Positions 1-64,000 of a DNA stretch of 64,000 nt are shown here, one piece after another. Position numbers and translations under genes: made by a program. Under the pieces are notes generated by a model. It saw only the letters and a list, made by a program, of their open reading frames with translations. It searched no databases and had not been told where the DNA came from. This DNA comes from a virus (lineage: Duplodnaviria > Heunggongvirae > Uroviricota > Caudoviricetes). Location of the stretch: the IMG/VR virus record IMGVR_UViG_3300031758_000002; one strand, written 5' to 3'. Position 1 is the stretch's first letter, and the number at the start of each line of letters is the position of its first letter.

Positions 1-207
1 GTTTTGATGCTTTACCCTCCATCATTTCGGCAATATTTATTTTTGTTGTTGACGTATCATTTAAACCCATTTTGTCTAACAACTCTCCCCACTTTTTCAG
101 TGTTTCTTCCTTATTATTTTTCATCTTATTATCTGTTGTTTTCAATTAACATTACTATACATAAGAATAAAGCTCCACCGCACATTGATATTGCAATCCA
201 TTCCATA

Positions 208-780
208 TCAAATTCTTTTAAGTATTAAACATCCATCAACATCAAGTTTTGGGACTGATTTATATGTTGTTATTTTATTTCCACTCCCTTTTACACCTTT
301 TACAGCACCAATTATTTTAGTTTCATCTATAACTTTTTTCATCACAATCTCAACATCCCATTCAGTTTGTTGTAGTGATGCTGGTTTTAAATCTATTTGA
401 TATGATTCTCTATGTTTTTTAAGTTCATCTTCTCGTTTTAAACCAAAATTAGTGGTGTGACATATAACCTGTGACATAACGCCAGCGTCCCACCCTAACA
501 TAACATCCCCCTCACTAAACCTATTATCACCCATCAACTCAAGTGCTTTTTGGAAACCATATAAAACACCTCTTTTAAATGATTTTGGATTTAATGTTGC
601 ATATTGCCCTGTTAATTCTTCAGCCAACTCATCCAAATCATAACCATTCTCAATGACTTGGCAGTTTTTAATAGATAATGATAATCCTTCTTTATTCAAT
701 GATGTTGACGCGATAACAACCCCCTTGTCATCTTCAAGGATATAGTTTACTTCTGTTTTAATCAATTTTGCTTTCATCAA
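208..780 (-). CDS. hypothetical protein (190 aa)
   Basis: Long ORF in the dominant minus-strand gene block. No recognisable motif. Confidence 0.4.
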   Translation of the reverse strand: MMKAKLIKTEVNYILEDDKGVVIASTSLNKEGLSLSIKNCQVIENGYDLDELAEELTGQYATLNPKSFKRGVLYGFQKALELMGDNRFSEGDVMLGWDAGVMSQVICHTTNFGLKREDELKKHRESYQIDLKPASLQQTEWDVEIVMKKVIDETKIIGAVKGVKGSGNKITTYKSVPKLDVDGCLILKRI

Positions 781-1016
781 TCAATCATTTTATAAGTTGT
801 GGATTTAACTTCTTCACCCTTTCTTTTTTCAACCAGTTTTTTGTATTCTTCAATTTTTTCCAAAGCAAGAGATTCACTACTAAATGAACCACAAAATAAA
901 TTATCCCATCTTATTTCTTGTCGTTTAATCCATCCACCTGAAATGTGTAAATAACCTTTCTGTGGTATATATCGTTTCTCTCCATTGTTTCTTTCTTCAA
1001 TCTTAATTCTATACAT
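777..1016 (-). CDS. hypothetical protein (79 aa)
   Basis: ORF with a 4-bp overlap to the upstream gene, typical of phage operon packing. Confidence 0.3.
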   Translation of the reverse strand: MYRIKIEERNNGEKRYIPQKGYLHISGGWIKRQEIRWDNLFCGSFSSESLALEKIEEYKKLVEKRKGEEVKSTTYKMID

Positions 1017-1024
1017 AACCTTTT

Positions 1025-1282
1025 TTATTTGTGAATTACATAATTAGGTTCTTCAGTACTTTGGAATCTATATATTGGTTGATCATACGCACCTATTTTT
1101 ACAGTACTAACTTGTTCGTACCACTCACTAAATGGACGAGCGTATTGTGATCCAAATGATAATGAACGATACACAACAAGTGGTTCATTTGTCTCCGTGT
1201 GATTACACATACAAATGACTTCATATTGTCCACCTTTGTAATGTTGGTATTTTTCTCCTGGTTTTGGGTATTTTGTTGTCAT
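1025..1282 (-). CDS. DUF1653-like small protein
   Basis: Motifs YQHYKGGQYEV...HTETNEPLVVYRS...ARPFSEW match the DUF1653 consensus (YRHYKGG.Y...HTET.E..VVY). Confidence 0.5.
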   Translation of the reverse strand: MTTKYPKPGEKYQHYKGGQYEVICMCNHTETNEPLVVYRSLSFGSQYARPFSEWYEQVSTVKIGAYDQPIYRFQSTEEPNYVIHK

Positions 1283-1294
1283 TGTTAAAATATA

Positions 1295-1501
1295 TTAAGA
1301 GTTTTTCCATTCTTTCCAAGTATCAAAATCCTTAAGGGATTCCAATCTTTCTTTTTCCATTTCTTTTGCTCTAGTTCCAATTCTATAAACATCATCTTCA
1401 ATAGTGTCTTCATTTAATGTTCCTGTCATATATTGAATCATTAATTTCATTGCCTCGTCTATCAACCATTCTACTGGTGATTGTATATTATTGTTCTCCA
1501 T
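1295..1501 (-). CDS. hypothetical protein; start trimmed to the internal Met (MENNNIQSP) to avoid overlap
   Basis: ORF 1295..1558 overlaps ORF 1488..1673. The internal ATG at 1501 gives a compact arrangement. Confidence 0.3.
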   Translation of the reverse strand: MENNNIQSPVEWLIDEAMKLMIQYMTGTLNEDTIEDDVYRIGTRAKEMEKERLESLKDFDTWKEWKNS

Positions 1502-1673
1502 AATGATCCAATTGTTCTTCGTTGAAGATGTGTAATAATCCGTAATCATCCATTTCACCTACAACACGGATATCACCTTTGATTGTCTCAAATACCCCAA
1601 TTATTGTACAGGGGAATTTATAACCTTTTGGTTTCCACGCCTTGTCTCCTACCTTAAATTTTGTTTCTCTCAT
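1488..1673 (-). CDS. hypothetical protein (61 aa)
   Basis: ORF in the block. KVGDKAWKP is a KOW-like sequence, a weak hint only. Confidence 0.3.
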   Translation of the reverse strand: MRETKFKVGDKAWKPKGYKFPCTIIGVFETIKGDIRVVGEMDDYGLLHIFNEEQLDHYGEQ

Positions 1674-1711
1674 AATTCTTTTTTCTAATAATAAGAAATT
1701 AATATGAAATA

Positions 1712-1740
1712 AAAAACCCCTCCGATTAAGGAAGGGTTAA
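1712..1740 (-). terminator. rho-independent terminator (hairpin CCCTTCC-loop-GGAGGGG plus T-run on the minus strand)
   Basis: Plus strand reads AAAAAACCCCTCCGATTAAGGAAGGGTT, immediately downstream of the gene ending at 1757. Confidence 0.5.
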
Positions 1741-1756
1741 GTATTTTGAATCTTTT

Positions 1757-2026
1757 TTATTTTGTTAATTCAATTTCTTCGTAAAGATTATTGTTTTCTG
1801 CGGAATTTACTCCATAATATTCTAACACCACATTACAACCACATTCAGAGTTAAACCTTGAGGTATCGGTGATTAAAATTTTATCACCACTAACCTTATG
1901 TGTTACAAAGTCACCTGGACTAAATTTAAACTTTCGTTTGTAATATTCTTCATCACTACAACCACATCCTGTTAGAAATAGGATGGTAACAACTATTATC
2001 ACCATCCCAAATAATCCCTTAACCAT
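1757..2026 (-). CDS. putative lipoprotein (89 aa)
   Basis: N-terminal hydrophobic stretch followed by a LTGCGCS lipobox-like sequence. Confidence 0.45.
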   Translation of the reverse strand: MVKGLFGMVIIVVTILFLTGCGCSDEEYYKRKFKFSPGDFVTHKVSGDKILITDTSRFNSECGCNVVLEYYGVNSAENNNLYEEIELTK

Positions 2027-2976
2027 TATTTATTCAAGTTTAAGAACATTCCTGAATTACCTGCCACCGTTGTTGGTAACTTCCCATCCCACGAATTTGC
2101 TTTCAAATATTCAATATACAACGGTGTTAACCTATCTTGTTTAATCTTGATTGCAAGTGCTGCGGCATTGGCATTAATAACTGTCTCAGCAGAATCCGCT
2201 CTTGCCACCGCAACCTTTCTTTTACCTTCCGCGATTGCTGCGATTGCCTGTTGTTCTGACGCTTCAGCCTGTTGTATCGCCTTTGTCTTTGCGATAATTG
2301 ATTCTTGTAACGCTTCAGGTGGTGTAATATTCGTTCTCAACTGTGAAACATCAAACCATTTTGTCAATCGTTTATTACATTCCGCCACGATTGCCGCCTC
2401 AAATTGTTGACGATTACTAAAGATACTATCAACTTCCCATTTATTTGCTTCATCATTAACTGCTCCAACGATTGCATTTTTCAACCATCCTTGTTCAATA
2501 TCTTTAACCTCAAGACGAAGATTAACGAACATATCACCAATCGCATCAGGTTTTAATGAGTAGTTAAATGATGGTTTAATTGTTGCTGAGAATCCACCTT
2601 TTGTAATTACCACCTGATCATCATACTCAATATGTTGTTGGTAAGTTGGGAACTCAAGAACTTGTTTAAACCAAGTATTATACATAACCCACCCTGTTGT
2701 ATATTGGTAATTTTGTACACCTCTGTTGTCACCAGTTAAGTTTACAATAATACCCTTATGTCCCGCATCAATTCTTTCAACCGCAAATGGTTGGAATAAC
2801 GATACAAGAGTTCCAAAGACAAAAATACCAAGTGGTTTAAATAACCACGCCGCATTAAACTTTTCTCTATTATCTCCCCATCTGTCTGTACTTGTTACAT
2901 ACATATTACCTCTTGTTTTCATTGCGAATACTACCGCCGCAATCAAACACACTACAAAAATTACTGTACTAATCAT
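2026..2976 (-). CDS. SPFH/band-7 (prohibitin/HflK-like) membrane protein
   Basis: N-terminal TM helix, then a band-7 core and an Ala/Glu/Gln-rich coiled coil (QQAEASEQQAIAAIAEGKRKVAVARADSAE) typical of HflK/C and stomatin. Locally GC-richer DNA. Confidence 0.65.
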   Translation of the reverse strand: MISTVIFVVCLIAAVVFAMKTRGNMYVTSTDRWGDNREKFNAAWLFKPLGIFVFGTLVSLFQPFAVERIDAGHKGIIVNLTGDNRGVQNYQYTTGWVMYNTWFKQVLEFPTYQQHIEYDDQVVITKGGFSATIKPSFNYSLKPDAIGDMFVNLRLEVKDIEQGWLKNAIVGAVNDEANKWEVDSIFSNRQQFEAAIVAECNKRLTKWFDVSQLRTNITPPEALQESIIAKTKAIQQAEASEQQAIAAIAEGKRKVAVARADSAETVINANAAALAIKIKQDRLTPLYIEYLKANSWDGKLPTTVAGNSGMFLNLNK

Positions 2977-3167
2977 TTTTCTTCTTTCTTATTGTTTGTT
3001 AAAATTTTTATTGTTTCGTTTCCCATTATTCCAAAGATCCCTACCATACCAACGAAACCTAAAAGTTGGAGGAACCCGTTAACATTTCTACTTACGACAT
3101 ACTCACCGTAAAGTGATGCGATGACAATAAATGTCAACCACATCAAAAATAATTTAAAATATTTCAT
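2973..3167 (-). CDS. small membrane protein (64 aa, 2 TM)
   Basis: Two hydrophobic helices. 4-bp overlap with the SPFH gene. Confidence 0.4.
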   Translation of the reverse strand: MKYFKLFLMWLTFIVIASLYGEYVVSRNVNGFLQLLGFVGMVGIFGIMGNETIKILTNNKKEEK

Positions 3168-3212
3168 ACTGATTTTTTTATATTGATTACAATACTACTA
3201 AAAAAATTTGAA

Positions 3213-3842
3213 TTATCCAAATGTTTGGATCTTTGCATTCACCTCAACTAAATCCGTCCAAGTACCTAAGTATGTTACCGCCCTTACTTTTCTATTATCA
3301 ATCCAAACATATTCTTGATTATCACTAATTCTTGGTTTGTCCATAATTAATTGATGAAATTTGAATCCATGTTCCCAAAGCCATTTTAATGTAACCACTC
3401 TATCCTTTTCCTCCCTTGCGGTAAAAAAAGTAATGGTGTGTCCTTCTTCCGCCCATTTATTAATCTGTTCCAATGATCCCTGAATAACTTTTGCAGTTGG
3501 GTATAGGTGAGAGTCCTCGTTCTTAATGTCATCACAAATTGTTCCATCAATGTCAATCAAGAATATTTTTGATTTAGGTTTGTTTGGTATGTTTATTTTC
3601 CCAACAAACTTATGATACCCTTTTTGAGTTTTTTCATCATAGTAACAAACAGGTATTACATCAAAATCTACTTCCATTAACTTGGGTGGATTTGTTTCTT
3701 TAACCCATTCTTTACTTTCATCAGATAAACTAAATGATTGTCCATTAACATCCCACTCTTTTGTTGTCTTTAACCACCACCCACCTGGTGATGTATATCC
3801 GTTATCTTCAAATGGTTCGTAATATTTTAAATAACCTTTCAT
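3213..3842 (-). CDS. HAD-superfamily phosphatase (nucleotidase / PNK-phosphatase-like) with N-terminal extension
   Basis: HAD motif I FLIDIDGTICDD, motif II FFTAR, a Lys motif (MDKPR) and a terminal acidic motif (WIDN). Confidence 0.6.
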   Translation of the reverse strand: MKGYLKYYEPFEDNGYTSPGGWWLKTTKEWDVNGQSFSLSDESKEWVKETNPPKLMEVDFDVIPVCYYDEKTQKGYHKFVGKINIPNKPKSKIFLIDIDGTICDDIKNEDSHLYPTAKVIQGSLEQINKWAEEGHTITFFTAREEKDRVVTLKWLWEHGFKFHQLIMDKPRISDNQEYVWIDNRKVRAVTYLGTWTDLVEVNAKIQTFG

Positions 3843-4102
3843 ATTAATCCTAACTCCTTTCTATACTTTTTCATTTTATCTCTTGCAATTTGAAACTCGT
3901 CATTATCACAAGCCTTATGTCCTTTCATAATTGCCTCCAATATTTTTGACTCATTATCACAGATATAAGAAATTTTTTCAACATTACTTAACCCATCATC
4001 CAAAGTTTCATCAAACCAATACTTAACATTTTCTACTTTATTACCGTTAAGTTTTTCAAGTAATTCAAGTACTTCTGAATATGTAAAATTATCCTTAATC
4101 AC
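3839..4102 (-). CDS. hypothetical protein (87 aa)
   Basis: ORF with 4-bp overlap. Confidence 0.3.
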   Translation of the reverse strand: MIKDNFTYSEVLELLEKLNGNKVENVKYWFDETLDDGLSNVEKISYICDNESKILEAIMKGHKACDNDEFQIARDKMKKYRKELGLI

Positions 4103-4231
4103 AATTAATAATAAATGTATTTATCATGATCCCTATCTTCTTCTTTTTCTTTAATTGGTTTTTTAACGCTTTCAATCACAATTTTAATTGTCTCTGGAAA
4201 TAGTTGATTCATTCCCACACCAAAACAAACT

Positions 4232-4543
4232 TCAATGACATTTTTTTCCTTCATAACTGTTTAATGTTTTTAGATTCCATTTTATTTCATATTCTTTTTT
4301 TTTATATGTTCCCATATATGTTGGGACGATAATAGTATCTTTAATATCTAAACAGAAGGTGTCTGCGGGTATTTCCAAACAAAGCCAACCATCACTACTA
4401 TGGTAGTGCCAATGATCGGGTTGTTGTACTAATGTATCAGACCATTCAACAGGATACTTTTCAAGATAATAAACATCAACATATGTTGTTCTACACCCAA
4501 TAAGAATAGAGATTAATCCAACAATAAACAATAGTTTTTTCAT
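4232..4543 (-). CDS. putative lipoprotein (103 aa)
   Basis: Signal peptide MKKLLFIVGLISILIGC with a lipobox Cys. Confidence 0.45.
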   Translation of the reverse strand: MKKLLFIVGLISILIGCRTTYVDVYYLEKYPVEWSDTLVQQPDHWHYHSSDGWLCLEIPADTFCLDIKDTIIVPTYMGTYKKKEYEIKWNLKTLNSYEGKKCH

Positions 4544-4797
4544 TATTTAATTATCGCTTTTTCCAATGTGTTAATTAATACCTGAACTTTTTCCATCTTA
4601 TAAAATCTAATAGATGGATCAGTATTAAATATTTCAACATACCATTCTTCACCTACCAATTCTCCTTTGGATGGTGTAATAAGTGTTAATCCATTTACCA
4701 CATCATACGCATAGTAATAATCAGGATTTTCTTGTCCTTCAAAATCAATAATTTCTTCACTTTTAAACCCTAAAAGTATTAGTTCTCTCTCAGTCAT
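4543..4797 (-). CDS. hypothetical protein (84 aa)
   Basis: ORF, 1-bp overlap. Confidence 0.3.
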   Translation of the reverse strand: MTERELILLGFKSEEIIDFEGQENPDYYYAYDVVNGLTLITPSKGELVGEEWYVEIFNTDPSIRFYKMEKVQVLINTLEKAIIK

Positions 4798-4899
4798 TTT
4801 TTCTAAGTTTTTTTTTAATTCGTTTAATAATTATTCCTTTAATGTAATGATCCAATTCAAACATATAAGGAATGTGCATTCTCATCCAATCCCAAAGTC

Positions 4900-5139
4900 T
4901 TAACATTTTTCTTCAATTTTAATTCTGTCGTGTTTATTTTTAAATTGATATAATATCCTTACCAAATCTTCAATAGAATCAAATGCCCATCTTTGAGTTT
5001 CAATAACAAAGAAGTCTCCACCACCACCATTCTGTGTTTTAACTGTAATGAATTGATATTCATTTGAACAACAATCGTTGTCCTGAGTAAATGTGATTTT
5101 AAATTCTTGATCAATAATAGAAGGTTTATCTGACATCAT
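4900..5139 (-). CDS. hypothetical protein (79 aa)
   Basis: ORF. Confidence 0.3.
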   Translation of the reverse strand: MMSDKPSIIDQEFKITFTQDNDCCSNEYQFITVKTQNGGGGDFFVIETQRWAFDSIEDLVRILYQFKNKHDRIKIEEKC

Positions 5140-5398
5140 TCATAATTTTATCTGTGAATACATTTTCATTAACATCGTGTTTACCAAGGTTATAAGAAAC
5201 ATAAGTCTTGTCCTCATAATAAACACGAATCATAAGGAACCCTAATTCTGAAATATACACTGTTTCAATTTCACCAACACCCTTTGGTGTGTTAATCTTT
5301 GGATTCTTCATTTCACAAATATAATAAAAATTTTTAATTCTCAAACATATCTTCACACCAAATTGGTGTTTTTTCTCCAACATAGGATCCACTAACAT
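5126..5398 (-). CDS. hypothetical protein (90 aa)
   Basis: ORF. Confidence 0.3.
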   Translation of the reverse strand: MLVDPMLEKKHQFGVKICLRIKNFYYICEMKNPKINTPKGVGEIETVYISELGFLMIRVYYEDKTYVSYNLGKHDVNENVFTDKIMNDVR

Positions 5399-5585
5399 TA
5401 AAACTGAAATGTTCTAAGGCATCTTCCAAAGTCATATCTTCTTCGGTGATTAAGATTTCAATACATTTTCTCACAGAATAAATTAATCTCATTGATTTTT
5501 CATCAATTCCAATTACCGCATCGTCAAATCCATCCGCCTTCAGGATTTCCTCATCTTGATAATACTCCACAATTTCTTCTAACAT
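5334..5585 (-). CDS. hypothetical acidic protein (83 aa)
   Basis: ORF. Overlaps the previous one, so the start is uncertain. Confidence 0.25.
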   Translation of the reverse strand: MLEEIVEYYQDEEILKADGFDDAVIGIDEKSMRLIYSVRKCIEILITEEDMTLEDALEHFSFNVSGSYVGEKTPIWCEDMFEN

Positions 5586-5698
5586 AATACTTAATCTTTA
5601 CAACAAACATCAAAAATTATTTGTGCGGTAATAACTATAATGGTTAAACCAATTACAGATAAATGCATAACTTGTTCAATAATACTTAACATACTTCT

Positions 5699-6052
5699 TT
5701 ATATTACTATTTTATTATCAACTAAAATAGGTTGTGGTAATCCATCTCCCCATCCAACATTTTCAAATGCTTTCGGGTTAGTGAATTCATCTTCCATCTC
5801 CAATTCAAACTCTCCACCACTACTTAGTATCTCTGTTAATTTTTTTAATGAATTCTCATCATTAGGTACTTGATTAGGTGTTGCCATTATTTTTAGACAT
5901 TCACTTAATTCTTTTCTTGTCTCACCACCAACACAAGTTTTAATCTCATTGTTTGGGGTTAGATATAAATCATTTTTCATTATTGGTTGTTTTGCAACCA
6001 CATACGGTAACTCATTTGGATCAACCAATACCAACTTTACACTTTTTCTCAT
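5699..6052 (-). CDS. hypothetical protein (117 aa)
   Basis: ORF. Confidence 0.35.
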   Translation of the reverse strand: MRKSVKLVLVDPNELPYVVAKQPIMKNDLYLTPNNEIKTCVGGETRKELSECLKIMATPNQVPNDENSLKKLTEILSSGGEFELEMEDEFTNPKAFENVGWGDGLPQPILVDNKIVI

Positions 6053-6357
6053 TTTTCCACTTTTTTATAGATGTATTTCCAATTATAATTTCCACATTGT
6101 CCACAAGAATCTCCTTCATCAGATTCTTCCGTATCGTATTCGTATTTTTCAGAAGTAGTAACAACCATTTCAGCAATCTGATACCAATCATTCATACCGA
6201 GTTTATCCTTTAATGATTTTAATTCATCAATTAATTCGTCCTGTAAGTCAGTAATCATTTCAGGTTTCCTGTTATCATATTCGTGCATGAATAAAGACTC
6301 ATCATCCACCATAACATCAGGTCCAAAACAACCCTCACTAATTTCAATTTTTTTCAT
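6049..6357 (-). CDS. hypothetical acidic protein with C-terminal CxxC (102 aa)
   Basis: ORF. CGQCGN motif. Confidence 0.35.
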   Translation of the reverse strand: MKKIEISEGCFGPDVMVDDESLFMHEYDNRKPEMITDLQDELIDELKSLKDKLGMNDWYQIAEMVVTTSEKYEYDTEESDEGDSCGQCGNYNWKYIYKKVEK

Positions 6358-6695
6358 AACCCTAATCTATGATTTCTGTTCATTTCTAAAATAAACTTTT
6401 TTAGACTTTCAACTATTATATCGGCATCCATTTTTTTATACAAATCAGGATATCTTTCCACAAGTAATTTATTTTCTTCAAGTTCATTACAACTGGTAAG
6501 TATATCCTCTAACATTGATTTGAAGATGTGTTCTTTATCTTTCTCCATATTTTTTTCAAATATCATACCCTCAAGTTCTTGAGTATAATCAATTAACTCT
6601 TCAACAGGATGTAAATCTATTAGATGTTCATTACCTTTAAATATTTCATATATACTCTTCATAGTGTTTATTACATAATGTTCTATACCAACCAA
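6354..6695 (-). CDS. hypothetical protein (113 aa)
   Basis: ORF. Confidence 0.35.
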   Translation of the reverse strand: MVGIEHYVINTMKSIYEIFKGNEHLIDLHPVEELIDYTQELEGMIFEKNMEKDKEHIFKSMLEDILTSCNELEENKLLVERYPDLYKKMDADIIVESLKKFILEMNRNHRLGL

Positions 6696-7041
6696 TATCT
6701 GTTCTCATATTACCCTTTTCACCACAGGTTTCACAGATTTCATAACTATCTTTTTCAGCTTTAACAATTCTTTCATAAATCTCGTTAGAACCTTCATTAA
6801 TATAAAATCTAAGACCACCAAATTTTTCTTTAACTTGACAAGTTTGTTTGTTCCACCCAAGTTTAATTAAATCCTCAATTAATTCTTTAATTAATGGGTA
6901 CCAACCACTATCAACACCAAAGAATCCACATTTTGTAATCGGTGGTCTGTCTGTGTAATACCCATTCTCAAGTCCGCCTATGGACTCAAGGTATTTATTC
7001 ATTTCTTCTTTAGTCATATCAATATTTTTTACAATTCCCAA
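6646..7041 (-). CDS. hypothetical protein with C-terminal Cys cluster (131 aa)
   Basis: CETCGEK...CNKH zinc-ribbon-like sequence. Confidence 0.35.
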   Translation of the reverse strand: MGIVKNIDMTKEEMNKYLESIGGLENGYYTDRPPITKCGFFGVDSGWYPLIKELIEDLIKLGWNKQTCQVKEKFGGLRFYINEGSNEIYERIVKAEKDSYEICETCGEKGNMRTDIGWYRTLCNKHYEEYI

Positions 7042-7203
7042 ATATCTTTTTTTCTTTTTTTGGTAAACTTAAATGAAAACCATAAAATAACTTTTTGAAT
7101 TCCTCTTTTAAATGTTTTCATCTCTTTATATTTTGATTTTGGGAATCTCCCGTGATTCCCCATACTATCATAATCAGCACACCCAACTATATCCTTCATT
7201 TTA

Positions 7204-7785
7204 TTAATCTTTCAAATATTTTAATATCTTTTCTTTAACCCCAGATTGTTTAATACCTTCGTTTGATTTTGGTGTCAATACAAAATTATCTATCGCCCAC
7301 TCATCTTTCCAGGGTTCACCAATTTTACCCATATTCAAGTCATCAATAGAGACCCAATGAGTTACTTCAGGGTGATCATGAAGATATTGTCTAATTTCAA
7401 TTGTTCGTGTTTGTTCTAAATCCCATCGTGGGGACCAAATAAATAAATTACCATGAACTGTACACGTACCTATGTTTGGTGTTAATGATATTGGTTTTTT
7501 ACTTATTCCGTGTAACTCATAGTACTCACCAAGTTCTTCTAGTGTAGCGTGTAGTTTCCAATCTGAAGATACCACAATCTCAGCTCCTGTTTCTTCAAGA
7601 ATTTCATTAAGAACTTTAACCGACTTAGTGTCAAAATCATCAAAACGAAAAGATACTGGAGCGTCTTTTTTTTCCTTACTACTATCAGGGTTTTCACTAC
7701 GATAGTTTGCCCATTTTTTCGTTCGTCCTCCCCAATTATTGGAAAGACAAATAACTCCATCGTGATCCAAAAATATAACTTTCAT
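7204..7785 (-). CDS. HAD-like phosphatase
   Basis: Motif I VIFLDHDGVI and a late acidic motif WVSIDDLN. Confidence 0.55.
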   Translation of the reverse strand: MKVIFLDHDGVICLSNNWGGRTKKWANYRSENPDSSKEKKDAPVSFRFDDFDTKSVKVLNEILEETGAEIVVSSDWKLHATLEELGEYYELHGISKKPISLTPNIGTCTVHGNLFIWSPRWDLEQTRTIEIRQYLHDHPEVTHWVSIDDLNMGKIGEPWKDEWAIDNFVLTPKSNEGIKQSGVKEKILKYLKD

Positions 7786-8024
7786 TACCCCTCAATTTTG
7801 TTTATGAATGATTGTCGTTTGGATGTTACCATTGCCTCAAGTGGCCAAATAACACTATACTGATAATCTCCCCAATACTTGTCAGGAGTGTCTCTCCTTA
7901 GTTGATCATTAAAATTTCTAATCAATTTTTTGGCAGTAAAAGTTTGTTGGTATGTCTCACAAGAGTCAATAACCTTTTCAATCCATTTTGCAACATCTCC
8001 GTAGTGATTACTTCTTTTTTCCAT
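7785..8024 (-). CDS. hypothetical protein (79 aa)
   Basis: ORF, 1-bp overlap. Confidence 0.3.
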   Translation of the reverse strand: MEKRSNHYGDVAKWIEKVIDSCETYQQTFTAKKLIRNFNDQLRRDTPDKYWGDYQYSVIWPLEAMVTSKRQSFINKIEG

Positions 8025-8235
8025 ATTCTTTAATTATTTTTTCAATTTCTTCCATTGTGAACCATATCTTATGTTCACTTTCGTGTACCTCACGAAAATA
8101 CTCAATTAATTCTTCAACATTCATTACATATTTTTTTTGTGTTTAAAAAAATACGCAATTAATAAAACTAATGATGTATATAATACAAACAACAATAATC
8201 CCATATCACAAATATAATAATTTTTTTTATATAAA

Positions 8236-8265
8236 ACAAACCCCCAACTTACATTGGGGGTTTTA
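8236..8265 (-). terminator. rho-independent terminator (CCCCCAA-loop-TTGGGGG), bidirectional-looking
   Basis: Plus strand reads AAAACAAACCCCCAACTTACATTGGGGGTTTTAT, downstream of the gene ending at 8445. Confidence 0.6.
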
Positions 8266-8444
8266 TATAGTTTGTTTCAAAGATTAAAATAGGTCAAAAA
8301 AAGAGTTTTAAGCTTTAATAAAATGCAGGTTGAGTATTTGAATGTTCAATTTTAGTGGACTATTTCTATATCATAATCAATTATCAAATCAGCCGATCGT
8401 ATAGTTAGAAAAACCAATACTTTTAACCTTATCCCCAAACCATA

Positions 8445-8879
8445 TTAAATCTCAGTGGTTGCATTGAAAATATCCAACTTATCTTGGATGTTCTCAATTC
8501 TATCCTCCATTGACTTAACCATTTCATTTCTTGTTACCAATGAAATTTCAGATGTCATCACCAATTCACTCTCCATTCGGTATCTATCTTTGTTTGATTT
8601 ACCTTCGGTACAATCCATTTTCTTAAGAGCCTGAATCATTGACTTCAATTCTGACATATAAAAAATGTCCCCCAACACCGGAGTGTTTGCCTTATGGATT
8701 TTAGATTTTAATTCAGCCAACTCTAAAGTGTCTTTACTGATTTGGTTGAATAATACTTCCGTGCTATATGGTCGTTGGTTACCTACTTCAACAGAGTTGT
8801 ACTGTTGCATTAATTTTGTATTCTCACCAATACTTTTGACGAGTTTATTTTTTGCTTTTAACGCTTGTTTAATTGTCAT
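8445..8879 (-). CDS. hypothetical protein (144 aa)
   Basis: ORF. Confidence 0.4.
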   Translation of the reverse strand: MTIKQALKAKNKLVKSIGENTKLMQQYNSVEVGNQRPYSTEVLFNQISKDTLELAELKSKIHKANTPVLGDIFYMSELKSMIQALKKMDCTEGKSNKDRYRMESELVMTSEISLVTRNEMVKSMEDRIENIQDKLDIFNATTEI

Positions 8880-8951
8880 AACTTTATTTTTTATAAGTGA
8901 AAGTTTAGGTTTTTTATTTTATTGTGTCAATAGTAAACTAAAATTTTATTT

Positions 8952-9158
8952 TTAAATAAGATGTTCATTCCCATTCAATATGTTAACAATCTTTCTTGCC
9001 AAAGTATGTTCTTCAGTATGGTAAAAAGTATCATTATTGTTTCGTAGATATCTTCTACTCCAATATTTAATAAACAAAAGATCCACTTTTTTTTCAATTA
9101 TGAATCTTTTGTTTCGTTCATCAAGAACCATCCTATATTTTCTTTTACCCAATCTCAC
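8952..9158 (-). CDS. hypothetical basic protein (68 aa)
   Basis: ORF. Confidence 0.3.
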   Translation of the reverse strand: MRLGKRKYRMVLDERNKRFIIEKKVDLLFIKYWSRRYLRNNNDTFYHTEEHTLARKIVNILNGNEHLI

Positions 9159-9199
9159 TTTGCAAATATAGTAAAAGACTTTAATTAAAACAAATTTAT

Positions 9200-10174
9200 T
9201 TATGGTAAATCGTCAAAATCTCTTAAAATTGCAGGATAATTTCTCATTGGTATAGTCATCGGTACTAACCTTGGTGCCATTCTTGGTACCAATCTTGGCT
9301 CTTCCATCATCATATCCTCAACAGGAATTGGAAGTTCATCCATAGTTTGTTCGGTTAGTTCTATAATTTCGTCTTTCCCATTGAAATAATGTTTACGACT
9401 CTTAATTTTTTCTTCAGGTGAGAACAAGTCATAATTAGTATGATTAGTTTTAACATCCAACCACTCAAAAAGTTTTTTAATCAATTCATTAGGTAAACCA
9501 GTTTCAAATGAATCAATATGATTATCAACTTCATCATATATACCAATTTTAACCTCATTATTACTATGAATACCAAACTTTCTGTTTGTCTTTTTATTTA
9601 TTACATAAATCAAAACTCCTTGTGCCGAATATCTATAGAAGTACTCACCATCGTTCTTCATTGATGTACACCACTTTGTTCCAAACCCATATGTAATCGC
9701 AGCATCGTGAGTTAATGGTTTAAAGAATAACCATTCATCGTCGTCGTGAACAATCATAATATCCTTTTTGGATTTTTTCAACATCTCTTTAGTTGCTGCC
9801 TTTCCAACTTCCCTAATTATGTCGTTGAAATCTTTATATGTTGATATGTCCGTATTTTCCACCAATCCTCTTTCAAGATATTCTGTAAATAGGGGAAGTT
9901 TATCCAAATTTTCCACATTGAAATAATTTACACACAACCAATTCAAAAGTGTCATTTTTGAATCGGGTAATTCTTTAATTATTTTTACTGTTGGTGAGTC
10001 ATTTTCATTCCCGCCCCAATACATATCATTTTTACGAATTTCAATACCATCTTTTAACATCTTAATTAATAAAGGTGTTAACTTTTTTGTTTTAGTCGGA
10101 TCCAATTTGGAAATCAAATCAATTAAATTGATATTCAAATCAGGATTCTGTTCTTTTAAATGTTTTAGTCCCAT
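9200..10174 (-). CDS. hypothetical protein carrying a conserved FKP...WCTS...YY domain (paralog of the 37045..38889 core)
   Basis: WLFFKPLTHDAAITYGFGTKWCTSMKNDGEYFYRY...LIYVIN aligns to NLYIFKPNG...AHGRPWCTSRIGGGNLYYNYR...LYYVID in the LRR protein. The C-terminus has a PRLVPRMAPRLVPM repeat. Confidence 0.45.
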   Translation of the reverse strand: MGLKHLKEQNPDLNINLIDLISKLDPTKTKKLTPLLIKMLKDGIEIRKNDMYWGGNENDSPTVKIIKELPDSKMTLLNWLCVNYFNVENLDKLPLFTEYLERGLVENTDISTYKDFNDIIREVGKAATKEMLKKSKKDIMIVHDDDEWLFFKPLTHDAAITYGFGTKWCTSMKNDGEYFYRYSAQGVLIYVINKKTNRKFGIHSNNEVKIGIYDEVDNHIDSFETGLPNELIKKLFEWLDVKTNHTNYDLFSPEEKIKSRKHYFNGKDEIIELTEQTMDELPIPVEDMMMEEPRLVPRMAPRLVPMTIPMRNYPAILRDFDDLP

Positions 10175-10178
10175 AATT

Positions 10179-10424
10179 TTATCTTAATACAATTGGATGA
10201 ATAATAAAAAATATTTCTTCTGTTCTACCATCAACCTTAACAACTCTATCGTTTTTCAACTCAAGATCTGAAGTCCCATATTCTTCTTTAAGTCGATTCA
10301 TCTGAGATTTGAGTTCTTTTTTTGCATCATTTTCAAATTTAAAATAACCCACATATGAATCACATCCGTGTCCTTTTTCATACACACCAAAAATAATTTG
10401 TCTTGTTTCTATTCTATTTTTCAT
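10179..10424 (-). CDS. hypothetical protein (81 aa)
   Basis: ORF. Confidence 0.3.
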   Translation of the reverse strand: MKNRIETRQIIFGVYEKGHGCDSYVGYFKFENDAKKELKSQMNRLKEEYGTSDLELKNDRVVKVDGRTEEIFFIIHPIVLR

Positions 10425-10833
10425 TTCTTCTTTCTCTTTTTACTATTGATAAAACCTCACTTAAATCCCAATATGTACTTTTTATTCCACCTCTATCATC
10501 AAGGAATATGTTTGCATATATCTTACCATTCATCCCATATGGTTTATCCCACTCAGGATGCATTTGATTTACCCCATGAACTTCAATACCCAACTTTTCA
10601 ACTTGTTCTTTTGCGGTTTCCAATTGTCGTTCACTTCTTGCAGTATTAATTAAAAATATAATACCTTCTTTTTGACATTCCAAAATCAAGTCAACAACTT
10701 TTTGACAATGTTCTTTTAATTCTTCATTATATGGAATTATTGTGTCATCAAGATCACAACCAATAATCAATTTACCATTTTTTAACCATTCAGTTGCAAG
10801 TCGGTTAATGAAGAAATTTGCGTGATGTCTCAT
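10414..10833 (-). CDS. HAD-like phosphatase (139 aa)
   Basis: Motif I IIGCDLDDTII, INTARS (motif II) and IFLDDRGG (motif IV). Confidence 0.55.
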   Translation of the reverse strand: MRHHANFFINRLATEWLKNGKLIIGCDLDDTIIPYNEELKEHCQKVVDLILECQKEGIIFLINTARSERQLETAKEQVEKLGIEVHGVNQMHPEWDKPYGMNGKIYANIFLDDRGGIKSTYWDLSEVLSIVKRERRNEK

Positions 10834-10834
10834 A

Positions 10835-11101
10835 TTAAAATCTACTTGAAAGTTTTTTAATTAATTCTTCTTCTTCGTTTGTTAGTAGGTAATAATTGTT
10901 CCATAGTTTTGTGAGGTTATCTCTTAATTCTTTTTCTCCTTGAGATTCTATATCACCTCTAACAACTTTTCTTATTTCAGGATTTGGGTGTGATTCTAAT
11001 ATGCCGTCATCGTGTAACCACTGAGCCATAGTTCTTTTGTCACTTCTATCCATCTCATCGTAGACATCATCAAGGTCCACATAAACTCTAACACTACTCA
11101 T
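10835..11101 (-). CDS. hypothetical acidic protein (88 aa)
   Basis: ORF. Confidence 0.3.
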   Translation of the reverse strand: MSSVRVYVDLDDVYDEMDRSDKRTMAQWLHDDGILESHPNPEIRKVVRGDIESQGEKELRDNLTKLWNNYYLLTNEEEELIKKLSSRF

Positions 11102-11140
11102 AATTTCTTTTTTTAATTATATGAAAAAATGATGACTCCA

Positions 11141-12271
11141 TCAATGGGAGTCACCAACATTATTTTTCTCCCCATATATTAAATAATCAGGATTGATAAC
11201 CTTTGCAACTTTATGACGATCACCAGTCACAGATTTAACAACGATACCTTCGTGAGGAACTTTGGTTCCTTTTATAAAATTACCGAAGACATATTTATCT
11301 TGTTCTTCTTTACTCCAAGTTCCTTCATATAATACTTCAACTTGTGGGAGTTCCAAACAATCAAAATGAACGGTTTCTTCAAGGTGTGGTTGATAAACAC
11401 CATCAACTTCAACATCAAAACCAACAAACTTTATTTCCTCCAAACCATATTCATAGTTTTTTTGGATTCCTTTACCATAGATTTCCCCATAGATAGTAAG
11501 TCCTTGTTCCAAAGATTCAGGGTAATATGTATCCTTAACATGATCCCAAAGTTTTTTTCGTATGTCATATTTGTTGGCAACTTCTCTCCACACATCAGTA
11601 TCGTAGAATCCTTGAGAATCAGATCCTTTCTCCACATTATGAGAACCATACACATATTCAAACTCAACCCACTCATTACCGAAGAACTTTTTCACTCTAT
11701 CCCACAAAGAAAGTTTTTTCTTTCTAACTATTCCAAATCTGGCATTAGTTCCGTGTATTTTACGGGTGATAACAACCTCATCTTCTTCGGTGAACATATC
11801 AGGAACATTCTTCATGTTTGGGAATTTGTGATAGATATGGAAGTTTGGATTTTGGTGGTATCTAACTTTCTTACCTCCACCCAAAGTAACCATTTTAACC
11901 GGTGGTTCGTATTTGGTTATTCCAAGTATTTCCATCATATCATCACCTTCATTAACATTGTTCACCAATGATTTTGGTGCCAAGTACTTGAATGGTATTA
12001 ACAAACATTCGGAATAAAATCCACGAAGTTTTACGGTTCTAACTCGTTGTCCTTTACGAAGGTAGTTAGTCACTTCCATCAAGTCAGACAATGCTTGTGG
12101 TATTACCGCATCAGTGGTTGCAACAACAACTTTATCTCCTTCTTGGTATTCACCTTTTTTGGTTATCGCCTGCCATCCACCAACAAGTACAAGTTCTATG
12201 TTGTCAGCATTTGGTATTTCAACTACTGAACCTATTTTTCCAACATATGCTACGCTATTTTGATTTTCCAT
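11141..12271 (-). CDS. ATP-dependent RNA ligase, Rnl2/Rnl5-like, with N-terminal extension (OB fold by analogy to Rnl5)
   Basis: Nucleotidyltransferase motif I ITRKIHGTNARFG (KxHGxN as in T4 Rnl2 EKIHGTN) at about residue 172. An N-terminal module of about 130 aa precedes it. Total 376 aa, similar to DraRnl/NgrRnl. Confidence 0.7.
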   Translation of the reverse strand: MENQNSVAYVGKIGSVVEIPNADNIELVLVGGWQAITKKGEYQEGDKVVVATTDAVIPQALSDLMEVTNYLRKGQRVRTVKLRGFYSECLLIPFKYLAPKSLVNNVNEGDDMMEILGITKYEPPVKMVTLGGGKKVRYHQNPNFHIYHKFPNMKNVPDMFTEEDEVVITRKIHGTNARFGIVRKKKLSLWDRVKKFFGNEWVEFEYVYGSHNVEKGSDSQGFYDTDVWREVANKYDIRKKLWDHVKDTYYPESLEQGLTIYGEIYGKGIQKNYEYGLEEIKFVGFDVEVDGVYQPHLEETVHFDCLELPQVEVLYEGTWSKEEQDKYVFGNFIKGTKVPHEGIVVKSVTGDRHKVAKVINPDYLIYGEKNNVGDSH

Positions 12272-12374
12272 TATTTTCTATTAACATAATTTGTTATTAA
12301 TTTATCCACATATGGTCTCAACATTACACCCATACAAATTCCTCCTACAAGATACACTATCATATTTTCTTTTT

Positions 12375-12674
12375 TTACAATTTTTCAAATTCTTCTTTTA
12401 CCAAATCTATTTCTTCATTCAACCTCTCAAGTTCTTTGGTTATCATTTCTTTAATAATCTCTTTGTTATAGAAACTAACCTCACCTTTTCCGTTGAAACC
12501 TCCAGAGTGTGTAAATCCAATCGTGACACTCAAACCACAAGATTTAAGCGCAGATTCTAATTTATACTTCTGTCTTTCCAATCTATCAAGATCTTCTTTA
12601 ACTTTTTTTGCTTGTTCAAATTTTTCTACTTCCATTTTGACAAATATATTAATAATTTTTTTATACCACAACAC
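12375..12674 (-). CDS. coiled-coil protein (99 aa)
   Basis: Heptad-rich K/E sequence. Confidence 0.35.
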   Translation of the reverse strand: MLWYKKIINIFVKMEVEKFEQAKKVKEDLDRLERQKYKLESALKSCGLSVTIGFTHSGGFNGKGEVSFYNKEIIKEMITKELERLNEEIDLVKEEFEKL

Positions 12675-13300
12675 TACCCCAAACTTTCAGGATAATACAA
12701 TAATGTTGGGTTTTTTTTAGCGATGTCTATATCAGGAAATCTCTCCTTGAAAGTCTTAACATCAAACTTACCAGTTATCAAATGCCACCCATTCTTTGTT
12801 GGTATAACCGCTTCAATTTTTTTACCTTCAGGTTTAAGATAATTAATAAATTGTGATAGTTCAGTAACGGCATGAAAATCGGTTACGTCAATATCCACAA
12901 TCCACCGTTTCTCTTGAGTTTTAATTTGCCCAACAACTGAATCAAATAAACCTTTTTGGTTTGATACACCGTCTCTAATCCGTTCGGCAAGTATTGCCAA
13001 CATATTTAATGACACATCTTTGTGGTTTTGTTTTTGGACATGGATATATGCACGAGCCTTAAACATTTCACAAAGTTGTTTAATCTCATCATATCTTTTT
13101 TCCAAATATGGGATGGACTCAATACAATAAGTTTTAATTGTTCTTACTGATTGGTGATTATCCCTTTCACCTTCCGGTTGATCCTTCTTTCGTTTAAATA
13201 CATATAACATATAGAAGTCACCATAATGTGAAAAATTCAATAATGGTTTTATTAAATCTATGTTATCAATCTTGTTCATTTTCATCATCATAATATTCAT
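12674..13300 (-). CDS. hypothetical protein; weak AEP (primase-polymerase)-like motif pattern
   Basis: WIVDIDVTD (hhhDhD), TKNGWHLI (sGxGxHh-like) and PDIDIA. See findings. Confidence 0.3.
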   Translation of the reverse strand: MNIMMMKMNKIDNIDLIKPLLNFSHYGDFYMLYVFKRKKDQPEGERDNHQSVRTIKTYCIESIPYLEKRYDEIKQLCEMFKARAYIHVQKQNHKDVSLNMLAILAERIRDGVSNQKGLFDSVVGQIKTQEKRWIVDIDVTDFHAVTELSQFINYLKPEGKKIEAVIPTKNGWHLITGKFDVKTFKERFPDIDIAKKNPTLLYYPESLG

Positions 13301-13802
13301 CTACTTTCATTGAAACTGGTGGGGTGAAATCCCAAACAGTGTTTTCAAACTCTGTGATCCATTCATTCAATTCTTCTCTTGTCCAAAATGGAGCAAAATG
13401 TGGACGGTAACTAAACGGAACATTGTCTTTATTTTCCCAATCTTCAAGTCGTTGTGTTACATCCTCAATTAGGTTTTTATCCTTATTGTACTTATTCCAT
13501 TGTCTATAATCATCTTCGGATTTGATATACATAACATCACCATAATTATAAAAATCCATCTCAGGGAATTTCAAATTTGGGTTGTTGGTATATACATCAA
13601 CAATACCATTGTCTCCATTGTATTCACCACAAAGTTCTTTTAAAGAATGTAAACTACTTGGTCTTTCTTCCCACACACTACCGAACTGACGAACAGAACA
13701 GATATACAAATACCCATCATCATATGAATGAATAAGTCCTTCAATTTTATTTCTTAAAGAAATAAGTTCGTCCATTGTAAGTTTAGTTAAGTCCATTTTC
13801 AT
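13266..13802 (-). CDS. hypothetical acidic protein (178 aa)
   Basis: ORF. Confidence 0.35.
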   Translation of the reverse strand: MKMDLTKLTMDELISLRNKIEGLIHSYDDGYLYICSVRQFGSVWEERPSSLHSLKELCGEYNGDNGIVDVYTNNPNLKFPEMDFYNYGDVMYIKSEDDYRQWNKYNKDKNLIEDVTQRLEDWENKDNVPFSYRPHFAPFWTREELNEWITEFENTVWDFTPPVSMKVDEYYDDENEQD

Positions 13803-13860
13803 TTTACAAAAGTAATCATTTTATATTTACCAAACAATATTTTTGGATATTTATTTTAAT

Positions 13861-14310
13861 ATGAACCTACAAGAATCCATAAGAAGAATATTAAGGGAAG
13901 AAACCATAAAAGATAAATATAAAAAAGAATATATTAATTTTCATGGTAACATGGAAGGGTTTGATGACAATTGGGATAATCTGTTTAATAAAGATTTTAA
14001 TGATGGTGGTTTGATGAATATACCTGAATATATTGAATTGAGTAGATTAGTTAATATTATTGGGGAATTTAAAAAGGATAAAAATATACATTGGATAAGA
14101 ACCTCTGATGAATATTTATTTTACGATACGGATTGGTTGTTTTTATCCGATGTTAAAATAAATGATAACGCTAAAATAATCAGAATAAAAACACACAAAT
14201 CAAATATTAATTTAGATCAAACAATAATTCAAAATTTAACTTTTAATTATGAAAAAGAGATTACCTTGAAAAACTTGGATTTAGAAAATTATGAAATAAT
14301 AAAATATTAA
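13861..14310 (+). CDS. hypothetical protein, member of the N-terminal LQE-IRRILREE propeptide family (paralog of 14313..14639)
   Basis: ATGAACCTACAAGAA start shared with the next gene. N-terminus MNLQESIRRILREE. Confidence 0.45.
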   Translation: MNLQESIRRILREETIKDKYKKEYINFHGNMEGFDDNWDNLFNKDFNDGGLMNIPEYIELSRLVNIIGEFKKDKNIHWIRTSDEYLFYDTDWLFLSDVKINDNAKIIRIKTHKSNINLDQTIIQNLTFNYEKEITLKNLDLENYEIIKY

Positions 14311-14312
14311 AT

Positions 14313-14639
14313 ATGAACCTACAAGAAAACATAAGAAGAATATTGAGGGAAGAATTATTGAATGAAACAAAGTTCTTCCGTAGAAGAATTGATTTAGATG
14401 AGGTTAAGAAGTTACTTTCAATTAATGCACAACAAGTGTATTACGAAACTGAAAGTTATAGAGGTTTTAAATATGACTTAACTTTAAGAGCGGTAGAATC
14501 AATTATGTGGAATAATTATGAACTTGGGTGGGAGGATTTACCAGAACAAGAGGAAATAGACTTTGTGACAGAAGTTTCTGATATGCTTGAGGACACGATT
14601 AAACAGTTATACAAATTTTATCATAATAAAAGATTCTAA
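14313..14639 (+). CDS. hypothetical protein, paralog with N-terminal MNLQENIRRILREE
   Basis: First 14 aa nearly identical to the upstream gene. The rest is divergent. Confidence 0.45.
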   Translation: MNLQENIRRILREELLNETKFFRRRIDLDEVKKLLSINAQQVYYETESYRGFKYDLTLRAVESIMWNNYELGWEDLPEQEEIDFVTEVSDMLEDTIKQLYKFYHNKRF

Positions 14640-14641
14640 AA

Positions 14642-15052
14642 TTACATCATTAACAAATCTGTTGTGTTCAAATCTTCACCATCAATGACAAAACAAGCAT
14701 TTTGTAGTTGGTGAACATATCTCATAGGTTTAATATCACTAAAACCCTGAATTCCATATAAACCTTTATAAAGGTGTGTTAGTGTAATACTTTCAGTTTC
14801 CCACCAATGAAATTCACCAATACCAGGTGCGGTATCTGACATTTCAACAAAATGAAGTAAGTCTAGTATTTTTTCAGTTATCTCAACGGGTTTGAAGTCA
14901 TCAATGTGTATCGGTAATCCATCTTCCGTTCCTATGTATAGTCCGTTAAATGCGATTGCTCTAACTTCTGTTGGTGTTCCAAATAGTGGGTGGGTAACAA
15001 TACTACCCACCCTTAATTCATTCAGTTTCATACAATCCGTTTTTTTGATCAT
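14642..15052 (-). CDS. hypothetical protein (136 aa)
   Basis: ORF. Confidence 0.35.
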   Translation of the reverse strand: MIKKTDCMKLNELRVGSIVTHPLFGTPTEVRAIAFNGLYIGTEDGLPIHIDDFKPVEITEKILDLLHFVEMSDTAPGIGEFHWWETESITLTHLYKGLYGIQGFSDIKPMRYVHQLQNACFVIDGEDLNTTDLLMM

Positions 15053-15344
15053 CTTCCATTATTTTTCTTAAAAGAGACTCTCTATTATATTTTCTAATCA
15101 ATTTGAATATCTCGGTGATATCTGTAAACTCGGATGGTGGTGAGTCATTTCTACCTGGAAGAAACATCACAGTAAATCCGTGATTTGCTTCAAACTTTTC
15201 AGTTACTCTTATACCACATATCTCATTAATATAAATCCACGGGAAATTTCCTGAAAGTTTAACTTCAATACCAATCTTGTTCAATCTATCAACAAACACC
15301 TTTAACTTATCGGTGCTCAATTTTGTATTATCTATTGTTTCCAT
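15018..15344 (-). CDS. hypothetical protein (108 aa)
   Basis: ORF. Confidence 0.3.
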   Translation of the reverse strand: METIDNTKLSTDKLKVFVDRLNKIGIEVKLSGNFPWIYINEICGIRVTEKFEANHGFTVMFLPGRNDSPPSEFTDITEIFKLIRKYNRESLLRKIMEDDQKNGLYETE

Positions 15345-15348
15345 AACA

Positions 15349-15552
15349 TTAATATTGTTTAATTACATCCCCTCTTAAATAAATGTTATCAAATGACACA
15401 CCATTTACAGATTCAACACCAAGATGAACTTGTCTACCTTCAATTTTGGTAATCACACCAGAATCTTCTACAGATCCTGTAATTCTATTAACTACCTTAA
15501 CATAGTCACCCACTTTGATGTCCCTTCCGTTTTTATCTGTCGTTTTTTCCAT
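15349..15552 (-). CDS. hypothetical protein (67 aa)
   Basis: ORF. Confidence 0.3.
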   Translation of the reverse strand: MEKTTDKNGRDIKVGDYVKVVNRITGSVEDSGVITKIEGRQVHLGVESVNGVSFDNIYLRGDVIKQY

Positions 15553-15743
15553 ACCACAAATATAAGAATTATTTTTTAATATGACAAAAAATAAACAACA
15601 TTAAAACGATTGTTGATCATCGGACGTTATATGAAATATTTAAAAAATTTCATTTGCGTTTAAAATAATAATCTCTTATCAGTATTTGAAATATATTACC
15701 TAAACAAAATCCTATAAATCCTATTAAAATTAGTAGTTCCATA

Positions 15744-15956
15744 TTATTTTACATTATCAATTCTTTTTTTAAGAATTTTTTTCGCCTCTTCAAGGGTTGG
15801 GAAGTAAGATAACAATTTCCAATGTCCTCCCACATTTATATACGGATACCAATAAGTGGATTTATTAGAAACCCCCCTTTCAATTTTAACATCGTATTGT
15901 CCGTATTTACCTTCGTATACGTGTCCAGCAACATCTTTATTTAACTTTAATACCAT
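15744..15956 (-). CDS. hypothetical protein (70 aa)
   Basis: ORF. Confidence 0.3.
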   Translation of the reverse strand: MVLKLNKDVAGHVYEGKYGQYDVKIERGVSNKSTYWYPYINVGGHWKLLSYFPTLEEAKKILKKRIDNVK

Positions 15957-16128
15957 AACACTCCAATTTTTTATCCGTTACATTCCACAAATCTTTTTTT
16001 CCTTCCGTCATATGACAATTGTGTTTCTTACCGGTTCTCTCAGCAAAATCAACAATCATATCATTATGACGATTACGGACGATATGAGGACATTCTTTAC
16101 AGGGTTTTTTCATAACACAAATATACAA
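15937..16128 (-). CDS. small Cys/His-rich protein (63 aa)
   Basis: KKPCKECPH...HNCH, a possible zinc finger. Confidence 0.3.
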   Translation of the reverse strand: MYICVMKKPCKECPHIVRNRHNDMIVDFAERTGKKHNCHMTEGKKDLWNVTDKKLECYGIKVK

Positions 16129-16151
16129 ATTACTTTTTAATAAAACAAAAA

Positions 16152-16184
16152 ACCTCCCAACATTTCTGAAGGGAGGTTAAATAT
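16152..16184 (-). terminator. rho-independent terminator (CCTCCC-loop-GGGAGG plus T-run on the minus strand)
   Basis: Downstream of the gene ending at 16203. Confidence 0.6.
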
Positions 16185-16202
16185 TTTTTATATGTTATAC
16201 TT

Positions 16203-16550
16203 TTAGTATTTAATAATCCAAGTCACTCCCTTTCCAAAATTGGGTGATGCATGAGAATTAATATCTTTAGATTCTAATGATTCTATTTTATCCATTATTT
16301 TTTCACGATTACCGTCAACAGGTGACGGTAATTGAGTAATAATGTATTTAACATATTTAGTATATTTAAGTTTCTTTCCTGAAACATCACCCTTTTTAAT
16401 CTCAATCTTACACCCACTAGGTAAACCCAATTTTTTTCTCAACTGAAAAACGGTTAAGTCTAATAAATCAGATTTAGATTCATTTTCTTTAATCACACGA
16501 TTAACAATTCTTGTCAAGTCTGATTCGGTTAGTTTAATTATTTTTTTCAT
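16203..16550 (-). CDS. small basic protein, tandem paralog 3 of the MKK(V/I)I(R/K)LTESDLTRIV family
   Basis: N-terminus MKKIIKLTESDLTRIVNRVIKEN. Confidence 0.5.
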   Translation of the reverse strand: MKKIIKLTESDLTRIVNRVIKENESKSDLLDLTVFQLRKKLGLPSGCKIEIKKGDVSGKKLKYTKYVKYIITQLPSPVDGNREKIMDKIESLESKDINSHASPNFGKGVTWIIKY

Positions 16551-16554
16551 ATCA

Positions 16555-16887
16555 TTATTTTATATAAAACCAAAATGAGTTTTTACTTGCGTTACCAAGT
16601 TTAAATAAGTTACTTTCAAATTTATTATTTAGTTTCTCAATGATTTCTTCAGCAATCTCTTCGGTGTCATCCCCCGATTGTTTAAAACTAACCATAAATC
16701 TGTCATATGGTTTATCTGACGATTCTTTATAACCACCTTTCCATTCATCCTCACCAATGTAATCATCCATAAGTTTTTTTAACACATCCTCAATTTTTTC
16801 ATTTGATGGTTTTTTCTTATTTTCATTGATCACTCGTTTAACAATCCTTGTTAAATCTGATTCGGTTAATCTTATTACTTTTTTCAT
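16555..16887 (-). CDS. small protein, tandem paralog 2 of the MKKVIRLTESDLTRIV family
   Basis: N-terminus MKKVIRLTESDLTRIVKRVINEN. Confidence 0.5.
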   Translation of the reverse strand: MKKVIRLTESDLTRIVKRVINENKKKPSNEKIEDVLKKLMDDYIGEDEWKGGYKESSDKPYDRFMVSFKQSGDDTEEIAEEIIEKLNNKFESNLFKLGNASKNSFWFYIK

Positions 16888-16891
16888 AACA

Positions 16892-17188
16892 TTAAATATC
16901 TAAATTTTTAACTTTAATTCCTTTTGTATTTCTTTTTAAACCTGATGGTGTTGTATCGTCAGTTCTAAAACTACAAACAACATCAAACATAGCTTTTTTA
17001 AAATGGTGGAATGTTCCTTTTTTTCCATGGTATTCACCCTTTATTTCCAATTCACCATAAACATCTTCCAATTCTTCTTTTGACATCTTTAATATTTCAG
17101 ATTTACTTTGTTTCTTTTTGGATTCGGTAATAACCCTTTGGATTATTCTTGTCAAGTCTGATTCGGTTAGTCTTATTACTTTTTTCAT
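16892..17188 (-). CDS. small basic protein, tandem paralog 1 of the MKKVIRLTESDLTRI family
   Basis: N-terminus MKKVIRLTESDLTRIIQRVITES. Confidence 0.5.
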   Translation of the reverse strand: MKKVIRLTESDLTRIIQRVITESKKKQSKSEILKMSKEELEDVYGELEIKGEYHGKKGTFHHFKKAMFDVVCSFRTDDTTPSGLKRNTKGIKVKNLDI

Positions 17189-17226
17189 TTTACAAATTTA
17201 TTAATAAATATCTGATTAAACAAAAA

Positions 17227-17256
17227 ACCCCACTCTTATTTGAAGTGGGGTTTGTA
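17227..17256 (-). terminator. rho-independent terminator (CCCCAC-loop-GTGGGG)
   Basis: AAAAAACCCCACTCTTATTTGAAGTGGGGTTTG, downstream of the gene ending at 17261. Confidence 0.6.
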
Positions 17257-17260
17257 AAAT

Positions 17261-17629
17261 TTATTTCTTAATCGGAACTGTGTCAACTGGTTCAAGTGTC
17301 ACTTTGGTGATTCCTTTTCTAATGAAGTTAAGTTCCTTTGCGGTTCCGTAACTCAAATCAATCACAAAACTTGATGATTTTGGTAACCTGTCGTTGATCT
17401 TAACATATCTAACAGAATCATTACTTGTGTTTGTTACTTTCACAATTGTTCCGAACTTAAAGTACTTATGAGCCGCAGTTAAACTGTCTTTGTGGAATAG
17501 TTCTCCTGATGATGTCTTTCTACCTGTCCAATGTTGTCCGTAATAAGATGCGGTTCCTGTGTAGATTTTTTCTGATGATTTAAATGATAATAGTGTAATT
17601 AGTGGAATAAATAATAATAGTTTTTTCAT
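17261..17629 (-). CDS. RlpA-like double-psi beta-barrel (DPBB) domain protein with signal peptide
   Basis: Signal peptide, then GTASYYG...GRKTSSGELF...AAH..FKFGT.VKVTN..N..SV.VKINDR, matching the RlpA / rare lipoprotein A consensus. Confidence 0.65.
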   Translation of the reverse strand: MKKLLLFIPLITLLSFKSSEKIYTGTASYYGQHWTGRKTSSGELFHKDSLTAAHKYFKFGTIVKVTNTSNDSVRYVKINDRLPKSSSFVIDLSYGTAKELNFIRKGITKVTLEPVDTVPIKK

Positions 17630-17674
17630 ATTATGAATAATAAAAAATCCTCCACAAAAGTGAAGGATTATATT

Positions 17675-18925
17675 TTACCGTTTAAATTTAAACTCTTTTT
17701 CTATTTTTCTTTTTCCGTATTTTTTCTCCATTATTTGTTGGTGTAACTCCCAATTAAGAATTGATTCGTTGGTTTGTTCTTTTTCGTCAGGAATAAGTGA
17801 ATATATTTTTACAAGTCGTTTAATTAATTTTGTTGCAACATAGTTAAATCTTTCACATTCATCAACAAAGAACTGACTTTCTCTATTACGATATTTGGCA
17901 AGTTGATTTAAATATTTATGTCTAACTTTTTCCAATCCTTCATCGTTCTCACGCTTAACACCCATACCTAACATTCTCATAAAATTAGCCATTTCACTAT
18001 CAACACTATCCGTCATTTTATCAAAAATATCTCTTTTAGCACTAATAAGATTAATATAAACTATATCCATAACTACCTTTATTTTTTCCTCTTCAGTCAT
18101 ATTTTCATAATCCACATCTGCGTGTTCTAATAAACCATCCACACGATCCATTTGATTATGTAATTCTTCCATAAAATGTTCAAAACTAAAATCTCTAATT
18201 TCTTTTAGTTCTTTAACAACACTATCATTTTCAAAAAATTCTCTAAACTTTTCTCTTGTTACTCCAGTTAATTTCATTCTTGTTGCCATTTCAGTTGGTC
18301 TAACAAGATTTTCAACATATTGAATGAAATAACTATATCTCATAAATTCACTAATAACCGGAATTCCGAAGTTTAACCCTTGACTTGCATATGCTTGATA
18401 ATCAGCATCTTTCCCTATCAAGTCAGTTGTCTTTTTTTGTTTATCAAACTTATGTTTAATTTCGTGAGCAATTACAGATATTAATTGAACTCTATCATTA
18501 GTAAAGTAATTATAAGGGTCTTGGGAATCCCAATCATCCCCATTTGATGCAAAATGTAATTGTAACTCAATTGTGTTATCCTGTTTATGAACCTTCATTA
18601 GTAGTTTTCTATCAAAATTAAATTGATTTGCAACACCGGCTGATATCATAGTGAATGGTCCATCATATTCATCCATTTCGTGAACTTGAACTGCTAACTC
18701 TAATTCGTGTATTTTATAATCAGATATTGTTAAATCTAAATTATCTTCAGTAAATGTTTGTGTTGTGTCGTAATCATCCATACCTTTTAATAGGTTTAAT
18801 ATGATTTCATATAGTTCTTCAGCCGATTCAATGATTCCTTCAGGAACTCCAACGGCTTCATTCAGTAAGAGATTATTTACAATAATCTCAAGTTGATTTT
18901 CAGTAATGATTAAATTTTTCTTCAT
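17675..18925 (-). CDS. HExxH zinc-metallopeptidase-like protein carrying the family N-terminal motif (MKKNLIITENQLEIIVNNLL)
   Basis: VIAHEIKHKF HExxH motif. The N-terminus is homologous to the MKKVIRLTESDL family. 416 aa. Confidence 0.45.
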   Translation of the reverse strand: MKKNLIITENQLEIIVNNLLLNEAVGVPEGIIESAEELYEIILNLLKGMDDYDTTQTFTEDNLDLTISDYKIHELELAVQVHEMDEYDGPFTMISAGVANQFNFDRKLLMKVHKQDNTIELQLHFASNGDDWDSQDPYNYFTNDRVQLISVIAHEIKHKFDKQKKTTDLIGKDADYQAYASQGLNFGIPVISEFMRYSYFIQYVENLVRPTEMATRMKLTGVTREKFREFFENDSVVKELKEIRDFSFEHFMEELHNQMDRVDGLLEHADVDYENMTEEEKIKVVMDIVYINLISAKRDIFDKMTDSVDSEMANFMRMLGMGVKRENDEGLEKVRHKYLNQLAKYRNRESQFFVDECERFNYVATKLIKRLVKIYSLIPDEKEQTNESILNWELHQQIMEKKYGKRKIEKEFKFKR

Positions 18926-18951
18926 ACATATAAATATAAAGGAGTTGTGAT

Positions 18952-19605
18952 TTAACCCACAACTCCAACCAAACCATCCAAATGATGATCACCACTCATG
19001 TCAGAACCAACAGGTATTTTACCCATAATTCTAATGATATCATCAATATTATATGGATCCATACCGTTACCATCAACACCAACATCCATTCTTTTACCAT
19101 TACCAAATTTACGGTGTTCAGGTAAGTGAACATGACCGTGTAAATGAATAACACCTTTATTCAATCCGTTCCAACTTTGTAATGGGTAATGACAAAGTAC
19201 AAAGTCTTTCCCATTGATGTTCACCTCCAAATAGTGTTGTACACTCAGGAATCTCCCTTGTACATAATCACGGTTGTTCTCAATATGATGATCATGATTT
19301 CCAAGTACGAGGTGAATGTTGTGACAAACCAATCTTTCAAGGAAGATTCCAATATTATCAAATCCTCCGAATGAAACATCACCCAACATAATTAAGGTAT
19401 CATCTTGTCCAACAACACTATTAATACCGTCAACCAATCGTTGGTTCATTTGTTCAATAGTTTGAAAATCACGAGTAGAATCTACCGGTACTTCACCATC
19501 TTGTGTTCTCCAATTTGTCACACCACGACATATATTTTTGTGTCCATAGTGAGTATCACTTGTGATGAACACTTTTCCTGTCGTTAATATTTTTTTAAAT
19601 CCCAT
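18952..19605 (-). CDS. calcineurin-like metallophosphoesterase
   Basis: MPP motifs ITSDTHYGH, LGDVSFGG and LGNHDHH, plus the later His motifs. Confidence 0.7.
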   Translation of the reverse strand: MGFKKILTTGKVFITSDTHYGHKNICRGVTNWRTQDGEVPVDSTRDFQTIEQMNQRLVDGINSVVGQDDTLIMLGDVSFGGFDNIGIFLERLVCHNIHLVLGNHDHHIENNRDYVQGRFLSVQHYLEVNINGKDFVLCHYPLQSWNGLNKGVIHLHGHVHLPEHRKFGNGKRMDVGVDGNGMDPYNIDDIIRIMGKIPVGSDMSGDHHLDGLVGVVG

Positions 19606-19633
19606 AATTGCAAATATATTGATATTTATTGAA

Positions 19634-20224
19634 ATGAAAAAGTTTTTATTATCCTTATTTTTTATTTTCCCTTTTATTTTATTATCTCAAAAACCATTAA
19701 GAGATAGTGTAATCATTAAAAGTGATATTTTTACCGTTGTTTATTCTGAGAAATTAGAACAACCTTTATCTGTGAGTTATACCGTGGATTGTCCGTCAGG
19801 TAATGCATCAAGATCTGGTATGGATTTCTTCACTTGTGATTCTGTTAAAACATCTGACTCAAAAGATTATGAAAATAACATTTGGGACAAGGGACATATG
19901 GCACCTGCCGCAGATTTTAATTGTGATAAGATTATGTTAAAGAAAACATTTAGTTACCTTAACTGTACATTACAACAACAAGATCTCAATAGAACCACTT
20001 GGCGTTTATTAGAAGCGTATGAAAGAGAATTGGCATTAAAGTATGAGGTGTCTGTTATTGTAATTTGTGTATTTTCAAAAAAATCCACAATACTCAAATC
20101 AGGCGCCACGGTTCCTGATGGATATTATAAGAAAATAACTTATAATGGTAAAACAGAAACTTATTACTTTAAAAATGAAAAACCTTCAACAACCGATTTT
20201 AAAAAGTTTTTGGTTAAAGGTTAA
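19634..20224 (+). CDS. secreted DNA/RNA non-specific endonuclease (Serratia NucA / EndoG family)
   Basis: Signal peptide MKKFLLSLFFIFPFILLSQ. Catalytic-region motif NIWDKGHMAPAADF (DRGH-type). Start set at the internal Met after antisense overlap with the neighbouring gene. Confidence 0.65.
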   Translation: MKKFLLSLFFIFPFILLSQKPLRDSVIIKSDIFTVVYSEKLEQPLSVSYTVDCPSGNASRSGMDFFTCDSVKTSDSKDYENNIWDKGHMAPAADFNCDKIMLKKTFSYLNCTLQQQDLNRTTWRLLEAYERELALKYEVSVIVICVFSKKSTILKSGATVPDGYYKKITYNGKTETYYFKNEKPSTTDFKKFLVKG

Positions 20225-20603
20225 TTTCAAAACGATTACGCATATTTTCTAAAACTTGTTCGGGAACATTATGTTCATTTACACCTCCGTGTCTATTCTC
20301 AACTACAATAGTGAATACTTTATACCCATGTTCTTTCGCCATATCAATGTATGGTTGCATCTCCCACTCTTGTGTGAATGTATTTGAAACCACAATCTTG
20401 GGATATTCCAATATCATATCAGATTTAACAAAACTCTGACACCATTGATGCGCATCTTTTATTTTAGTGAAATCAAAATTATACACACCATTCTCATCAA
20501 TGAAGAACATATCCGCTTCATAGTGTTGTCCACCTAAAGTTTTTGCAAATGTTGATTTACCACTACCTGGTATTCCTCTTACGATATATAATGTATTTTC
20601 CAT
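20214..20603 (-). CDS. P-loop kinase (AAA_33 / polynucleotide-kinase-like)
   Basis: Walker A VRGIPGSGKSTFAK at the N-terminus, like the T4 Pnk kinase domain. 129 aa. Confidence 0.6.
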   Translation of the reverse strand: MENTLYIVRGIPGSGKSTFAKTLGGQHYEADMFFIDENGVYNFDFTKIKDAHQWCQSFVKSDMILEYPKIVVSNTFTQEWEMQPYIDMAKEHGYKVFTIVVENRHGGVNEHNVPEQVLENMRNRFEINL

Positions 20604-20637
20604 ACCACAAAGATATGAAAAAGAATTAAATAAAAAA

Positions 20638-20660
20638 AGGAACCTAAGTTCCTTTTATTT
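20638..20660 (-). terminator. rho-independent terminator (GGAAC-loop-GTTCC)
   Basis: AAAAAAAGGAACCTAAGTTCCTTTTATTTT, downstream of the gene ending at 20660. Confidence 0.55.
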
Positions 20661-21520
20661 TATTGTGGTCTGTTTTGTAGATTTGATACAAACTTAGCCG
20701 CCTCTAAACCTTTATCAATCATTTGTTGTTTTGATGGTACCAATTCTAAATTCTTTTCAGTTTCAATAGTACCAATTGGTTTAAGTTCCAACTTTGATAT
20801 TGGTTCCAATCCTTTACATTCAATATTTAATTTATCAATAGCCTTTTGGAATTTAGGTGTCGTCAATTCACACCATGTTTTTTTATCAGTTTGTTTAGTT
20901 GTGTACCATTTTCCATCATCAGTTTTTGCATACATCCAAGTTTTATCATTCGGAATATAACAAACTTGCTGATTTGTGAATTCTTTCTCAACAAATTTAC
21001 ATCTATTATCTGTTTTTGGTTTTTGTTCTTCACCACCACCTCCAACTACTTTATCAGATTTTAATTTATTTCCATCACAGAATAATTTATTCATTGCAGT
21101 TTTAAATGGTTGTCCAGTCATTACAATTTGTTCGTAAGTTTGTTCACTACCTTCAAATCTTAATAAATAATCACCACAAATAAATTTCCCTTTAGACCCT
21201 GATTTAACCAAAGGACCTGTAAATTTACCTGTTGAGTCTTCTTTTTTATAGTAAACATCTACGGATAGACTTTTACCGTCGGTATTTTTTTTCACTGTCT
21301 CACCTTTTTTAATGTAAACTCTAGGTGCACTACCCCCATACTGAATTGCGTGTACTGTAAACTCTTGAAGATTCTTAATTGTATATGTTCCATCATCATT
21401 CAATGTTTGTTCAGAGATAACATCTTTTTTTACACCATATTGCGATAATATGTCTTTTTTTTCTTGTTCGGAAATTAAAATTCTTCTGATATTCATAACT
21501 TTTTTATTTATAAATATCAT
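20660..21520 (-). CDS. hypothetical protein. N-terminus contains the NIRRILISEQ variant of the family motif; probable start at Met9 (21496)
   Basis: MNIRRILISEQEKK resembles MNLQENIRRILREE. Confidence 0.4.
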   Translation of the reverse strand: MIFINKKVMNIRRILISEQEKKDILSQYGVKKDVISEQTLNDDGTYTIKNLQEFTVHAIQYGGSAPRVYIKKGETVKKNTDGKSLSVDVYYKKEDSTGKFTGPLVKSGSKGKFICGDYLLRFEGSEQTYEQIVMTGQPFKTAMNKLFCDGNKLKSDKVVGGGGEEQKPKTDNRCKFVEKEFTNQQVCYIPNDKTWMYAKTDDGKWYTTKQTDKKTWCELTTPKFQKAIDKLNIECKGLEPISKLELKPIGTIETEKNLELVPSKQQMIDKGLEAAKFVSNLQNRPQ

Positions 21521-21614
21521 AAATAAAAAAAAGGAACCATTTCTGATTCCTTTTTTTTGGGTCGTCCATTAACGGATCGATCTACCACCACCTTGTTTTT
21601 CTAAACAAGGAAAC

Positions 21615-22064
21615 TTATATTCTATGCATCCACAGGTAATAATCCGTTTGATTCCCTGAACCCATTGTAATGTCGGTGAATTTAAGTCCGAGAATTACTC
21701 CACTAGTTAAATTACCTTCAAATATTGGTCCAGTTAAATTACCCCAAGGTGTGTAGTTCATTGTTAGTGAATACGCAGATGCGGTTGTATAAAACGAGTA
21801 GGTTGCGGTATTACCATTAAAAGTATACGAATTAATTGTGTTAAAGACAAGTGTATCACTAATCGTAATAATTGCACCAATACCATTAACTCGGTAACCA
21901 TCAATAACCCATGTCTCACCAATTAGGTTTGTTGCGGTATCAATCACCGTTGTATCCGTCACAATAGGTTGTGGTGGAATTGGTGGTGGGTAAGGTGGTG
22001 GGTTAGTCTTTTGACAAGAAACAATCACCAACATAATGGTGATAAAATAAATTAACTTTTTCAT
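21615..22064 (-). CDS. putative lipoprotein with Pro-rich linker (149 aa)
   Basis: MKKLIYFITIMLVIVSC lipobox, then PPPYPPPIPPQP. Confidence 0.45.
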   Translation of the reverse strand: MKKLIYFITIMLVIVSCQKTNPPPYPPPIPPQPIVTDTTVIDTATNLIGETWVIDGYRVNGIGAIITISDTLVFNTINSYTFNGNTATYSFYTTASAYSLTMNYTPWGNLTGPIFEGNLTSGVILGLKFTDITMGSGNQTDYYLWMHRI

Positions 22065-22067
22065 ATA

Positions 22068-22343
22068 TTACTTTGTTATTAATGCCTCGATTTTACTTTT
22101 GATTGGTTCAACCATATCAATGTCTTTAGTTCCTGTCACAATAATGGAATCTTTCAAGAATCGGAATGGGATGTTAATTAAGAATGTATCTCCGTTGAAG
22201 AATCTTAAATCATTCTCAAGTTCCAAACACCCGTGAACCATCTTCAAAAAAATTTTGAATTGTGTCTCATCAATAAATACTTCGTTTAGTAACTCTCCAA
22301 ACGATTCGTTAATAATTCTGATTTTAAATGCCGTCTTATTCAT
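22068..22343 (-). CDS. hypothetical protein (91 aa)
   Basis: ORF. Confidence 0.3.
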   Translation of the reverse strand: MNKTAFKIRIINESFGELLNEVFIDETQFKIFLKMVHGCLELENDLRFFNGDTFLINIPFRFLKDSIIVTGTKDIDMVEPIKSKIEALITK

Positions 22344-22360
22344 ACCTCAAAGATATTAAA

Positions 22361-22738
22361 TTATTTCTCAATAACAAATTTTCTACCCACTTTTTTTAAT
22401 TTTCCAACAAGATCGTTTTCGTGATGAATCCCACTATAAAACCCTGAACCATCATTCCACATACCAAACTTGTTGTTTTTGTAAACATTCTCACCATCAA
22501 AAGTGATATAGTCAGGTTGTTCACCTTTTGGAAGTTTTGTTGCTCTAATCATCTCACGATTCTCAACCGCTGTGTAGTTGTTACTGTAATCGGCTCTACA
22601 AAGGTATGTTGCTTCTCCAACAACAACTTTCTCTCCGTTGAGAGTTGCGTTCTTATTAAATTTTTTCTTGTAAGTGTAAATGTAAGTCCCCATATGTTTT
22701 TTATTTCTACAAATATACAAATAAAAATGATACGGCAT
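22361..22738 (-). CDS. hypothetical protein (125 aa)
   Basis: ORF. Confidence 0.3.
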   Translation of the reverse strand: MPYHFYLYICRNKKHMGTYIYTYKKKFNKNATLNGEKVVVGEATYLCRADYSNNYTAVENREMIRATKLPKGEQPDYITFDGENVYKNNKFGMWNDGSGFYSGIHHENDLVGKLKKVGRKFVIEK

Positions 22739-22870
22739 AAAAAAATCCCAAAAAAAATCAACTACGAAAATTTTTGGGATTTCATTAATGTTAAACCAAC
22801 AATAAATTAGAAGGGAATGTTGTTTTGTATCACATAAATATATTGTAGTTAACCAAAAGACAATTTTTTT

Positions 22871-23299
22871 TTACAAAAGTGTTAAAATTAATCTAAATAA
22901 TGGGTCTTTATGGTCATCAATTGGTAAATCCATGAAATTAAAGTACCCACATTCGCTATGTTCGTGTCCATCTTTAGCCATATCCAAATCAGGATATATC
23001 TCTACATCTGATTGGTAATAGTAGATATACATCATCCCTTTAACTTCACCATTTTTAGTATATGTATTAAAAGTACCAACTAATCTTATGTCATTAATCT
23101 CATTAGTTAAATCAATATTAGTTTCCTCATAAAACTCCCTAATTGCAGTTTCTTTAGGTTTTTCACCATACTCAACACCACCACCAGGAACCGACCATAT
23201 ATTAGGTGAAGACTGATCAGGACTTCTTTTACAAAGTAAAAATTTATTACCACACTTGACAAGTATTCCCGAAAATCTTTTTAGTTTTCTATTAGCCAT
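22871..23299 (-). CDS. Nudix hydrolase
   Basis: Nudix box GGGVEYGEKPKETAIREFYEETN. Start placed at the internal MANRKLKRF Met; the longer ORF extends to 23374 through hydrophobic low-complexity sequence. Confidence 0.7.
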   Translation of the reverse strand: MANRKLKRFSGILVKCGNKFLLCKRSPDQSSPNIWSVPGGGVEYGEKPKETAIREFYEETNIDLTNEINDIRLVGTFNTYTKNGEVKGMMYIYYYQSDVEIYPDLDMAKDGHEHSECGYFNFMDLPIDDHKDPLFRLILTLL

Positions 23300-23357
23300 T
23301 ATATTTATGTATATGGATATAATAATAAATAACAATTTGTTCAATGTCAAATGTGTA

Positions 23358-23657
23358 ATGACATCAAAAGACACTCAACAAGGTATGATGGGTAAAAAAT
23401 TTGATGATACATTTGATGGAATGTTATTTATAATGAATGATAGTGAACATTCTTTTTGGATGAAGGATTGTATAATTCCTTTGGATATTATCTATATAAG
23501 TAACAATACTATTGTTAAGATACATCATAACTGTGAACCTTGTACTTCTAACCCATGTAAGAGATATCCTGGTAATGGTGATATGATATTAGAAGTTATG
23601 GGCGGAACCTGTGAAGAATATGATATTACAAAAGGAGATAGAGTATACTTTGATTAA
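23358..23657 (+). CDS. DUF192 (COG1430) domain protein
   Basis: GMLFIMNDSEHSFWMKDCIIPLDIIYISNN.IV.I...EPC......YPGNGDMILE matches the DUF192 consensus. Divergent from the Nudix gene. Confidence 0.55.
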   Translation: MTSKDTQQGMMGKKFDDTFDGMLFIMNDSEHSFWMKDCIIPLDIIYISNNTIVKIHHNCEPCTSNPCKRYPGNGDMILEVMGGTCEEYDITKGDRVYFD

Positions 23658-25066
23658 CCTTCTTGAACTTTCTCTTTCAATAATCTAACAAATTCATTCT
23701 GAATCATTTTAGTAAATTTCACATACGCAGCGTCCTCATTTTCAGAACTATATTTGTATTTCCCTTGAGGTGGTCTTTTACTTCTACCCATATAATTTAA
23801 TCCCGAAATGTTAGTTATACATTTATGTCCTCCACTATTTGATTGGATAATGTCCCAAGCAGTTACGGTAACACTATCAAGTAAACTCATCTCTTCATCA
23901 GTTAAATCGGTAAATGATTTTGACATTGCCGTATCAATATCTCTCATAAAATCTTTACCGTCTTTTGATTTGAATTTATCTCCGTATAACGCTCTAAAAT
24001 CTTTATATGTGAACCCAACAGATTCAGGTGTAAATCCTTTTCCTGATTCTGATATCCACTTAATTGTTGATAATGGAATATCCCTATCTTTTAATTGTGA
24101 TTCCCATTTTCCTAATACTTCATCTTTAATCTCACCTAAGTTAACTCCTTTAAGTGCTCTTTCTTTTTTGAATGGGTTACAGGATGCTTGAACCAATCCT
24201 AACGGCCAAGCAATAACTAAGAAGTCGGCATCAGGATTATTTCTAAATGGGGTGTATCTATCATAAGAACCTGGTTTCATCATTGATCCACCACCATATT
24301 GTACAATAATGTTGTCATCAATTTTAACATTAGGATGTGACTTCATCGTTTGGACATACATTTCCTTATTCTTTTCAAGATCTCCAACCTCAGCGTATCC
24401 TTTACTCATCATTTGTCCTCTAATATTATTCAGGATACTCATTAATGATGGATTTGCGGTTAAAACAATTTCTTCAAGAAAACCTGGTTTATTTTTATAT
24501 GCTAATAATAGTTTATTAACAACCAACCCCATTAACATTTTATTTCTTTGTAATGTTTTATCCTTATCTAATTTGAATAGGTAGTTCATCACTTGTTCAG
24601 GTGCGATATCGTGTTTTGCATAATCTGCAGAATCCACAGTTGATATTAATGTAATGTCTTCAGGTGAGAAAATATCTTTAGGTGATATTGTTTGAGATAT
24701 TGTTTCAACATTCGATCTTGATGATCTAAAACTTGTTGATGTTCCTTGTTCAACTCCGGCTTGAGTATCGTGGTGATCGGTATGAATAACAAACATTGGT
24801 TTTCCGTGGGCAAAATCTACCAGTACAGGCATTGTATCACCTTCAGCATCTAATTTCTTAACTGAAAATTCTTTATCCCCGTATTGGATTATTTCGGCAT
24901 CAACAACTTTAATACCATTATTCTCCAAATAGTGTTTCATTGCAAGTGCGGTAGTAACACCATCTAAATCTTGGTGAAAATATATTTTAGCTTTAGGGTA
25001 TCTTTTAGCTAATTTGTTAATATCCCTTAATCCTGATTCTAATATTAAATTTTTTCTCATAACCAT
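23654..25066 (-). CDS. DHH/DHHA1-family phosphoesterase (RecJ/NrnA-like)
   Basis: DHH motifs FHQDLDGV and VIHTDHHD. DHHA1-like GGGH motif in SNSGGHKCI near the C-terminus. 470 aa. Confidence 0.65.
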   Translation of the reverse strand: MVMRKNLILESGLRDINKLAKRYPKAKIYFHQDLDGVTTALAMKHYLENNGIKVVDAEIIQYGDKEFSVKKLDAEGDTMPVLVDFAHGKPMFVIHTDHHDTQAGVEQGTSTSFRSSRSNVETISQTISPKDIFSPEDITLISTVDSADYAKHDIAPEQVMNYLFKLDKDKTLQRNKMLMGLVVNKLLLAYKNKPGFLEEIVLTANPSLMSILNNIRGQMMSKGYAEVGDLEKNKEMYVQTMKSHPNVKIDDNIIVQYGGGSMMKPGSYDRYTPFRNNPDADFLVIAWPLGLVQASCNPFKKERALKGVNLGEIKDEVLGKWESQLKDRDIPLSTIKWISESGKGFTPESVGFTYKDFRALYGDKFKSKDGKDFMRDIDTAMSKSFTDLTDEEMSLLDSVTVTAWDIIQSNSGGHKCITNISGLNYMGRSKRPPQGKYKYSSENEDAAYVKFTKMIQNEFVRLLKEKVQEG

Positions 25067-25127
25067 AAATACCTTTCAGATCCAAAATGTAAATACCATT
25101 TGTCTTATTGTTTAAAAATTCTTATGT

Positions 25128-25472
25128 TTGTATAAATCTTTAAAACTTAAAAATATGAAACAGAAATTTAATGAATTCGTGGAAAGGTATAAACCTTTAT
25201 TTAGAAATGTGGTAGTTGTGTCGTTTATTGTGGTTTCGTTGTTTGCGGGATTTTACGCAGGTTCAGCATATAATAACGAATATGGTCCAAAGAAACCAAC
25301 CATCCATATGGTTAAAGTTAATCGTAGTCAGGTTAACTTAGCATTAGATGAACATAACCATCTAATTATCATTGACAAGAAAACTGGTGATTACACAGTT
25401 TATCAAGATTCAATCGGTGTTTCGGTGTTTAAACTATACGCTAGAAATATTTTCTCAGACACATCAAAATAA
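25128..25472 (+). CDS. membrane protein (114 aa, 1 TM)
   Basis: N-terminal TM helix VVVVSFIVVSLFAGFYAG. Confidence 0.35.
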   Translation: MYKSLKLKNMKQKFNEFVERYKPLFRNVVVVSFIVVSLFAGFYAGSAYNNEYGPKKPTIHMVKVNRSQVNLALDEHNHLIIIDKKTGDYTVYQDSIGVSVFKLYARNIFSDTSK

Positions 25473-25478
25473 TAGATT

Positions 25479-26027
25479 ATGAAAGTATCCAACATTTTAA
25501 AATTGGTATACTTGATGGGATGTCTTGTTACCATTATTACCTTATCAGGTATGTCAACGATTGAGATTCAATCTAATAGTAAATTCACGAATGAAGGATC
25601 AGGTATTCCAAATTCACCAATTTCTATTCGGATGTATGAATGTATTGAGAAATACTCTGATGAATATAACATTCCTAAGTATGTTGCATATAATGTGGCG
25701 TATAAAGAAACAACATACAGAGGTCCTTTTGATTGGAGGTACAATCCCGAAAGAATCTCTTGTGTTGGGGCTTTGGGTCCGATGCAGATTATGCCTATGA
25801 CATCTTATTCAATTAATAAAGTAAAATATTCAAATCATAAAATTATGACTGATATTGAGTTGAACATTAGGACAAGTATGAAACTTCTACGAAAACTTTA
25901 TAATAAATACGGTGACTGGAATGTTGTTTGTGGTTGTTATAACACGGGTAGACCTATTGTAAATGAGTATGGTAGGTATTGTGGAACTAACAAAAATTAT
26001 AAGTCAAAGTGGTTATCACTTAAATAA
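25479..26027 (+). CDS. lytic transglycosylase (SLT domain) with N-terminal membrane anchor
   Basis: AYKETTYRG...GALGPMQIMPMT resembles the SLT catalytic region (E-S/T...GA.G.MQ..P.T). Confidence 0.55.
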   Translation: MKVSNILKLVYLMGCLVTIITLSGMSTIEIQSNSKFTNEGSGIPNSPISIRMYECIEKYSDEYNIPKYVAYNVAYKETTYRGPFDWRYNPERISCVGALGPMQIMPMTSYSINKVKYSNHKIMTDIELNIRTSMKLLRKLYNKYGDWNVVCGCYNTGRPIVNEYGRYCGTNKNYKSKWLSLK

Positions 26028-26031
26028 AAAA

Positions 26032-26053
26032 TCCCCACCTTTTGAGTGGGGTT
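26032..26053. terminator. bidirectional rho-independent terminator between convergent genes
   Basis: AAAAAATCCCCACCTTTTGAGTGGGGTTTTTAA. Confidence 0.6.
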
Positions 26054-26073
26054 TTTAATTTATAATTTTTTAT

Positions 26074-26949
26074 TTACCCATAAACAACTTCACCCATTAC
26101 ACATAGTTGTAAGAATACATCGGCATCTCCAGCATCCGCATTTTCCAATAATATATTTTTCCAAACTTCAGGATATTCACTTTTTATTTTTGTTATTGCC
26201 TCTAATATTCTGTTCATATCAATATGTCCAAGTTTAGTATTTTCAATGTCTTCCTGATAACTCTTTTCATCAACCATATCATCACTATCACCAATATTGT
26301 AATCACCATCTTTTAATGCTCTCCTAACATCATAATATTCTTCCTTATCGTAGAAATCAATTGACCCACCTCGTAAGACATATTCACCAACCGCTTCAGA
26401 TTTTGATTGCCCATATGATTTTATATTTTCAGGTAAATCAATTAAATACCAATAATTGGATCCACCCTCAAGAGCGGTAACTAAAATATCAGTTATGTCT
26501 TCTTTTGTTAACTTTCTATTTAATTGTTCTTTCTCCCATTTTTCGCTTCTGATATTCCAAGACATTGAATATGCTCCTCCGTGTATATCTCTATCAATAC
26601 CATCTTTAACATACTCTTCAAAATCAAAATTTTCAAGGTTCTTTTTATTTCTTTCGTATTGTTTTACTTTACCCTCATATTCTTTAATCATATAATCAAA
26701 ATATTTTTCAGGTATATCAGGATTATTTTTAATATGACTTTTTATTTTTTCCAAAATTTCCGCATGTTCCTCACCCTCCTCAACTTCTTTTTTTAACCAT
26801 TCATATTGTTGTTTAACATTTTTTCTAACAAATTCTTCAATTCGTTTCATTTCGTCCTGTGTAAACCCATATTGATTTACCTCATCTGACTCTGAAATAA
26901 GATTTGACTTTAAATATTTTAATTGTTTTTCGGTAAGAAATATTTTCAT
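26074..26949 (-). CDS. hypothetical acidic protein with family-like N-terminus MKIFLTEKQLKYLKSNL
   Basis: N-terminal LTE motif and amphipathic helix similar to the MKKVIRLTESDL family. 291 aa. Confidence 0.4.
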   Translation of the reverse strand: MKIFLTEKQLKYLKSNLISESDEVNQYGFTQDEMKRIEEFVRKNVKQQYEWLKKEVEEGEEHAEILEKIKSHIKNNPDIPEKYFDYMIKEYEGKVKQYERNKKNLENFDFEEYVKDGIDRDIHGGAYSMSWNIRSEKWEKEQLNRKLTKEDITDILVTALEGGSNYWYLIDLPENIKSYGQSKSEAVGEYVLRGGSIDFYDKEEYYDVRRALKDGDYNIGDSDDMVDEKSYQEDIENTKLGHIDMNRILEAITKIKSEYPEVWKNILLENADAGDADVFLQLCVMGEVVYG

Positions 26950-26969
26950 ACTTTATTTTATATTATAGG

Positions 26970-27296
26970 TTAGTGTCCGTAATCAATAGGTAAATATCCA
27001 CTCAAATTATAGGTTTCTTCCAACCATATTTTTAGAATATCTTGTATTTGTTCATATTCCATATCAAAAATGGATTCAAAAAATATCCAAATTCTTGTGT
27101 AATCAATAAAAACAAACTTATTTTTATCATCTTGATAATAGTAAAATAACGGTTTTTTATCCTTATTAACATAAAATGTTCTATCATAGTTAACAACCTT
27201 AGTTAGATTACCGAATTTATTATTCAACCAATTTAACGCCAGTCTGTCCCTTTTATTTTCCGTTATAATTATTTTCATATATGAATAAATATCCAT
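26970..27296 (-). CDS. hypothetical protein. Internal Met gives MKIIITENKR, family-like; probable start 27278
   Basis: ITEN motif as in MKKNLIITENQL. Confidence 0.35.
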   Translation of the reverse strand: MDIYSYMKIIITENKRDRLALNWLNNKFGNLTKVVNYDRTFYVNKDKKPLFYYYQDDKNKFVFIDYTRIWIFFESIFDMEYEQIQDILKIWLEETYNLSGYLPIDYGH

Positions 27297-27307
27297 AAAA
27301 TAAAAAA

Positions 27308-27331
27308 ACCCACTTTTAAGGTGGGTTTTAT
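27308..27331 (-). terminator. rho-independent terminator (CCCAC-loop-GTGGG)
   Basis: AAAAAAACCCACTTTTAAGGTGGGTTTTAT, downstream of the gene ending at 27333. Confidence 0.55.
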
Positions 27332-27332
27332 A

Positions 27333-28181
27333 TTAGAGTTGTTCTTCTTTTATTTCCTGTAAGGTTTTAAAGTAATTTACTCTCGTATTGGCTATCTCGG
27401 TATAGTTTGGTGATAACTCAATACCTAACCATCTTCTTCCCAATACTTCAGCGGCAACTAATGTTGTTCCACTACCAGCGAATGGATCTAAAATCACATC
27501 GTTTTTGTAGGATAATATTTTGATCGCTTTAGTTGGGATGTCCATTGAGAACGTCGCCTTGGTGAGTGATTTAGTATCTGCAAAGTAATTCCACTGACCA
27601 AAAACAAGTTCCATAAACTCCTTCTTATCTTGTTCTTCATATACAACTTTCTTTTTTATGGTTCCATCCTCCTGTTCAATTTCAGTAGGTGTCCCTTTCC
27701 ACTGAGGTTCTCCCTTAACCTTTTTAATGTGGTGTTTTTTGTATGCAAGTATTACACACTCCTTTGGATTATAAATATACGGACTTGACGGACTCATCCA
27801 AGATCCCCAAGCAGTTGTTTTACTACGATGAGGTGAATCTTCTTCTAAATCCACGATACCGAAGAAACCAAACCCAATTTGTTTCATTAATTGATACATT
27901 TCAGAAACAAAGAAAATTCTTCCCCCTTTCTTTTGTCTATTGATTTCATATGGAATATTCAACGCGATTCGTCCATCATCTTTCAAAACATTATATGCTT
28001 CAGTTAACCAATTTTTGGCAAATACCAAATACTCCTCAAACTCCACATCATCATCGTGGGTATCATACGCAATCCCGACTCCGTAGGGTGGTGATGTGAC
28101 GATTAAATCCACAGACCCTTCAGGTAATGTTTTCATCACCTCAATACAATCTCCTGTTATTATTTTTCCTGTTTCTATCAT
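27333..28181 (-). CDS. DNA methyltransferase, beta-class N6-adenine/N4-cytosine (pfam01555-like)
   Basis: Motif IV DLIVTSPPYGVG comes first, then motif I ILDPFAGSGTTLVAAEVLGRRWLGIELS. That order defines the beta class. Confidence 0.8.
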   Translation of the reverse strand: MIETGKIITGDCIEVMKTLPEGSVDLIVTSPPYGVGIAYDTHDDDVEFEEYLVFAKNWLTEAYNVLKDDGRIALNIPYEINRQKKGGRIFFVSEMYQLMKQIGFGFFGIVDLEEDSPHRSKTTAWGSWMSPSSPYIYNPKECVILAYKKHHIKKVKGEPQWKGTPTEIEQEDGTIKKKVVYEEQDKKEFMELVFGQWNYFADTKSLTKATFSMDIPTKAIKILSYKNDVILDPFAGSGTTLVAAEVLGRRWLGIELSPNYTEIANTRVNYFKTLQEIKEEQL

Positions 28182-29017
28182 TTTTTCTCCAATGTTTCAA
28201 TGTGGTGTTGCAAATACCACAATGCTTTTTTAAGATCCTGTAATTCTTTATCTAACTCTTTCTTACCCGCTCTTGAGATATACTTCACAGTATTACCAAG
28301 GGAGAATCCTAAGTCCCAAGCATCAATCACCTTGATTGCTTCATATGGGTTTGACTCTCCCCCATAGTGGTTAGGGTGATTTACTTGTTCCTTTTTTTCT
28401 TCCATTTCTTTTTTCTTTTTGTGAGCCCAAAATACTCCATCAATATGATAGGTATTAAATCCTTGCCAGTCAAATGATTCAATTACATTATTAACACCTT
28501 CAGTAGGATCTTTTGAGGACTTATAATCATCCAAATATACAATACCATCATCATTAATAAAATTAATCACATTATTAATATCACCTCTAACGCATTCCTC
28601 AAAGTGGCACCCATCAATCTCAATAAAATCAAATTTTGTTTTTGATGTGTCTAAAACTCTTGGAACAACCTCAAGGGAGTTACCAGGAAATAAACTCAAA
28701 TGTATGTTCCACTTCCTGTAATGCTTGGCAAGTATTGAGTGATTGTTAACAGTACTCTCATATTTACAGTCATCAAATACAAAAACAATTATTGGTTTCC
28801 TATTAAAATCAGGATCTTCATTAATTATTTTCAATAATGTCTCACATATTAAAACCATTGAATGTCCTTCATTGAATCCTATTTCAATAATATTTCTTGG
28901 TTTAATTTGGTATACCAAATCTTGTAGGGTATGAATCCTTTCTGGGTACCAACTAATGTTACCCTCACCCTTACCAAACATCATTCCGGGTAATTTGTTA
29001 AATATATTATTTTCCAT
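28178..29017 (-). CDS. class I SAM-dependent methyltransferase-like domain fused to a C-terminal DUF3310 domain
   Basis: Motif I-like IIEIGFNEGHS and acidic FDFIEIDG / VYLDDY. The C-terminus (HPNHYGG...YEAIKVIDAWDLGFSLGNTVKYISRAGKK...DLKKALWYLQHHI) matches DUF3310 as I remember the family. Confidence 0.5.
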   Translation of the reverse strand: MENNIFNKLPGMMFGKGEGNISWYPERIHTLQDLVYQIKPRNIIEIGFNEGHSMVLICETLLKIINEDPDFNRKPIIVFVFDDCKYESTVNNHSILAKHYRKWNIHLSLFPGNSLEVVPRVLDTSKTKFDFIEIDGCHFEECVRGDINNVINFINDDGIVYLDDYKSSKDPTEGVNNVIESFDWQGFNTYHIDGVFWAHKKKKEMEEKKEQVNHPNHYGGESNPYEAIKVIDAWDLGFSLGNTVKYISRAGKKELDKELQDLKKALWYLQHHIETLEKK

Positions 29018-30206
29018 TTAAATCAAATTTAATTTCTTTTGTAGGGATATTACTTCCATCCATTGTTTTACCATCCAATTCAAATTCTTCATCATTGAAG
29101 TATTCTTTTAATAGTTCATCGGTTGGGATTGTTTTATAATCCATCTTAAGGTTGTCCATATCAAGTTTATAATTCATTTTATGTTTGATGTCGTCAATCT
29201 CTTCAGCGTTTCTTAATGATTCACATATTTGATAAATGATTTTATATGGATCAGCATTAGATGATGGTCGTCTATCTTCAACATATCCCTTCCATTCTTT
29301 TGCGGTTGATTGTGGAACTCTAATTGATGCACCTCTATCTGAAATACCCCAACTAAACTTATTAATTGATTGGGTTTCAAATTTACCCGTCAATCTTAAT
29401 TCATTTGATGAACCATAATTTTCAATATGTTCTTGGTGTCTTGTGGCAAAACTTGAGAAAATTGATTTAAAATGATTTTCACCACCTTCTTCCCTCATTT
29501 TATAATTTGAGAAGTTTGTGTGAAGTCCAGATCCATTCCATTCACCTTTTTGGATTGGTTTTGGGTGTAGTTCAATCCCATAATTATATTTTTCGGACAA
29601 CTTATGTAATAGGTATCTAGACATCCATAAATCATCTCCTGATTTCAATTTACCTTGAGAGAATACTTGATACTCCCATTGTCCAAGTGCAACCTCGGCA
29701 TTTATTCCTGTTATGTTAATCCCATACCTTAAACATAAATTCATATGTTCTTCAACAAATTCTCTACCCGCAACATATTCTCCAACACCACAATAATATT
29801 TACCTTGTGGTTCCAAGTTGTTTTCATCGTGGCCTAAAATACATTTATTTTTTCTATCATAGATAAAGTATTCTTGTTCAAAACCAAACCACAAATCCTC
29901 TTGTTCATTACCAAGTAATGATCTGGTATTTGATTGATGTGGTGTTCCGTCTGAATTCATAACCTCACAAAGAACATACACACTACCAAATTTATCATCC
30001 AAATAATGTCTTACAGGTTTTAAAATACAGTCTGAAGTCCCAGTTTCTGCTTGGTTTGTTGATGATCCGTCAAAGTTCCATTCAGGAAATCTACCCGTTA
30101 TAAATGAATTTTTTATGTCATCGTAATTAACAATTTTTACCTTACTTCTTAAATTTGGTTCCGGCATATATCCGTCTAACCACAGATATTCAAGTTTAAT
30201 CTTCAT
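29007..30206 (-). CDS. glutamine synthetase, type II (eukaryote/GlnII-like)
   Basis: GSII signatures EYLWLDG (YIWIDG), GKYYCGVG (GPYYC), FEQEYF, EWNGSGLHTNFS and ASIRVPQ. 399 aa. Confidence 0.8.
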   Translation of the reverse strand: MKIKLEYLWLDGYMPEPNLRSKVKIVNYDDIKNSFITGRFPEWNFDGSSTNQAETGTSDCILKPVRHYLDDKFGSVYVLCEVMNSDGTPHQSNTRSLLGNEQEDLWFGFEQEYFIYDRKNKCILGHDENNLEPQGKYYCGVGEYVAGREFVEEHMNLCLRYGINITGINAEVALGQWEYQVFSQGKLKSGDDLWMSRYLLHKLSEKYNYGIELHPKPIQKGEWNGSGLHTNFSNYKMREEGGENHFKSIFSSFATRHQEHIENYGSSNELRLTGKFETQSINKFSWGISDRGASIRVPQSTAKEWKGYVEDRRPSSNADPYKIIYQICESLRNAEEIDDIKHKMNYKLDMDNLKMDYKTIPTDELLKEYFNDEEFELDGKTMDGSNIPTKEIKFDLNGK

Positions 30207-30394
30207 TTGTTTTTATTTATATATTTTATGATTTCATCCTCAGTTTTTCCTTCGCAGAACATTTTGAACACTTCATTTGAAAAGTCGTCACTAATAATAA
30301 TTGCATCGGCTGATAGATATCTTGATAGGTTATCAAGATTATTAATAATATTATCTTTTCTGAGTATCCTCTTGTTGAATCCCATTATTTTCAC
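30203..30394 (-). CDS. hypothetical protein (63 aa)
   Basis: ORF, 4-bp overlap with the GS gene. Confidence 0.3.
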   Translation of the reverse strand: MKIMGFNKRILRKDNIINNLDNLSRYLSADAIIISDDFSNEVFKMFCEGKTEDEIIKYINKNK

Positions 30395-30492
30395 TCTTTA
30401 ATTTGTGATACATTTCTCTAACTTTTTTACCCAAATCACTATCGTTTGGATTTTCCTTAACCAACTTTTCAAAAATTTCTATTATATCCATA

Positions 30493-31284
30493 TTACTTAA
30501 CTTTAATTTGTATCACTTTTTTTTCTTTCCCATACATTTCTTGATTAATATATGAAATCAGTTTTCTTTTGAATAATGGTAGTAATGTTTCATTGATTGG
30601 GAATATATCACTACATTTCATTTCAAACACAGGTAATGATGGTTTTTCTTCATCAGAACTCCATTGAGAAAATGTATTAATTATTTTTGGTATAGTCAAC
30701 TTATCTTTTGGTTCGGAATGAATTAAATTTACAAGTGTTTTTTTCTCAATGGAACCTCTTGATGCTGGTGTTATGTTGTACTCCCAAACATATAAACTAT
30801 TTGTTTTATTCTCATTGTAGTAAAAGTATCCTTTGTTTAACGATAGATTTTTTTTGTTCTTTTTAATTTTAACTTCAATTGTTTCAAACACGACTGACCA
30901 CACGGACTTTGCAACATTGAAGTACTCCATTAGTCTTGGTGCGGAAAATTTTAATATACTAATAAACTCTTGAGTTTCTTCCTGTGTCATGTCAGGAATT
31001 TGTTTGATTTTCAAATCCTTAACAAGGAGTTCATCATCAATCGTATCAAACTTCTTATCAGTATAAATTAATTTTTTATCTTTAATTAGGGTTTGAATAC
31101 TTGCCAAATGCAATGACAACTCTATGAAACCAGGATATAGTTCCATATTATCAAGTTTCTCTCCCATTTTTTGGAAGTAACTTAATAATTTATATTCTTT
31201 GTGTTCTTGATCAATTGGTTTTTCAAATAACCAATCTGTTTCCATTATAAATTCAATTCCTTTATTTTTCTTTTTTCTTGCCAT
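30493..31284 (-). CDS. hypothetical protein (263 aa)
   Basis: ORF. Confidence 0.4.
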   Translation of the reverse strand: MARKKKNKGIEFIMETDWLFEKPIDQEHKEYKLLSYFQKMGEKLDNMELYPGFIELSLHLASIQTLIKDKKLIYTDKKFDTIDDELLVKDLKIKQIPDMTQEETQEFISILKFSAPRLMEYFNVAKSVWSVVFETIEVKIKKNKKNLSLNKGYFYYNENKTNSLYVWEYNITPASRGSIEKKTLVNLIHSEPKDKLTIPKIINTFSQWSSDEEKPSLPVFEMKCSDIFPINETLLPLFKRKLISYINQEMYGKEKKVIQIKVK

Positions 31285-31320
31285 TTATTCAAGTATAATA
31301 AAGGTTTTGTCATCTGTAAA

Positions 31321-32829
31321 TTATTTATCGGTTATCATTACAACATAACTTTGGTTACCCAAATTAATAATATCATATGTTGAGTCGTAACCATTCAAAA
31401 TACCATAATCCTCATCACCAGCAACATCTTCAATAAATGCCTTTTCATCAATAAAATTATCAACATCCATGTCGTAATTTCTCAACCAACTTATAGGGTC
31501 ATTAGAAATTTCGTATTTTTTATCTTCAACCCTTTCTTCAACCGAATCTTCATCCAAATCACCATCAGGATTTTCTTCAATTTCTTGTATTTCATATTCA
31601 ATATCAGAAATTCTACTTTCACGATCATCTTGGTGATCGTCAGTGTCTTCATCATCATATAGTTGACCTGGTTGAACTATCGATCCGTCTTTATATAATA
31701 CCCACTTATTTCCTTCATATTTTAATTGAAATTCGTGTTCTTCATCTTCATCCCAAAAATCAAATACAGTTCCATTTTCTTCTTTTGTTGGGTACTTTAT
31801 TGGAAACCTGACTCCTTCATTTTCATAAACCCATTTCTCCATTTTAAGAACCCAAAGTTCATCTTTTTGACTTCTACTTAAATCTTTTACAACGTCATAA
31901 TTATCAGGATCATCATATATCCATTCTCTAATAACATCTTCAAAATAGTCGGCAACCTCATCACCATCAATATGTCTTTCAACCGTATATTGATTAAAGT
32001 GTCTATATCCTCCATCATCCAATAATTGTTCAACCCATTCTTTTTTTGATTCATCCGCTTCATATTCGGTTCCAACGGCAATTGTCACATCATTAAAATC
32101 ATCATATGTTGTCATAAAAGATAACATATTATAATGTCCAAAACTTTTGGGTATCAATCCATAAACATCATTATTTTCCTTTCTTAATAAATCATCAATG
32201 TCTTCTTGTAATTCATCGTATTCACTTTGCAATTCAGATAAAAGTTCCTCATCATTTTCCGCTTCCATTCTATCAGAAATATTAAGTTGTCTTTGTTCTA
32301 AATTTTTTAATTCTCTTTTTTCTTCTGATGTTATTTCTTCTATCTCACCATTTTCAACAAGGTACTGAAACGCAGCATTTGCTTTTAATCCCTCATCATC
32401 AATGTTCGGATAATCTAAGTCCCACACACCATTTTCTCTTCTTTCTTGGGCATCATCCAATTCTTTTCTTCGTTTCCTTATCTTTTCTTTAGACTCCAAT
32501 GGTGTATTATAGTACCATTTAGACCCCGTAATTGTCACACCATTTAAAGTTTCTAACTTTGATCTAGTTGCCTCTAATGATCCTTGTAGATATATTGTTC
32601 CAAGATTTGTAACTGGTTTACCTGATATATCTAACCTACCGTTTACTTTTATTTTCTTACCTCTAAACCTTCTTGTCTTTTCAAGAGCCGCACCATTATA
32701 TCCAGTTACAGATAATAACTGTTCATATTCATTTGCGGGAATTTCAATAAATTCAGATTCTTCTTCGTTGAGTTTAGTTTTAATTATTTTAATTAAATCT
32801 GATTCGGTAAGTCTAATTACTTTTTTCAT
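31321..32829 (-). CDS. large acidic protein (502 aa) with family N-terminus MKKVIRLTESDLIKIIKTKLNEE
   Basis: First 13 aa identical to the tandem triplet at 16.2-17.2 kb. The rest is highly acidic (D/E-rich). Confidence 0.5.
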   Translation of the reverse strand: MKKVIRLTESDLIKIIKTKLNEEESEFIEIPANEYEQLLSVTGYNGAALEKTRRFRGKKIKVNGRLDISGKPVTNLGTIYLQGSLEATRSKLETLNGVTITGSKWYYNTPLESKEKIRKRRKELDDAQERRENGVWDLDYPNIDDEGLKANAAFQYLVENGEIEEITSEEKRELKNLEQRQLNISDRMEAENDEELLSELQSEYDELQEDIDDLLRKENNDVYGLIPKSFGHYNMLSFMTTYDDFNDVTIAVGTEYEADESKKEWVEQLLDDGGYRHFNQYTVERHIDGDEVADYFEDVIREWIYDDPDNYDVVKDLSRSQKDELWVLKMEKWVYENEGVRFPIKYPTKEENGTVFDFWDEDEEHEFQLKYEGNKWVLYKDGSIVQPGQLYDDEDTDDHQDDRESRISDIEYEIQEIEENPDGDLDEDSVEERVEDKKYEISNDPISWLRNYDMDVDNFIDEKAFIEDVAGDEDYGILNGYDSTYDIINLGNQSYVVMITDK

Positions 32830-32923
32830 ATTTTATAAATATTATTGATATACCAAAATTATTTACAAAATACATTCTATTAAGATATTTATAAGAAAAT
32901 AAACCTAATAAAAACAATCAGCT

Positions 32924-33070
32924 ATGGGGTGTGGATGCAAAAATAAGAACAATGGTGGAACTCCCGCTACTCAACAAGCACCGGCTCAAGGACAGCCACA
33001 GCAAGTAAAAAATGCCACTGTTCAAGAGTCAGTTAAAAAAATCGTTGAGAAGTATTATAACAAGAGGTAA
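32924..33070 (+). CDS. small ORF (48 aa, MGCGCKNKNNGG...), GC-richer than its surroundings
   Basis: Not in the supplied track (shorter than 60 aa). Followed by a hairpin plus T-run at about 33095-33125. Confidence 0.25.
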   Translation: MGCGCKNKNNGGTPATQQAPAQGQPQQVKNATVQESVKKIVEKYYNKR

Positions 33071-33136
33071 TTTATTTCTACCAAAGAAATTAATGGGTGG
33101 TTACGGAAGTTTCCACCTTTTTTTATATTTATAGGT

Positions 33137-34153
33137 ATGTCAAAAGTTTTAGATTTAGTAAATAAATTCAATAATGGTGAATGGGATGATATCTCTGATG
33201 TATTCGGAGGTGATGTAAAAAGATTTTATTCCTATGTAAAACGCGCAGGATTTTTAAATTATTTTGATTTAGATAGTATACACTACGAAGATGAACGGTT
33301 TGTAAATGAGTTGATGTTATATCGCCTACAAAACGATCCTTCATATCTAAACGAGATTGTTCAGGGTTTTTTAAGTGATGTTGAAATTCGTGGTGATGGT
33401 TATTATTTAATGTTGAGTGACTTATCTGAGTTATCCGATTTTTTTAAGGACAACCAGTATTCAAGAGAATATAACGATAGAGATATTGTAAAAAATGTTT
33501 TAGATGAGGATTGGTGGGAACCTTATAGTGATACCGTTTACGATGTTTATAAAGATATTGTTGAAGAACTTAACGAAAAGAATATGAAATTATTAGCCGA
33601 GAGAGTTTTAGAATTGGTTGGTAATCAAGAATTATCTTTAGATGATTATAAAAGTGAATTGTTTAGAGATATGTCGGATGACGATGGTAGATTTATCATT
33701 ACTGAATCAAATGTGATGTCTGTTGTTGAGGATGAGGACTCTATGAATTCATTATTTAAAGGTGATTTAAATGATTTGATGAATAGTTTTCGTTGGTTGG
33801 GTGATGAGGCTTACAATCAGGCATATAATGATGAAGTGTACTCGGAGGTATTTGATGAGTTATCAACTTACTTTGAGGGTAAGCACAGTTGGGTTGAAAA
33901 CAAAAACGGTTTAAAAACCGTATATATACCTTATATTAAAATTAAAAACATTAAAAGTGATATTGAGAATTTTTTAAATTCATTTGCTGGATATGAGGAT
34001 ACTTTATTTGAATATGGTGATTACTCATCAATGTTACGCCATTACATGGGCGATAGTGATGATTTTTTAAGAATCAGGGTTCCTGACTATCCAGATAATA
34101 GAAAAGTTGTTGAGAATATCAATGACGGGTTACCTGATCGTCTTTATTACTAA
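33137..34153 (+). CDS. hypothetical acidic protein (338 aa)
   Basis: ORF on the plus strand in a short plus-strand block. Confidence 0.45.
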   Translation: MSKVLDLVNKFNNGEWDDISDVFGGDVKRFYSYVKRAGFLNYFDLDSIHYEDERFVNELMLYRLQNDPSYLNEIVQGFLSDVEIRGDGYYLMLSDLSELSDFFKDNQYSREYNDRDIVKNVLDEDWWEPYSDTVYDVYKDIVEELNEKNMKLLAERVLELVGNQELSLDDYKSELFRDMSDDDGRFIITESNVMSVVEDEDSMNSLFKGDLNDLMNSFRWLGDEAYNQAYNDEVYSEVFDELSTYFEGKHSWVENKNGLKTVYIPYIKIKNIKSDIENFLNSFAGYEDTLFEYGDYSSMLRHYMGDSDDFLRIRVPDYPDNRKVVENINDGLPDRLYY

Positions 34154-34205
34154 ACTATTTATAATGTTGTTTTAATTTCATACACATTATAAAAATTTAA
34201 TAGTT

Positions 34206-34904
34206 ATGAGATTAATTAACAAAAATTCAAAAAGAGGAATCGTAAATTTATTTGCCGACTTTATTCTCTCAAAAATCAACAAAACAGAAAAATCAATTAT
34301 CCAAGTCACAGATTGTGGTGCATTTATGGTTGTTAATGGTTTAACAACATCAAATGAGTATTTAGACATAAACGAAATTAAAAATGAGTTCAAGGAATCT
34401 TTTGGTGATACCCTGAAGGAGCTGGAAATGTCAGATATTAATACCATTGATGTTGTTAGATATAATCAGGATATAAACACAATTCATAAGGGTTGGGTTA
34501 TGGTAAAGAAAGATATTTTTGTTGAGGAACCTGAACCTGATATTTCAGAAATATCAATTTCATCAGAATTCCCATATGGTTATAGTTTAGATTGTGGAAG
34601 GTTAAACACATATTACTCACATTACATAATGAACCATATGTTTAATTTATTAGGTGTCAATGAAGTATCATTTTATTTCACCACTGAGGAAGATAATAAT
34701 GAAGATTTAAAAATTAAAATTATATCCGACTCAAAAATTGACAAGAAATCAATTAAGTCACTTATTCTTGATGTATTTGATTTTAATATGGACTCATTTA
34801 GAGAGCGTTTGTCGGATTATAATTTAATTGATGATGTCCTGAATCCTGATGGTGAAAAACCGTACCTTAAACAAGATTTATTAGAACATATAATTCTATT
34901 CTAA
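34206..34904 (+). CDS. hypothetical protein (232 aa)
   Basis: ORF. Confidence 0.45.
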   Translation: MRLINKNSKRGIVNLFADFILSKINKTEKSIIQVTDCGAFMVVNGLTTSNEYLDINEIKNEFKESFGDTLKELEMSDINTIDVVRYNQDINTIHKGWVMVKKDIFVEEPEPDISEISISSEFPYGYSLDCGRLNTYYSHYIMNHMFNLLGVNEVSFYFTTEEDNNEDLKIKIISDSKIDKKSIKSLILDVFDFNMDSFRERLSDYNLIDDVLNPDGEKPYLKQDLLEHIILF

Positions 34905-34910
34905 CAAAAA

Positions 34911-34931
34911 ACCCCATCCTAAAAGGTGGGG
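34911..34931. terminator. bidirectional rho-independent terminator between convergent genes
   Basis: AAAAAACCCCATCCTAAAAGGTGGGGTTTATTTTTT. Confidence 0.65.
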
Positions 34932-34939
34932 TTTATTTT

Positions 34940-35224
34940 TTATTTCTCAATCCATTCTCTAATTATCTTGACACCGTCTTCTAAATCTTGATAATCTCTA
35001 TCAGGTGCAAATAATTGACTAATCGGTTCTGTCTCAGGATTTTCAATTAACATAAATGCCGGAACAAATTCATTCTCTGTTATCTCAACAAACATATTAT
35101 ATTCCTCTTCATATTCGTCAATGTCGCGATCAACAAAATCAATCCCTTCTTTAACTAACATATCTTTCATCTCAACACAAAAAGGACATCCTTCCATTGT
35201 GAATAATACTACTACCTTATCCAT
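34940..35224 (-). CDS. glutaredoxin-like protein (CPFC active site)
   Basis: TMEGCPFCVEMKDML near the N-terminus. 94 aa. Confidence 0.6.
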   Translation of the reverse strand: MDKVVVLFTMEGCPFCVEMKDMLVKEGIDFVDRDIDEYEEEYNMFVEITENEFVPAFMLIENPETEPISQLFAPDRDYQDLEDGVKIIREWIEK

Positions 35225-35531
35225 TGATTAATTCTTGAACTAAACCTTTTATTTCATTTTCTTGGAGAACCCCAACTCTTGTGTTAGTTACATTCCCACC
35301 ATTAAATACTTTAATTGTCGGTACGCTCCTAACCCCTAATGCCATTGCAACTTCTCTGTTTTGATCAACATCCATCGTATACATCTGTACATTAGTAGTA
35401 TTTTCAGTTGCAACTCTTTCAAAAATTGGTTTCATCATTTTGCAGGGTCCACACCAAGTTGCCCATAATTCAACGATTACTTTCTCACCATTATTTATTT
35501 TTTCTTGTAATTGATTTCCTGTAATTTCCAT
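35217..35531 (-). CDS. thioredoxin
   Basis: Canonical WATWCGPCKMMKP active site. 104 aa. Confidence 0.8.
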   Translation of the reverse strand: MEITGNQLQEKINNGEKVIVELWATWCGPCKMMKPIFERVATENTTNVQMYTMDVDQNREVAMALGVRSVPTIKVFNGGNVTNTRVGVLQENEIKGLVQELING

Positions 35532-35532
35532 T

Positions 35533-35874
35533 TTATTTTAATCTTGTTAAATTTTTTATGAATAACACAACTTCATCAAGTTGTGATATGTCGTATATTA
35601 CTTTTATTTTATAAGTAGTCTCAACCTCCATTTTAGATAAATACAAATAGATACCAGCATTATTTCTAAAAATACCTTCAGTATGGATTAAAGAACCTCC
35701 ATAAGATTTACTATCAAGATACTCAATTGTAAATCGTTTAGTTAATAAAAGTTCAGGTGTAATCGGAATATAATCCATACACTCAATAACACTGTACACT
35801 TTATTCGTTTTCTCCAATAAAGAAGTAATAAAGTCATCAATCTTTTTAAAATATTTTATTTCACTATTCTCCAT
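35533..35874 (-). CDS. hypothetical protein (113 aa)
   Basis: ORF. Confidence 0.35.
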   Translation of the reverse strand: MENSEIKYFKKIDDFITSLLEKTNKVYSVIECMDYIPITPELLLTKRFTIEYLDSKSYGGSLIHTEGIFRNNAGIYLYLSKMEVETTYKIKVIYDISQLDEVVLFIKNLTRLK

Positions 35875-35883
35875 AATAGAAAA

Positions 35884-35902
35884 GGAGGGTGATTAACCCT
35901 CC
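35884..35902 (-). terminator. rho-independent terminator (GGAGGGT-loop-ACCCTCC)
   Basis: Downstream of the DUF932 gene ending at 35910. Confidence 0.5.
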
Positions 35903-35909
35903 GTTGTTT

Positions 35910-36665
35910 TTAAATCATTTCTTCGGCAAGTTCCCAAAGTTTTGTGTTGATGTTGTTTACCGCCAAGATACTTTTAAGATCTCGTAGTTTTGACTTTCGT
36001 CCTGTTTTAGTTCGGTAGTCAAACCCTCCTCGTACAAACTTCTCTTGTACTACATTGAAGGTTGTCCACAAGTCGTTATTACTATCTTCCACACGATTTG
36101 GTGTAAGGATGTCAACAAGTTGGTTGTCAGTTGGGATTGATCCTTCAGCCCATCGGATTTTTGACGCTTTCTGAACATATTGAATTTGTTCGTCAATGGT
36201 AAGTTCTCGTTCCATCATTCGTCCAACAGATCCTTGGATTGTTGGTAGTTTCTTTGCAAAACCGTCCATCAATCGTTTCACATCGTCAAGTTCAAACCCA
36301 CTGTGTCTAACATTAAATTTGTCGGCAACTGATGTAGGTACTGTAAGTCCGTTAGAACATACCAATCGGTGAAGTCCAGCACTGACTGAGAATGTTGACA
36401 TACCATTGTGTGAGTTACGAACAATTGCTTCAACCAATGTGTCTCCAACTGAAGGAAGTTCTCCATTACGGAATCTAATTTGATGGGTTGCGTGAATTCC
36501 TTTACCTGTTTGTTTAACATCTGAAATTTCCCAACCTTCACGATCGAAAAATTCAATGACTTGATCGGTTGGTACAAAGACATACTTGTCAGACAACTTG
36601 CTTGATGCTGATGTTGCGAATACTGAAGGGGCTACGGATTTGATAAGTTCTGGTGTATAAATCAT
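35910..36665 (-). CDS. DUF932 (phage/plasmid-like TIGR03299 family) protein
   Basis: IVRNSHNGMSTFSVSAGLHRLVCSNGL matches the DUF932 core. GC content is clearly higher than the flanking DNA. Confidence 0.55.
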   Translation of the reverse strand: MIYTPELIKSVAPSVFATSASSKLSDKYVFVPTDQVIEFFDREGWEISDVKQTGKGIHATHQIRFRNGELPSVGDTLVEAIVRNSHNGMSTFSVSAGLHRLVCSNGLTVPTSVADKFNVRHSGFELDDVKRLMDGFAKKLPTIQGSVGRMMERELTIDEQIQYVQKASKIRWAEGSIPTDNQLVDILTPNRVEDSNNDLWTTFNVVQEKFVRGGFDYRTKTGRKSKLRDLKSILAVNNINTKLWELAEEMI

Positions 36666-36732
36666 AATGTTTTGGTTTTAATTACATCACAAAGATAGTA
36701 ATTAATTTGTAATTGCCAAATACGAAATGAAA

Positions 36733-37029
36733 TTAATTTAAAATAATATCCCCAAACTTTGTTTTTTGGATAAACCCTTCCACAACTTGTTTAGGATTTA
36801 ATTTATCCGATAGTTCAGGTATTTTAAGTTCCACCACAATATCAATAATTTGATTTTTTGTCAAAACAATATCTTCACCTTTCTTATAGTTCTCTTCACA
36901 CTTCTCTCTCAATTTATGATAGAACTCTTCTTTCTGAAGATTACCTATCAATTCAATTAAATCGTTTGGATTACTCTCAAAGAAATTAATTAATTGTGAT
37001 ACATAAATTTCAATATCAACATTACTCAT
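36733..37029 (-). CDS. hypothetical protein (98 aa)
   Basis: ORF. Confidence 0.3.
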   Translation of the reverse strand: MSNVDIEIYVSQLINFFESNPNDLIELIGNLQKEEFYHKLREKCEENYKKGEDIVLTKNQIIDIVVELKIPELSDKLNPKQVVEGFIQKTKFGDIILN

Positions 37030-37044
37030 ATATTCGGATTTAAA

Positions 37045-38889
37045 TTAGTCTCTTGAAATATAGTAAAAACCATCACCTTCTTCAACCATCATATTCTTTA
37101 ATCTTTCAGGTATTACAACACTTGGATTTGATCCCGATAACGCAATAAGATCCAAATACTCTAAATCCGCTAAAGACTCAGGTAGACTTTGAAGATTTTT
37201 ATTATTCTGTAATGTTAGGAATGTTAATCCTTCCATTCTTCCTAATTCTTCAGGTAGTGATTTTACACAATTCTCAAGTACCAATGCTATTATATTTGTA
37301 AACTTACCAATGCTTGCCGGTATATCCAAATCAAGAGAATCGTTTGATTTATTTGATATTGTTAAATATGTAATACTTTCAGGTAAATTTTCAAATAATT
37401 CATCAAAACCAAACAATGCAATATATTTTGATGACGCATCATTCGGGTATGTAATCTTAACAATGTTGTCACCTTCTGTTGCCAACTGTCCGGCATATTT
37501 AACCTTAAGTTCTTCCTTAAGATTTTTCATTCCCGGCATATTAATCAAAGCAATATCCGCGGTGGTAAGATTATTTAAAGTTTTGGTTCTCAACGAATCA
37601 ATCTTTCTTGCCAAATAATATTTAACAACATCAGGTTCTGAACTTGTAATCATATCACCTGTTAAATCCATACCCAAAGAAATATATTTCTTTTTAAGTT
37701 CTGAAGGTAAATTAATATAAACTCTTGGTTTGTTTGTTAGGTTTGGACTTGCAATTTCTAACCAAAACTCAGCATCTTCAACCGAACCAAGTTCTTTAAC
37801 TGCATCGTCTTGAACATTAATATGTTTGTATTTTCTTAATAATCCTTTTTCTCTATCAGTAAGTGGATCTGGAGTAAATAAGTATTCTTTGTCTTTTAAC
37901 TTCGGAACTTTAGATGAGATTGTATCCCAAGTCTCTGTTCTGTGTCCTGAATATCCACCAGCCATGTTTTTACCATCGGCAATTCTTTTTCTTCCATACT
38001 CATCAACCAAGATAACAACCGCGAAGTTCAAATCATCAAATGGGGTATCTCTGTCAATAACATAGTAAAGTGTTAAGTTATTTTCCAAACGATAGTTGTA
38101 ATATAAGTTACCACCACCAATTCTTGATGTACACCAAGGTCTTCCATGTGCTAATCTAATACATTGTTCTTTACCGTTTGGTTTGAAGATATACAAATTA
38201 TCTTTATCGTAGATTGTTTCAATATCTTTAAAGTCGTCACCTTTTTTCTTTGGTGTATCATCTCCGTCAGGTAAATGATCCAATGCCGCCTCCAACTCAT
38301 CAAATGACATTAACATAATCGGTGGCGTATTTGCTTCCAATCTATCATACAAATCAACATATCTTTCAATGTAAGAAAGTATTTGCTCGTTTGTTAAATC
38401 GTTTCTTTCTTTCTTATATTTTTCAAATGCCGCCTTGGTAATAATTCCACCAAATTTATTTTGTATCAATTCAACCAACTTCAAATAAGGGTATCTCATA
38501 ATATCCCTATTAGGTTCAGGTAGATAATTTCTTATCTCTAAGAATTTCTTAATCATAGACTTAACTTGTCTTTGATCAGAACCTTTACCAGGACCCTTCA
38601 TATAGGTTTTAAATATATCACCTTCTTCCTTCTTAACTCTTTTTGATAAAATCACAGACTTAAGTTGATCATATGTATATTTTGTAATGTCTCGTTTGTC
38701 GGCAGGTAATCCGTTTTTATATTTATCAAAATCACCAATATAACTTTTAATATCATCCTCAGAATCTTTAGTTTCGTTACTAAATTTAAGGACAAGTTGA
38801 TTCATTAATTTATTTGATATTTCTGTTAATCTAAATTTAGGATCAACATTTTCTACGATTACCGATGATAAAATTTTTACTAATTTCAT
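37045..38889 (-). CDS. large protein with a central FKP-WCTS-YY domain (paralog of 9200..10174) and C-terminal leucine-rich repeats
   Basis: LRR-like LxxLxLxxN repeats (LTYLTISNK, LTFLTLQNNKNLQSLPESLADLEYLDL). Shared core NLYIFKP...RPWCTS...YY.Y...YYVID. Confidence 0.45.
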   Translation of the reverse strand: MKLVKILSSVIVENVDPKFRLTEISNKLMNQLVLKFSNETKDSEDDIKSYIGDFDKYKNGLPADKRDITKYTYDQLKSVILSKRVKKEEGDIFKTYMKGPGKGSDQRQVKSMIKKFLEIRNYLPEPNRDIMRYPYLKLVELIQNKFGGIITKAAFEKYKKERNDLTNEQILSYIERYVDLYDRLEANTPPIMLMSFDELEAALDHLPDGDDTPKKKGDDFKDIETIYDKDNLYIFKPNGKEQCIRLAHGRPWCTSRIGGGNLYYNYRLENNLTLYYVIDRDTPFDDLNFAVVILVDEYGRKRIADGKNMAGGYSGHRTETWDTISSKVPKLKDKEYLFTPDPLTDREKGLLRKYKHINVQDDAVKELGSVEDAEFWLEIASPNLTNKPRVYINLPSELKKKYISLGMDLTGDMITSSEPDVVKYYLARKIDSLRTKTLNNLTTADIALINMPGMKNLKEELKVKYAGQLATEGDNIVKITYPNDASSKYIALFGFDELFENLPESITYLTISNKSNDSLDLDIPASIGKFTNIIALVLENCVKSLPEELGRMEGLTFLTLQNNKNLQSLPESLADLEYLDLIALSGSNPSVVIPERLKNMMVEEGDGFYYISRD

Positions 38890-38938
38890 TTGATGTTTTT
38901 ACTATAAATATTACGATAAATAAAAATGAATAAATTAA

Positions 38939-39778
38939 TTAATAATTCAGTATAAGTAATTCTTCACCCATATTTTGTTTGGTACCTTTTTTGGCTGCCG
39001 CCGCCTTAGCGAATTCTTTTTTCTCCCAACTATATTGTTCTTTAGGGAACCATTCCGATAACAACGGGAAGTCATAATACGACAAACTAAATTTACCTTC
39101 CATTCCTTTTAATATATTTGCAAGTCTTTCATGATCTTCTCTGTCAAAATCGTGATTTGAATAGTAATTTTCAGTTTTCCAATATGGTGGATCAACATAA
39201 AAATATGTTGTTGGTGAATCATACTTTTTAATGACATCCTCAAAATCCATATTTTCAACATCCGTAATTTTCAAGAAATGTTCTACCCAATCAGGTTTAG
39301 ATAATTTATCTCTAAATGTAAGATACTTTGATTTGTATTTACCTTTCAAGTCAATGAATGAACTTGTCTCAGGTTTAGAACCACTAAAAACCTGTGTAAG
39401 GACATAAGCGTATTTAGCAGCAACTTCATAATTACCAGGTTCTACACTGAAACCTTCACTAAAAATTTCAGCCTGAAACCTGATAAACTGTTCTTTATAA
39501 ATTGGTGGAGTTACTTCTACACCAAATTTCTGACAATCAATTGCGTTAATTGCATTCAATAATTCAGTTGGGTTCTGAATACATTTAAACAGATTGTAAT
39601 TAAGTGGATTAAAGTCGTTATAAACAACTTTCTTTAGGTTTGGGAACTGTTTTAAGTCCATGTTGAAGAAACACCAAAACATCCCTCCGAATGTTTCAAC
39701 ATATGTTTCCATATTATTATCATAGAAAGGGACTATCCACTTTCCAATTTTACTCTTACCTCCGATATAACTTAACAT
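38939..39778 (-). CDS. Dam-like DNA N6-adenine methyltransferase (D12 class)
   Basis: N-terminal SYIGGKSK (Y.GGK) and late YVDPPYW (DPPY). Confidence 0.75.
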   Translation of the reverse strand: MLSYIGGKSKIGKWIVPFYDNNMETYVETFGGMFWCFFNMDLKQFPNLKKVVYNDFNPLNYNLFKCIQNPTELLNAINAIDCQKFGVEVTPPIYKEQFIRFQAEIFSEGFSVEPGNYEVAAKYAYVLTQVFSGSKPETSSFIDLKGKYKSKYLTFRDKLSKPDWVEHFLKITDVENMDFEDVIKKYDSPTTYFYVDPPYWKTENYYSNHDFDREDHERLANILKGMEGKFSLSYYDFPLLSEWFPKEQYSWEKKEFAKAAAAKKGTKQNMGEELLILNY

Positions 39779-39812
39779 AGGTAAAGTATAAGATATTTAT
39801 GATAATCAGTCA

Positions 39813-40001
39813 ATGAATATTTTTTTTAAAAAAGATTACAAAAGTTTTGGCAGAACCAAAAACTTCACTATCTTTGTATTGTTGATGTGGTTGAGTAATC
39901 AATATTATCAACAGGTTGTCAGAATCCTATTAAACAAACTGACCGCTAATGACTGGGTGAATCGGTCTGGGTTGATTACCTCAATTTTAGGAATGAAATA
40001 A
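39813..40001 (+). CDS. hypothetical protein (62 aa)
   Basis: ORF followed by terminator hairpin 40007-40030. Confidence 0.3.
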   Translation: MNIFFKKDYKSFGRTKNFTIFVLLMWLSNQYYQQVVRILLNKLTANDWVNRSGLITSILGMK

Positions 40002-40023
40002 TTGTAACCCCATCTCTAAAAAG

Positions 40024-40536
40024 GTGGGGTTTCTTGTATTTATATTATATATGAATTTATTACCATTACTTAAGAGTATAATTGTTGAGAGTGTTCCTAT
40101 TAAAAATGTTACCATTAATGGTCAACCATTGAGTATCGTTCAAACTTATGAATCTTTCCGAGCTATTACCGGTAGTGGTGAATTTATTAGAGTCCCAACG
40201 GATGAAATCATGGACTCAATGTCGGACATATACGATGTTTTAATTAATCAATCATTTATTTTATTTAATACCTGTAAACATAAATGTGCATTATTGATTC
40301 GTGATTACCGTTTAGGTTTTGATTATCAATTATTTACTCATTACAACATAAAAAATAATAATCTTAAAATAACAATAAATACCTCAATCCGTCACCCAAA
40401 AAAATTATTCAATAATGTTAACACTAGAGAGATTATAATAACAAGAAATGATGATATTGTGATAAGAGAATCAATTATTAACCAATCATTCACTTATAAA
40501 ATAATTGGTGATATAATTATTTATTATCAAAAATAA
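40024..40536 (+). CDS. hypothetical protein (170 aa)
   Basis: ORF. Confidence 0.35.
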   Translation: MGFLVFILYMNLLPLLKSIIVESVPIKNVTINGQPLSIVQTYESFRAITGSGEFIRVPTDEIMDSMSDIYDVLINQSFILFNTCKHKCALLIRDYRLGFDYQLFTHYNIKNNNLKITINTSIRHPKKLFNNVNTREIIITRNDDIVIRESIINQSFTYKIIGDIIIYYQK

Positions 40537-40540
40537 CATT

Positions 40541-40717
40541 ATGAAACAAGAAGTAGAACAATCAAAAAAAGAAGCAACACAAGTTACAGGATGTAGTCAA
40601 TGTAAAAAAGGTATGAGTAAAACACAATGGGGATTATTAATATTCTCATTATATATGTTTGGTGCCGGAATTTACGGTACCATCCAAATAATTAAAGATG
40701 TAATTTCTTTATTTTAA
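40541..40717 (+). CDS. small membrane protein (58 aa)
   Basis: Not in the track. MKQEVEQSKKEATQVTGCSQCKKGMSKTQWGLLIFSLYMFGAGIYGTIQIIKDVISLF has one TM helix. Confidence 0.3.
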   Translation: MKQEVEQSKKEATQVTGCSQCKKGMSKTQWGLLIFSLYMFGAGIYGTIQIIKDVISLF

Positions 40718-41643
40718 TCCCTTTCAAATCGGACATGCTGGTTAACCAACAAGTCACCTATCACTTCACCTTTAAACCCTTTTGATTTAACTCTTAAGGG
40801 TTTTGTTGTATCAAATGTCTTTGGGAATCTTAACCTTACCGTACCGTCAGGATGAGGTATTTCAAAATCACTCTTCTTCAAATCATCCAATGTGAAATAA
40901 GCATTATAAATTAAGTGAGGTCCGTACTTTTCAAAATTATTATCAGAAACCAATTTAACTCTAACAACTAAGTTACCATAAACACCGTTTCTAAAATCCC
41001 CAACACCTTGTAATCGGATGAATTGTCCATCATCAATACCATTAGGTAATTTAACTTCAACAGTTTTCATCTCATCTTTAGTCCCACTACCATTACAAAT
41101 ATGACAAGGATTTGTAATAACTCGTCCATGTCCTGAACAAGTGTTACAAGCAACTTGTACCATTTGTATAAACATACCAGACCCCATCTGTCTCACTACA
41201 GAACCTTGTCCATTACATTCGGGACAAATTTTCTTCTCACCCCCACTACCATTACATGGATCACATTTTAATTTCCTACGATATGTGATTTCTTTATTCG
41301 CACCCAAATATGATTCAGTAACTTTTAATTCAGTATCAATAACTAAATCATGTACCACATTTTTTTGTCTACGATTACCAAATGCCTGATTAAACATCTG
41401 TTGGAATATATCGTCACCTCCTCCCATTCCTGCAAATGGGTTCTTTCTTCTCATATCATACTCTTGTCGTTTGTTATCGTCACCAATAGTATCATATGCT
41501 TCAGCAATTTGCTTAAACTTTTCCTCATCACCACCAGCATCAGGGTGATTTTCTTTTGCCAGTTTACGATATACTTTTTTTATCTCATCTTGGGTTGCAG
41601 TTTCAGGAACACCTAATATGTCGTAATAATTCGGAATATTCAT
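40714..41643 (-). CDS. dnaJ: DnaJ (Hsp40) co-chaperone, type I (J domain plus CxxCxGxG zinc-finger repeats)
   Basis: J domain NYYDILGV...AKENHPD (HPD tripeptide). Four CxxCxGxG repeats (CDPCNGSG, CPECNGQG, CNTCSGHG, CHICNGSG). C-terminal substrate-binding domain. Confidence 0.85.
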   Translation of the reverse strand: MNIPNYYDILGVPETATQDEIKKVYRKLAKENHPDAGGDEEKFKQIAEAYDTIGDDNKRQEYDMRRKNPFAGMGGGDDIFQQMFNQAFGNRRQKNVVHDLVIDTELKVTESYLGANKEITYRRKLKCDPCNGSGGEKKICPECNGQGSVVRQMGSGMFIQMVQVACNTCSGHGRVITNPCHICNGSGTKDEMKTVEVKLPNGIDDGQFIRLQGVGDFRNGVYGNLVVRVKLVSDNNFEKYGPHLIYNAYFTLDDLKKSDFEIPHPDGTVRLRFPKTFDTTKPLRVKSKGFKGEVIGDLLVNQHVRFERD

Positions 41644-41687
41644 TTATATAGTATTTTAATTATATTTAATTACAAAGATATGAAAAA

Positions 41688-42326
41688 ATGGACAATTTCA
41701 CAATTGTATTATTCAAAAATAAGGTAAAAAAGAAAATTATAAAGAAGTTTAAAACTAAAGTTAATGCTACAAAATATTATAAAAACTTAATAGAAGAAAA
41801 TAAAAATGTATTTTTTGGTGTTGAGACTGAGAATGGTAAAAAATGCGTCTACGAACTTGCATTAGTTTCAAAGATGGATGAGTCATCACCATATTTTGTT
41901 AGAGATGATTTTGGTAGAACAATAAAAATTGAACTTGAAGATCCAAACTATACTATAGTTGAAATTACTCCATATAGAAAAGAGGAACAACTATACGATA
42001 TTAAAAATAAAACTAAGATAGGTGTTGATAAGTTTATGAGGAAACATCTACCTAAAATTGGGGTTAAACTTTTATCGAAAATTAATAACAAAATTGTTAT
42101 CCAACATGACAGTGATATAAATCTATTTTCATTAAAGAGTGAAGATGATTGTGATAGATTTGTTGATGGTGTGTCTAATTATATGATTAATAAAGGTAGA
42201 ATTGATACTATTATTGTTAAAGATTCATCACCACAACAAAAGAAATACCTTTATGATTTATTATCCAGTAATGGTATTCCTAAATCGGTTTTATATAGAC
42301 GATTTACGACTTATAAAAGGGAATAG
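41688..42326 (+). CDS. hypothetical basic protein (212 aa)
   Basis: ORF, divergent from dnaJ. Confidence 0.4.
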   Translation: MDNFTIVLFKNKVKKKIIKKFKTKVNATKYYKNLIEENKNVFFGVETENGKKCVYELALVSKMDESSPYFVRDDFGRTIKIELEDPNYTIVEITPYRKEEQLYDIKNKTKIGVDKFMRKHLPKIGVKLLSKINNKIVIQHDSDINLFSLKSEDDCDRFVDGVSNYMINKGRIDTIIVKDSSPQQKKYLYDLLSSNGIPKSVLYRRFTTYKRE

Positions 42327-42605
42327 TCTCCCAATAAAACTCCTTTTTACAGGTGCTACATTTATTTTTGAGTCGTCGTATTGACCCTCCAAAATAAAAA
42401 CAACCTCAACTCCTGATATATCAATTTTAAATTTTTTATGTCCTTGATCGAGTTGTCTAAAATTTCCTAATACTTCTTTGAAGTCTCCCTCATTCAATTC
42501 AAAAACTATTACGGATTTACCTTTTGGGAACATTGATTGAGTGGCATCAGTTATTAATGCTAATTTTTCCATTATCCCATTAACATTTTTTTCAGTTTCT
42601 GCCAT
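42291..42605 (-). CDS. hypothetical protein (104 aa)
   Basis: ORF. Confidence 0.3.
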   Translation of the reverse strand: MAETEKNVNGIMEKLALITDATQSMFPKGKSVIVFELNEGDFKEVLGNFRQLDQGHKKFKIDISGVEVVFILEGQYDDSKINVAPVKRSFIGRLFPFISRKSSI

Positions 42606-42716
42606 ATTGTTAGTTTAACTTTATTCGTATTTTTTTGAACTATGTCTTCTTTTTTAAAATTTTTAATCTCATTTAGAAATTTTATTTTTTCAAGTTCAAG
42701 TTCTTTCTTATCTTTA

Positions 42717-43163
42717 TTAATCTCGTTCTTCAACCAATCCTGCATCCCTTCCAGTTGGCTCAGTGGTTTCTTCGTCATCTTCTAATTCAATTTTAGGATC
42801 ATTTATGTCAAATTTCAAAGCTTGTAGACTATTTAAATTTTGTTTTTCAAAAATCGCTTTCAACTCATTTACCTTGTGTTGGAATAACCTGTCTTTTTCT
42901 TCTCTTTCTTTATTGTAAGAGATGACATTTTTAATACTATCAATTAATTGGTTTGTTGAGGTTTCATTAAACTCAGCAACAAATGAGAAGAACCTATAAC
43001 CTGTTGTTGTTTTTTCATTCTCCATTACAGATTTCTCATTAACATATTTTTTAGGTAACTTCCATGTTTCAGGAAATTCAATGTCAAAAGATAAATAATT
43101 TTTAATTTTCCTAACTGATTGTAAGTAAGGAAATAGTATACTGAATTCTTCAAATAATCCCAT
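42717..43163 (-). CDS. hypothetical protein (148 aa)
   Basis: ORF. Confidence 0.35.
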   Translation of the reverse strand: MGLFEEFSILFPYLQSVRKIKNYLSFDIEFPETWKLPKKYVNEKSVMENEKTTTGYRFFSFVAEFNETSTNQLIDSIKNVISYNKEREEKDRLFQHKVNELKAIFEKQNLNSLQALKFDINDPKIELEDDEETTEPTGRDAGLVEERD

Positions 43164-43354
43164 TAATTTGATTGTATTAAATATGTTATGATGTAAGATA
43201 TGAATAAACCTAAATAAATAGTTTCCCTACTACTCATCACAAATTTTTTCGGTTCAGATTGTAGTAGGGAAACAGTAAATCTAAAAACAATTCTAAATAC
43301 TGCAATTAGTGAGAACACAAATACAAAAAGATATATAGTATTTATGTTAGTCAT
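43163..43354 (-). CDS. small membrane protein (63 aa)
   Basis: Two hydrophobic helices. Confidence 0.3.
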   Translation of the reverse strand: MTNINTIYLFVFVFSLIAVFRIVFRFTVSLLQSEPKKFVMSSRETIYLGLFISYIITYLIQSN

Positions 43355-43355
43355 A

Positions 43356-43529
43356 TTACGCAGCTTTTTTAGATTCTAGAATTTCACCTCTTAATTGTTG
43401 TAATAAAGATTTTAATTCTTGGGAAGTCTTTCTTGCTCTAGTTCCCGCACTTTTATTACCACTGTTGAACTTCGTTACATCAACACTAAGTTCCTCTGTA
43501 AGTGCTTTAATTTTTTCTAATGTTTCCAT
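43356..43529 (-). CDS. histone H1-like (Hc1-type) DNA-binding protein, 57 aa
   Basis: Not in the track. METLEKIKALTEELSVDVTKFNSGNKSAGTRARKTSQELKSLLQQLRGEILESKKAA. The GNK(A/S)AGTR(A/V)RK core is characteristic of Bacteroidota/Chlamydia Hc1 proteins. Confidence 0.55.
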   Translation of the reverse strand: METLEKIKALTEELSVDVTKFNSGNKSAGTRARKTSQELKSLLQQLRGEILESKKAA

Positions 43530-43595
43530 TTTGTTAATTAAAAAAAGTTTATTTATATTATCATAAATCTAAATTAGTTAACTCTAATGTCAATA

Positions 43596-44066
43596 TTATA
43601 CTGACATATTTTTATCTAATGATTTATATATACTTGATATCATATCCAAATCAGATTTTGTAAAAGGTTTTTTCCTGTCGAATAAGTCGTTAAAGAATGT
43701 TCCTATTGAACTTTTTATTTTGTTCTCCTTTTGATTATAGAATATGTCAGTGAAGAATGATAAGAAATACTCATAATGATCCCCTTTTTTATTAAAAGTA
43801 ATTTCTTCTTTTTGAAAGTTCTCAATTGTTTTATTCCAACACCATTCAAAATGTTTTAAATTATCTTCATCAGATAATACTATTTTGGTTTCACTATTTT
43901 TGTCGTCACCCAAATATGTGTCTAAAATCAAATAGTATAATGAAAAACTAAAGTCATAATATAAATCCATTTTTTCAGGTATTATATTATTAACTCTAAA
44001 CCATATGTCCACATCATCGGGATCCATTGGTTTTGCTATATAATTAAAAAAATTCTCCATAGACAA
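43596..44066 (-). CDS. hypothetical protein (156 aa)
   Basis: ORF. Confidence 0.35.
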   Translation of the reverse strand: MSMENFFNYIAKPMDPDDVDIWFRVNNIIPEKMDLYYDFSFSLYYLILDTYLGDDKNSETKIVLSDEDNLKHFEWCWNKTIENFQKEEITFNKKGDHYEYFLSFFTDIFYNQKENKIKSSIGTFFNDLFDRKKPFTKSDLDMISSIYKSLDKNMSV

Positions 44067-44107
44067 GTATCTATGGAGAATAATAACAAAGATATTTTTT
44101 ATGTAAA

Positions 44108-45457
44108 TTATTGTGTCTTATCTTGATAACCAATCAACGACTTCATTCTATCGAACTCCTCATTAAGTTTTTCAATTTTTTTGTTTTCAACTGATTCAAG
44201 TTTCATCATAACTTTACTTGCTTTATCTGTTTCATTACCTGTTTTATCTGAAACTACTGGTTGTACAGATTTATTATATGCCTTTCTTTTTAGTTTACCA
44301 AGTAAATTATCTTTTCTTATTTTGTTTCTTTTCTTGTTTGTTGGTGTTTCAACCGCATTTGCCCATTCAGGGTTATTACCCGTTCTAGATGAACCTTCAA
44401 TGTTATCTGTCATCCAATCCTCATTTGGAGCTATCCCATCATTGAAGTCTAAGTTTTCTAATGCTGCGGCGGTAAAGTTATCTACATAATCCTGTACAGC
44501 ATTTGATGGTACATAAGCCATTTTTTCCATTTTTTCAATTTCACCATTACCCATAGGAAAATGTTTAGGATTCATTTCATACTTACCTTTAGATCCGTCT
44601 TTAAGATAATCTTTCATTTTCTTCTCAAAACTTTTCATATAGTCATCTTCTTCTTTTCCCGAACCTTTATGTGACTTTTCATATGCCATATACCCTGCAG
44701 GTGTTTTACCTGTTTTAATCGTATTTTTTGTTTTACTTTCTTCTTTAATAATACCCTCAATAATATCTATTATTTCATCTTCAGTAAACAATGCGGTTTC
44801 ATTAATGTATTCTAATTTATATAAAACACCATTATCATTTTGTCTTTTACTTTCTTTAACAGTATATTTTTTACCATCAACAGAAAAATGAGATTTACCT
44901 TCTTTTTTAGCATTGGCAAGAGCTCCTGAAAATGCGTTGCCTTCTTCCATTTCCGTATTTTTTCCTTTTTTTCTAAGTAATCTAAAATCTTCCGAATCTA
45001 TTCTTCCATTTTTGTTTTTATCCAAACGAGATTGTTTACCATGAAGTCTTTCATCGATTTCACCTCTATTATCATTATATTCTTTTTGATCATAATATGA
45101 TTGACATCTTTCAGGATCCATATCGTAATATTGAGCACAGTATTCTTCCATATCAAATCCTGGCATAGTCCATTCAGAATCTTGTCTTGATAATTCCTTT
45201 TTTTCGTTAGGGAATTTACCTCCTTTGGATGTAACATACCTACTTTCTTTCATCTCTTCATTCATGTATCCACATTCCATACATTCACCTTCTTTCATTT
45301 CACCTCCACATTCACAAGTTTCTCCTTCTTGGACATAGTCAAACGATTTCCCTGGAGGATTAAATTTTAATTTTTCCATTATCTCATCAGCCTTTCCTTC
45401 TAAAGTTTCGGTTAGAACTTTTCTAAATAAATTATCGTAATAAGTGTTACTTTTCAT
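44108..45457 (-). CDS. K/E-rich hypothetical protein with N-terminal Cys cluster (449 aa)
   Basis: CECGGEMKEGECMECG, and one EF-hand-like loop DKNKNGRIDSED. Confidence 0.4.
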   Translation of the reverse strand: MKSNTYYDNLFRKVLTETLEGKADEIMEKLKFNPPGKSFDYVQEGETCECGGEMKEGECMECGYMNEEMKESRYVTSKGGKFPNEKKELSRQDSEWTMPGFDMEEYCAQYYDMDPERCQSYYDQKEYNDNRGEIDERLHGKQSRLDKNKNGRIDSEDFRLLRKKGKNTEMEEGNAFSGALANAKKEGKSHFSVDGKKYTVKESKRQNDNGVLYKLEYINETALFTEDEIIDIIEGIIKEESKTKNTIKTGKTPAGYMAYEKSHKGSGKEEDDYMKSFEKKMKDYLKDGSKGKYEMNPKHFPMGNGEIEKMEKMAYVPSNAVQDYVDNFTAAALENLDFNDGIAPNEDWMTDNIEGSSRTGNNPEWANAVETPTNKKRNKIRKDNLLGKLKRKAYNKSVQPVVSDKTGNETDKASKVMMKLESVENKKIEKLNEEFDRMKSLIGYQDKTQ

Positions 45458-45482
45458 AATTGTGTTTTTATAATAAATATCG

Positions 45483-46184
45483 TTATTTGTTTGTTTTTCT
45501 TAACTCATATAAAATAATGTCTTTTATATGTTCCTCGTGTAAGTTATAGGTGTTACTTACTTTCTCAATAACATTTTTAACAGTTTCGTTTTCAAATATA
45601 TTAAGAGCCTTAATATCTCCCTGATTACAATAGGGAAATCGTTTACATTTTTTTTTAACCTGAACGAATTTTCCTCCTGGTATCTGTGTCTTCCTTGATG
45701 GTTTCCAATTCTTCTTACTTGTGGTTTTTGCCCAAATACTAGGTCCTTCATACGCACCAACTCCATAACCTGAAGACGCGGTTTCTGTGGCTTCAACTTT
45801 TTTGGGTTCTTCACCTGAAAACAATGGTGTTGTTATATCAGATCCCGAACTTCCAGTTCCTGTTGCCTCTTTAGTTTCAGTCTTATCTTTACTAATTAAA
45901 GATTTTAAGAAATCTTTAAGTTCTTCAGGTTTCTTTAATAATTTTCTTATTTCACCTTTGATTTTATTATTAGTTAATTTTTTATTTTTAACTAATTTCA
46001 TAATGTCGGATAAATCAACACCATCTTTAAGATAATCTTTTGATTTATTTCTAATATCATCATCTTCCGACTTTTTATTTTCAGTAAATTCTTTTCTCGC
46101 TTTTGCTTGATCAATACCTGTCAATCCAATCATATTGGCTTCTTGGTTGAATTGTTTTTTAAATAAGTCGGTTAGGTTTTCCAT
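45483..46184 (-). CDS. hypothetical basic protein (233 aa)
   Basis: ORF. Confidence 0.4.
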   Translation of the reverse strand: MENLTDLFKKQFNQEANMIGLTGIDQAKARKEFTENKKSEDDDIRNKSKDYLKDGVDLSDIMKLVKNKKLTNNKIKGEIRKLLKKPEELKDFLKSLISKDKTETKEATGTGSSGSDITTPLFSGEEPKKVEATETASSGYGVGAYEGPSIWAKTTSKKNWKPSRKTQIPGGKFVQVKKKCKRFPYCNQGDIKALNIFENETVKNVIEKVSNTYNLHEEHIKDIILYELRKTNK

Positions 46185-46429
46185 TACGCACTTCTGAATT
46201 TTGATTCCCAGAAACTTCTTTGTTGATACATTATCGTATAGAATTCTCTGAATGATTTTATTATTAAGTCTTTTACATCTTTTTCTAGTTTACCTCTCTT
46301 CATTTCTTTGGAAATTCTATCTAACAGTTTATCTTCAAACTGTTTCACAGTAGTTGATCCTAAGAAATCTTTAATCTCTTTTCTAACCAATGTTTCAATT
46401 TCTCTTTTATCTGTTTGTGATAGTGCCAT
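46184..46429 (-). CDS. hypothetical protein (81 aa)
   Basis: ORF, 1-bp overlap. Confidence 0.3.
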   Translation of the reverse strand: MALSQTDKREIETLVRKEIKDFLGSTTVKQFEDKLLDRISKEMKRGKLEKDVKDLIIKSFREFYTIMYQQRSFWESKFRSA

Positions 46430-46872
46430 TATTTAAAAATAAGTATATAGGTTAATGCACCAATTATCGCCCCTCCAACAATTTCAATAACTGTATTTTT
46501 GGTTTTAATTTTTTTAATATCTTTTCTTAATCCTTCATTTTGTTCTTCAACAATTCCAAATTTTTCTTGTTCCTTTTGAATTTGTAACTCATAATTATCT
46601 TCTTTAAGTTCCATTGTAGTGATAATATCGTTTTGAACACTTACTTTGTTTTGAGTTTCTTTAAGTTCTGTTTCAGTTAATTTAAGTACTTCAGTTAACT
46701 GATCTAATTTATTTAAATCTAACGCAATTTGTTTTCCAACACTATATGGGAAACAAATCTGTGTTGTGTCCTTTTTAACTTGTCCAAATGATAACAATGG
46801 AACGAATAACAATAATGTAATTAATAAATTTTTCATCTTAATACTTATATCTTTTATGGAATAAACTGTCAA
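46429..46872 (-). CDS. membrane-anchored coiled-coil protein (147 aa)
   Basis: N- and C-terminal hydrophobic helices flanking a coiled coil. Confidence 0.35.
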   Translation of the reverse strand: MTVYSIKDISIKMKNLLITLLLFVPLLSFGQVKKDTTQICFPYSVGKQIALDLNKLDQLTEVLKLTETELKETQNKVSVQNDIITTMELKEDNYELQIQKEQEKFGIVEEQNEGLRKDIKKIKTKNTVIEIVGGAIIGALTYILIFK

Positions 46873-47191
46873 TTTGAGATGGTTTCATTCCTGTTATTTC
46901 TTCACCTTTTTCTTTATAATATTCTTTTATTATAGTTTTTTGGTTTCTGACTTGTGCAATTGTTGAGTCAATCTTACTTAGTTCTGTCTTATATTCTAAG
47001 ATTCTTTTATCAAGCAGTTGTTGTTTTTTTAAAATTGAGTCAATGTCTTTATCTAATTGTTCTAATTTATATTTATCTAATTCTGACATTTCAGGTTTTG
47101 GTGTAAATAAATAAACCATAAAGTACATAACAAATAATCCAACCCCAACAAATAGGATGTATTTAAAATTGGTATTTAAGAATTGTTTCAT
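46838..47191 (-). CDS. membrane-anchored coiled-coil protein (117 aa)
   Basis: N-terminal TM helix followed by a coiled coil. Confidence 0.35.
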   Translation of the reverse strand: MKQFLNTNFKYILFVGVGLFVMYFMVYLFTPKPEMSELDKYKLEQLDKDIDSILKKQQLLDKRILEYKTELSKIDSTIAQVRNQKTIIKEYYKEKGEEITGMKPSQIDSLFHKRYKY

Positions 47192-47808
47192 TTTTCAGGT
47201 GTTTTCTTTTTTGATGCAATCACTTTAGACCACTTAGATTTAAATTTCTCGTAGTATGTTTGTAGTTTATTAACAAATTCTAAGAATTCATCATCCAACT
47301 TAATCATAGTACCATTTATGTATACCCCTTTAGTTTCACCAATTGAGAAGAAGAACTCAAGATCCAATTCTGTAATTTTACCTGACCATTCTACATTATT
47401 TTCATAAACATTTAGTTTATTGAAGTCCACAATTTCCGCCACTTCCGCAACAAACTCATCCATACTTTCTTGGAATGCGATTTTATCATCGGTTGTTAAT
47501 TGTATATCAGTACTATCTGTTCCATGAAGAACTAAAATTCCGCCCGAAATTCTATATGCTTTTTTCTTTTCAGGTTTACTCTCTGTTTCTTCTTCACCGC
47601 TATCAGCAGTCTCATATTCAATTTCTTCTTCTGAGTCCCCTAATGGATTAATTTTTTTTGTTATATCAGTTGTTGGGTTAGACTGTTCAGTTATCATACC
47701 ATAACTTTTTCTAATTCTATTAGACTCTTCGTTTAATAAATCCCCCCCAAGTAATCTTCTTGATGATTCTAATAATTTTTTTAGTTCCTCGTAATTATTC
47801 ATTTTCAA
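47188..47808 (-). CDS. hypothetical acidic protein (206 aa)
   Basis: ORF. Confidence 0.35.
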   Translation of the reverse strand: MKMNNYEELKKLLESSRRLLGGDLLNEESNRIRKSYGMITEQSNPTTDITKKINPLGDSEEEIEYETADSGEEETESKPEKKKAYRISGGILVLHGTDSTDIQLTTDDKIAFQESMDEFVAEVAEIVDFNKLNVYENNVEWSGKITELDLEFFFSIGETKGVYINGTMIKLDDEFLEFVNKLQTYYEKFKSKWSKVIASKKKTPEK

Positions 47809-48391
47809 TTAGCTTTATAAATTGTTCAAAATTAAAAGCCGGACTAACATCAGTAAATTCACTATCAAAATTACTTTTAGTCACAATACCTTCATATCTT
47901 TCAACACCATTTATTTTAGTATTATGTCCGATACATTCTTTTGTTATAGAGAGTTCTTTCATTAAATGATTACATAATTCGGCAGTTTTTTCTATCTGAA
48001 TTTCAGTATATGGTTGCCAAAAAAAGTAATCTCTCCACTTTTTTTCATATATCTTCTCCTTATAAATATTACCAATCCAATTAATGTGTGAATTTTTTAA
48101 TGGTTCTTTTTCCATCCATCCTAAATTCTCTAAACATACTATGATTGAGTTCCTATTTATATTGGGTTCTGAAAAATAATTAGAGTGTTCATTATCATTT
48201 AGAAGTTTTAAAATTTTACCTTCTCGGTTAACAATATAATTTGGAACTTTGTCGTATTTTCCGTTATATCGGTACTTTAAAGACATTAAATAGTTTTTAA
48301 CATCTCTAGATGTATGAGATAAAATTATTTGTTTTTTCTTCTTTTGTTTTCCCGTCGGTTTAAATTCTCCGTATTTTACAACATCAATCAT
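47795..48391 (-). CDS. hypothetical protein (198 aa)
   Basis: ORF. Confidence 0.35.
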   Translation of the reverse strand: MIDVVKYGEFKPTGKQKKKKQIILSHTSRDVKNYLMSLKYRYNGKYDKVPNYIVNREGKILKLLNDNEHSNYFSEPNINRNSIIVCLENLGWMEKEPLKNSHINWIGNIYKEKIYEKKWRDYFFWQPYTEIQIEKTAELCNHLMKELSITKECIGHNTKINGVERYEGIVTKSNFDSEFTDVSPAFNFEQFIKLIENE

Positions 48392-49476
48392 TCTTTTTTA
48401 TATACTAATCTTTTTTTATTTTTTACTTCATTAATATCTAATTCATATTTATCAATTGTATCAAACAATTCATCAACAACTAAATCAGGGGATGATGGTT
48501 TTGGCGTATCATTTTCAATATCATCTGATAACTCCTTGGATATATCATAATCAATAAAACTATACTCATTGACTTGATCGGTAGTTGATCGGTAGTTCAT
48601 CGGTAGTTCATCGGTATCATTAACTTGGGGGGTACTTGGAGGGTAGTTAATGGGTACTTGGGGGGTGTCTTCTTCTTTTCTTCTTGACTTAAATGCTTGG
48701 TTTGTTGCAATAACCAATGTGATTGCTAAAGGATCGAATACAAATATTAAAATTAAAATAAATAAATTTGCAGTCCTTTTAATTTCCCAATCAAGAAGTT
48801 CACTTACATACTTAATAGCCCCAAGTTCACTACCAGATATTTCTTGAGATTCCATATCTAAAATTTCAATGTCAAGTTTAGTAATACTATCATTCATTGA
48901 ATCAATTCGTTTTGCGATAGTGTCTCTTCTAACTTGTGCTTGTGATAGTTGTGTCTCAAATGATCGTCTATTCGCATTATTTGCTCTTGTAACTACTTGT
49001 CCAGTTCTACCGTCCACAGATTGTGTGGTGGTGTTATTTGAAAGTCCGTCTCTCAACTTTGTTATATCCCCATTAAGAATTGTTTTTTCTTTAGAGAGTT
49101 CGTCTTTTATTTCTTCAAATCGTTTCTTTTTAACTTCAACATTTTTGACTTTTTTCTCATTTATTTCAAGTTTTGCAATGTTTCCCTGAAACCCTGTACT
49201 CAATAATCCATAAATCCCTAAAGAGGTTATAATTGATAAAGTCACCAATGCAATCGTCATGTATATCTTCAACGCGCCATATGTTTCCTTCCATTTGTCA
49301 TGAAGATATGTTGCAATAGCAATTTTTGATATCTCCAAAAATGAACCCATTATTATTACTGGTATTGCAACGCCAATAAAAACAATTGATAATCCAACAA
49401 CACTATAATAGGCAGCAGTTCCCGATAAACCTATCGCACAAAATAATAAAAACCAAGGTAAAAATTTTTCTTTCAT
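48388..49476 (-). CDS. membrane protein with N-terminal TM helices, long coiled coil and Pro/Thr-rich C-terminus (362 aa)
   Basis: Three or four N-terminal TM segments. Contains the 11-bp tandem DNA repeat at 48580-48625. Confidence 0.4.
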   Translation of the reverse strand: MKEKFLPWFLLFCAIGLSGTAAYYSVVGLSIVFIGVAIPVIIMGSFLEISKIAIATYLHDKWKETYGALKIYMTIALVTLSIITSLGIYGLLSTGFQGNIAKLEINEKKVKNVEVKKKRFEEIKDELSKEKTILNGDITKLRDGLSNNTTTQSVDGRTGQVVTRANNANRRSFETQLSQAQVRRDTIAKRIDSMNDSITKLDIEILDMESQEISGSELGAIKYVSELLDWEIKRTANLFILILIFVFDPLAITLVIATNQAFKSRRKEEDTPQVPINYPPSTPQVNDTDELPMNYRSTTDQVNEYSFIDYDISKELSDDIENDTPKPSSPDLVVDELFDTIDKYELDINEVKNKKRLVYKKE

Positions 49477-49517
49477 ATTATTAAACTATACCTAATAAAT
49501 ATAAAAGATAAAGAAAA

Positions 49518-49538
49518 ACCCCCATTTTAGGTGGGGGT
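49518..49538 (-). terminator. rho-independent terminator (ACCCCC-loop-GGGGGT)
   Basis: AAAAACCCCCATTTTAGGTGGGGGTTCAT, downstream of the gene ending at 49567. Confidence 0.6.
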
Positions 49539-49566
49539 TCATATATGATAGGGCTGTTATTTTAAA

Positions 49567-50013
49567 TTAACGATCCTCAATTGTAAATCCAGAAGAATCA
49601 ACTTCAGGTCCATTATCAATTATTGTCTCAACAACAATTTCCTCGTTAATAAACCTGGATACCGACGCAAATTCAATTTCAACATCATCCATAATACTTT
49701 TCTTAAACTCGTTACACTGTTCTTCATTCTCAAAAGAACCACACTGTGTTGCTGGTGAATGATATGTCTTTATTCTGTACGCACCATAAGGATTTTTAAG
49801 TTCCGAAACATTCATAATCAGATTTTCAAAATGATAATCATCACTTCCGTCTTTGGTGATGAACCTTCCGGTACCGTCCCTTTGGAATGTTTGTGAGTAG
49901 TGATACCCACAGTTATTACAACTTACATATTGTTCCCCTGTTTTGTAATAGAAGTCACTAAACGCTTCGTGTTTACAATTTGTACATTCAATATAATCAA
50001 TTACGCTTCCCAT
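49567..50013 (-). CDS. zinc-ribbon protein (148 aa)
   Basis: CTNCKHE...CNNCGYH forms a C4 ribbon. Confidence 0.4.
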   Translation of the reverse strand: MGSVIDYIECTNCKHEAFSDFYYKTGEQYVSCNNCGYHYSQTFQRDGTGRFITKDGSDDYHFENLIMNVSELKNPYGAYRIKTYHSPATQCGSFENEEQCNEFKKSIMDDVEIEFASVSRFINEEIVVETIIDNGPEVDSSGFTIEDR

Positions 50014-50054
50014 ATTATTTTTTAATTTCCCAATAAGGTTGTTTTTGTGTATGT

Positions 50055-50080
50055 GGGGGGTTATACCCCCCCATTTTTTT
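50055..50080 (+). terminator. hairpin GGGGGG-TTATA-CCCCCC plus T-run, oriented for the plus strand
   Basis: GTGGGGGGTTATACCCCCCCATTTTTTTAG. The T-run lies on the plus-strand side although the flanking genes are on the minus strand. Confidence 0.4.
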
Positions 50081-50582
50081 AGTTTTGTTTAAATGATTTG
50101 TCTGCCCAAGTTTTTGCTCCCATTCTACCCCAAAGTTCCATGTCACACATATCAGGGAATGACTCTCTCATTGTCCCAACAGTTAACACATCCAAGAACC
50201 CTTTGTCGATTGAGTACCACTTACCACCTTTAATTGTGTAAACATTCATCCACTGTCCGTACTCATTTTTTGCTTGGATATTAACCAATGAGTTTTTTTG
50301 GTATCCACGAATAACACTCGCCGCAGTTCCTTTAGTGTCGTGGATATTGATGAATCCTGCCTGACATTTATTTGCGATACGGAATTCGTATTCTTTGTCC
50401 GCATCTTTAAGGTGGTTTGAAACCGAAACTGAAATTCTTTTACCTTTTACTGTGGTGTTGAATGATCCGTAGAATACGTCTCCTGATAATGTTCCTTCGT
50501 TTACTTTGATGATGTCGTTTGTCATAATATTTCGTTTTAGATACATTACAAATGTAATGATCTTTTTTAAACCACCAAACAA
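50079..50582 (-). CDS. hypothetical protein (167 aa)
   Basis: ORF. Confidence 0.35.
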   Translation of the reverse strand: MFGGLKKIITFVMYLKRNIMTNDIIKVNEGTLSGDVFYGSFNTTVKGKRISVSVSNHLKDADKEYEFRIANKCQAGFINIHDTKGTAASVIRGYQKNSLVNIQAKNEYGQWMNVYTIKGGKWYSIDKGFLDVLTVGTMRESFPDMCDMELWGRMGAKTWADKSFKQN

Positions 50583-50599
50583 AAAGTATAGAAAATTAT

Positions 50600-51400
50600 T
50601 TAGATATAATCAAATAATTCAGAACTCTCATTTCGTAACCTTCTCAAAGCTCTTTCTTTAATCTGTCTTACTCGTTCTTTAGTTAAACCAAAATCACCTC
50701 CAATATCTTCCAAAGTTCTTGGTGTTCCACTAAGTCCAAAATAATCCTCAATAATTACTCGTTCTCTTTCATCTAAAACACTAAGTGTATTGATTAATTT
50801 TTCTTTAAGAATGTCCGCAGTATTAAAAGCCGCATCAGGAGCGTCTGCATCCATATTTGGTATCATATCAAGGAATGTATCTCCCTCATCATTGATATTC
50901 ATATCTAAGTCAATCATTGATGGTAAAGATGAGAATTTATCCGATAGTTTTCCTCCATTATTCTCAATTTCTTTTTTAGCTTTATGAAGTTCCTGAACAA
51001 CATTTACAGGAAGTCTAATTGTTCTCGCATTGTCATTTAAAGACTGAATAATAGATTGTTTAACCCACCAAACGGCATATGAAATAAATCTCAAATTTTT
51101 ACTCCAATCAAAGTTTTTAATTGCTTTCAATAACCCTAAGTTACCCTCAGCAACCAAATCAGGAAAATCCAAACCTTGATTTTGATATTGTTTTGCAACG
51201 GTAATAACAAATCGTAAATTACCTGTTAACAACTCCTGTTCAACTTGTTTTCGTTGTTTGTCAGTTAAAGTATCCGACATCATAAGTTTAGATAATTCTT
51301 TTTCCCTTTCAGGTGTCATAACTTTAATCTTCCTAATATCCTTTAGGTAGTGAGAGATTTCATCCTGATTAATGGGCATTCCTGTTCCTTTTTCCTTCAT
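50600..51400 (-). CDS. sigma-70 family RNA polymerase sigma factor (regions 2-4)
   Basis: Region 2 LRFVITVAKQYQNQGLDFPDLVAEGNLGLLKAIKNFD. Region 2.4/3 RFISYAVWWVKQSI. Region 4 HTH TLEDIGGDFGLTKERVRQIKERALRRLR. Confidence 0.8.
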   Translation of the reverse strand: MKEKGTGMPINQDEISHYLKDIRKIKVMTPEREKELSKLMMSDTLTDKQRKQVEQELLTGNLRFVITVAKQYQNQGLDFPDLVAEGNLGLLKAIKNFDWSKNLRFISYAVWWVKQSIIQSLNDNARTIRLPVNVVQELHKAKKEIENNGGKLSDKFSSLPSMIDLDMNINDEGDTFLDMIPNMDADAPDAAFNTADILKEKLINTLSVLDERERVIIEDYFGLSGTPRTLEDIGGDFGLTKERVRQIKERALRRLRNESSELFDYI

Positions 51401-51405
51401 ATATT

Positions 51406-51966
51406 TTATTTTGAGTATTGTTCCAATTTTAATTTCTCCGCCTTTGTGAGTGAATTTATTCCCTTGTCATTGATTTTATCTAAAAGTTCGTCCAATGACA
51501 TATTACACACATCTTCATTTGTTTTATTGATAATAAATGGACTACCTTGATTAATCATATCCATAAACATATCAAAAATCGCACCATCATTACTAATATC
51601 TTCAGAACTAACAGTGAAAGTATTAATCTCAATCTTATCCTCCTCATCAATAGACAATAGGTGATTTTTTCTATCCTTACCCATATTTGTTGCCATCTTA
51701 CCATTAAATGGTATTAAGGTAAACATAATGTCTTCTAATTCTTCAAAAACCATCTCAACATACATAGACATTTCTTCATATTTTAACTCAGATTCAAAAT
51801 GAAAAATTGCGTTACCATCACCATAAATGTATTTTATCTGTTCTGAAATTACAATGGGTTGGATTTCTTTACCAATTTTAGTGGTTAAGGCTTCACTATC
51901 CATAGTTTCACTTTCACCGTACACAAACATTAGATATCTCATATTGTTTTTTTTACAAATATACAA
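51406..51966 (-). CDS. hypothetical acidic protein (186 aa)
   Basis: ORF. Confidence 0.35.
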   Translation of the reverse strand: MYICKKNNMRYLMFVYGESETMDSEALTTKIGKEIQPIVISEQIKYIYGDGNAIFHFESELKYEEMSMYVEMVFEELEDIMFTLIPFNGKMATNMGKDRKNHLLSIDEEDKIEINTFTVSSEDISNDGAIFDMFMDMINQGSPFIINKTNEDVCNMSLDELLDKINDKGINSLTKAEKLKLEQYSK

Positions 51967-51973
51967 ATAATTA

Positions 51974-52885
51974 TTAATCCAACAAATTTTTAGATTCTTT
52001 ATTATTTTTTCTTTTCAATAAAGCATCTTCTTTAGATAAAAGGAATTTAACCTTTGGATTAGGTGTTTCATTAGTGTATGGTTCAATATTTTGTATTCTT
52101 AGATTTGATAAATCGACATATTCTTCATTGATGTCAATACCCAAATAATTCCTGTTATTAAGTTTCGCCATCTTCAATGTCGTTCCACTACCACACATAG
52201 GATCTAATACTATATCACCTTCATTACTCCAAGATAGAATATGATCCTCAGCCAATGATTCCGGAAATATTGCAGGATGTTGGAATGCAATGTCGTCTTT
52301 GGATGAGAACCCTTTACCATTATTAACATACCATACATTATACCTTGTACCGAATTCAGATACAACAAACTTGTCAACCTTTTTAAGGTTTCCGTCTTTT
52401 TCTCTTTTTGATGGATCACCAAAATTACTATGTCCCGCCCATCTATTTGGTTTATCTTTTAATAGATTAACCGTTTTTGGTTTCCCTTTTGAAAGGACGA
52501 ACATATATTCAAATACTTGTGAGTATCTACCTGTTTCAGGAAATGGGGCTCCATTCTTATGATAAATCATCGTATCGTACAATGTAAATCCAATCTCCTT
52601 AAATTTAAGTGCTTGTCTGAATGAACTACCAGTTTCTCCACCATTTTTTACTTGATCATTTACCACCCAAATAACAACACCACCCTTCTTGGTTACTCTA
52701 TATAACTCACGAGCCATTTCCACAAATGGGAAACTAAATCCATCTTCAAAGACAACCTCATCCTTAATTTTTCCATTATAAGTTCTTAAGTTATCATACG
52801 GTGGTGATGTTACAGTTAAATCAAATGTATTATCCTCATATCTTTGTAATACTTCAATCGCATTACCTAAAATTACTTCATTCAT
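51974..52885 (-). CDS. DNA methyltransferase, beta-class N6-adenine/N4-cytosine
   Basis: Motif IV DLTVTSPPYDN precedes motif I IVLDPMCGSGTTLKMAKLNNRNYLGIDIN. Confidence 0.8.
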   Translation of the reverse strand: MNEVILGNAIEVLQRYEDNTFDLTVTSPPYDNLRTYNGKIKDEVVFEDGFSFPFVEMARELYRVTKKGGVVIWVVNDQVKNGGETGSSFRQALKFKEIGFTLYDTMIYHKNGAPFPETGRYSQVFEYMFVLSKGKPKTVNLLKDKPNRWAGHSNFGDPSKREKDGNLKKVDKFVVSEFGTRYNVWYVNNGKGFSSKDDIAFQHPAIFPESLAEDHILSWSNEGDIVLDPMCGSGTTLKMAKLNNRNYLGIDINEEYVDLSNLRIQNIEPYTNETPNPKVKFLLSKEDALLKRKNNKESKNLLD

Positions 52886-53571
52886 ATTTTTTCAAAAATT
52901 AGTTTTTGGTATACTTTATTGTTTTTAAGACTACCACAAAAAATATTTTCACTATAGTCAATATTTGATAAAAATTTAAGTGTAGTAAAACTACTATTAT
53001 TTTTAGCCTCACCTTTCCAAAAATCTTTATCCAAGTTAATTAACATACCGAAAATACCATCAACATATTTTTCACTTTCCTTAACTTTTTTATCACGATT
53101 AATTGATAATGATATTAATAAAAAAATATCCGCTTTTGATGTTGTATGTGTTGCACCTGTAAATGCGGTATCGCTTTGGGTTACTTTAATTTCAATTATA
53201 ATAATTTCACCGTTAAACTCAAATATAGCGTCAAAAGATTTACCCTCAATTTCTTCAGTATTAACAATCTCAGTAATTTTAAGTACTTTAATATTTGCGT
53301 CGTTATAGGTTGAGAGAATTGTATTTAATTTGTAAACTAAAAATGATTTAACACCATCATATGATAATCTGGTTGTAGTCAAAACTGTGTGTTGTCTTAC
53401 ATCATCTTCAACATCTTTCACCCATTCATTAATTGTCAACCCCTCCCTATTCGCAATAGGGAATATGGTTAAAGGAATTTCGTTATCAATATACTCAACT
53501 AAATATTTTGCAAACTTTAATTTTTTTAAATGAATAACTAAATCCCTAACCAAAATTTTCTTATCTCTCAT
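52882..53571 (-). CDS. hypothetical protein; candidate PD-(D/E)xK nuclease (possible restriction endonuclease partner of the downstream methyltransferase)
   Basis: FDAIFEFNGEIIIIEIKV provides a D...E-x-K arrangement. 4-bp ATGA overlap with the methyltransferase gene. Confidence 0.3.
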   Translation of the reverse strand: MRDKKILVRDLVIHLKKLKFAKYLVEYIDNEIPLTIFPIANREGLTINEWVKDVEDDVRQHTVLTTTRLSYDGVKSFLVYKLNTILSTYNDANIKVLKITEIVNTEEIEGKSFDAIFEFNGEIIIIEIKVTQSDTAFTGATHTTSKADIFLLISLSINRDKKVKESEKYVDGIFGMLINLDKDFWKGEAKNNSSFTTLKFLSNIDYSENIFCGSLKNNKVYQKLIFEKI

Positions 53572-53623
53572 TTTAAACTTATTTACCTAAATATAAGAAT
53601 AAAAATCCACTTAGTCATCTATC

Positions 53624-55999
53624 TTATTGATATACCTTTGAAATATTATCTTCTTTTCTAATCTTAACGATGGTGTCCGCCCACTGATTAACCATTGGGT
53701 TGTGTGTAATGACAAATATTTTCTCAAAATATTCTTTAATTTTAATAAAGAATTCTGAAACCATTTCCAAATTGTCGTTAGATATTTTTCCGAACACCTC
53801 ATCAAAGACAATTATATTTGGTTTTGGTAACGAACAAATCTTACTTAATACTGATCTCAATGCCAATGATGCAATTGTTTTTTCATAACCTGAACCTGAT
53901 GTCATTAATTTCTCAACACCAGTACCGTTGTCAATCATCATAAACTCAACTTCATTCTTATCGTTAATTCTAACTTCAAGTTTGAAGTATGAACTATCCT
54001 CCATTAGTCTTTGAAGTTCTGAGTTTATTATCGGCATCATAGTTTTCATTATGATTTTAGATATCCCATTTTTACCGAACGCCTCCAAATATATTTTATA
54101 TAATTTTTCTTTTTCAGATTCCTCCTGAATTTTGATTATTGTATTTAAATTATTTTTAATCTTATCTTCCAACGAGGTGATTTGGTAAGTATTATTATTG
54201 ATTAGTGTTTGTTTTTGAGTCTTTTCTCTTTCAAGTTCCTCAATTCTAATACCTGCTTTTAACAACATACCCTCAATCTTCTCATTTTCCTTAATTTTTT
54301 CAATCAATTCGTTATACCTTCCTAATTTTTGTTTTAAATTTTCAATTTTAAGATTATAACTCTCAATACTCAAATCATATTTTTCTTTAATAAGTTTGTT
54401 TTTCTCATACTCATCAAACTCTTTTTTAAGTTGTACAAATGCCTGTTCTTTGCCTGATAAAACCGTCATTAACCCCTCTTTTTCCTCTTTTTGCCTATTA
54501 TAACCATCAAGTTCGGCAATTTTAGATTGGGTGATTGATGCCATCATTAAATCAATACCACAGTGTTCGCATTTAATTCCACCATCAACGGAACTCTTTA
54601 ATTCCTCAATTGATTTAATCTTACTCTCAACTTGGATTTTTTCCTTGAATACTTCGTTATATTCTTCTTTAACCTTATCGTGTTGATCCTCATAATAAAA
54701 AGAAGATGGTTCAACTACCTGTAATTCATTTGACTTCTTAATGATGTCACCTTTTTGATACTCAAATGAGTTAATCTCATCTTGTACCTTATCAGGGTTT
54801 GTTTGAGCAATATCATTATCTATATCAGTATGTTTCTTTTTTAACATATCGTCACGATAATCCTTACCCTTTGTTAAGTTTACTTCAACTTGATTAAGTT
54901 CGTCTTTCAATGTATCAATACTAGTTTTAAAATTTTCAATATCAGTTTCATATTGTTCATTATCACTTTTTAATTGCTCAGTATTATAAACATTAGATAA
55001 CATTGATTTAGAAAAATCAGAATAAATTTGTTTTGCAGATTCTTCTTTTTTCTTTAAAAACTCCAACCCCATAAACCTTGAGAGTACCTGTCCTCTTGCC
55101 GTTGGTTTTGATTCCAAAAGGTCCTCAAGATTTGTTGCGGTGGTTAAAATTGTCATTAAGAAATCATCTTTAGAACCGATTGATGTTTTAATGAATTGTT
55201 CGGTTTCTCGTCTTTGTTCACCAGTAAAGTTTTGTAAACTACCGTCGGAAAGTTTTTTGAAGAAGTCTAATTCGGTTTTAACATTCCATTCACCTTTCTT
55301 AGACATTTTTCTTTCGATGTTTCTAACAATAATATATTCTTCACCATCAATAATAATTTCACCCTTTACAACTACCGAGTTTTTATCGGTAAATCGATTA
55401 AAGATTTCTTCCGCCTTTGATGTTTTTGTTGTCTCATTAAAGAATAGGAACATTAATAAATCCACCGATAATACTGTCTTACCACCAAAGTTAGGTGGAT
55501 TAGATTCAACTACTGTAATACCATTACATTTATCAAAATCAATACGCTGATTATCACCATATGATAAGAAATTAGAGAATTCAATATTTTTGATATACCA
55601 TTTCTTAAATGATGAGGTTTCATCTTCTGATTCAGACATTTTATTCTCAACCATTCTATTGATTGACATAACCTCATCAATACGATTTTCATACCCCTTA
55701 GACTTAAGAAATTGTTTCAACAAATCAGTTTGATAATTTGTGTCCATAATGTTTACAGACACATCAACACTTTGCATAGTATCTTCCTGAATGTTTTTAA
55801 CTTTTGTGATAACATTCACATTAGTGGAACCGTACTTCTTTTGGAAGTAATGTTTAACACTCTTAATCTTATCTTGTGTGAAATTCTCTGAAATGTCTTC
55901 CCATACTACTTGAATAGGTGGGTTTTCAAATTTAGAAAACTCTAAATCTTTTATCATAATTTTATAATTAAATGTTTTTGGTGGATTAAACAGATCCAT
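53624..55999 (-). CDS. SbcC/Rad50-like recombination ATPase (T4 gp46-like) with about 130-aa N-terminal extension
   Basis: N-terminal strand IKNIEFSNFLSYG and degenerate P-loop NFGGKT. Central long coiled coils. CEHCG hook-like CxxC. C-terminal signature SGYEKTIASLALRS and Walker B IIVFDEV. Confidence 0.65.
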   Translation of the reverse strand: MDLFNPPKTFNYKIMIKDLEFSKFENPPIQVVWEDISENFTQDKIKSVKHYFQKKYGSTNVNVITKVKNIQEDTMQSVDVSVNIMDTNYQTDLLKQFLKSKGYENRIDEVMSINRMVENKMSESEDETSSFKKWYIKNIEFSNFLSYGDNQRIDFDKCNGITVVESNPPNFGGKTVLSVDLLMFLFFNETTKTSKAEEIFNRFTDKNSVVVKGEIIIDGEEYIIVRNIERKMSKKGEWNVKTELDFFKKLSDGSLQNFTGEQRRETEQFIKTSIGSKDDFLMTILTTATNLEDLLESKPTARGQVLSRFMGLEFLKKKEESAKQIYSDFSKSMLSNVYNTEQLKSDNEQYETDIENFKTSIDTLKDELNQVEVNLTKGKDYRDDMLKKKHTDIDNDIAQTNPDKVQDEINSFEYQKGDIIKKSNELQVVEPSSFYYEDQHDKVKEEYNEVFKEKIQVESKIKSIEELKSSVDGGIKCEHCGIDLMMASITQSKIAELDGYNRQKEEKEGLMTVLSGKEQAFVQLKKEFDEYEKNKLIKEKYDLSIESYNLKIENLKQKLGRYNELIEKIKENEKIEGMLLKAGIRIEELEREKTQKQTLINNNTYQITSLEDKIKNNLNTIIKIQEESEKEKLYKIYLEAFGKNGISKIIMKTMMPIINSELQRLMEDSSYFKLEVRINDKNEVEFMMIDNGTGVEKLMTSGSGYEKTIASLALRSVLSKICSLPKPNIIVFDEVFGKISNDNLEMVSEFFIKIKEYFEKIFVITHNPMVNQWADTIVKIRKEDNISKVYQ

Positions 56000-56002
56000 T
56001 TA

Positions 56003-56281
56003 TTATTGTTCTTCGTCTTCAAATGTGGTAGTTTCTTTAATAAGGGTTCCTTCACCAACAGTTTCAATGTCTATGGTGTTTTCTACCTCATTAGGATCAA
56101 CCACACTAAACTGAACAGGTTGATCACCCACTTGAACATTCAACTCCTCGTTTTCTTGGAATTTTTCCATTTGTTCTTGAAGAAGTTTATTAAATGCTCT
56201 TTGCATTTTACCTTTCTCTTCGGCAATTCTCTGATTTCTTTTTACCACTTTCGCTCTGTGTTCTTTCTTTGCTTTTCCCAT
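56003..56281 (-). CDS. hypothetical K/E-rich protein (92 aa)
   Basis: ORF. Confidence 0.3.
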   Translation of the reverse strand: MGKAKKEHRAKVVKRNQRIAEEKGKMQRAFNKLLQEQMEKFQENEELNVQVGDQPVQFSVVDPNEVENTIDIETVGEGTLIKETTTFEDEEQ

Positions 56282-56291
56282 TTTTACTTAT

Positions 56292-56645
56292 TTATAAAAC
56301 ATTATTATTAGGTCGATTTTCTTCAAACCATTCTACTATACCATTAAACGCCCATACAAATCCTGATGCTAACATACCATCAAAAAATATAGATGCGTAC
56401 TGATTTAATCCTATAATTTCATGCCAAGGTGAATACGCAACCAATGACATAAAAAATCCTACCCAAGTTGATGTACACATCATGCAGGACACTAAATCAG
56501 ATATGAACTTAAAGAAGTCACTTATTACTGGTATTCCACTATTACCTGTGTTTTTAAACCAATCTCTTATTCCTTGAAATATTGATCCGTAAACCAATAT
56601 ATTTGACATTCCATATGCCGCTAATAACCAAATTAATATCATCAT
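56292..56645 (-). CDS. membrane protein (117 aa, about 3 TM)
   Basis: Hydrophobic helices. Confidence 0.35.
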   Translation of the reverse strand: MMILIWLLAAYGMSNILVYGSIFQGIRDWFKNTGNSGIPVISDFFKFISDLVSCMMCTSTWVGFFMSLVAYSPWHEIIGLNQYASIFFDGMLASGFVWAFNGIVEWFEENRPNNNVL

Positions 56646-57370
56646 AATCTTCGTGTTAAGTTTGAACCTTTGAGGTATACAGCACCTTGGCTTACCTTCA
56701 TAGATTCTAATTGTTTATTTATTTCTTCTAATTCTTCAATTTTTTTGTCTTTTAATGATAGTTCTTTTCTAAGTTTCTGTAAAGTTTCTCCCATCATTTT
56801 TAACTTTTCATTATTTTCAACTTCTTTAATTACCTCTACCTCCTTGATAATTTCAACAGGAGGTTTGTCTAAAAGTTCGTCTAAATTATGTCTAAGTTCG
56901 TCTAATTCTTCATCCTTTTTAGACATTTCATTTTGGAAAAAATTTTCCATTTCTTCGGTTTTAGTGGAAAATTTTTGTCTTTCTTTTTCTAATTCCTCAT
57001 TTAAGTGGAAAATTTTTTCCGTTAATTCGTTCTCACTAGACTTGTCACTAATATATTCTATTTTTGTGACAACTTTTTCAACAGGGACTTCCTTAATAAT
57101 TTCAATGGGTACTTCTCTAACCACCTCAACTATTTTCTCCACCTCTTTGATAACCTCAATAGGAACTTCCACCCGTTTTTCAACAATCACTTCTTTTATT
57201 AATTGTTTTTCCTCAACAACATCCGTTTTTAAGTCTTTTTCACCTTCATTAAGTGTTTCTCCCAAAAGTCCGTATTTTTCAATATTAAATCCATCAGTAA
57301 AACATTTTTTGATGAATTTATCTATATCGTCAATTTTGTTTAATTCACAAAATGCAGACACTGTCTGCAT
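56642..57370 (-). CDS. coiled-coil protein with EVPIE(V/I)IKEV-type internal repeats
   Basis: Repeats VEVPIEVIKEVEKIVEVVREVPIEIIKEVPVEKVV and later PPVEIIKEVEVIKEVEN. Start trimmed to an internal Met to avoid overlap with the upstream gene. Confidence 0.4.
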   Translation of the reverse strand: MQTVSAFCELNKIDDIDKFIKKCFTDGFNIEKYGLLGETLNEGEKDLKTDVVEEKQLIKEVIVEKRVEVPIEVIKEVEKIVEVVREVPIEIIKEVPVEKVVTKIEYISDKSSENELTEKIFHLNEELEKERQKFSTKTEEMENFFQNEMSKKDEELDELRHNLDELLDKPPVEIIKEVEVIKEVENNEKLKMMGETLQKLRKELSLKDKKIEELEEINKQLESMKVSQGAVYLKGSNLTRRL

Positions 57371-57380
57371 TGTTTTTTTA

Positions 57381-58181
57381 TTAAAGATTTTTGAGTAATT
57401 CGGTTCCATTTTCAATATCCTCAAATGATTTAATTTCAAACTTTAAAAATGGCTTGGGGTTGAATAAGTCCGTATAGTTATATTCTTTTGTTTCTAAATT
57501 ATAAACTCCATATCCATGTCTACCAATACTTTCACCAATATTTTGTTGTATTGGGCTACCTATCATATAACCTTTACCCGTTTTAAAGTTAAATTCTTGT
57601 CTTTTATGGATATCACCACATAATACAACATCAAGTCCATTGAACTTTTCAACATCATACGCCTCCTCTCCAAAGTCAAATCCCAAATCGGTTTTCATTC
57701 CTTGAATTGGTCCGTGAAACAATCCCACTTTTATTCCTGTTGCAACATTCAAATCAGGAGGAATATTCCCTTGATATTGCGAGTACACACACCAACTAAT
57801 ATTCTCATCTTCATACACACCTCTATCTCTATAATAGAAAATGTTTTTATTATTTAACGAATTAATGATTGGTGTAAGTGCGTCTAATCTTTCAACATTG
57901 TTTACAAGGAAATCGTGATTACCAGGTATAATGATTGTTGGTGCAATAAATGAACATTCCAAAAGCAACCACCGAACCATTTCAATAAGTTCGGGAGTCA
58001 TTTGATTTTTAGAGTGAACCAAATCACCAGTGAATACAATTCTATCAGGATTGATTTCTCTCCATTGGTTAATCGCATCTTCCATTATTGACTTATACAA
58101 ATCATGATCTTTATAAAGACGAATGTGTAAATCAGAAAAGTGTATTATTTTTTTTATCATTCTGTGTCTTTTGTACCGCAA
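57381..58181 (-). CDS. Mre11/SbcD-like metallophosphoesterase nuclease (T4 gp47-like)
   Basis: MPP motifs IIHFSDLHI, FTGDLVH, IIPGNHDF, GLFHGPIQG and LCGDIH. Confidence 0.7.
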   Translation of the reverse strand: MRYKRHRMIKKIIHFSDLHIRLYKDHDLYKSIMEDAINQWREINPDRIVFTGDLVHSKNQMTPELIEMVRWLLLECSFIAPTIIIPGNHDFLVNNVERLDALTPIINSLNNKNIFYYRDRGVYEDENISWCVYSQYQGNIPPDLNVATGIKVGLFHGPIQGMKTDLGFDFGEEAYDVEKFNGLDVVLCGDIHKRQEFNFKTGKGYMIGSPIQQNIGESIGRHGYGVYNLETKEYNYTDLFNPKPFLKFEIKSFEDIENGTELLKNL

Positions 58182-58411
58182 TAAATTTCATACGGTGGGT
58201 TATACGGATTCGGTTTTATTGGTAATGGATTAATATCTCTATATCTTTTGAAGTCATCAATCCACTTTTGTTCATCACTAATAACTTCACCCATTTTTTC
58301 AACAATAGGTGTAATATCTATATGTTTATTTTCAAGTTTACCAGCAAGATAACCTTCTAACCAAATATAAAATTCTCTATGTGTCATTTTAATCAAACAA
58401 TTTAAAATCAA
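58157..58411 (-). CDS. hypothetical protein (84 aa)
   Basis: ORF. Confidence 0.3.
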   Translation of the reverse strand: MILNCLIKMTHREFYIWLEGYLAGKLENKHIDITPIVEKMGEVISDEQKWIDDFKRYRDINPLPIKPNPYNPPYEIYCGTKDTE

Positions 58412-58604
58412 TATTCACATGACCACAATCATTACACATATATGTTGGGAATGGTACTAATGTATCTTCCGAACTTCCTGTCATTAATTTAGGCACTTTT
58501 TTAATTAAAACAACCTCCTTAAAGAATTTACATTTACATTTTTCACACTCAACGGTTTCTTGTTGTTTTAAATCAATTTTAGGTCTAATAATATTATCTT
58601 CCAT
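58389..58604 (-). CDS. zinc-ribbon protein (71 aa)
   Basis: CEKCKC...CNDCGH. Confidence 0.35.
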   Translation of the reverse strand: MEDNIIRPKIDLKQQETVECEKCKCKFFKEVVLIKKVPKLMTGSSEDTLVPFPTYMCNDCGHVNIDFKLFD

Positions 58605-58608
58605 AGTT

Positions 58609-58860
58609 TTAATCTTCTAAATATAATGTGAATGTTTCATCACCCATTTTATCTTTAATAATTTCTTGTCCAAACTGAATTTCATCAACTAAACTTCCTT
58701 CTGAACCATCTTTAATTTCAAATTCATACATATTTTCATTCAAATAATCAATGATTTCTTCATTTGTCATTCCTTCCAATTCAGGATAATCTTCTGGGTT
58801 AATTTCAATTGGTTCATATGATTCCCACATTTCATATGATCTTGTCATTCTAATTTTCAT
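58609..58860 (-). CDS. hypothetical acidic protein (83 aa)
   Basis: ORF. Confidence 0.3.
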   Translation of the reverse strand: MKIRMTRSYEMWESYEPIEINPEDYPELEGMTNEEIIDYLNENMYEFEIKDGSEGSLVDEIQFGQEIIKDKMGDETFTLYLED

Positions 58861-58971
58861 TTTATAATATAATTAATTTTTATTTTATATGGTAACTCGT
58901 GATCCCACGATGTTGTATATACCCATATTAATTCCACTGAATTTTCCATATTTAATTATAATTAAATTAAT

Positions 58972-59829
58972 TTATTTTTTCAAGTATTTTGACATATCCA
59001 TATTCAAAATAGTATTGATAACTTCTTTAGGTACTCTAAATTCTTCAAACTTACCTTCATCACTCAAATGAACAATAATACCACCATATAATTTGGTATT
59101 TTCATACTTAGAACCTTTTAACATTTTCAATATTAACTTTGAATAGAACGGTAACTGTGTAAAGTAGTGCCCTAAGGCGTTATCACTCAAACTTTGAAAT
59201 GGTGGTTTCATTTTTTTGGTAAAGATGTTATCCTCAAAATTTTTCTTTTTGTTTGTCTTCCAATCGGTAATAATTAAACCAAATTCAGTACCTTCTCTAT
59301 TCATTATTAACCAAAATTTATCTGGTTGTCCAACATATCCAATCTCATTACACCCTAATACTATTTCAGTATCCAATAATACAGCTCCCCTTTCTTTCAT
59401 CAATTCCAAAAAATCAGTACCCGCATGAATCATAGAATCTCCCTTTAATATTTGTGTGAAATCACAATCAAATATTGGTTGTCTAACCTCCTTTTCAATT
59501 CCAAACATTTCTAAGGATTTTTGTTCAAGAAAGAAGTGGACTCTAGAACCCATATTTGTAGAATAGGTTCCCGCATCTGACCATTCTTTCAATAAACGAG
59601 CCTTTTCTTCAGGGTCACCTTTAGCCTTCTTTTCAGCAATTCCATCCGAGTCAAATTCGGTATAAAATAACTTCATCACTTTTGATACTGACGGCCAATC
59701 ACTTCTCAAGTTACCCGATGAATCAATCATTGTGTATGTGTGACTATCTTCCTCAAAAGTTAATTGTAGTTCCTTTTGTTTGTTTTCAATAATCTCTCTT
59801 ATCTCCTTTGCAATTTCTTTTAAATCCAT
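58972..59829 (-). CDS. PD-(D/E)xK family nuclease (phage exonuclease / Cas4-YqaJ-like fold)
   Basis: GQPDKFWL...GLIITDWKT gives PD...(D)-x-K spacing typical of the family. Confidence 0.45.
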   Translation of the reverse strand: MDLKEIAKEIREIIENKQKELQLTFEEDSHTYTMIDSSGNLRSDWPSVSKVMKLFYTEFDSDGIAEKKAKGDPEEKARLLKEWSDAGTYSTNMGSRVHFFLEQKSLEMFGIEKEVRQPIFDCDFTQILKGDSMIHAGTDFLELMKERGAVLLDTEIVLGCNEIGYVGQPDKFWLIMNREGTEFGLIITDWKTNKKKNFEDNIFTKKMKPPFQSLSDNALGHYFTQLPFYSKLILKMLKGSKYENTKLYGGIIVHLSDEGKFEEFRVPKEVINTILNMDMSKYLKK

Positions 59830-60728
59830 TAATCTCGTATTTCAATATAATAATCATTTATTTCTCCCTTCAAATCACAAACATCCTTATCATCAGGTAA
59901 TTTGATAATTTTTATTCTACCCCATAGAACTCCACCATTTAATTCGTGATAAAGTTTAACTGCGTTAACCCACGCATCAGCATCCAAACAAATAATAATA
60001 TCACCTTTAGCTTTATTATATATTGATTCAAACAATAATTCTGACATATGTTTTCCGAGCATTGGTATTGAGTTTTCTAAGAAAATCCCGTCAAAAGCAC
60101 CTTCAACAAGGTATATATCTTTGTTCCAATCAATTAAATTTTCCCAAAAAATAATTTTTTCTTTCTCGGCTTCGGGATTTCGGTATTTAGCTTTAGTATA
60201 CGGATCCCAACTTCTACCTATGTAATAGTTAAGTTCTCCTTTTGCACTATAAGATGGAATAATTATCCTACCAGAATGACTACCATTATCACAGAACCCA
60301 ATTTGGTATTTTTCAATCATATAATCGGAAATTCCCCGATTATATAGGTAATTTATTGCTTGTTGTCTAATTGGATATCTTGGATTAACATCCTTAAATA
60401 ACTTATACTCTTTTGGTAGTTGGACTTTAGGTTTTTTCTTTTCTTTCACCTGAACAGTTTCAGGTTTAAGGATGTTATATAATTTTTTATGTTTTTTATT
60501 CCCGTATTTATCAAAAAGTTTACCCAAAGATCCGTGCGTACCCTCACTTTCAGAACAAGACCAACATTTATAAACATTTGTAAAATAATTTACCTCAAGG
60601 TTGGATTTGTTTCTATCGTCGTCACATACGGGGCAATTGAAGGATATTTGTCCTCTATTTGGGTAGTGTAATCCGTGATCCCCCAAAACATCCTCCAATA
60701 ATTCAACCAAAGATTCATTTTCATCCAT
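59829..60728 (-). CDS. DNA primase, DnaG-type (zinc ribbon plus TOPRIM)
   Basis: Zn ribbon CPVCDD...CWSC near the N-terminus. TOPRIM residues YLVEGAFDGIFL (Glu) and ICLDADAWVNA (DxD). Confidence 0.7.
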   Translation of the reverse strand: MDENESLVELLEDVLGDHGLHYPNRGQISFNCPVCDDDRNKSNLEVNYFTNVYKCWSCSESEGTHGSLGKLFDKYGNKKHKKLYNILKPETVQVKEKKKPKVQLPKEYKLFKDVNPRYPIRQQAINYLYNRGISDYMIEKYQIGFCDNGSHSGRIIIPSYSAKGELNYYIGRSWDPYTKAKYRNPEAEKEKIIFWENLIDWNKDIYLVEGAFDGIFLENSIPMLGKHMSELLFESIYNKAKGDIIICLDADAWVNAVKLYHELNGGVLWGRIKIIKLPDDKDVCDLKGEINDYYIEIRD

Positions 60729-60815
60729 AAATTATAATATAAACATAAATTATGGAATAATCAAACTTCACAAGTTTTTACATTCCTTTATATTTATCTA
60801 AGATAACAATAGTAA

Positions 60816-61037
60816 ATGCCAACAGATATAACAATAAATAATATTTCAGGTTCAACACCATTTGATGTTTATGTATGTGATACAGGATACACAAGTTGTA
60901 TTTATGTATCAACAATCGTAAGTGGTGACTTACCATATACCTTTGAGATTCCACCAGTGTACTCATCTTTAACTGATTTTATAGTTAAAATTGTGGATGA
61001 TAATAATTGTGTTGTAACTGACACCGTAACCGTTTAA
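60816..61037 (+). CDS. hypothetical small protein (73 aa), probably co-transcribed with the Thr/Pro-linker protein
   Basis: ORF ending 2 bp before the next gene. A competing antisense ORF 60778..60966 was judged less likely. Confidence 0.3.
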   Translation: MPTDITINNISGSTPFDVYVCDTGYTSCIYVSTIVSGDLPYTFEIPPVYSSLTDFIVKIVDDNNCVVTDTVTV

Positions 61038-61039
61038 GT

Positions 61040-62152
61040 ATGTCTTGTTTTGGTCAATATTGTGTAAGTGGTACTTCATCATCTTTTGATGGTACATATT
61101 TTTCCGCAGGTACTTACGATGCGGGTTATGATTATTTCACAGGAGATACATATACTATTTATTATTCAACAGGACAAACTCAATGGTGTTTAGCATTAAC
61201 TTTAGGGGATCCAAATTGTTTATTATTTGGTAAATCACCTTGTGTAAGTTCTTGTCCTGATTTATGTGATGAACTTTTTAGTTCGGGTATTTGCCCTACA
61301 CCAACTCCATCACCAAGTGCTGCTTGTTCAATAGATTTTGATGCGATTTTTGATTGTGATGTACCCACAACACAAACTCCAACTCCGACACCAACTCCGA
61401 CATTAACCCCAACAATGACACCAACCTCAACAAACCCTTGTGGTGGGATCGGTATTAATGTTTCGGGTATTACATATACACCAACTCCAACACCAACTCC
61501 AACATTAACTCCAACACCTTCACCTGAAATTACCAGACCATGTAATTATACAGGTTTAGTAACATTTAACACTCTTGATGATTATATTAAATGTCCAAAT
61601 AGCAAACAATTCAAAGATTGTTTAAATGGATTTATTTATTCAACCACTGATGTTATATTAAACCCGACAGGTGGTACTCCAGTAATTGGTATGGTATATG
61701 AGGCGGAAGTGAATGAGATAGATGTTTGTATTGAGTACATTGGTACTGCGGATAATATTAGTGGTGTTGATATTATAGTCTTGAACACTGAGAATGGTTT
61801 AGTTTCTGAAGGAGGATGTCTTGTTTGTATTCCACCTGTTAGTTCAACTCCAACACCTACACCAACACCTACACCTACATTAACACCAACTCAAACTCCT
61901 GATGTTTGTTGTGAGTATAAAGTAACTAATTTACTATATACTGCAAATACTTTTAATATTAAAAACTGTAGTAATAACGAGACTCAAGTAATAAACATAA
62001 ATGGTGGTTCAACAATTACTGTAAAATCATATAAGATACCTGTAGGTAATAACATTAATATAGTTTTTATTGATTGTCCTTGTGTTACATTAACTCCGAC
62101 ACCAACTCCGACATTGACTCAAACACCAACACCAACTCCGAGTTCACCATAA
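61040..62152 (+). CDS. Cys-rich modular protein with (TP)n linkers; putative virion fibre/adhesin-type structural protein
   Basis: Four TPTPTPTPTLTPT-type linkers separate Cys-containing modules. Rich in T, N and G. Confidence 0.45.
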   Translation: MSCFGQYCVSGTSSSFDGTYFSAGTYDAGYDYFTGDTYTIYYSTGQTQWCLALTLGDPNCLLFGKSPCVSSCPDLCDELFSSGICPTPTPSPSAACSIDFDAIFDCDVPTTQTPTPTPTPTLTPTMTPTSTNPCGGIGINVSGITYTPTPTPTPTLTPTPSPEITRPCNYTGLVTFNTLDDYIKCPNSKQFKDCLNGFIYSTTDVILNPTGGTPVIGMVYEAEVNEIDVCIEYIGTADNISGVDIIVLNTENGLVSEGGCLVCIPPVSSTPTPTPTPTPTLTPTQTPDVCCEYKVTNLLYTANTFNIKNCSNNETQVININGGSTITVKSYKIPVGNNINIVFIDCPCVTLTPTPTPTLTQTPTPTPSSP

Positions 62153-62207
62153 AAAAAAATATCGTCTAAAAAGACGATATTTCAAATTATCCTTTATCTA
62201 ACCGATA

Positions 62208-62816
62208 TTATTTCCAAATTTCTTTTGAGTTCATATATCCTAATACACAGGTATAAGCATCGGTTTGATCAAAATTTTCTTTCTTTAAGGTGTTATTTTT
62301 AGTGTACAACCATTGGATTTGAGGTTCTTTTTTTGCCACTAAATCCCAAATAATTTGTTTCTTATCTATGTCTTTTGGAAGTCCCCCAAATAAAACATGC
62401 TTACCTTTATCATTAGGTTGTACTAATTCAGGGAATGCAAATTTTCTTGAGTTATATGTTGATATAAATTCGGGAACTATACCTAACGCATCATAAATTT
62501 CTTTACATATTAATGTGTTAAATCTTAAAAGAGTTTGAATTGTATAGACATTATTTGAGTTCAACAACGGTTCCTCAATAACTACATTAACAATCCCTAA
62601 ATTTTTATATTCGGATAATTTTGTTCTGAATATTTCAGATTTAAGTAACAACTCCATCATTTTATTATCTCCAAAGTCTTTTGCTTTTGGTCTTGGTGAG
62701 ATGTGAGTTAATTCTAATAATTCTTGTTCTTTAATATCAAATAATGCCCACCCAATGGTTCTTGTTGAGACATCTAGTCCAAGGACTTTTGGTGAATTTT
62801 TAATAGTTTTAGTCAT
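62208..62816 (-). CDS. RuvC-like (RNase H fold) Holliday-junction resolvase
   Basis: N-terminal VLGLDVSTRTIGWALFD (catalytic Asp) and VVIEEPLL (ExQ-like Glu motif). 202 aa. Confidence 0.5.
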   Translation of the reverse strand: MTKTIKNSPKVLGLDVSTRTIGWALFDIKEQELLELTHISPRPKAKDFGDNKMMELLLKSEIFRTKLSEYKNLGIVNVVIEEPLLNSNNVYTIQTLLRFNTLICKEIYDALGIVPEFISTYNSRKFAFPELVQPNDKGKHVLFGGLPKDIDKKQIIWDLVAKKEPQIQWLYTKNNTLKKENFDQTDAYTCVLGYMNSKEIWK

Positions 62817-62866
62817 AAAAAATGATTTATTAATAATATAACAACTATTAATTAAAATTAAAGTTT

Positions 62867-63970
62867 TTAGAAATCTAACTTAACTACGAACTGTTGGATA
62901 CCTTGTCTTAGAACTGGTGATTGTAGTTTGGACATTACTAATATATCTTTATTTCTATCCAATAATGCAATCTCAGTAATATATGATTTAGTTCCTTGAG
63001 TCCAAGTAGGATTTGATGTGTTTAAGAATTCAGCATTACTCAAATTAATCTTATATTTCATTTCATATATTGTTGCTTGGATATCTGTTTCCAAACCACC
63101 ATAAAAATAAAATTCATCACCAAAATTTAATGTTTCACCTGTGGATCCTAATGTAGTTAAGGATATGTAATTATTTAAATTATAATATGGTGCTGCGTTG
63201 TATAATTCAGGTGTAATTACGAATGTCGTGCCTGTAATACCATCTTGAGTTAAATATCCATTAATTGTTGACGCACTAATAACATCGGTATAATCAATTA
63301 TTCTCCATTGAGTTGAGTCAGGTCTATTTCCTGTTATAACTTTTTGACACAGAATTTCAAAATTAGTACCAAAATATCCTTGAGGTAAGTAGTTACAAGA
63401 AGTAATACAAGGTGTTCCAGCACTGTATGAAGGTTGTACCATACATCCGAATTCCGCACCAAATCTTAATGCAACATTTTTAGATGTGTCAGGATTACAA
63501 TCATTATTATTACCGATTACTTTTGAGTAATAATTACAATGTAGTGAATCTGTAAAACCAGTTTGATTTGTGAATCTATAAGTCACATACATAGTTTCGT
63601 TATTTCCTGTTAAGATACCATCTACCGTTGTTGTTGGTGTTCCACAAGTATTTGGGGTTACTAAGGAAACTTGAGGTGCTGGTAAAGTCCAGTTTCTATT
63701 TGACTTATATGACATCGCCGCAATTATTTCCTCATCATCAATAATAACTATCTTACTATCAGGGAATACTTTACCAATTCTACTTGGGTATCCATCAGCA
63801 TTTGCGTGAGTATCCCAAAGATGATAATATCTAATACCAGGTTGATTCATCCCTGAATTTTTATTTGATTGTATGTATTGGACATCAAATAGATTTTTAT
63901 CTTCAAACCCCGCAGGATCAACCCAAAATGTTTCTCCCGAACAACACGCAGGATTTTTATGCCACATCAA
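62867..63970 (-). CDS. hypothetical protein, beta-rich, N/T/G/Y-rich (possible tail fibre / receptor-binding protein)
   Basis: Composition and size only. Confidence 0.35.
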   Translation of the reverse strand: MMWHKNPACCSGETFWVDPAGFEDKNLFDVQYIQSNKNSGMNQPGIRYYHLWDTHANADGYPSRIGKVFPDSKIVIIDDEEIIAAMSYKSNRNWTLPAPQVSLVTPNTCGTPTTTVDGILTGNNETMYVTYRFTNQTGFTDSLHCNYYSKVIGNNNDCNPDTSKNVALRFGAEFGCMVQPSYSAGTPCITSCNYLPQGYFGTNFEILCQKVITGNRPDSTQWRIIDYTDVISASTINGYLTQDGITGTTFVITPELYNAAPYYNLNNYISLTTLGSTGETLNFGDEFYFYGGLETDIQATIYEMKYKINLSNAEFLNTSNPTWTQGTKSYITEIALLDRNKDILVMSKLQSPVLRQGIQQFVVKLDF

Positions 63971-64000
63971 CCAAGGTAGATGTAATTTAAAGTTTCTTGC

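What the first reader, a model, noticed from the sequence alone, without database searches (positions are those of the whole stretch)
16203..17188. Tandem triplet of small basic paralogs with near-identical N-termini but divergent bodies
Three adjacent genes of 98-115 aa share the first 20 residues almost exactly and then diverge completely. This is the pattern expected from leader-sequence conservation under selection, not recent whole-gene duplication. Their size and basic character resemble T4 internal proteins (IPI defeats a host restriction enzyme).
Basis: inference. Interest (0 to 1): 0.6.

Follow-up and report, generated by a model that had tools for sequence, protein, structure and literature searches.

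The report
Capsid-targeting leader on hypervariable phage proteins
Three small neighbouring phage genes share a 22-residue N-terminal tag that thousands of unrelated proteins in an uncultured T4-like phage lineage also carry, and the tag most likely loads them into the phage head for cleavage and injection, like T4 internal proteins.

Summary
Three minus-strand genes (98, 110 and 115 aa) start with MKK[VI]I[RK]LTESDLTRI[VI]xRVIxE, sharing 17-19 of 22 residues.

The tag is not specific to the triplet. Two larger window proteins carry it, and so do about 5,400 protein clusters in public data. It sits almost always at residue 1, and conservation stops sharply after Glu22.

Evidence that it is a T4-style capsid-targeting propeptide:
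- The carriers are Far-T4-type phages with a gp21 (PF03420) prohead protease.
- 184 of 188 leaders end in [ILVM]-x-E, the gp21 cleavage motif, and the capsid protein has an invariant LINE↓A.
- The constraint acts on the peptide: synonymous sites are saturated.
- Leader genes use the same promoter motif as head and tail genes.
- In a rumen/gut sister clade, 38 of 63 unbiased head modules hold leader genes in the T4 gp67/68 slot.
- The mature bodies are specifically depleted of [IL]-x-E, but not of [IL]-x-D, as are mature capsid and portal proteins.

There are no proteomic data, and I could not retrieve the window's own head module. I rate this a new variant of a known kind, with confidence about 0.7.

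The parts
16892..17188 (-). g98, first gene of the operon. The leader is codons 1-22 (17123-17188), MKKVIRLTESDLTRIIQRVITE, followed by a basic 76-aa body.
   Evidence: AF2 model gives leader helix 9-25 plus a small beta-sheet at low confidence
16555..16887 (-). g110, second gene. The leader is 16822-16887, MKKVIRLTESDLTRIVKRVINE, followed by an acidic 88-aa alpha/beta body.
   Evidence: AF2 pLDDT 79.6 with the leader as a separate helix 9-22, a coil at 23-28 and a compact body
16203..16550 (-). g115, third gene. The leader is 16485-16550, MKKIIKLTESDLTRIVNRVIKE, followed by a basic 93-aa body unrelated to the other two.
17204..17211 (-). ATATTTAT motif 23 nt upstream of the g98 ATG. It is the putative virion/late-class promoter of the operon.
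17225..17253 (-). Intrinsic terminator of the upstream DPBB gene. It insulates the operon.
16142..16187 (-). Intrinsic terminator directly after the g115 stop codon (dG -19.2 kcal/mol, z -4.3, U-run).
17675..18925 (-). g416, a 416-aa protein with a diverged leader MKKNLIITENQLEIIVNNLLLNE|A. The promoter motif lies at 18930-18937.
31321..32829 (-). g502, a 502-aa very acidic protein with leader MKKVIRLTESDLIKIIKTKLNE|E. The promoter motif lies at 32835-32842.
16129..18951 (-). A 2.8-kb variable block (g416, DPBB lipoprotein, g98, g110, g115). It is absent between the conserved flanking genes in related contigs L048 and L258.
13847..14639 (+). Two adjacent genes of a second leader class (MNLQE[SN]IRRILRE|E), at 13861-14310 and 14313-14639. 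The same promoter motif lies at 13847-13854.

Best explanation
The 22-residue N-terminus is a capsid (prohead-core) targeting propeptide. It is the functional counterpart of the T4 capsid-targeting sequence (CTS), in an uncultured Far-T4-type lineage that probably infects Bacteroidota.

Proposed mechanism:
1. Leader genes are transcribed from the virion-class promoter, together with head genes.
2. The amphipathic, basic leader helix docks the protein onto the scaffolding core of the assembling prohead.
3. The gp21-type serine protease (PF03420) cuts after the invariant Glu22 of ...[KR][KR][IV][IL]-x-E.
4. The released mature bodies stay in the head with the DNA and are ejected into the next host.
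5. Because only the tag is needed for delivery, bodies are free to diversify, be swapped or be fused. This yields arrays such as g98-g110-g115.

Status of each step:
- Shown here: leader anatomy, peptide-level selection, lineage and protease family, promoter class, synteny in the sister clade, and motif avoidance in the bodies.
- Inferred: physical packaging, cleavage at Glu22, and ejection.
- By analogy only: an anti-defence or host-takeover function for the bodies.
For: 1. Sharp boundary. Information content is 3-4.3 bits per position through residue 22 and below 0.75 bits from residue 24. 184/188 leaders end in [ILVM]-x-E, and the variable position 21 is exactly the X of the T4 gp21 motif L/I-X-E (motif from PMC9026906).

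2. T4-type lineage. Leader-bearing contigs carry Terminase_6N, Portal_T4, Peptidase_S77 (PF03420) and Gp23. The capsid protein (MCP) has an invariant ...LINE|[AS]T at the position of the T4 gp23 cleavage site.

3. Peptide-level constraint. Mean pS is 0.57 against pN 0.20, and all codon families are used.

4. Promoter class. The motif [AG]TATTTAT lies 12-30 nt before the ATG in these groups:
- 58% of leader genes;
- 43/43 p238 genes;
- most gp21, scaffold and portal genes, against a background of 0.9%;
- in the window's genome, the structural ORFs and all leader units, but 0/20 early or metabolic genes.

5. Independent prediction upheld. A variant leader (26-27 aa, again ending in hydrophobic-hydrophobic-x-E) found in rumen/gut contigs also sits in T4-type phages. 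In an unbiased protease-selected sample, 38/63 head modules have 1-4 leader genes between portal and protease. This is the slot of the T4 prohead-core genes 67/68.

6. Motif avoidance in the bodies.
- Bodies are depleted of [IL]-x-E (obs/exp 0.76, z -4.8), and of hydrophobic-hydrophobic-x-E (0.63), but not of [IL]-x-D (1.28).
- Controls give 1.16 and 1.14.
- The result replicates in the variant clade (0.72 against control 1.29).
- Site densities per 100 aa: MCP propeptide 8.3, p238 4.3, scaffold 2.4, against mature MCP 0.57, portal 0.90, leader bodies 0.90 and ordinary genes 1.58.

7. Body hyperdiversity matches the T-even Ips. 188 proteins fall into 140 clusters, and there are 5,400 representative clusters worldwide. 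PMC12373910 and PMC3012670 describe the T-even precedent.

8. Structure and tolerated fusions. AF2 places the leader as a detached helix followed by a linker. In-frame fusions keep an internal leader core.

9. Phage-only distribution. The leader is essentially absent from 596 Gbp of cellular genomes.
Against: - There are no proteomic or N-terminal sequencing data for any member. No cultured phage carries the leader.
- The window's own head module and protease were not retrieved. The link rests on shared leader, promoter motif and lineage.
- In the window's freshwater clade, only 2 of 77 unbiased head modules contain leader genes.
- The leader is about twice as long as the T4 CTS, far more conserved, and not detectably similar to it.
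- The residue after Glu22 (P1') is Q/N/S/E/D, whereas the MCP site has Ala.
- The five window proteins taken alone show no [IL]-x-E depletion (19 observed against 18.5 expected). The signal exists only at family level.
- Dozens of cargo genes per genome would be an unusually large internal-protein set.
Confidence: 0.7

Rival explanations
1. The leader is a docking or oligomerisation helix for another late structure, such as the tail, baseplate, an assembly factory or a chaperone. It is not cleaved, so these would be virion-associated or assembly proteins rather than packaged internal proteins.
For: Late-type promoters and head-module synteny show only co-expression and association with morphogenesis. 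The very high conservation over 22 residues fits a specific protein-protein interface. P1' differs from the MCP site.
Against: This does not explain the invariant Glu22 preceded by a hydrophobic P3 and a free P2. It does not explain the specific depletion of [IL]-x-E but not [IL]-x-D in the bodies. It also does not explain the positional equivalence to the T4 core genes 67/68 next to the protease.
Confidence: 0.12
2. The leader is an amphipathic membrane-targeting or unconventional export signal that brings late proteins to the envelope, for lysis, superinfection exclusion or cell-wall remodelling.
For: The helix is amphipathic (hydrophobic moment 0.59, net charge +3). Some cargos carry PG_binding_1 domains (4/148) or hydrophobic segments. 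The neighbours include a DPBB lipoprotein and an SLT gene.
Against: There is no hydrophobic core (maximum 10-residue Kyte-Doolittle score 0.41). The acidic residues E9, D11 and E22 are invariant. Most bodies are soluble and many are very acidic. This idea does not predict the protease-motif ending, the motif avoidance or the head-module synteny. Cargo that binds peptidoglycan or membranes fits ejected proteins equally well.
Confidence: 0.06
3. The conserved 5' segment is primarily a DNA or RNA element, such as a recombination site for cassette shuffling, a translation-initiation enhancer or a regulatory RNA, and the peptide is incidental.
For: Leader genes lie in indel-prone cassettes, each with a conserved promoter just upstream. 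Shared 66-nt segments could promote recombination.
Against: Synonymous sites are near saturation (pS 0.57), with TTA/CTT/CTA, TCA/AGT and AGA/CGT/CGA all in use. Third-position identity is 0.58, against 0.83 at second positions. Internal leader copies are conserved in fusion proteins.
Confidence: 0.03
4. The triplet is simply a recent tandem duplication whose N-termini have not yet diverged, so there is no functional leader.
For: The g98 and g110 bodies share a 31-residue segment. The genes are adjacent with 4-nt spacers.
Against: Leader dS is as saturated as body dS, while leader dN is about 7-fold lower. The g115 body is unrelated. The identical leader heads thousands of unrelated proteins on hundreds of contigs.
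Confidence: 0.02

Closest known systems
T4 capsid-targeting sequence (CTS) and internal proteins IPI/IPII/IPIII and Alt, and the polymorphic Ip loci of T-even phages
   Same: A short N-terminal propeptide on otherwise unrelated small proteins. The propeptide ends in the gp21 motif (hydrophobic-x-Glu). The phage is T4-type with a PF03420 protease, scaffold and gp23-type MCP. Genes lie in tandem or in variable cassettes away from, or within, the head module. Bodies are hypervariable (PMC9026906, PMC3012670, PMC12373910).
   Different: There is no sequence similarity to the T4 CTS. The leader is 22 (or 26-27) residues against 10-19, and is near-invariant at about 20 positions. The repertoire is far larger: about 5,400 clusters and up to 9 genes per 20 kb, against 3 Ips plus Alt in T4 and at least 10 across the T-evens. 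Multi-leader fusion proteins exist. P1' is rarely Ala. Hosts are probably Bacteroidota. Nothing has been shown experimentally.
Propeptide-bearing inner-body and ejection proteins of phiKZ, 201phi2-1 and SPN3US
   Same: Many head-internal proteins are processed by a gp21-related protease after Glu and are then ejected. The cargo sets are large (PMC9026906, PMC5694885).
   Different: Those phages use S/A/G-X-E sites and long, non-uniform propeptides with no shared leader sequence. Here P3 is I/L/V/M and the leader is uniform.
T4 prohead core proteins gp67 and gp68
   Same: In the sister clade, leader genes occupy the same position, between portal and protease. One conserved family there is small and acidic, like gp67/68.
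   Different: No sequence similarity was detected. gp67/68 are conserved core components that are degraded, whereas most leader bodies are variable and avoid cleavage sites.
MuF-domain polymorphic toxins and P1 Dar proteins (other capsid-delivered cargo systems)
   Same: The concept is the same: a constant head-association module is joined to a variable, injected effector. This comparison rests on my own knowledge.
   Different: MuF is a domain of more than 100 aa, not a 22-aa helix. No MuF or other Pfam domain was found in the leader proteins.

Membership tests
T4-type CTS / internal-protein system | Encoded by a T4-type phage that has a gp21 (Peptidase_S77, PF03420) prohead protease, scaffold and gp23-type MCP | tested here: met
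   Met for the leader-bearing lineage. Leader genes and PF03420, Portal_T4 and Gp23 co-occur on the same contigs (L084/L097, L065, L072, L034/L148, L098, L134, L136, L166). The same holds in the variant clade.
T4-type CTS / internal-protein system | The window's own genome encodes that protease | tested here: inconclusive
   The head module lies outside the window and outside the 10-kb flanks I could fetch. Only indirect support exists: the same leader, the same promoter motif, structural ORFs to the right of the window, and T4-type early genes.
T4-type CTS / internal-protein system | N-terminal propeptide ending in L/I-X-E, the gp21 cleavage motif | tested here: met
   184/188 leaders have [ILVM]-x-E at residues 20-22 with Glu22 in 185/188, and conservation ends there. 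The MCP has LINE|A.
T4-type CTS / internal-protein system | Propeptide length of 10-19 residues and similarity to the T4 CTS | tested here: not met
   The leader is 22 aa (26-27 in the variant clade). Pfam, PHROG and tblastn searches against phages gave no match. It is therefore not a sequence homologue of the T4 CTS.
T4-type CTS / internal-protein system | Mature parts unrelated between paralogues, with genes in variable loci | tested here: met
   There are 140 clusters among 188 bodies. The g115 body is unrelated, and g98 and g110 share only 31 residues. The triplet lies in a 2.8-kb indel block.
T4-type CTS / internal-protein system | Physical packaging in the head, removal of the propeptide by the protease, and ejection with the DNA | not testable with these tools
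   Only an indirect signature is available: Glu-specific avoidance of the protease motif in the bodies, as in mature MCP and portal.
T4-type CTS / internal-protein system | Anti-restriction or anti-defence activity of the mature protein | not testable with these tools
   No family or fold match was found for the triplet.
Sec/Tat/lipoprotein signal peptides | Hydrophobic h-region after a basic n-region | tested here: not met
   The maximum 10-residue Kyte-Doolittle hydropathy is 0.41. The helix is charged and amphipathic, with invariant E9, D11 and E22.
phiKZ-type head propeptides | Cleavage motif S/A/G-X-E | tested here: not met
   P3 is I/L/V/M in 187/188 leaders.

The most novel reading that the evidence does not exclude
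The leader defines a lineage-wide cargo-loading code for phage heads. Any protein that carries (R)LTESDLxRIVKRVIxE, at its N-terminus or internally in polyprotein-like fusions, is loaded into the prohead, released by the maturation protease and injected.

Far-T4-type phages of Bacteroidota in lakes, rumen and gut would then deliver a repertoire of thousands of distinct effectors, including peptidoglycan-binding, membrane-inserting and extremely acidic DNA-mimic-like proteins. That would be a capsid-borne 'secretome', comparable in logic to signal-tagged effectors of bacterial secretion systems, and predictable from sequence alone.
Probability: 0.45. Interest if true: 0.82.

Novelty: new variant of a known kind. 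Interest (0 to 1): 0.7.

Why it matters
- **Injected proteins predictable from sequence.** If the tag is a head-loading signal, a simple 22-residue motif identifies thousands of candidate injected proteins in a very abundant, uncultured phage lineage of freshwater and gut Bacteroidota. These would be the first phage proteins to meet host defences.
- **Scale of the T4 paradigm.** It would extend the T4 Ip paradigm from a handful of proteins in coliphages to a system about a thousand times larger.
- **Candidate anti-defence proteins.** It supplies a ready list of candidate anti-defence and envelope-acting effectors.
- **An engineering tool.** It offers a well-defined targeting peptide for packaging foreign proteins into phage heads.
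- **A reusable computational test.** The protease-site avoidance signature is a general way to recognise proteins that reside in a maturing capsid.

Tried and rejected
1. **Family searches.** Pfam and PHROG scans of the triplet, g416 and g502 gave nothing.
2. **Structure.** AF2 plus Foldseek on g110 against PDB and BFVD gave no significant neighbour (E >= 0.02, TM < 0.5). The g98 model was too weak to search (pLDDT 63).
3. **Cultured relatives.** DNA and tblastn searches of deposited phages found no close relative and no leader. The nearest cultured MCPs are remote.
4. **The window's own gp21/MCP.** I tried three routes. The top 120 gp21 homologues were not on the window's contigs. A 10-kb extension to the right gave only large structural ORFs. 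A look-up of a long-contig gp21 returned a different phage, and there was no overlap with head loci. This remains unresolved.
5. **An early lead I downgraded.** Leader genes lie between gp21 and scaffold in L084, L072 and L065, but an unbiased sample of the freshwater clade shows this in only 2/77 loci. The strong synteny holds only in the rumen/gut sister clade.
6. **Bacteroidota sigma-A box.** TAnnTTTG as the leader-gene promoter is rare there, in 9/186 genes.
7. **Motif depletion in the window alone.** The five window proteins show no signal, and the sample is too small.
8. **Literature.** A full-text search for the motif found no paper. The Far-T4 papers do not mention it.
Full report
**1. 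Observation**

The window (64 kb, 30.7% GC, mostly minus-strand phage genes) contains three adjacent minus-strand ORFs. They are g98 (16892-17188), g110 (16555-16887) and g115 (16203-16550), separated by 4-nt spacers. All three start with MKK[VI]I[RK]LTESDLTRI[VI]xRVIxE.

- Pairwise identity over the first 22 residues is 17-19/22. The best match between any other two ORF N-termini in the window is 8/22.
- A profile of the leader finds five significant hits in the window. They are the triplet, a 502-aa protein (31321-32829) and a diverged copy on a 416-aa protein (17675-18925), with E between 7e-17 and 7e-13. The next hit has E = 0.64.
- The triplet is one transcription unit, bounded by an intrinsic terminator upstream (17253-17225) and a strong hairpin with a U-run after the g115 stop (dG -19.2 kcal/mol, z -4.3).

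**2. Are the bodies really unrelated?**

Mostly, but not entirely.

- The g98 and g110 bodies share a 31-residue post-leader segment (Smith-Waterman z = 5.1, p about 0.0005). With profiles built from database homologues, HHalign gives E = 1.5e-5 at 79.5% probability, and nothing aligns beyond that segment.
- The g115 body matches neither of the others (E = 0.026 and 0.23).
- Two bodies are basic (pI 9.4 and 9.6), but the g110 body is acidic (pI 5.0).

So g98 and g110 look like an old tandem duplicate whose C-terminal parts were replaced or diverged. g115 shares only the leader.

**3. The leader is a widespread module under peptide-level selection**

- No Pfam or PHROG family covers it.
- Searching 5.8 billion proteins with the leader returned hundreds of proteins with unrelated continuations.
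- An exhaustive HMMER scan of 1.84 billion cluster representatives found 5,400 proteins at E <= 0.001, almost all matching from residue 1.
- IMG/VR holds more than 597 pattern matches on contigs up to 322 kb.
- In 1.5 Mb of fetched loci I harvested 201 distinct leader proteins of 37-593 aa. Of these, 190 start exactly at the Met, and they are often in arrays of up to 9 genes per 20 kb.
- Their bodies fall into 140 BLAST clusters, 109 of them singletons. The median body pI is 5.65.
- The sequence logo has a razor-sharp edge. Information is 3-4.3 bits per position through residue 22, 1.35 bits at residue 23, and below 0.75 bits afterwards.
- Synonymous divergence in the leader is near saturation (mean pS 0.57, with every Leu, Ser and Arg codon family used), while amino acids are held. 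For g110 against g98, leader pN/pS is 0.06/0.76, compared with 0.41/0.77 in the next 31 codons.

The constraint therefore acts on the peptide, not on DNA or RNA, and recent duplication cannot explain the conservation.

**4. What kind of phage carries it**

- Identical window genes occur on metagenomic contigs up to 210,524 bp from lakes.
- Using T4 head proteins as local queries, leader-bearing loci L084, L072 and L065 showed a T4-type head module. It contains terminase, portal, two small ORFs (p238, p155), a gp21 homologue, an acidic scaffold and a gp23-type MCP.
- Database annotation confirms PF03420 (Peptidase_S77), Portal_T4, Gp23 and Terminase_6N.
- The closest cultured MCPs are remote: Flavobacterium phage immuto and Microcystis phage Mel-JY01 at about 43% over one third of the protein, and RM378 at 35%. 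This places the lineage among the uncultured 'Far-T4' phages, which are thought to infect Bacteroidota (PMC4360716, PMC7198788).
- Several observations agree with Bacteroidota hosts: SprB-like repeats in the flanking structural ORFs, TAnnTTTG boxes before early genes, and the only cellular-genome hits lying in Bacteroidota or Bacteroidales MAG contigs.

**5. The leader ends in the protease's motif**

- T4 gp21 cleaves after L/I-X-E with few other determinants, and the Ip propeptides are capsid-targeting sequences (PMC9026906).
- Here, 184/188 leaders have [ILVM]-x-E at residues 20-22, with Glu22 in 185/188. The one poorly conserved position near the end (residue 21, 1.5 bits) is the X of that motif.
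- The clade's MCP has an invariant ...S[FHY]LINE|[AS]T about 12 residues before the conserved VVFPIVRR block. This corresponds to the T4 gp23 ...FLTE|A site.
- AF2 models g110 (pLDDT 79.6) with the leader as a separate helix (residues 9-22), a six-residue coil, and then a compact alpha-beta-beta-alpha-beta-beta body.

**6. Expression class**

- A motif [AG]TATTTAT[AT] lies 12-30 nt before the ATG of 58% of leader genes, often right after a terminator. It also precedes 43/43 p238 genes and most gp21, scaffold and portal genes. The background frequency is 0.9%.
- In the window it precedes all three leader transcription units. In the flanks it precedes the large structural ORFs to the right of the window. 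It precedes none of 20 named early or metabolic genes.
- Leader genes therefore belong to the virion (presumably late) expression class.

**7. Synteny: a lead corrected, then a prediction confirmed**

- My first impression was that leader genes sit between gp21 and the scaffold gene. An unbiased sample did not support this. Only 2 of 77 protease-selected head modules of the freshwater clade have them there.
- The genome-contig scan then revealed a variant leader with a four-residue insertion, M(N)KK[LI]IRLTESDLHRIVKESV[NK][RK][IV]L[KR]E. It again ends in hydrophobic-hydrophobic-x-E.
- If the leader is a gp21-type CTS, phages with the variant should also be T4-type. They are. Loci chosen only by the variant leader frequently contain portal, PF03420-like protease, scaffold and MCP.
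- In an unbiased sample chosen by the protease, 38 of 63 head modules carry 1-4 leader genes between portal and protease, and only 3 leader genes lie elsewhere within +-8 kb.
- That interval is where T4 encodes the prohead-core proteins gp67 and gp68 (gene order 20-67-68-21-22-23).

**8. Protease-motif avoidance**

- In 180 mature bodies, [IL]-x-E is depleted relative to composition-preserving shuffles (obs/exp 0.76, z -4.8). The hydrophobic-hydrophobic-x-E form gives 0.63 (z -3.6). In contrast, [IL]-x-D, -K and -Q are enriched (1.28, 1.16, 1.21).
- Non-leader ORFs of the same loci show 1.16 for Glu and 1.14 for Asp.
- The variant clade replicates this (0.72 and 0.47, against controls of 1.29 and 1.30). 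Length-matched small window genes show no depletion (1.22).
- Site density per 100 aa is 8.3 in the MCP propeptide, 4.3 in p238 and 2.4 in the scaffold, which are proteins destined for degradation. It is 0.57 in mature MCP, 0.90 in portal and 0.90 in leader bodies, against 1.58 in ordinary window genes.
- The bodies therefore carry the signature of proteins that must survive exposure to a Glu-specific, hydrophobic-P3 protease. In T4, Asp at P1 blocks processing (PMC9026906).
- The five window proteins alone are too few to show the effect (19 observed against 18.5 expected).

**9. Further features**

- A second leader class, MNL[QK]ESI[RK]RILRE|E, heads at least 20 unrelated bodies. These include two adjacent window genes (13861-14639). 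A conserved protein next to the MCP begins ...IIKKILRE|ATSDSSG. Both share the core [KR][KR][IV][IL]-x-E with the main leader.
- Among 674 other ORFs behind the late-type motif, 72% have [ILVM]-x-E within residues 5-25, against 32-35% in control windows.
- Many database proteins contain two leaders, one N-terminal and one internal, or a Met-less leader behind an extra domain. The core LTESDLxRIVKRVIxE is preserved in these, as expected if an internal copy still works as a cleavable tag.
- Cargo domains are almost all unknown. PG_binding_1 occurs in 4 of 148, and some bodies have hydrophobic segments, a ParB-like motif or extreme acidity.
- The triplet lies in a 2.8-kb block (g416, DPBB, g98, g110, g115) that is missing between conserved flanking genes in L048 and L258. 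A g98 orthologue occurs alone in L019. This shows cassette turnover.

**10. Conclusion and limits**

The best explanation is a T4-style capsid-targeting propeptide that is cleaved after Glu22, with the variable bodies packaged and ejected. I put confidence at about 0.7.

- **Rivals.** These are a non-cleaved assembly docking helix, envelope targeting, a DNA-level element, and mere duplication. Each fails to account for several of the observations above.
- **Not shown.** Packaging, cleavage, ejection and any anti-defence activity are not shown. The window's own protease gene was not retrieved.
- **Prior description.** No cultured phage carries the leader, and I found no published description of it.
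- **Novelty.** The principle is known from the T-even phages. The new elements are the leader sequence and its length, the scale (about 5,400 clusters), the multi-leader fusions, and the Bacteroidota-phage lineage. I therefore class it as a new variant of a known kind.

Noticed in passing
window 13861-14310 (+), 14313-14639 (+); also 20660-21496 (-): A second N-terminal leader class, MNL[QK]E[SN]I[RK]RILRE|E (the third gene reads MNIRRILISEQ). It sits behind the same promoter motif and heads at least 20 unrelated bodies (80-618 aa) in related loci. It shares the core [KR][KR][IV][IL]-x-E with the main leader.
   Followed up: partly
window 23654-25060 (-), 26970-27278 (-), 37045-38889 (-), 40051-40536 (+), 44108-45457 (-): Other genes behind the late-type motif begin with short segments that end in hydrophobic-x-Glu: MRKNLILE, MKIIITE, MKLVKILSSVIVE, MNLLPLLKSIIVE and ...FRKVLTE. 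They may be further propeptide-bearing virion proteins.
   Followed up: partly
window-wide; e.g. 17204-17211 (-), 18930-18937 (-), 32835-32842 (-), 13847-13854 (+), 60790-60797 (+): There are two promoter classes. [AG]TATTTAT[AT] precedes virion and leader genes. Bacteroidota-type TAnnTTTG boxes precede early genes such as DnaJ, the AAA_33 kinase and DUF932. The first motif reads like a reversed T4 late box (TATAAATA).
   Followed up: partly
window 17261-17629 (-), 19634-20224 (+), 25479-26027 (+): Envelope- or nucleic-acid-acting secreted proteins lie close to the leader genes: a DPBB/RlpA-like lipoprotein, an Endonuclease_NS with a signal peptide behind a late-type motif, and an SLT lytic transglycosylase.
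   Followed up: no
window 13266-13802 (-): Homologues of this 178-aa ORF of unknown function (about 43% identity) recur next to leader-gene arrays in at least 9 other loci (L025, L031, L037, L038, L041, L057, L063, L090, L091).
   Followed up: no
P0257, P0260, P0284, P0290, P0337, P0361-P0373; L098 7528-8997; L132 14402-15097: These are in-frame fusion proteins with a second, internal leader core or a Met-less leader behind an extra N-terminal domain. One protein ends in a C-terminal leader. They may be polyprotein-like precursors.
   Followed up: partly
L176 9231-9425 (-) and equivalent positions in other head modules: A ribosomal protein S21 homologue (PF01165) is encoded on the opposite strand inside the head module, between p238 and p155.
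   Followed up: no
window about 420-700: Two long contigs that carry the window's genes (130,586 bp and 210,524 bp) both end at about this window position. This suggests a genome terminus or a repeat that breaks assemblies.
   Followed up: no
window 27333-29017, 38939-39778, 51974-52885 (-) and others: The density of DNA methyltransferase genes is unusually high (several PHROG MTase families hit). A glutamine-synthetase-like gene lies at 29007-30206, and an RNA ligase plus PNK pair is also present.
   Followed up: no
L204, L208, L211, L220, L226, L228 (leader gene next to p155): A conserved acidic leader-bearing family (...E|[GD][VI]LGNDW...NNYEPFE..., about 124 aa) sits between p155 and the protease in the rumen/gut clade. 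It is a candidate functional analogue of T4 gp67/gp68.
   Followed up: partly

What the first reader, a model, noticed from the sequence alone, without database searches (positions are those of the whole stretch)
27333..30206. Operon GSII, then (SAM-methyltransferase-like plus DUF3310 fusion), then beta-class DNA methyltransferase, with overlapping stop/start codons
Three enzymes are translationally coupled (11-bp and 4-bp overlaps) on one transcript ending at the 27308 terminator. The middle gene fuses a class I SAM-methyltransferase-like fold to DUF3310, a phage-specific domain of unknown function. Its position next to an amide ligase and a DNA methyltransferase is suggestive of a DNA or nucleotide modification module, but that is speculative.
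Basis: inference. Interest (0 to 1): 0.6.

Follow-up and report, generated by a model that had tools for sequence, protein, structure and literature searches.

The report
Phage accessory genes, not one pathway
Three neighbouring enzyme genes of a large freshwater phage (a glutamine synthetase, a methyltransferase fused to a small phage-specific domain, and a DNA methylase) really do overlap on what is probably one transcript, but related phages gain and lose each gene separately, so they look like independent accessory genes rather than one DNA-modification machine.

Summary
Three minus-strand ORFs (29007-30206, 28178-29017, 27333-28181) overlap by 11 and 4 nt and end at a strong terminator (27329-27305). 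The domain calls are correct: type II glutamine synthetase (GSII), Methyltransf_24 plus DUF3310, and a beta-class N6/N4 DNA methyltransferase.

The "modification module" reading is not supported. In 160 related viral loci the genes sit on a collinear backbone but come and go separately. The methyltransferase domain is missing from most relatives, where DUF3310 stands alone at 72-103 aa. 11 of 15 fusion-bearing loci lack GS, and 6 of 14 lack the DNA methylase. More distant GS-encoding phages have neither partner nearby. The same slot also holds sugar-nucleotide enzymes and homing endonucleases.

- **GS:** it keeps every GSII motif and is closest to Bacteroidota GSII. Phage GS has already been reported in huge phages.
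- **DUF3310:** it is the C-terminal domain of the T7 gp1.7 nucleotide kinase and of SaV.
- **Methyltransferase domain:** it has a cation-dependent O-methyltransferase fold (TrmR, CCoAOMT, CalS11, SpnH, NovP-like), not FkbM.

The only unusual part is the conserved O-methyltransferase-DUF3310 fusion, whose substrate is unknown. Interest is modest.

The parts
31321..32829 (-). 502-aa backbone gene of unknown function. It is probably the first gene of the same-strand unit.
   Evidence: ORF with no Pfam or PHROG hit. Homologues lie upstream of the slot in most related loci.
30493..31284 (-). 263-aa backbone gene of unknown function.
   Evidence: ORF. It is conserved upstream of the slot whether or not GS is present.
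30351..30491 (-). 46-aa ORF that starts 1 nt after the stop of the 263-aa gene.
   Evidence: Weak homologues are present in many related loci.
30203..30394 (-). 63-aa ORF whose stop codon overlaps the GS start (ATGA). It belongs to the backbone and is not specific to GS.
   Evidence: It is found with GS in L079/L080 and without GS in L087-L089, L094-L097, L113 and L120.
29007..30206 (-). Type II glutamine synthetase of 399 aa. The catalytic core is aa 1-335, followed by a phage-specific acidic tail of about 65 aa.
   Evidence: Pfam Gln-synt_N and Gln-synt_C. NCBIfam GlnII scores 333 bits over model positions 1-327 of 333. The match to yeast Gln1 (3fky) scores 303 bits and to Streptomyces GSII (4bax) 287 bits, with all catalytic motifs identical or conservative.
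28418..29017 (-). N-terminal domain (aa 1-200) of the 279-aa fusion protein: a SAM-dependent, cation-dependent-type O-methyltransferase fold (Methyltransf_24).
28181..28384 (-). C-terminal DUF3310 domain (aa 212-279) of the fusion protein. It is of the gp1.7/SaV type and is predicted as three helices. It follows a disordered Lys/Glu-rich linker (aa 201-211).
   Evidence: PF11753 scores 50 bits. It is 42% identical to T7 gp1.7 aa 117-183, and gp1.7 carries PF11753 at aa 122-184. This is the one element kept at the site in 78 of 80 GS-anchored related loci.
27333..28181 (-). Orphan beta-class N6/N4 DNA methyltransferase of 282 aa, with a TSPPY motif IV.
   Evidence: PF01555 scores 123 bits. PADLOC MTase_II scores 186 bits, and no restriction partner was detected among the neighbouring genes.
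27305..27329 (-). Intrinsic-terminator-like hairpin with a T-run that closes the unit.

Best explanation
The three genes are independent accessory genes. They happen to be packed into one same-strand unit, 32829 to 27333 and closed by the 27329-27305 terminator. This unit lies inside a variable island of a large phage that probably infects Bacteroidota and is related to the Mahaphage-type megaphages.

1. **GS.** The gene encodes a catalytically intact type II glutamine synthetase (glutamate + NH4+ + ATP gives glutamine). Its intactness is shown by sequence. Its role is inferred: an auxiliary metabolic gene that keeps up the glutamine supply, which is the amide-nitrogen donor for purine, CTP, NAD and amino-sugar synthesis, in the infected cell.

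2. **Middle gene.** It joins a metal-dependent SAM O-methyltransferase domain to DUF3310 through a flexible linker. DUF3310 is the domain shared with the T7 gp1.7 dTMP/dGMP kinase and with SaV, and it is the resident gene of this site. In one sub-lineage an O-methyltransferase became fused to it. The most likely activity (inferred) is O-methylation of a nucleotide-linked hydroxyl, with DUF3310 supplying nucleotide binding or assembly. My rough split is 45% NDP-sugar or glycan hydroxyl, 20% hydroxylated nucleotide, and 35% something else.

3. **Last gene.** It is an orphan beta-class DNA methyltransferase. The SPPY motif hints at N4-cytosine specificity; that motif rule is from my own knowledge. 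Its inferred role is to protect phage DNA from host type II restriction.

The overlapping stop and start codons reflect the compact gene packing seen all over this genome, not a shared pathway.
For: **Variable gene content on a collinear backbone.**
- *GS-anchored sample.* 78 of 80 loci keep GS, then DUF3310, then the methylase in that order. Only 6 of them carry the methyltransferase domain. In the other 72 the DUF3310 protein is 72-103 aa.
- *DUF3310-anchored sample.* Fused with GS 4, fused without GS 11; stand-alone with GS 49, stand-alone without GS 12. Fused with methylase 8, fused without 6.
- *Called genes.* In L084-L086 the order is backbone, fusion, N6_N4 with no GS. In L087-L089 it is backbone, fusion, DUF192/NUDIX with neither GS nor methylase.
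- *Distant GS phages.* L079/L080 (68% identity) and three megaphages (44-54%) have no DUF3310 or N6_N4 gene within 6-12 kb.

**Other cargo in the same slot.** NDP-sugar 4,6-dehydratase, a DegT-like protein, a PglD-like acyltransferase, a GNAT, a different stand-alone Methyltransf_24 protein, and LAGLIDADG and HNH endonucleases.

**GS.** All GSII motifs are kept. The nearest cellular homologues, at 50-57% identity, are mostly chromosomal GSII genes of Bacteroidota. 248 GS genes have been reported in 247 huge phages (bioRxiv 10.1101/2025.02.27.640493).

**DUF3310.** Its link to gp1.7 was tested. A ThyX-DUF3310 fusion exists (P0108).

**Methyltransferase fold.**. Distant relatives are fused to GT25 and GT1 glycosyltransferases.

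**Methylases.** The window holds three DNA methylases.

**Lineage and host.** The DHH-like neighbour has 39-46% homologues in the 634-642 kb megaphages. Genomes of that size class were predicted to infect Bacteroidetes (PMC7162821).
Against: - In the GS-anchored sample the order GS, DUF3310, methylase is very stable (78 of 80), and GS and the methylase co-occur more often than not (44 of 45 GS-bearing assessable loci). Some functional benefit of keeping them together cannot be excluded.
- These counts are not phylogenetically independent.
- No expression data exist, so co-transcription and timing are inferred from spacing and one terminator.
- None of the enzyme activities has been measured.
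- The GS scores below the NCBIfam GlnII equivalog cut-off (333 against 500 bits) and carries an extra C-terminal tail, so an altered role is possible.
- Whether DUF3310 alone binds nucleotides is unknown. In gp1.7 it is only the last third of the protein.
Confidence: 0.7

Rival explanations
1. The three enzymes form one DNA or nucleotide modification pathway: the GS-like amide ligase attaches an amino or glutamyl group, the methyltransferase-DUF3310 protein methylates or phosphorylates the intermediate, and the DNA methylase completes or complements the modification.
For: The genes are adjacent, on the same strand and overlapping, and they end at one terminator. The exact trio recurs in several sub-lineages: L001-L003, L061, L072 and L099. 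DUF3310 is linked to a nucleotide kinase.
Against: - Each gene occurs without the others in close relatives and in distant GS-encoding phages.
- The fusion is in fact negatively associated with GS: 4 of 15 fused loci carry GS against 49 of 61 stand-alone loci.
- GS keeps the ammonium-site and flap motifs of true GSII.
- None of the window ORFs that I scanned is a dUMP/dCMP hydroxymethylase, a P-loop DNA-base kinase or a base-transferase.
- Unrelated cargo and homing endonucleases interrupt the trio in relatives.
Confidence: 0.06
2. The middle protein acts by itself as a nucleotide methyltransferase-kinase. The SAM-dependent domain methylates a free hydroxylated deoxynucleotide, and the gp1.7-like domain phosphorylates it for incorporation into phage DNA. 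GS and the DNA methylase are bystanders.
Against: - Most relatives carry DUF3310 alone at 72-103 aa, too small to be assumed a kinase. The N-terminal two thirds of gp1.7 is absent here.
- Fold neighbours are equally sugar and catechol O-methyltransferases.
- Distant sequence relatives are fused to glycosyltransferases.
- No hydroxylase or hydroxymethylase that could make the substrate was found in the window. The rest of the genome was not seen.
Confidence: 0.1
3. DUF3310 here is not enzymatic at all. It is a SaV-like early host-takeover or toxic protein, and the fused methyltransferase modifies a host target (protein, RNA or envelope sugar) to which DUF3310 directs it.
For: SaV is an early, toxic protein involved in sensitivity to AbiV (PMC8306868). 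DUF3310 proteins are among the most cytotoxic products in mycobacteriophage overexpression screens (PMC10700055). gp1.7 activates Avs5 (PMC11897194). DUF3310 is fused to many unrelated partners, including HTH and Toprim-like domains.
Against: No host target is known for any DUF3310 protein. The toxicity could equally come from nucleotide-pool imbalance. Nothing in the sequence points to a particular host target.
Confidence: 0.14

Closest known systems
Type II glutamine synthetase (GlnII; yeast Gln1 PDB 3fky, Streptomyces GSII PDB 4bax) and the phage-encoded GS reported in huge phages
   Same: It aligns over the full length, at 303 and 287 bits, with every catalytic motif kept. Bacteroidota chromosomal GSII is 50-57% identical. 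GS genes are already recorded in 247 huge phages, mostly from freshwater and marine samples.
   Different: It scores below the NCBIfam GlnII equivalog cut-off (333 against 500 bits). It carries an acidic C-terminal tail of about 65 aa that is absent from cellular GSII. It sits in a phage variable island. Its activity is untested.
T7 gp1.7 nucleotide kinase and Lactococcus phage SaV (Pfam DUF3310, PF11753)
   Same: The same Pfam domain is present at 50 bits, and aa 207-268 are 42% identical to the gp1.7 C-terminus. Its placement among non-structural genes would fit an early or middle gene, but expression timing was not tested.
   Different: The N-terminal 120 aa of gp1.7 are replaced by a Methyltransf_24 domain. 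Relatives at the same site have DUF3310 alone (72-103 aa). Kinase activity cannot be assumed.
Cation-dependent class I O-methyltransferases (TrmR/YrrM, CCoAOMT/COMT, and the TylF-type sugar O-methyltransferases NovP, CalS11 and SpnH; Pfam Methyltransf_24 and CmcI)
   Different: Sequence identity is only 12-19%. The TylF Pfam model gives no hit to the window protein. A conserved His138 lies where NovP has an Asp. The protein is fused to DUF3310. The substrate is unknown.
Orphan phage beta-class N6/N4 DNA methyltransferases (PHROG 67; CcrM, M.PvuII-like)
   Same: PF01555 scores 123 bits and phrog_67 scores 153 bits. Motif IV comes before motif I. No restriction partner was detected.
   Different: Nothing notable. 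It has an SPPY rather than a DPPY motif IV, as does the second beta-class methylase of the window.

Membership tests
Type II glutamine synthetase (GSII/GlnII) | Gln-synt_N beta-grasp domain plus Gln-synt_C catalytic domain, alignable over the whole length of solved GSII enzymes. | tested here: met
   PF03951 scores 34.3 bits and PF00120 scores 68.4 bits, both above their cut-offs. Against 3fky, aa 3-338 align to chain residues 24-359 at E = 3e-89.
Type II glutamine synthetase (GSII/GlnII) | Conserved metal-, glutamate-, ATP- and ammonium-site motifs: DGSST, EQEY, NAEV..QWE.Q, H.N.S, the R.TG..E flap, RG.S.R.P and EDRRP..N.DPY. | tested here: met
   All are present, at aa 43-53, 107-113, 167-181, 223-233, 271-280, 290-298 and 310-321. 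Which residue does what is from my own knowledge of GSII structures.
Type II glutamine synthetase (GSII/GlnII) | Score above the NCBIfam GlnII equivalog cut-off. | tested here: not met
   333.1 bits against a cut-off of 500. This fits a divergent phage copy and does not exclude GS activity.
Type II glutamine synthetase (GSII/GlnII) | ATP-dependent synthesis of glutamine from glutamate and ammonium. | not testable with these tools
   An enzyme assay is needed.
DUF3310 / SaV-like / T7 gp1.7 family | Pfam PF11753 domain above the gathering score. | tested here: met
   50.0 bits against a cut-off of 24, aa 212-270. T7 gp1.7 itself scores 81.5 bits at aa 122-184.
DUF3310 / SaV-like / T7 gp1.7 family | Full-length similarity to gp1.7, including its N-terminal 120 aa. 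| tested here: not met
   BLASTP aligns only window aa 207-268 with gp1.7 aa 117-183. The N-terminus here is a Methyltransf_24 domain.
DUF3310 / SaV-like / T7 gp1.7 family | dTMP/dGMP kinase activity. | not testable with these tools
   This is known only for T7 gp1.7 (PMC11897194 and PMC10700055, which cite Tran et al.).
Methyltransf_24 / CmcI / TylF-type cation-dependent O-methyltransferases | Class I Rossmann methyltransferase fold with SAM-binding motif I. | tested here: met
Methyltransf_24 / CmcI / TylF-type cation-dependent O-methyltransferases | Acidic metal-binding triad: an Asp after strand 4 plus a DD or DN pair after strand 5. | tested here: inconclusive
   D135 and D164 are invariant and D163 is at least 90% conserved in 30 homologues. 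They align with the NovP segments MDG-D and VDDY. The geometry was not inspected, and the role of these NovP residues is from memory.
Methyltransf_24 / CmcI / TylF-type cation-dependent O-methyltransferases | Hit to the TylF (PF05711) model itself. | tested here: not met
   There is no PF05711 hit at E <= 0.01 for the window protein. RMNT_CmcI scores exactly its cut-off, 23.2 bits. A 42%-identical stand-alone relative, P0125, does hit TylF at 24.6 bits.
FkbM methyltransferase family | Hit to the FkbM-type model, or FkbM as a fold neighbour. | tested here: not met
Beta-class N6-adenine/N4-cytosine DNA methyltransferases | PF01555 domain with motif IV ((D/S)PP(Y/F)) on the N-terminal side of motif I (FxGxG). 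| tested here: met
   123.2 bits. TSPPY is at aa 29-33 and FAGSGTT at aa 234-240.
Beta-class N6-adenine/N4-cytosine DNA methyltransferases | Part of a restriction-modification pair, meaning a cognate endonuclease lies next to it. | tested here: not met
   The neighbours are the fusion gene and, beyond the terminator, a 108-aa ORF with no hits. There is no endonuclease hit in Pfam or PADLOC. The enzyme is therefore an orphan.
Phage DNA hypermodification modules (for example thymidine hypermodification or glycosyl-hydroxymethylcytosine pathways) | A dNMP hydroxymethylase or other base-activating enzyme together with transferases that travel together across lineages. | tested here: not met
   No such enzyme was found among about 48 window ORFs scanned. 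The three genes do not travel together. The rest of the genome was not seen.

The most novel reading that the evidence does not exclude
The conserved O-methyltransferase-DUF3310 fusion could be a self-contained nucleotide-modifying enzyme. It would be a SAM-dependent O-methyltransferase acting on a hydroxylated deoxynucleotide, as TrmR does on 5-hydroxyuridine, joined to a gp1.7-type kinase module that channels the product toward phage DNA. A ThyX-DUF3310 fusion (P0108) shows that another methylating enzyme of nucleotide metabolism is joined to the same domain. If true, this huge-phage lineage would make a previously unknown methoxy-type DNA base.
Probability: 0.07. Interest if true: 0.8.

Novelty: new variant of a known kind. 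Interest (0 to 1): 0.3.

Why it matters
The result is mostly a clarification. A tempting three-enzyme "operon" in a huge-phage genome turns out to be a string of separately mobile accessory genes. This is a caution against reading pathways from overlapping stop and start codons in compact phage genomes.

Three points are useful to others.

1. Hundreds of freshwater phage contigs carry an apparently intact GSII, most similar to Bacteroidota GSII. This fits, and adds gene context to, the recent report of GS in huge phages.
2. The site is a hot spot that swaps GS, sugar-nucleotide enzymes, methyltransferases and homing endonucleases around a fixed DUF3310 gene.
3. DUF3310 is a very widespread phage domain tied to the T7 nucleotide kinase and to two abortive-infection sensors, AbiV and Avs5. 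Here it exists as a stable fusion with an O-methyltransferase. That fusion is a concrete handle for learning what DUF3310 binds.

Tried and rejected
- **GenBank phage searches.** DNA and protein searches of GenBank phages found no cultured relative. Only the DUF3310 part matched (Flavobacterium, Arthrobacter and Synechococcus phages), and GS matched only four megaphage records without annotation.
- **PDB by sequence.** A single-sequence PDB search with the middle protein gave only chance hits such as the AP-2 mu subunit. A profile search gave weak O-methyltransferase and NovP hits and nothing for DUF3310, so no solved DUF3310 structure was found by sequence.
- **Origin of the fused domain.** I tested whether it derives from the stand-alone Methyltransf_24 gene seen at the same slot in L033. 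That protein is only 25% identical, so this was rejected.
- **Homologues of the methyltransferase domain alone.** The word-index homologue search returned only fused proteins. The exhaustive search then showed stand-alone relatives at 42-47% identity, so the domain is not exclusive to the fusion.
- **Defence or counter-defence role.** PADLOC hit only the DNA methylase.
- **Regulatory RNA near GS.** No Rfam family, including the glutamine riboswitch, and no tRNA was found in the window.
- **Promoters.** The sigma-70 consensus scan gave no more hits than shuffled sequence (49 against 47.5), so no promoter is claimed.
- **Partner enzymes in the window.** I found no sugar-nucleotide enzyme and no thymidylate-synthase-like enzyme in the window.
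Full report
**1. The observation**

The junction sequences read ATGGAAAATAA (11-nt overlap) and ATGA (4-nt overlap). A hairpin with a 9-bp stem followed by a T-run lies at 27329-27305, 4 nt after the last stop codon.

Pfam confirms the three domain calls:
- Gln-synt_N plus Gln-synt_C.
- Methyltransf_24 (aa 44-165) plus DUF3310 (aa 212-270).
- N6_N4_Mtase. TSPPY at aa 29-33 precedes FAGSGTT at aa 234-240, which is the beta-class motif order.

Two things need adding. First, the packed unit is longer than three genes. A 63-aa ORF overlaps the GS start by ATGA, and 46-aa, 263-aa and 502-aa genes lie directly upstream on the same strand. Second, 4-nt overlaps occur elsewhere in the window, for example next to the second beta-class methylase at 52882-52885. 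The overlaps are a property of the genome, not of this trio.

**2. Genomic setting**

The window has about 30% G+C, and nearly all its genes are on the minus strand. It encodes a sigma-70 factor, DnaJ, SbcC- and SbcD-like proteins, an RNA ligase, HAD and PNKP-like phosphatases, a NUDIX protein, a primase-like protein, a Dam methylase and a second beta-class methylase. No tRNA and no Rfam family was found.

There is no cultured relative in GenBank. GS and the DHH-like 470-aa neighbour have homologues in the 634-735 kb metagenomic megaphages. Genomes of that size class were placed in the Mahaphage clade and predicted to infect Bacteroidetes (PMC7162821). The nearest cellular GS genes are also overwhelmingly from Bacteroidota.

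**3. Glutamine synthetase**

The protein aligns over its whole catalytic core with solved GSII enzymes: yeast Gln1 (3fky) at 303 bits and Streptomyces GSII (4bax) at 287 bits. The following motifs are identical or conservatively replaced:
- WNFDGSSTNQA
- FGFEQEY
- GKYYCGVG
- GINAEV..GQWEYQV
- WNGSGLHTNFS
- RLTGKFETQS
- DRGASIRVP
- EDRRPSSNADPY

By my knowledge of GSII structures these motifs hold the metal, glutamate, ATP and ammonium sites and the Glu flap. Nothing suggests a switch to another amine substrate.

The protein matches the NCBIfam GlnII model end to end but below the equivalog cut-off (333 against 500 bits). It also has an acidic tail of about 65 aa that cellular GSII lacks.

More than 580 IMG/VR contigs encode a relative. 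[quoted passage not shown] This part is therefore a new member of a known kind.

**4. The middle protein**

*Is the fusion real?* Yes. There are 50 clusters of full-length homologues, at 48-99% identity, that carry both domains. An alignment of 30 of them shows conservation throughout.

*Structure.* The AlphaFold2 model has a mean pLDDT of 86. It shows a confident Rossmann-type domain (aa 25-200, pLDDT above 90), a disordered Lys/Glu linker, and three helices for DUF3310.

*Fold neighbours of the methyltransferase domain.*
- A sequence profile weakly finds an O-methyltransferase (3r3h) and the C-terminal half of NovP. D135 and D163/D164 lie on the NovP segments MDG-D and VDDY.
- The viral structure library returns 'macrocin O-methyltransferase' proteins of giant viruses and methyltransferase domains fused to glycosyltransferases.
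- The exhaustive sequence search finds stand-alone relatives of 184-222 aa at 36-47% identity. Further out it finds fusions to GT25 and GT1 glycosyltransferases.

The domain belongs to the Methyltransf_24, CmcI and TylF-like group, not to FkbM.

*DUF3310.* It is not without context. I ran T7 gp1.7, the dTMP/dGMP kinase, through Pfam. DUF3310 is its only domain (aa 122-184, 81.5 bits), and it is 42% identical to the window domain. The literature links the domain to three things:
- SaV and the abortive-infection system AbiV (PMC8306868).
- Strong cytotoxicity in mycobacteriophage overexpression screens (PMC10700055).
- Activation of Avs5 by gp1.7 (PMC11897194).

DUF3310 is fused to many partners, including the C-terminus of ThyX, an HTH domain and a Toprim-like region.

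**5. Test of the module idea**

*GS-anchored sample.* Among 80 IMG/VR loci, 78 show the order GS, DUF3310, methylase on a collinear backbone: the 502-aa, 263-aa and 63-aa genes upstream and the DHH-like gene downstream. Only 6 of them carry the methyltransferase domain. In the other 72 the DUF3310 protein is 72-103 aa.

*Variable cargo.* Between GS and DUF3310, or between DUF3310 and the methylase, relatives carry the following:
- an NDP-sugar 4,6-dehydratase;
- a DegT-like protein;
- a PglD-like acyltransferase;
- a GNAT;
- a different Methyltransf_24 protein, only 25% identical to the window domain;
- LAGLIDADG and HNH homing endonucleases.

*DUF3310-anchored sample.* In 80 loci the counts were:

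| DUF3310 form | with GS | without GS | with methylase | without methylase |
|---|---|---|---|---|
| Fused to the methyltransferase | 4 | 11 | 8 | 6 |
| Stand-alone | 49 | 12 | 54 | 1 |

Gene calls on longer contigs confirm both reduced states. One is backbone, fusion, N6_N4 without GS. The other is backbone, fusion, DUF192/NUDIX with neither GS nor methylase.

*Distant GS phages.* L079/L080 and three megaphages have no DUF3310 or N6_N4 gene within 6-12 kb.

These counts are not phylogenetically independent and are descriptive only. They do show that every pairwise combination exists, and that the window's trio is a minority state.

**6. DNA methylase**

It is a standard beta-class enzyme: PF01555 at 123 bits, phrog_67 at 153 bits and PADLOC MTase_II at 186 bits. 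No endonuclease was detected beside it. It is one of three methylases in the window, and the other beta-class copy also has TSPPY. From my own knowledge, SPPY is more typical of N4-cytosine enzymes and DPPY of N6-adenine enzymes. That is a lead, not a test.

**7. Most likely mechanism**

- *Shown.* The gene order, the overlaps, the terminator, the domain families, the folds, and the independent presence and absence of the genes.
- *Inferred.* GS tops up glutamine in the infected cell. The methylase protects phage DNA from restriction. The fusion O-methylates a hydroxyl on a nucleotide-linked substrate, with DUF3310 providing nucleotide binding or assembly.
- *On the fusion's substrate.* I lean toward an NDP-sugar or glycan substrate, because of the fold neighbours, the glycosyltransferase fusions of distant relatives, and the sugar genes that share this slot in related phages. 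A hydroxylated nucleotide is the more exciting alternative. It rests on the gp1.7 link, the ThyX fusion and TrmR being the top fold match.

**8. Verdict**

GS and the methylase are ordinary for large aquatic phages. The O-methyltransferase-DUF3310 fusion and the variable island around a fixed DUF3310 gene are the only mildly new elements. I rate the interest at 0.3 and the novelty as 'new variant of a known kind'.

Noticed in passing
L023 1720-2936; L028 4152-5087; L033 3266-5871; L039 1276-4681; L073 2590-3519: In related phages the slot between GS and the DNA methylase holds cassettes of sugar-nucleotide enzymes: an NDP-sugar 4,6-dehydratase, a short (214-aa) DegT-like protein, a PglD-like hexapeptide acyltransferase, a GNAT and a stand-alone Methyltransf_24 O-methyltransferase. 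This suggests that some members of the lineage make a modified amino-deoxy sugar.
   Followed up: partly
L044 6322-7122; L072 4931-5872; L007 7765-8460: LAGLIDADG and HNH homing endonuclease genes sit in the same slot in some relatives. They could drive the gene turnover seen there.
   Followed up: partly
window 29007-29201 (GS aa 335-399): The phage GS carries an acidic C-terminal tail of about 65 aa. Cellular GSII and the solved structures lack it, since their alignments stop near aa 335. Its length varies among phage relatives, some of which match only to aa 369-373.
   Followed up: no
window 38939-39778 and 51974-52885: There are two further DNA methyltransferases in the window: a Dam-type D12 enzyme, and a second beta-class N6_N4 enzyme that also has TSPPY and also overlaps its upstream gene by 4 nt.
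   Followed up: partly
window 3213-3842, 7204-7785, 11141-12271, 18952-19605: These genes look like an RNA-repair set: an RNA ligase with a PHA02142 OB-fold domain, a HAD_SAK_2 domain ('Swiss Army Knife RNA repair'), a HAD/PNKP-like phosphatase and a calcineurin-like phosphoesterase.
   Followed up: no
window 53624-55999 and 57381-58181: An SbcC/Rad50-like protein of 791 aa (weak Walker B hit) lies near a calcineurin-like phosphoesterase of 266 aa that could be its SbcD/Mre11 partner.
   Followed up: no
window 50600-51400, 40714-41643, 2026-2976: A full sigma-70 family factor (regions 1.2, 2 and 4), a complete DnaJ (J domain, zinc finger and C-terminal domain) and an SPFH/Band 7 protein are encoded in the window.
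   Followed up: no
window 30203-30394: A 63-aa ORF overlaps the GS start by ATGA. It is conserved next to GS even in the distant L079/L080 contigs, and it is also present in relatives that lack GS. It has no family match.
   Followed up: partly
protein P0108 (found): A metagenomic protein joins the C-terminal part of ThyX (flavin-dependent thymidylate synthase) to DUF3310. This is a gene-fusion hint that DUF3310 works in dTMP metabolism.
   Followed up: partly
window 26033-26051: A G+C-rich hairpin with T-runs on both sides scores as a terminator on both strands. It lies between the convergent genes 25479-26027 (+, SLT transglycosylase) and 26074-26949 (-).
   Followed up: no
window 23654-25066: A 470-aa protein with a weak DHH-family N-terminal hit forms the downstream boundary of the variable island in relatives. 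It has 39-46% homologues in the 634-642 kb megaphages.
   Followed up: partly

What the first reader, a model, noticed from the sequence alone, without database searches (positions are those of the whole stretch)
29007..30206. Phage-encoded type II glutamine synthetase
The full set of GSII signatures is present (YLWLDG, GKYYCGVG, NGSGLHTNFS, ASIRVPQ), and local GC is higher than the flanking DNA. A glutamine synthetase in a phage is an unusual auxiliary metabolic gene, possibly boosting glutamine and nucleotide supply. Alternatively it may be a diverged ATP-dependent amide ligase used for nucleic-acid or small-molecule modification, given that it is translationally coupled to two methyltransferase-like genes.
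Basis: partly seen in the sequence, partly recalled or inferred. Interest (0 to 1): 0.7.

Follow-up and report, generated by a model that had tools for sequence, protein, structure and literature searches.

The report
Known jumbo-phage glutamine synthetase gene
This is an intact type II glutamine synthetase gene in a large freshwater bacteriophage, a nitrogen-metabolism gene already reported in such phages, and it shows no dependence on the neighbouring methyltransferase genes.

Summary
The 399-aa ORF at 29007-30206 (-) and all four quoted motifs are real. It is a full-length type II glutamine synthetase (GSII). Both Pfam domains match, the best solved relatives are all GSII, and the AlphaFold model matches GSII folds. 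All 23 metal, ATP, glutamate and ammonium-site residues checked are present here and nearly invariant in 121 family members. The claimed GC elevation is not there (0.321 against 0.319 +/- 0.030 for 44 ORFs).

The window is a jumbo-phage fragment. The identical protein sits on contigs up to 210 kb. The gene content fits the published freshwater "moraphages", whose GS genes have already been reported, as have 248 GS genes in huge phages.

The protein belongs to a phage-only clade (bootstrap 100). Its nearest cellular relatives are Bacteroidota GlnII, at 49-57% identity.

The gene overlaps its downstream neighbours, but relatives argue against any dependence. Some keep the DUF3310 and methyltransferase genes with no GS. 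Others keep GS without them. The amide-ligase and DNA-modification reading is therefore not supported.

One feature I did not find described is a phage-specific C-terminal tail of about 70 residues, predicted disordered.

Verdict: a real gene of an already known kind, with low to moderate interest.

The parts
29217..30206 (-). Catalytic core of the glutamine synthetase (residues 1-330): beta-grasp N-domain plus catalytic C-domain
   Evidence: Pfam Gln-synt_N and Gln-synt_C. NCBIfam GlnII aligned 1-330 of 333. All 23 active-site residues checked are conserved. The AF2 core has pLDDT above 90 and the best Foldseek hit is 4bax, TM 0.88 normalised to the target. dN/dS is about 0.17.
29007..29216 (-). 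Phage-clade-specific C-terminal tail (residues 331-399 plus stop), acidic, with conserved short motifs (KHKMNY..., ELLKEY, PTKEIKFDLNGK)
   Evidence: The tail is absent from cellular GlnII. Residues after the EDRRP motif have a median of 86 in 121 phage-family proteins and 22 in 80 cellular ones. An ELLxEY-like motif is found in 108/121 against 0/80 (alignment). pLDDT is 40-65 for residues 345-399. dN/dS is about 0.54.
30203..30394 (-). Small conserved ORF (63 aa; the conserved 60-aa form starts at 30385) whose stop overlaps the GS start codon (ATGA). Context only, not a dedicated GS partner.
   Evidence: ORF and junction. It is conserved upstream of GS in most related loci. It is also found without GS in 17 of 79 loci. 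No Pfam or PHROG family matched.
28178..29017 (-). Methyltransf_24 plus DUF3310 fusion protein, overlapping the GS stop by 11 nt. Context only.
   Evidence: Pfam PF13578 1.5e-09 and PF11753 3e-13. The DUF3310 part follows GS in 83 of 86 related loci. The methyltransferase domain is present in only about 9 of them.
27333..28181 (-). N6/N4 DNA methyltransferase, overlapping the previous gene by 4 nt. Context only.
   Evidence: Pfam PF01555 2e-35, phrog_67 3e-44. It occurs in relatives that lack GS, for example L226.
27305..27329 (-). Terminator-like hairpin (9-bp stem followed by a T-run) directly after the methyltransferase gene. Probable end of the transcription unit that contains GS.
   Evidence: This is a consensus match only, and 4 such sites were found against 2.1 expected.
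30493..31284 (-). Conserved 263-aa protein of unknown function that marks the upstream edge of the syntenic slot
   Evidence: It is found upstream of GS, or of the empty slot, in nearly all related loci. No family hit.

Best explanation
The gene encodes a catalytically competent type II glutamine synthetase carried as an accessory metabolic gene by a freshwater jumbo phage whose gene content fits the 'moraphage' lineage. An ancestor of this phage group most probably acquired it once, from a bacterial GlnII whose closest living relatives are in Bacteroidota.

Shown here: the full GSII architecture and fold; every metal, ATP, glutamate and ammonium ligand checked; purifying selection on the core; phage context; and a phage-only clade.

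Inferred: the enzyme makes glutamine from glutamate, ammonium and ATP through gamma-glutamyl phosphate, as other GSII enzymes do. It is probably transcribed together with the surrounding thioredoxin, glutaredoxin, NUDIX, kinase-like, nuclease and DNA methyltransferase genes. The glutamine would feed the host's amidotransferases for purine, pyrimidine, NAD and amino-sugar synthesis. That would sustain replication of a genome of more than 200 kb when host nitrogen assimilation is limiting or shut down.

The overlap with the downstream genes reflects tight phage gene packing, not a shared pathway.
For: Identity. Pfam Gln-synt_N and Gln-synt_C match. NCBIfam GlnII scores 333 bits over the full profile. 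The sixteen best PDB sequence matches are all GSII, from E 3e-89 to 2e-70. The AF2 model has pLDDT 85.8, and its best Foldseek matches are Streptomyces, maize, yeast and human GSII.

Active site. The equivalents of human D63, S66, W130, E134, E136, Y162, G192, E196, E203, N248, G249, H253, N255, S257, R262, R299, E305, R319, R324, Y336, E338, R340 and R341 are all present. They are invariant in 121 family members, apart from one sequence each at E196 and R299. The human reference sequence was verified against 8dnu.

Selection. Core dN/dS is about 0.17 over 34 pairs.

Phage context. The identical protein occurs on 23 contigs of up to 210,524 bp. The window carries SbcC-like, RNA ligase, sigma-70, Hc1-like, DnaJ, DUF3310 and three DNA methyltransferase genes, and no tRNA genes. 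At least 582 IMG/VR stretches encode relatives.

Phylogeny. The phage family is monophyletic (bootstrap 100). It is separate from eukaryotic and actinobacterial GSII. Its nearest cellular sequences, at 49-57% identity, are mostly Bacteroidota.

Accessory status. Close relatives have an unrelated 127-aa ORF, or nothing, in the same slot. This agrees with 9 of 25 moraphages encoding GS (PMC12619734).

Composition. GC and GC3 match the phage genome, which indicates long residence.
Against: No activity, expression or metabolite data exist for any member of this clade.

The score is below NCBIfam's GlnII equivalog cut-off (333 against 500). Chromosomal Bacteroidota GlnII controls also fall below it (361-413), so the cut-off does not discriminate here.

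The sister relation to the Bacteroidota-dominated clade has weak support (bootstrap 17-30) in a distance tree. The donor is therefore not resolved.

No glutamine-dependent amidotransferase gene appears among the window's Pfam-annotated genes, so the use of the product by host enzymes is assumed.

The conserved, phage-specific C-terminal tail is unexplained by a simple supply role.
Confidence: 0.75

Rival explanations
1. The protein is a diverged ATP-dependent amide ligase that works with the two downstream methyltransferase-like proteins to build a nucleic-acid or small-molecule modification.
For: GS, the Methyltransf_24-DUF3310 gene and the N6/N4 methyltransferase overlap by 11 and 4 nt, and a terminator-like hairpin follows the last gene. 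DUF3310 follows GS in 83 of 86 related viral loci. GS-fold enzymes that ligate amines do exist (PMC5403932).
Against: Characterised amine-using GS-like enzymes (PauA7, GlnA3) have lost the ammonium-site residues D50, E327 and Y179 in Salmonella GSI numbering (PMC5403932). The equivalents here (D46, E277, Y138) are present and invariant in 121 family members.

The genes also occur apart. L180-L193 carry the Methyltransf_24-DUF3310 gene with an unrelated 127-aa ORF in place of GS. L226, L230 and L250 carry DUF3310 and the N6/N4 methyltransferase with no GS. L012, L175 and L176 carry GS with no DUF3310 or N6/N4 methyltransferase detected within the downstream sequence held. The sister contig of L012 has a UvrC-like gene upstream and a thymidylate-synthase-like gene downstream.

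The methyltransferase domain of the fusion is present in only about 9 of 86 loci.
Confidence: 0.04
2. The enzyme is active, but its main value to the phage is regulatory or interaction-based rather than bulk supply. It could shift the host's glutamine/2-oxoglutarate nitrogen signal. Or its phage-specific C-terminal tail could dock on, sequester or escape a host or phage partner.
For: A tail of about 40 to 140 residues with conserved short motifs defines the phage clade and is absent from 80 cellular GlnII. It is predicted disordered yet remains below neutrality (dN/dS about 0.54). From general knowledge, small-protein and protein-protein control of GS is known in other systems, such as the cyanobacterial inactivating factors and B. 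subtilis GS with TnrA/GlnR.
Against: No partner was identified. The small upstream ORF is not GS-specific: 17 of 79 loci lack GS, and some GS loci lack the small ORF. The tail motif does not recur in other proteins of the window. Tail length is very variable, from 350 to 457 aa total protein length. Full conservation of the catalytic site shows that catalysis itself is selected.
Confidence: 0.12
3. The gene is not viral. It would be cellular DNA (a Bacteroidota or eukaryote-like GSII) mis-assembled into a contig, or a decaying pseudo-enzyme.
For: GSII is mostly a cellular enzyme. No nucleotide match exists in the reference phage collection.
Against: The identical protein lies in the same phage gene order on many independent assemblies from JGI and ENA. 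Its composition equals that of the phage. It forms a clade of its own with bootstrap 100. The core is under purifying selection and every catalytic residue checked is kept.
Confidence: 0.02

Closest known systems
Glutamine synthetase genes reported in huge or jumbo phages: 'moraphages' (PMC12619734) and the Huge Phage Genome Collection (bioRxiv 10.1101/2025.02.27.640493)
   Same: Both are a phage-borne GS treated as an auxiliary metabolic gene in freshwater jumbo phages of 200-307 kb. Those phages carry Hc1-like and DnaJ genes and have predicted Bacteroidota hosts. The window carries Hc1-like, DnaJ and GS genes, and the same protein lies on a 210-kb contig. GS is accessory in that lineage (9 of 25 genomes), which matches the slot polymorphism seen here.
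   Different: In the passages I searched, those papers list the gene and speculate on nitrogen metabolism. I did not find a description there of the GS type, the active-site conservation, the phage-only clade or the C-terminal tail. Membership of this window in the moraphage lineage was not tested with marker-gene trees.
Bacterial GlnII of Bacteroidota (Saprospiraceae, Chitinophagaceae, Flavobacteriaceae, Cyclobacteriaceae and others)
   Same: These are the nearest cellular relatives, at 49-57% identity over residues 1-335. They share the domain order and score similarly on the NCBIfam GlnII model (361-413 bits against 333).
   Different: The phage proteins form a separate clade (bootstrap 100) and carry a tail that none of the 80 cellular proteins has.
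Structurally characterised GSII: Streptomyces coelicolor (4bax), maize GS1a (2d3a), yeast Gln1 (3fky), human GLUL (2qc8, 8dnu)
   Same: Same fold (TM 0.78-0.88 normalised to the target, rmsd 2.1-2.8 A) and identical catalytic residues. Identity to the human enzyme is 40%.
   Different: The phage protein has no N-terminal extension. It has a C-terminal disordered extension, lies in a different clade and comes from a phage genome. Decamer formation was not tested.
GS genes of other huge phages (LR756501/LR756503, LR756502, LR745206)
   Same: These are GSII-type genes in phage genomes of 635-735 kb, at 44-54% identity to this protein.
   Different: They fall elsewhere in the tree. LR756501 sits inside a Chitinophagaceae/Saprospiraceae group, and LR756502 with LR745206 in another clade. 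Phages have therefore acquired GSII at least three times. None of them has the tail.
GS-like gamma-glutamyl-amine ligases (PauA7, GlnA3, PuuA)
   Same: They share the GS fold and the ATP-dependent gamma-glutamyl phosphate chemistry. There is a weak NCBIfam hit to gamma-glutamylputrescine synthetase (32 bits).
   Different: Those enzymes are GSI-like and lack the ammonium-site Asp, the flap Glu and the Tyr (PMC5403932). This protein keeps all three.

Membership tests
Type II glutamine synthetase (GSII / GlnII) | Two-domain architecture: N-terminal beta-grasp (PF03951) followed by the catalytic domain (PF00120), with a core of about 330-370 aa | tested here: met
   Both Pfam domains score above their gathering cut-offs (34.3 against 33.4, and 68.4 against 24). 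The GlnII profile is covered 1-327 of 333.
Type II glutamine synthetase (GSII / GlnII) | Closest sequence and fold relatives are GSII, not GSI or GSIII | tested here: met
   PDB sequence search: GSII entries score E 3e-89 to 2e-70, and GSI entries 1e-8 or weaker. Every Foldseek hit shown is a GSII. The GSI and GSIII NCBIfam models score 56 and 40 bits against 333 for GlnII.
Type II glutamine synthetase (GSII / GlnII) | Metal ligands (human E134, E136, E196, E203, H253, E338) | tested here: met
   The window protein has E110, E112, E171, E178, H229 and E310. These are invariant or nearly so in 121 family members.
Type II glutamine synthetase (GSII / GlnII) | ATP and glutamate ligands (human W130, G192, N248, G249, N255, S257, R262, R299, R319, R324, Y336, R340) | tested here: met
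   All are present and conserved. The assignment of each residue to a role is from my own knowledge of the human and maize GS structures. The human reference sequence was verified.
Type II glutamine synthetase (GSII / GlnII) | Ammonium pocket and flap (human D63, S66, Y162, E305) | tested here: met
   The window protein has D46, S49, Y138 and E277, invariant in 121 of 121 members.
Type II glutamine synthetase (GSII / GlnII) | Score above the NCBIfam NF041605 equivalog cut-off (500 bits) | tested here: not met
   The score is 333 bits. Chromosomal GlnII controls from Flavobacterium, Cellulophaga and Saprospiraceae score only 361-413, so the cut-off excludes the whole Bacteroidota-type branch and is not informative here.
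Type II glutamine synthetase (GSII / GlnII) | Decameric assembly (two stacked pentamers) with active sites at subunit interfaces | not testable with these tools
   Only a monomer was modelled.
Type II glutamine synthetase (GSII / GlnII) | Glutamate + NH4+ + ATP -> glutamine activity | not testable with these tools
   This needs an enzyme assay or complementation of a glnA mutant.
GS-like gamma-glutamyl-amine ligases (PauA7 / GlnA3 / PuuA type) | Replacement of the ammonium-site Asp (D50), the flap Glu (E327) and Tyr (Y179) by small or non-polar residues (PMC5403932) | tested here: not met
   The equivalents D46, E277 and Y138 are retained.
Viral auxiliary metabolic gene | A cellular-type metabolic gene embedded among viral genes on viral contigs, and not universal in the lineage | tested here: met
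   Phage genes lie on both sides in many independent contigs. The gene is absent from close relatives that have the same backbone.
'Moraphage' jumbo-phage lineage (PMC12619734) | Freshwater phages of 200-307 kb with Hc1-like and DnaJ/DnaK genes, and without multisubunit RNA polymerase or tRNA synthetases. Defined by TerL, MCP and PolB phylogeny. | tested here: inconclusive
   Hc1-like (43356-43529), DnaJ (40714-41643) and GS genes are present, and the same protein lies on a 210-kb contig. No marker gene lies in the window and no marker tree was made.

The most novel reading that the evidence does not exclude
The phage clade's GSII has acquired a conserved, intrinsically disordered C-terminal tail. 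It contains ELLxEY-type and, in many members, EIKF(D/N)-type short motifs. The tail could change how the enzyme is controlled or where it acts. It might make it insensitive to host feedback or turnover, or tether it to a host or phage partner. On this reading the phage enzyme would be a functionally distinct GS variant and not a plain copy of the host gene.
Probability: 0.15. Interest if true: 0.5.

Novelty: already known. Interest (0 to 1): 0.25.

Why it matters
Glutamine is the amide donor for purine, pyrimidine, NAD and amino-sugar synthesis. A phage-borne glutamine synthetase is therefore a plausible way for very large phages to secure nitrogen flow for replication in nutrient-poor fresh water. 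The family is abundant: hundreds of viral contigs and thousands of metagenome proteins. If it is active, it contributes to nitrogen assimilation in infected Bacteroidota-type cells.

For this scan the useful results are mostly negative. The gene is real and looks fully functional. It is a published kind of auxiliary gene. The GC anomaly is not there. The proposed link to DNA or small-molecule modification is contradicted by comparative data.

The only open lead is the phage-specific C-terminal tail. No biochemical work exists on any phage GS of this clade.

Tried and rejected
(1) GC anomaly as a sign of recent transfer. Rejected: gene GC and GC3 equal the phage background.

(2) Functional coupling of GS with the downstream methyltransferase genes. 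Rejected on co-occurrence.

(3) The small upstream ORF as a dedicated GS partner or regulator. Rejected: 17 of 79 loci have it without GS, some GS loci lack it, and it has no family hit.

(4) The tail as a targeting peptide shared with other phage proteins. A low-stringency tblastn of the tail against the window gave only weak matches that look low-complexity.

(5) Failure of the NCBIfam equivalog cut-off as a sign of a different function. Rejected: chromosomal Bacteroidota GlnII controls also fail it.

(6) Giant-virus or cellular origin of the window. Rejected by the PHROG and Pfam content, the sigma-70 gene and the synteny on viral contigs.

(7) Nucleotide search of the reference phage collection. 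No match.

(8) Sigma-70 promoter scan. 38 sites against 36.4 expected by chance, so uninformative. From my own knowledge, Bacteroidota-type promoters differ from the sigma-70 consensus used by the scan.

(9) Resolving the donor lineage. The neighbour-joining tree gives only weak support (bootstrap 17-30) for the position of the phage clade relative to the Bacteroidota-dominated clade.
Full report
OBSERVATION. The four quoted motifs start at residues 7, 135, 224 and 293. Pfam finds the glutamine synthetase beta-grasp domain (residues 5-84) and the catalytic domain, both above their gathering scores. NCBIfam's GlnII model aligns residues 1-330 to 1-327 of its 333 positions (E 1.8e-99). The GSI and GSIII models score far lower. 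The sixteen best matches among solved structures are all type II enzymes: yeast Gln1 at 3.4e-89, Streptomyces GSII at 2e-84, then plant, insect and mammalian GS.

The claim of raised GC does not hold. The gene is 0.321 GC. The window is 0.307, and 44 ORFs of 150 aa or more average 0.319 +/- 0.030. GC3 is 0.22, inside the range of the neighbouring genes. The gene overlaps are real. The stop of a small upstream ORF overlaps the GS start (ATGA). The GS stop overlaps the start of the next gene by 11 nt, and that gene overlaps the next by 4 nt.

WHAT THE WINDOW IS. The window has about 31% GC, no tRNA genes, and genes mostly on one strand. It has no nucleotide match in the reference phage collection. 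Its genes are phage-like:
- an SbcC-like nuclease subunit and an RNA ligase;
- DUF3310, three DNA methyltransferases, thioredoxin and glutaredoxin;
- NUDIX, metallophosphoesterases, a transglycosylase and a sigma-70-type factor;
- a DnaJ homologue and a 57-aa Hc1-like histone H1 homologue.

The identical GS protein occurs on 23 contigs from independent assemblies, the largest 210,524 bp, always in the same gene order. This profile fits the 'moraphages' of PMC12619734: freshwater phages of 200-307 kb with Hc1-like and DnaJ/DnaK genes, no RNA polymerase or tRNA synthetases, predicted Bacteroidota hosts, and GS in 9 of 25 genomes. I did not test lineage membership with marker genes, because none lies in the window.

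IS IT A WORKING GLUTAMINE SYNTHETASE? I aligned the protein and its 120 best metagenome relatives with human GLUL. All 23 positions checked are conserved in the window protein:
- metal ligands E134, E136, E196, E203, H253, E338;
- ATP and glutamate ligands W130, G192, N248, G249, N255, S257, R262, R299, R319, R324, Y336, R340, R341;
- ammonium pocket and flap D63, S66, Y162, E305.

They are invariant in the family, apart from one sequence each at two positions. An AlphaFold2 model built on a 50-sequence alignment has mean pLDDT 85.8, with the core above 90. Its best Foldseek matches are Streptomyces, maize, yeast and human GSII (TM 0.78-0.88 normalised to the target). Nei-Gojobori dN/dS over 34 pairs of phage genes is about 0.17 for the core.

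The score falls below NCBIfam's equivalog cut-off (333 against 500). That is not informative, because chromosomal GlnII of Flavobacterium, Cellulophaga and a Saprospiraceae genome also score only 361-413.

ORIGIN AND DISTRIBUTION. The word-indexed search returned 8000 proteins, its cap. The best 120 are 64-98% identical, mostly 372-457 aa, and several lie on contigs of 150-318 kb. JGI already names them glutamine synthetase. The exhaustive representative search found 667 clusters at E <= 1e-30. IMG/VR holds at least 582 viral stretches that encode relatives.

In one-genome-per-species bacterial and archaeal assemblies, the best 80 matches are 49-57% identical. They are overwhelmingly Bacteroidota (Saprospiraceae, Chitinophagaceae, Flavobacteriaceae, Cyclobacteriaceae, Cytophagales), with some Planctomycetota, Verrucomicrobiota, Gammaproteobacteria and marine group II archaea.

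I built a neighbour-joining tree from 242 sequences and 304 columns with 100 bootstraps. It places the window protein in a phage-only clade (bootstrap 100), next to the Bacteroidota-dominated clade with only weak support (17-30). The clade is well separated from the eukaryotic (human, yeast) and actinobacterial GSII groups.

GS genes of other huge phages sit elsewhere. LR756501 falls inside a Chitinophagaceae/Saprospiraceae group, and LR756502 with LR745206 fall in another clade. Phages have therefore taken up GSII at least three times. Host-like composition and a long branch point to an old acquisition in this lineage.

THE NEIGHBOURS AND THE 'AMIDE LIGASE' ALTERNATIVE. In 86 related viral loci the usual order is:
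- a 250-263-aa protein;
- a 60-aa ORF;
- GS;
- a DUF3310 protein;
- variable small inserts;
- an N6/N4 DNA methyltransferase.

DUF3310 follows GS in 83 of the 86 loci. The Methyltransf_24 domain that is fused to DUF3310 in this window appears in only about 9. A terminator-like hairpin directly follows the methyltransferase gene. Co-transcription is therefore plausible, but co-function is not.

Searching IMG/VR with the small ORF found 79 loci, and 17 of them lack GS. In L180-L193 an unrelated 127-aa ORF occupies the GS position ahead of the Methyltransf_24-DUF3310 gene, although the flanking proteins are 75-88% identical to those of the window. In L226, L230 and L250 the small ORF is followed directly by DUF3310 and then the N6/N4 methyltransferase.

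The converse also occurs. In the lineage of L012, L175 and L176 (contigs of 274-291 kb), neither DUF3310 nor the methyltransferase was detected in the sequence held downstream of GS. That was about 4 kb for L175 and L176, and 0.7 kb for L012. The sister contig of L012 has a UvrC-like gene upstream and a thymidylate-synthase-like gene downstream.

GS is thus an accessory gene in a conserved slot, and the methyltransferases and DUF3310 do not depend on it. There is also a residue-level argument. GS-like enzymes that ligate amines instead of ammonium (PauA7, GlnA3) have lost the ammonium-site Asp, the flap Glu and the Tyr (PMC5403932). All three are kept here. I put this alternative at about 4%.

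WHAT IS LEFT UNEXPLAINED. The phage clade has a C-terminal extension that cellular GlnII lacks. Residues after the EDRRP motif have a median of 86 in 121 phage proteins and 22 in 80 cellular ones. An ELLxEY-like motif occurs in 108 of 121 phage proteins and in none of the 80 cellular ones. An EIKF(D/N)-type module occurs in 53 of 121.

In the model, residues 345-399 have pLDDT 40-65, apart from a short helix at 362-374. Tail dN/dS is about 0.54, and tail length varies widely. The motif does not recur in other proteins of the window. It may be a linker or docking element, or it may have little function. This is the only feature I did not find described in the papers I read.

MECHANISM, SHOWN AND INFERRED. 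Shown: an intact GSII active site and fold, purifying selection, phage residence and accessory distribution.

Inferred from established GS enzymology: ATP phosphorylates the gamma-carboxylate of glutamate. Ammonium, deprotonated at the Asp/flap-Glu pocket, attacks the acyl phosphate to give glutamine.

Inferred from context: the gene is expressed with the nucleotide and DNA-metabolism genes around it. It would supply amide nitrogen to host amidotransferases for nucleotide synthesis during replication of a large genome. I put about 0.85 on the protein being an active GS, and about 0.55 on supply being its main benefit.

PRIOR KNOWLEDGE AND VERDICT. Phage GS genes are already in the literature:
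- 248 GS genes in 247 huge phages, mostly freshwater and marine (bioRxiv 10.1101/2025.02.27.640493);
- nine moraphages with GS (PMC12619734);
- glnA among jumbo-phage auxiliary genes (PMC13037316);
- glnA of large phages clustering with prokaryotic homologues (PMC13172472).

The finding is a correct identification of an already known kind of gene. One supporting argument (GC) is wrong, and the alternative reading can be set aside. Interest is low to moderate.

Noticed in passing
window 29007-30206 compared with L180 3180-3563 and L226 3170-3394: The GS position is a polymorphic cargo slot in an otherwise conserved backbone. Close relatives carry an unrelated 127-aa ORF there (L180-L193), or nothing (L226, L230, L250).
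   Followed up: yes
window 43356-43529 (-): A 57-aa ORF sits at the position where a near-identical contig (L016) has a gene with a Pfam Hc1 hit (chlamydial histone H1-like). It is a hallmark reported for moraphages.
   Followed up: partly
window 40714-41643 (-) and 50600-51400 (-): The phage encodes a full DnaJ (J domain, Cys-rich domain and C-terminal domain) and its own sigma-70-type factor (regions 2 and 4).
   Followed up: no
window 27333-28181, 38939-39778, 51974-52885 (all -): Three separate DNA adenine or N4/N6 methyltransferase genes lie in 25 kb: two N6_N4 type and one D12/Dam class. There is also the Methyltransf_24 domain at 28178-29017. This suggests heavy anti-restriction methylation.
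   Followed up: no
window 28178-29017 (-), residues 196-279: The DUF3310 domain is 59-94% identical (mostly 79-94%) across phages whose GS is only 66-81% identical, so it seems more conserved than GS. These are best local tblastn segments. It occurs alone (74-93 aa) or fused to a methyltransferase domain. PHROGs label its relatives 'nucleotide kinase', but I found no experimental function in the papers searched.
   Followed up: partly
window 30203-30394 (-): A conserved 60-aa ORF (MGFNKRxL...YLDADA...DEFS...EEEIIxYIN) is almost always joined to the next gene by an ATGA overlap, whichever gene that is. It has no family hit.
   Followed up: partly
L012 and its sister contig (GCA_041447075.1 record), about 1.4 kb downstream of GS: In a related phage lineage, GS sits between a UvrC-like GIY-YIG nuclease gene and a 372-aa thymidylate-synthase-family gene. 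That protein is long for a ThyA and could be a pyrimidine hydroxymethylase.
   Followed up: no
window 53624-55999 (-) and 57381-58181 (-): A 791-aa SbcC/Rad50-like ORF (phrog_77). On the near-identical contig L016 a 259-aa Metallophos gene lies just beyond it, which I matched by position to the 266-aa ORF at 57381-58181. Together they could form a phage SbcCD/gp46-gp47-type nuclease pair.
   Followed up: no
L177 (LR756501), L178 (LR756502), L179 (LR745206): The GS genes of the 635-735 kb huge phages belong to different GSII clades from this one. This indicates at least three independent captures of GlnII by phages.
   Followed up: partly
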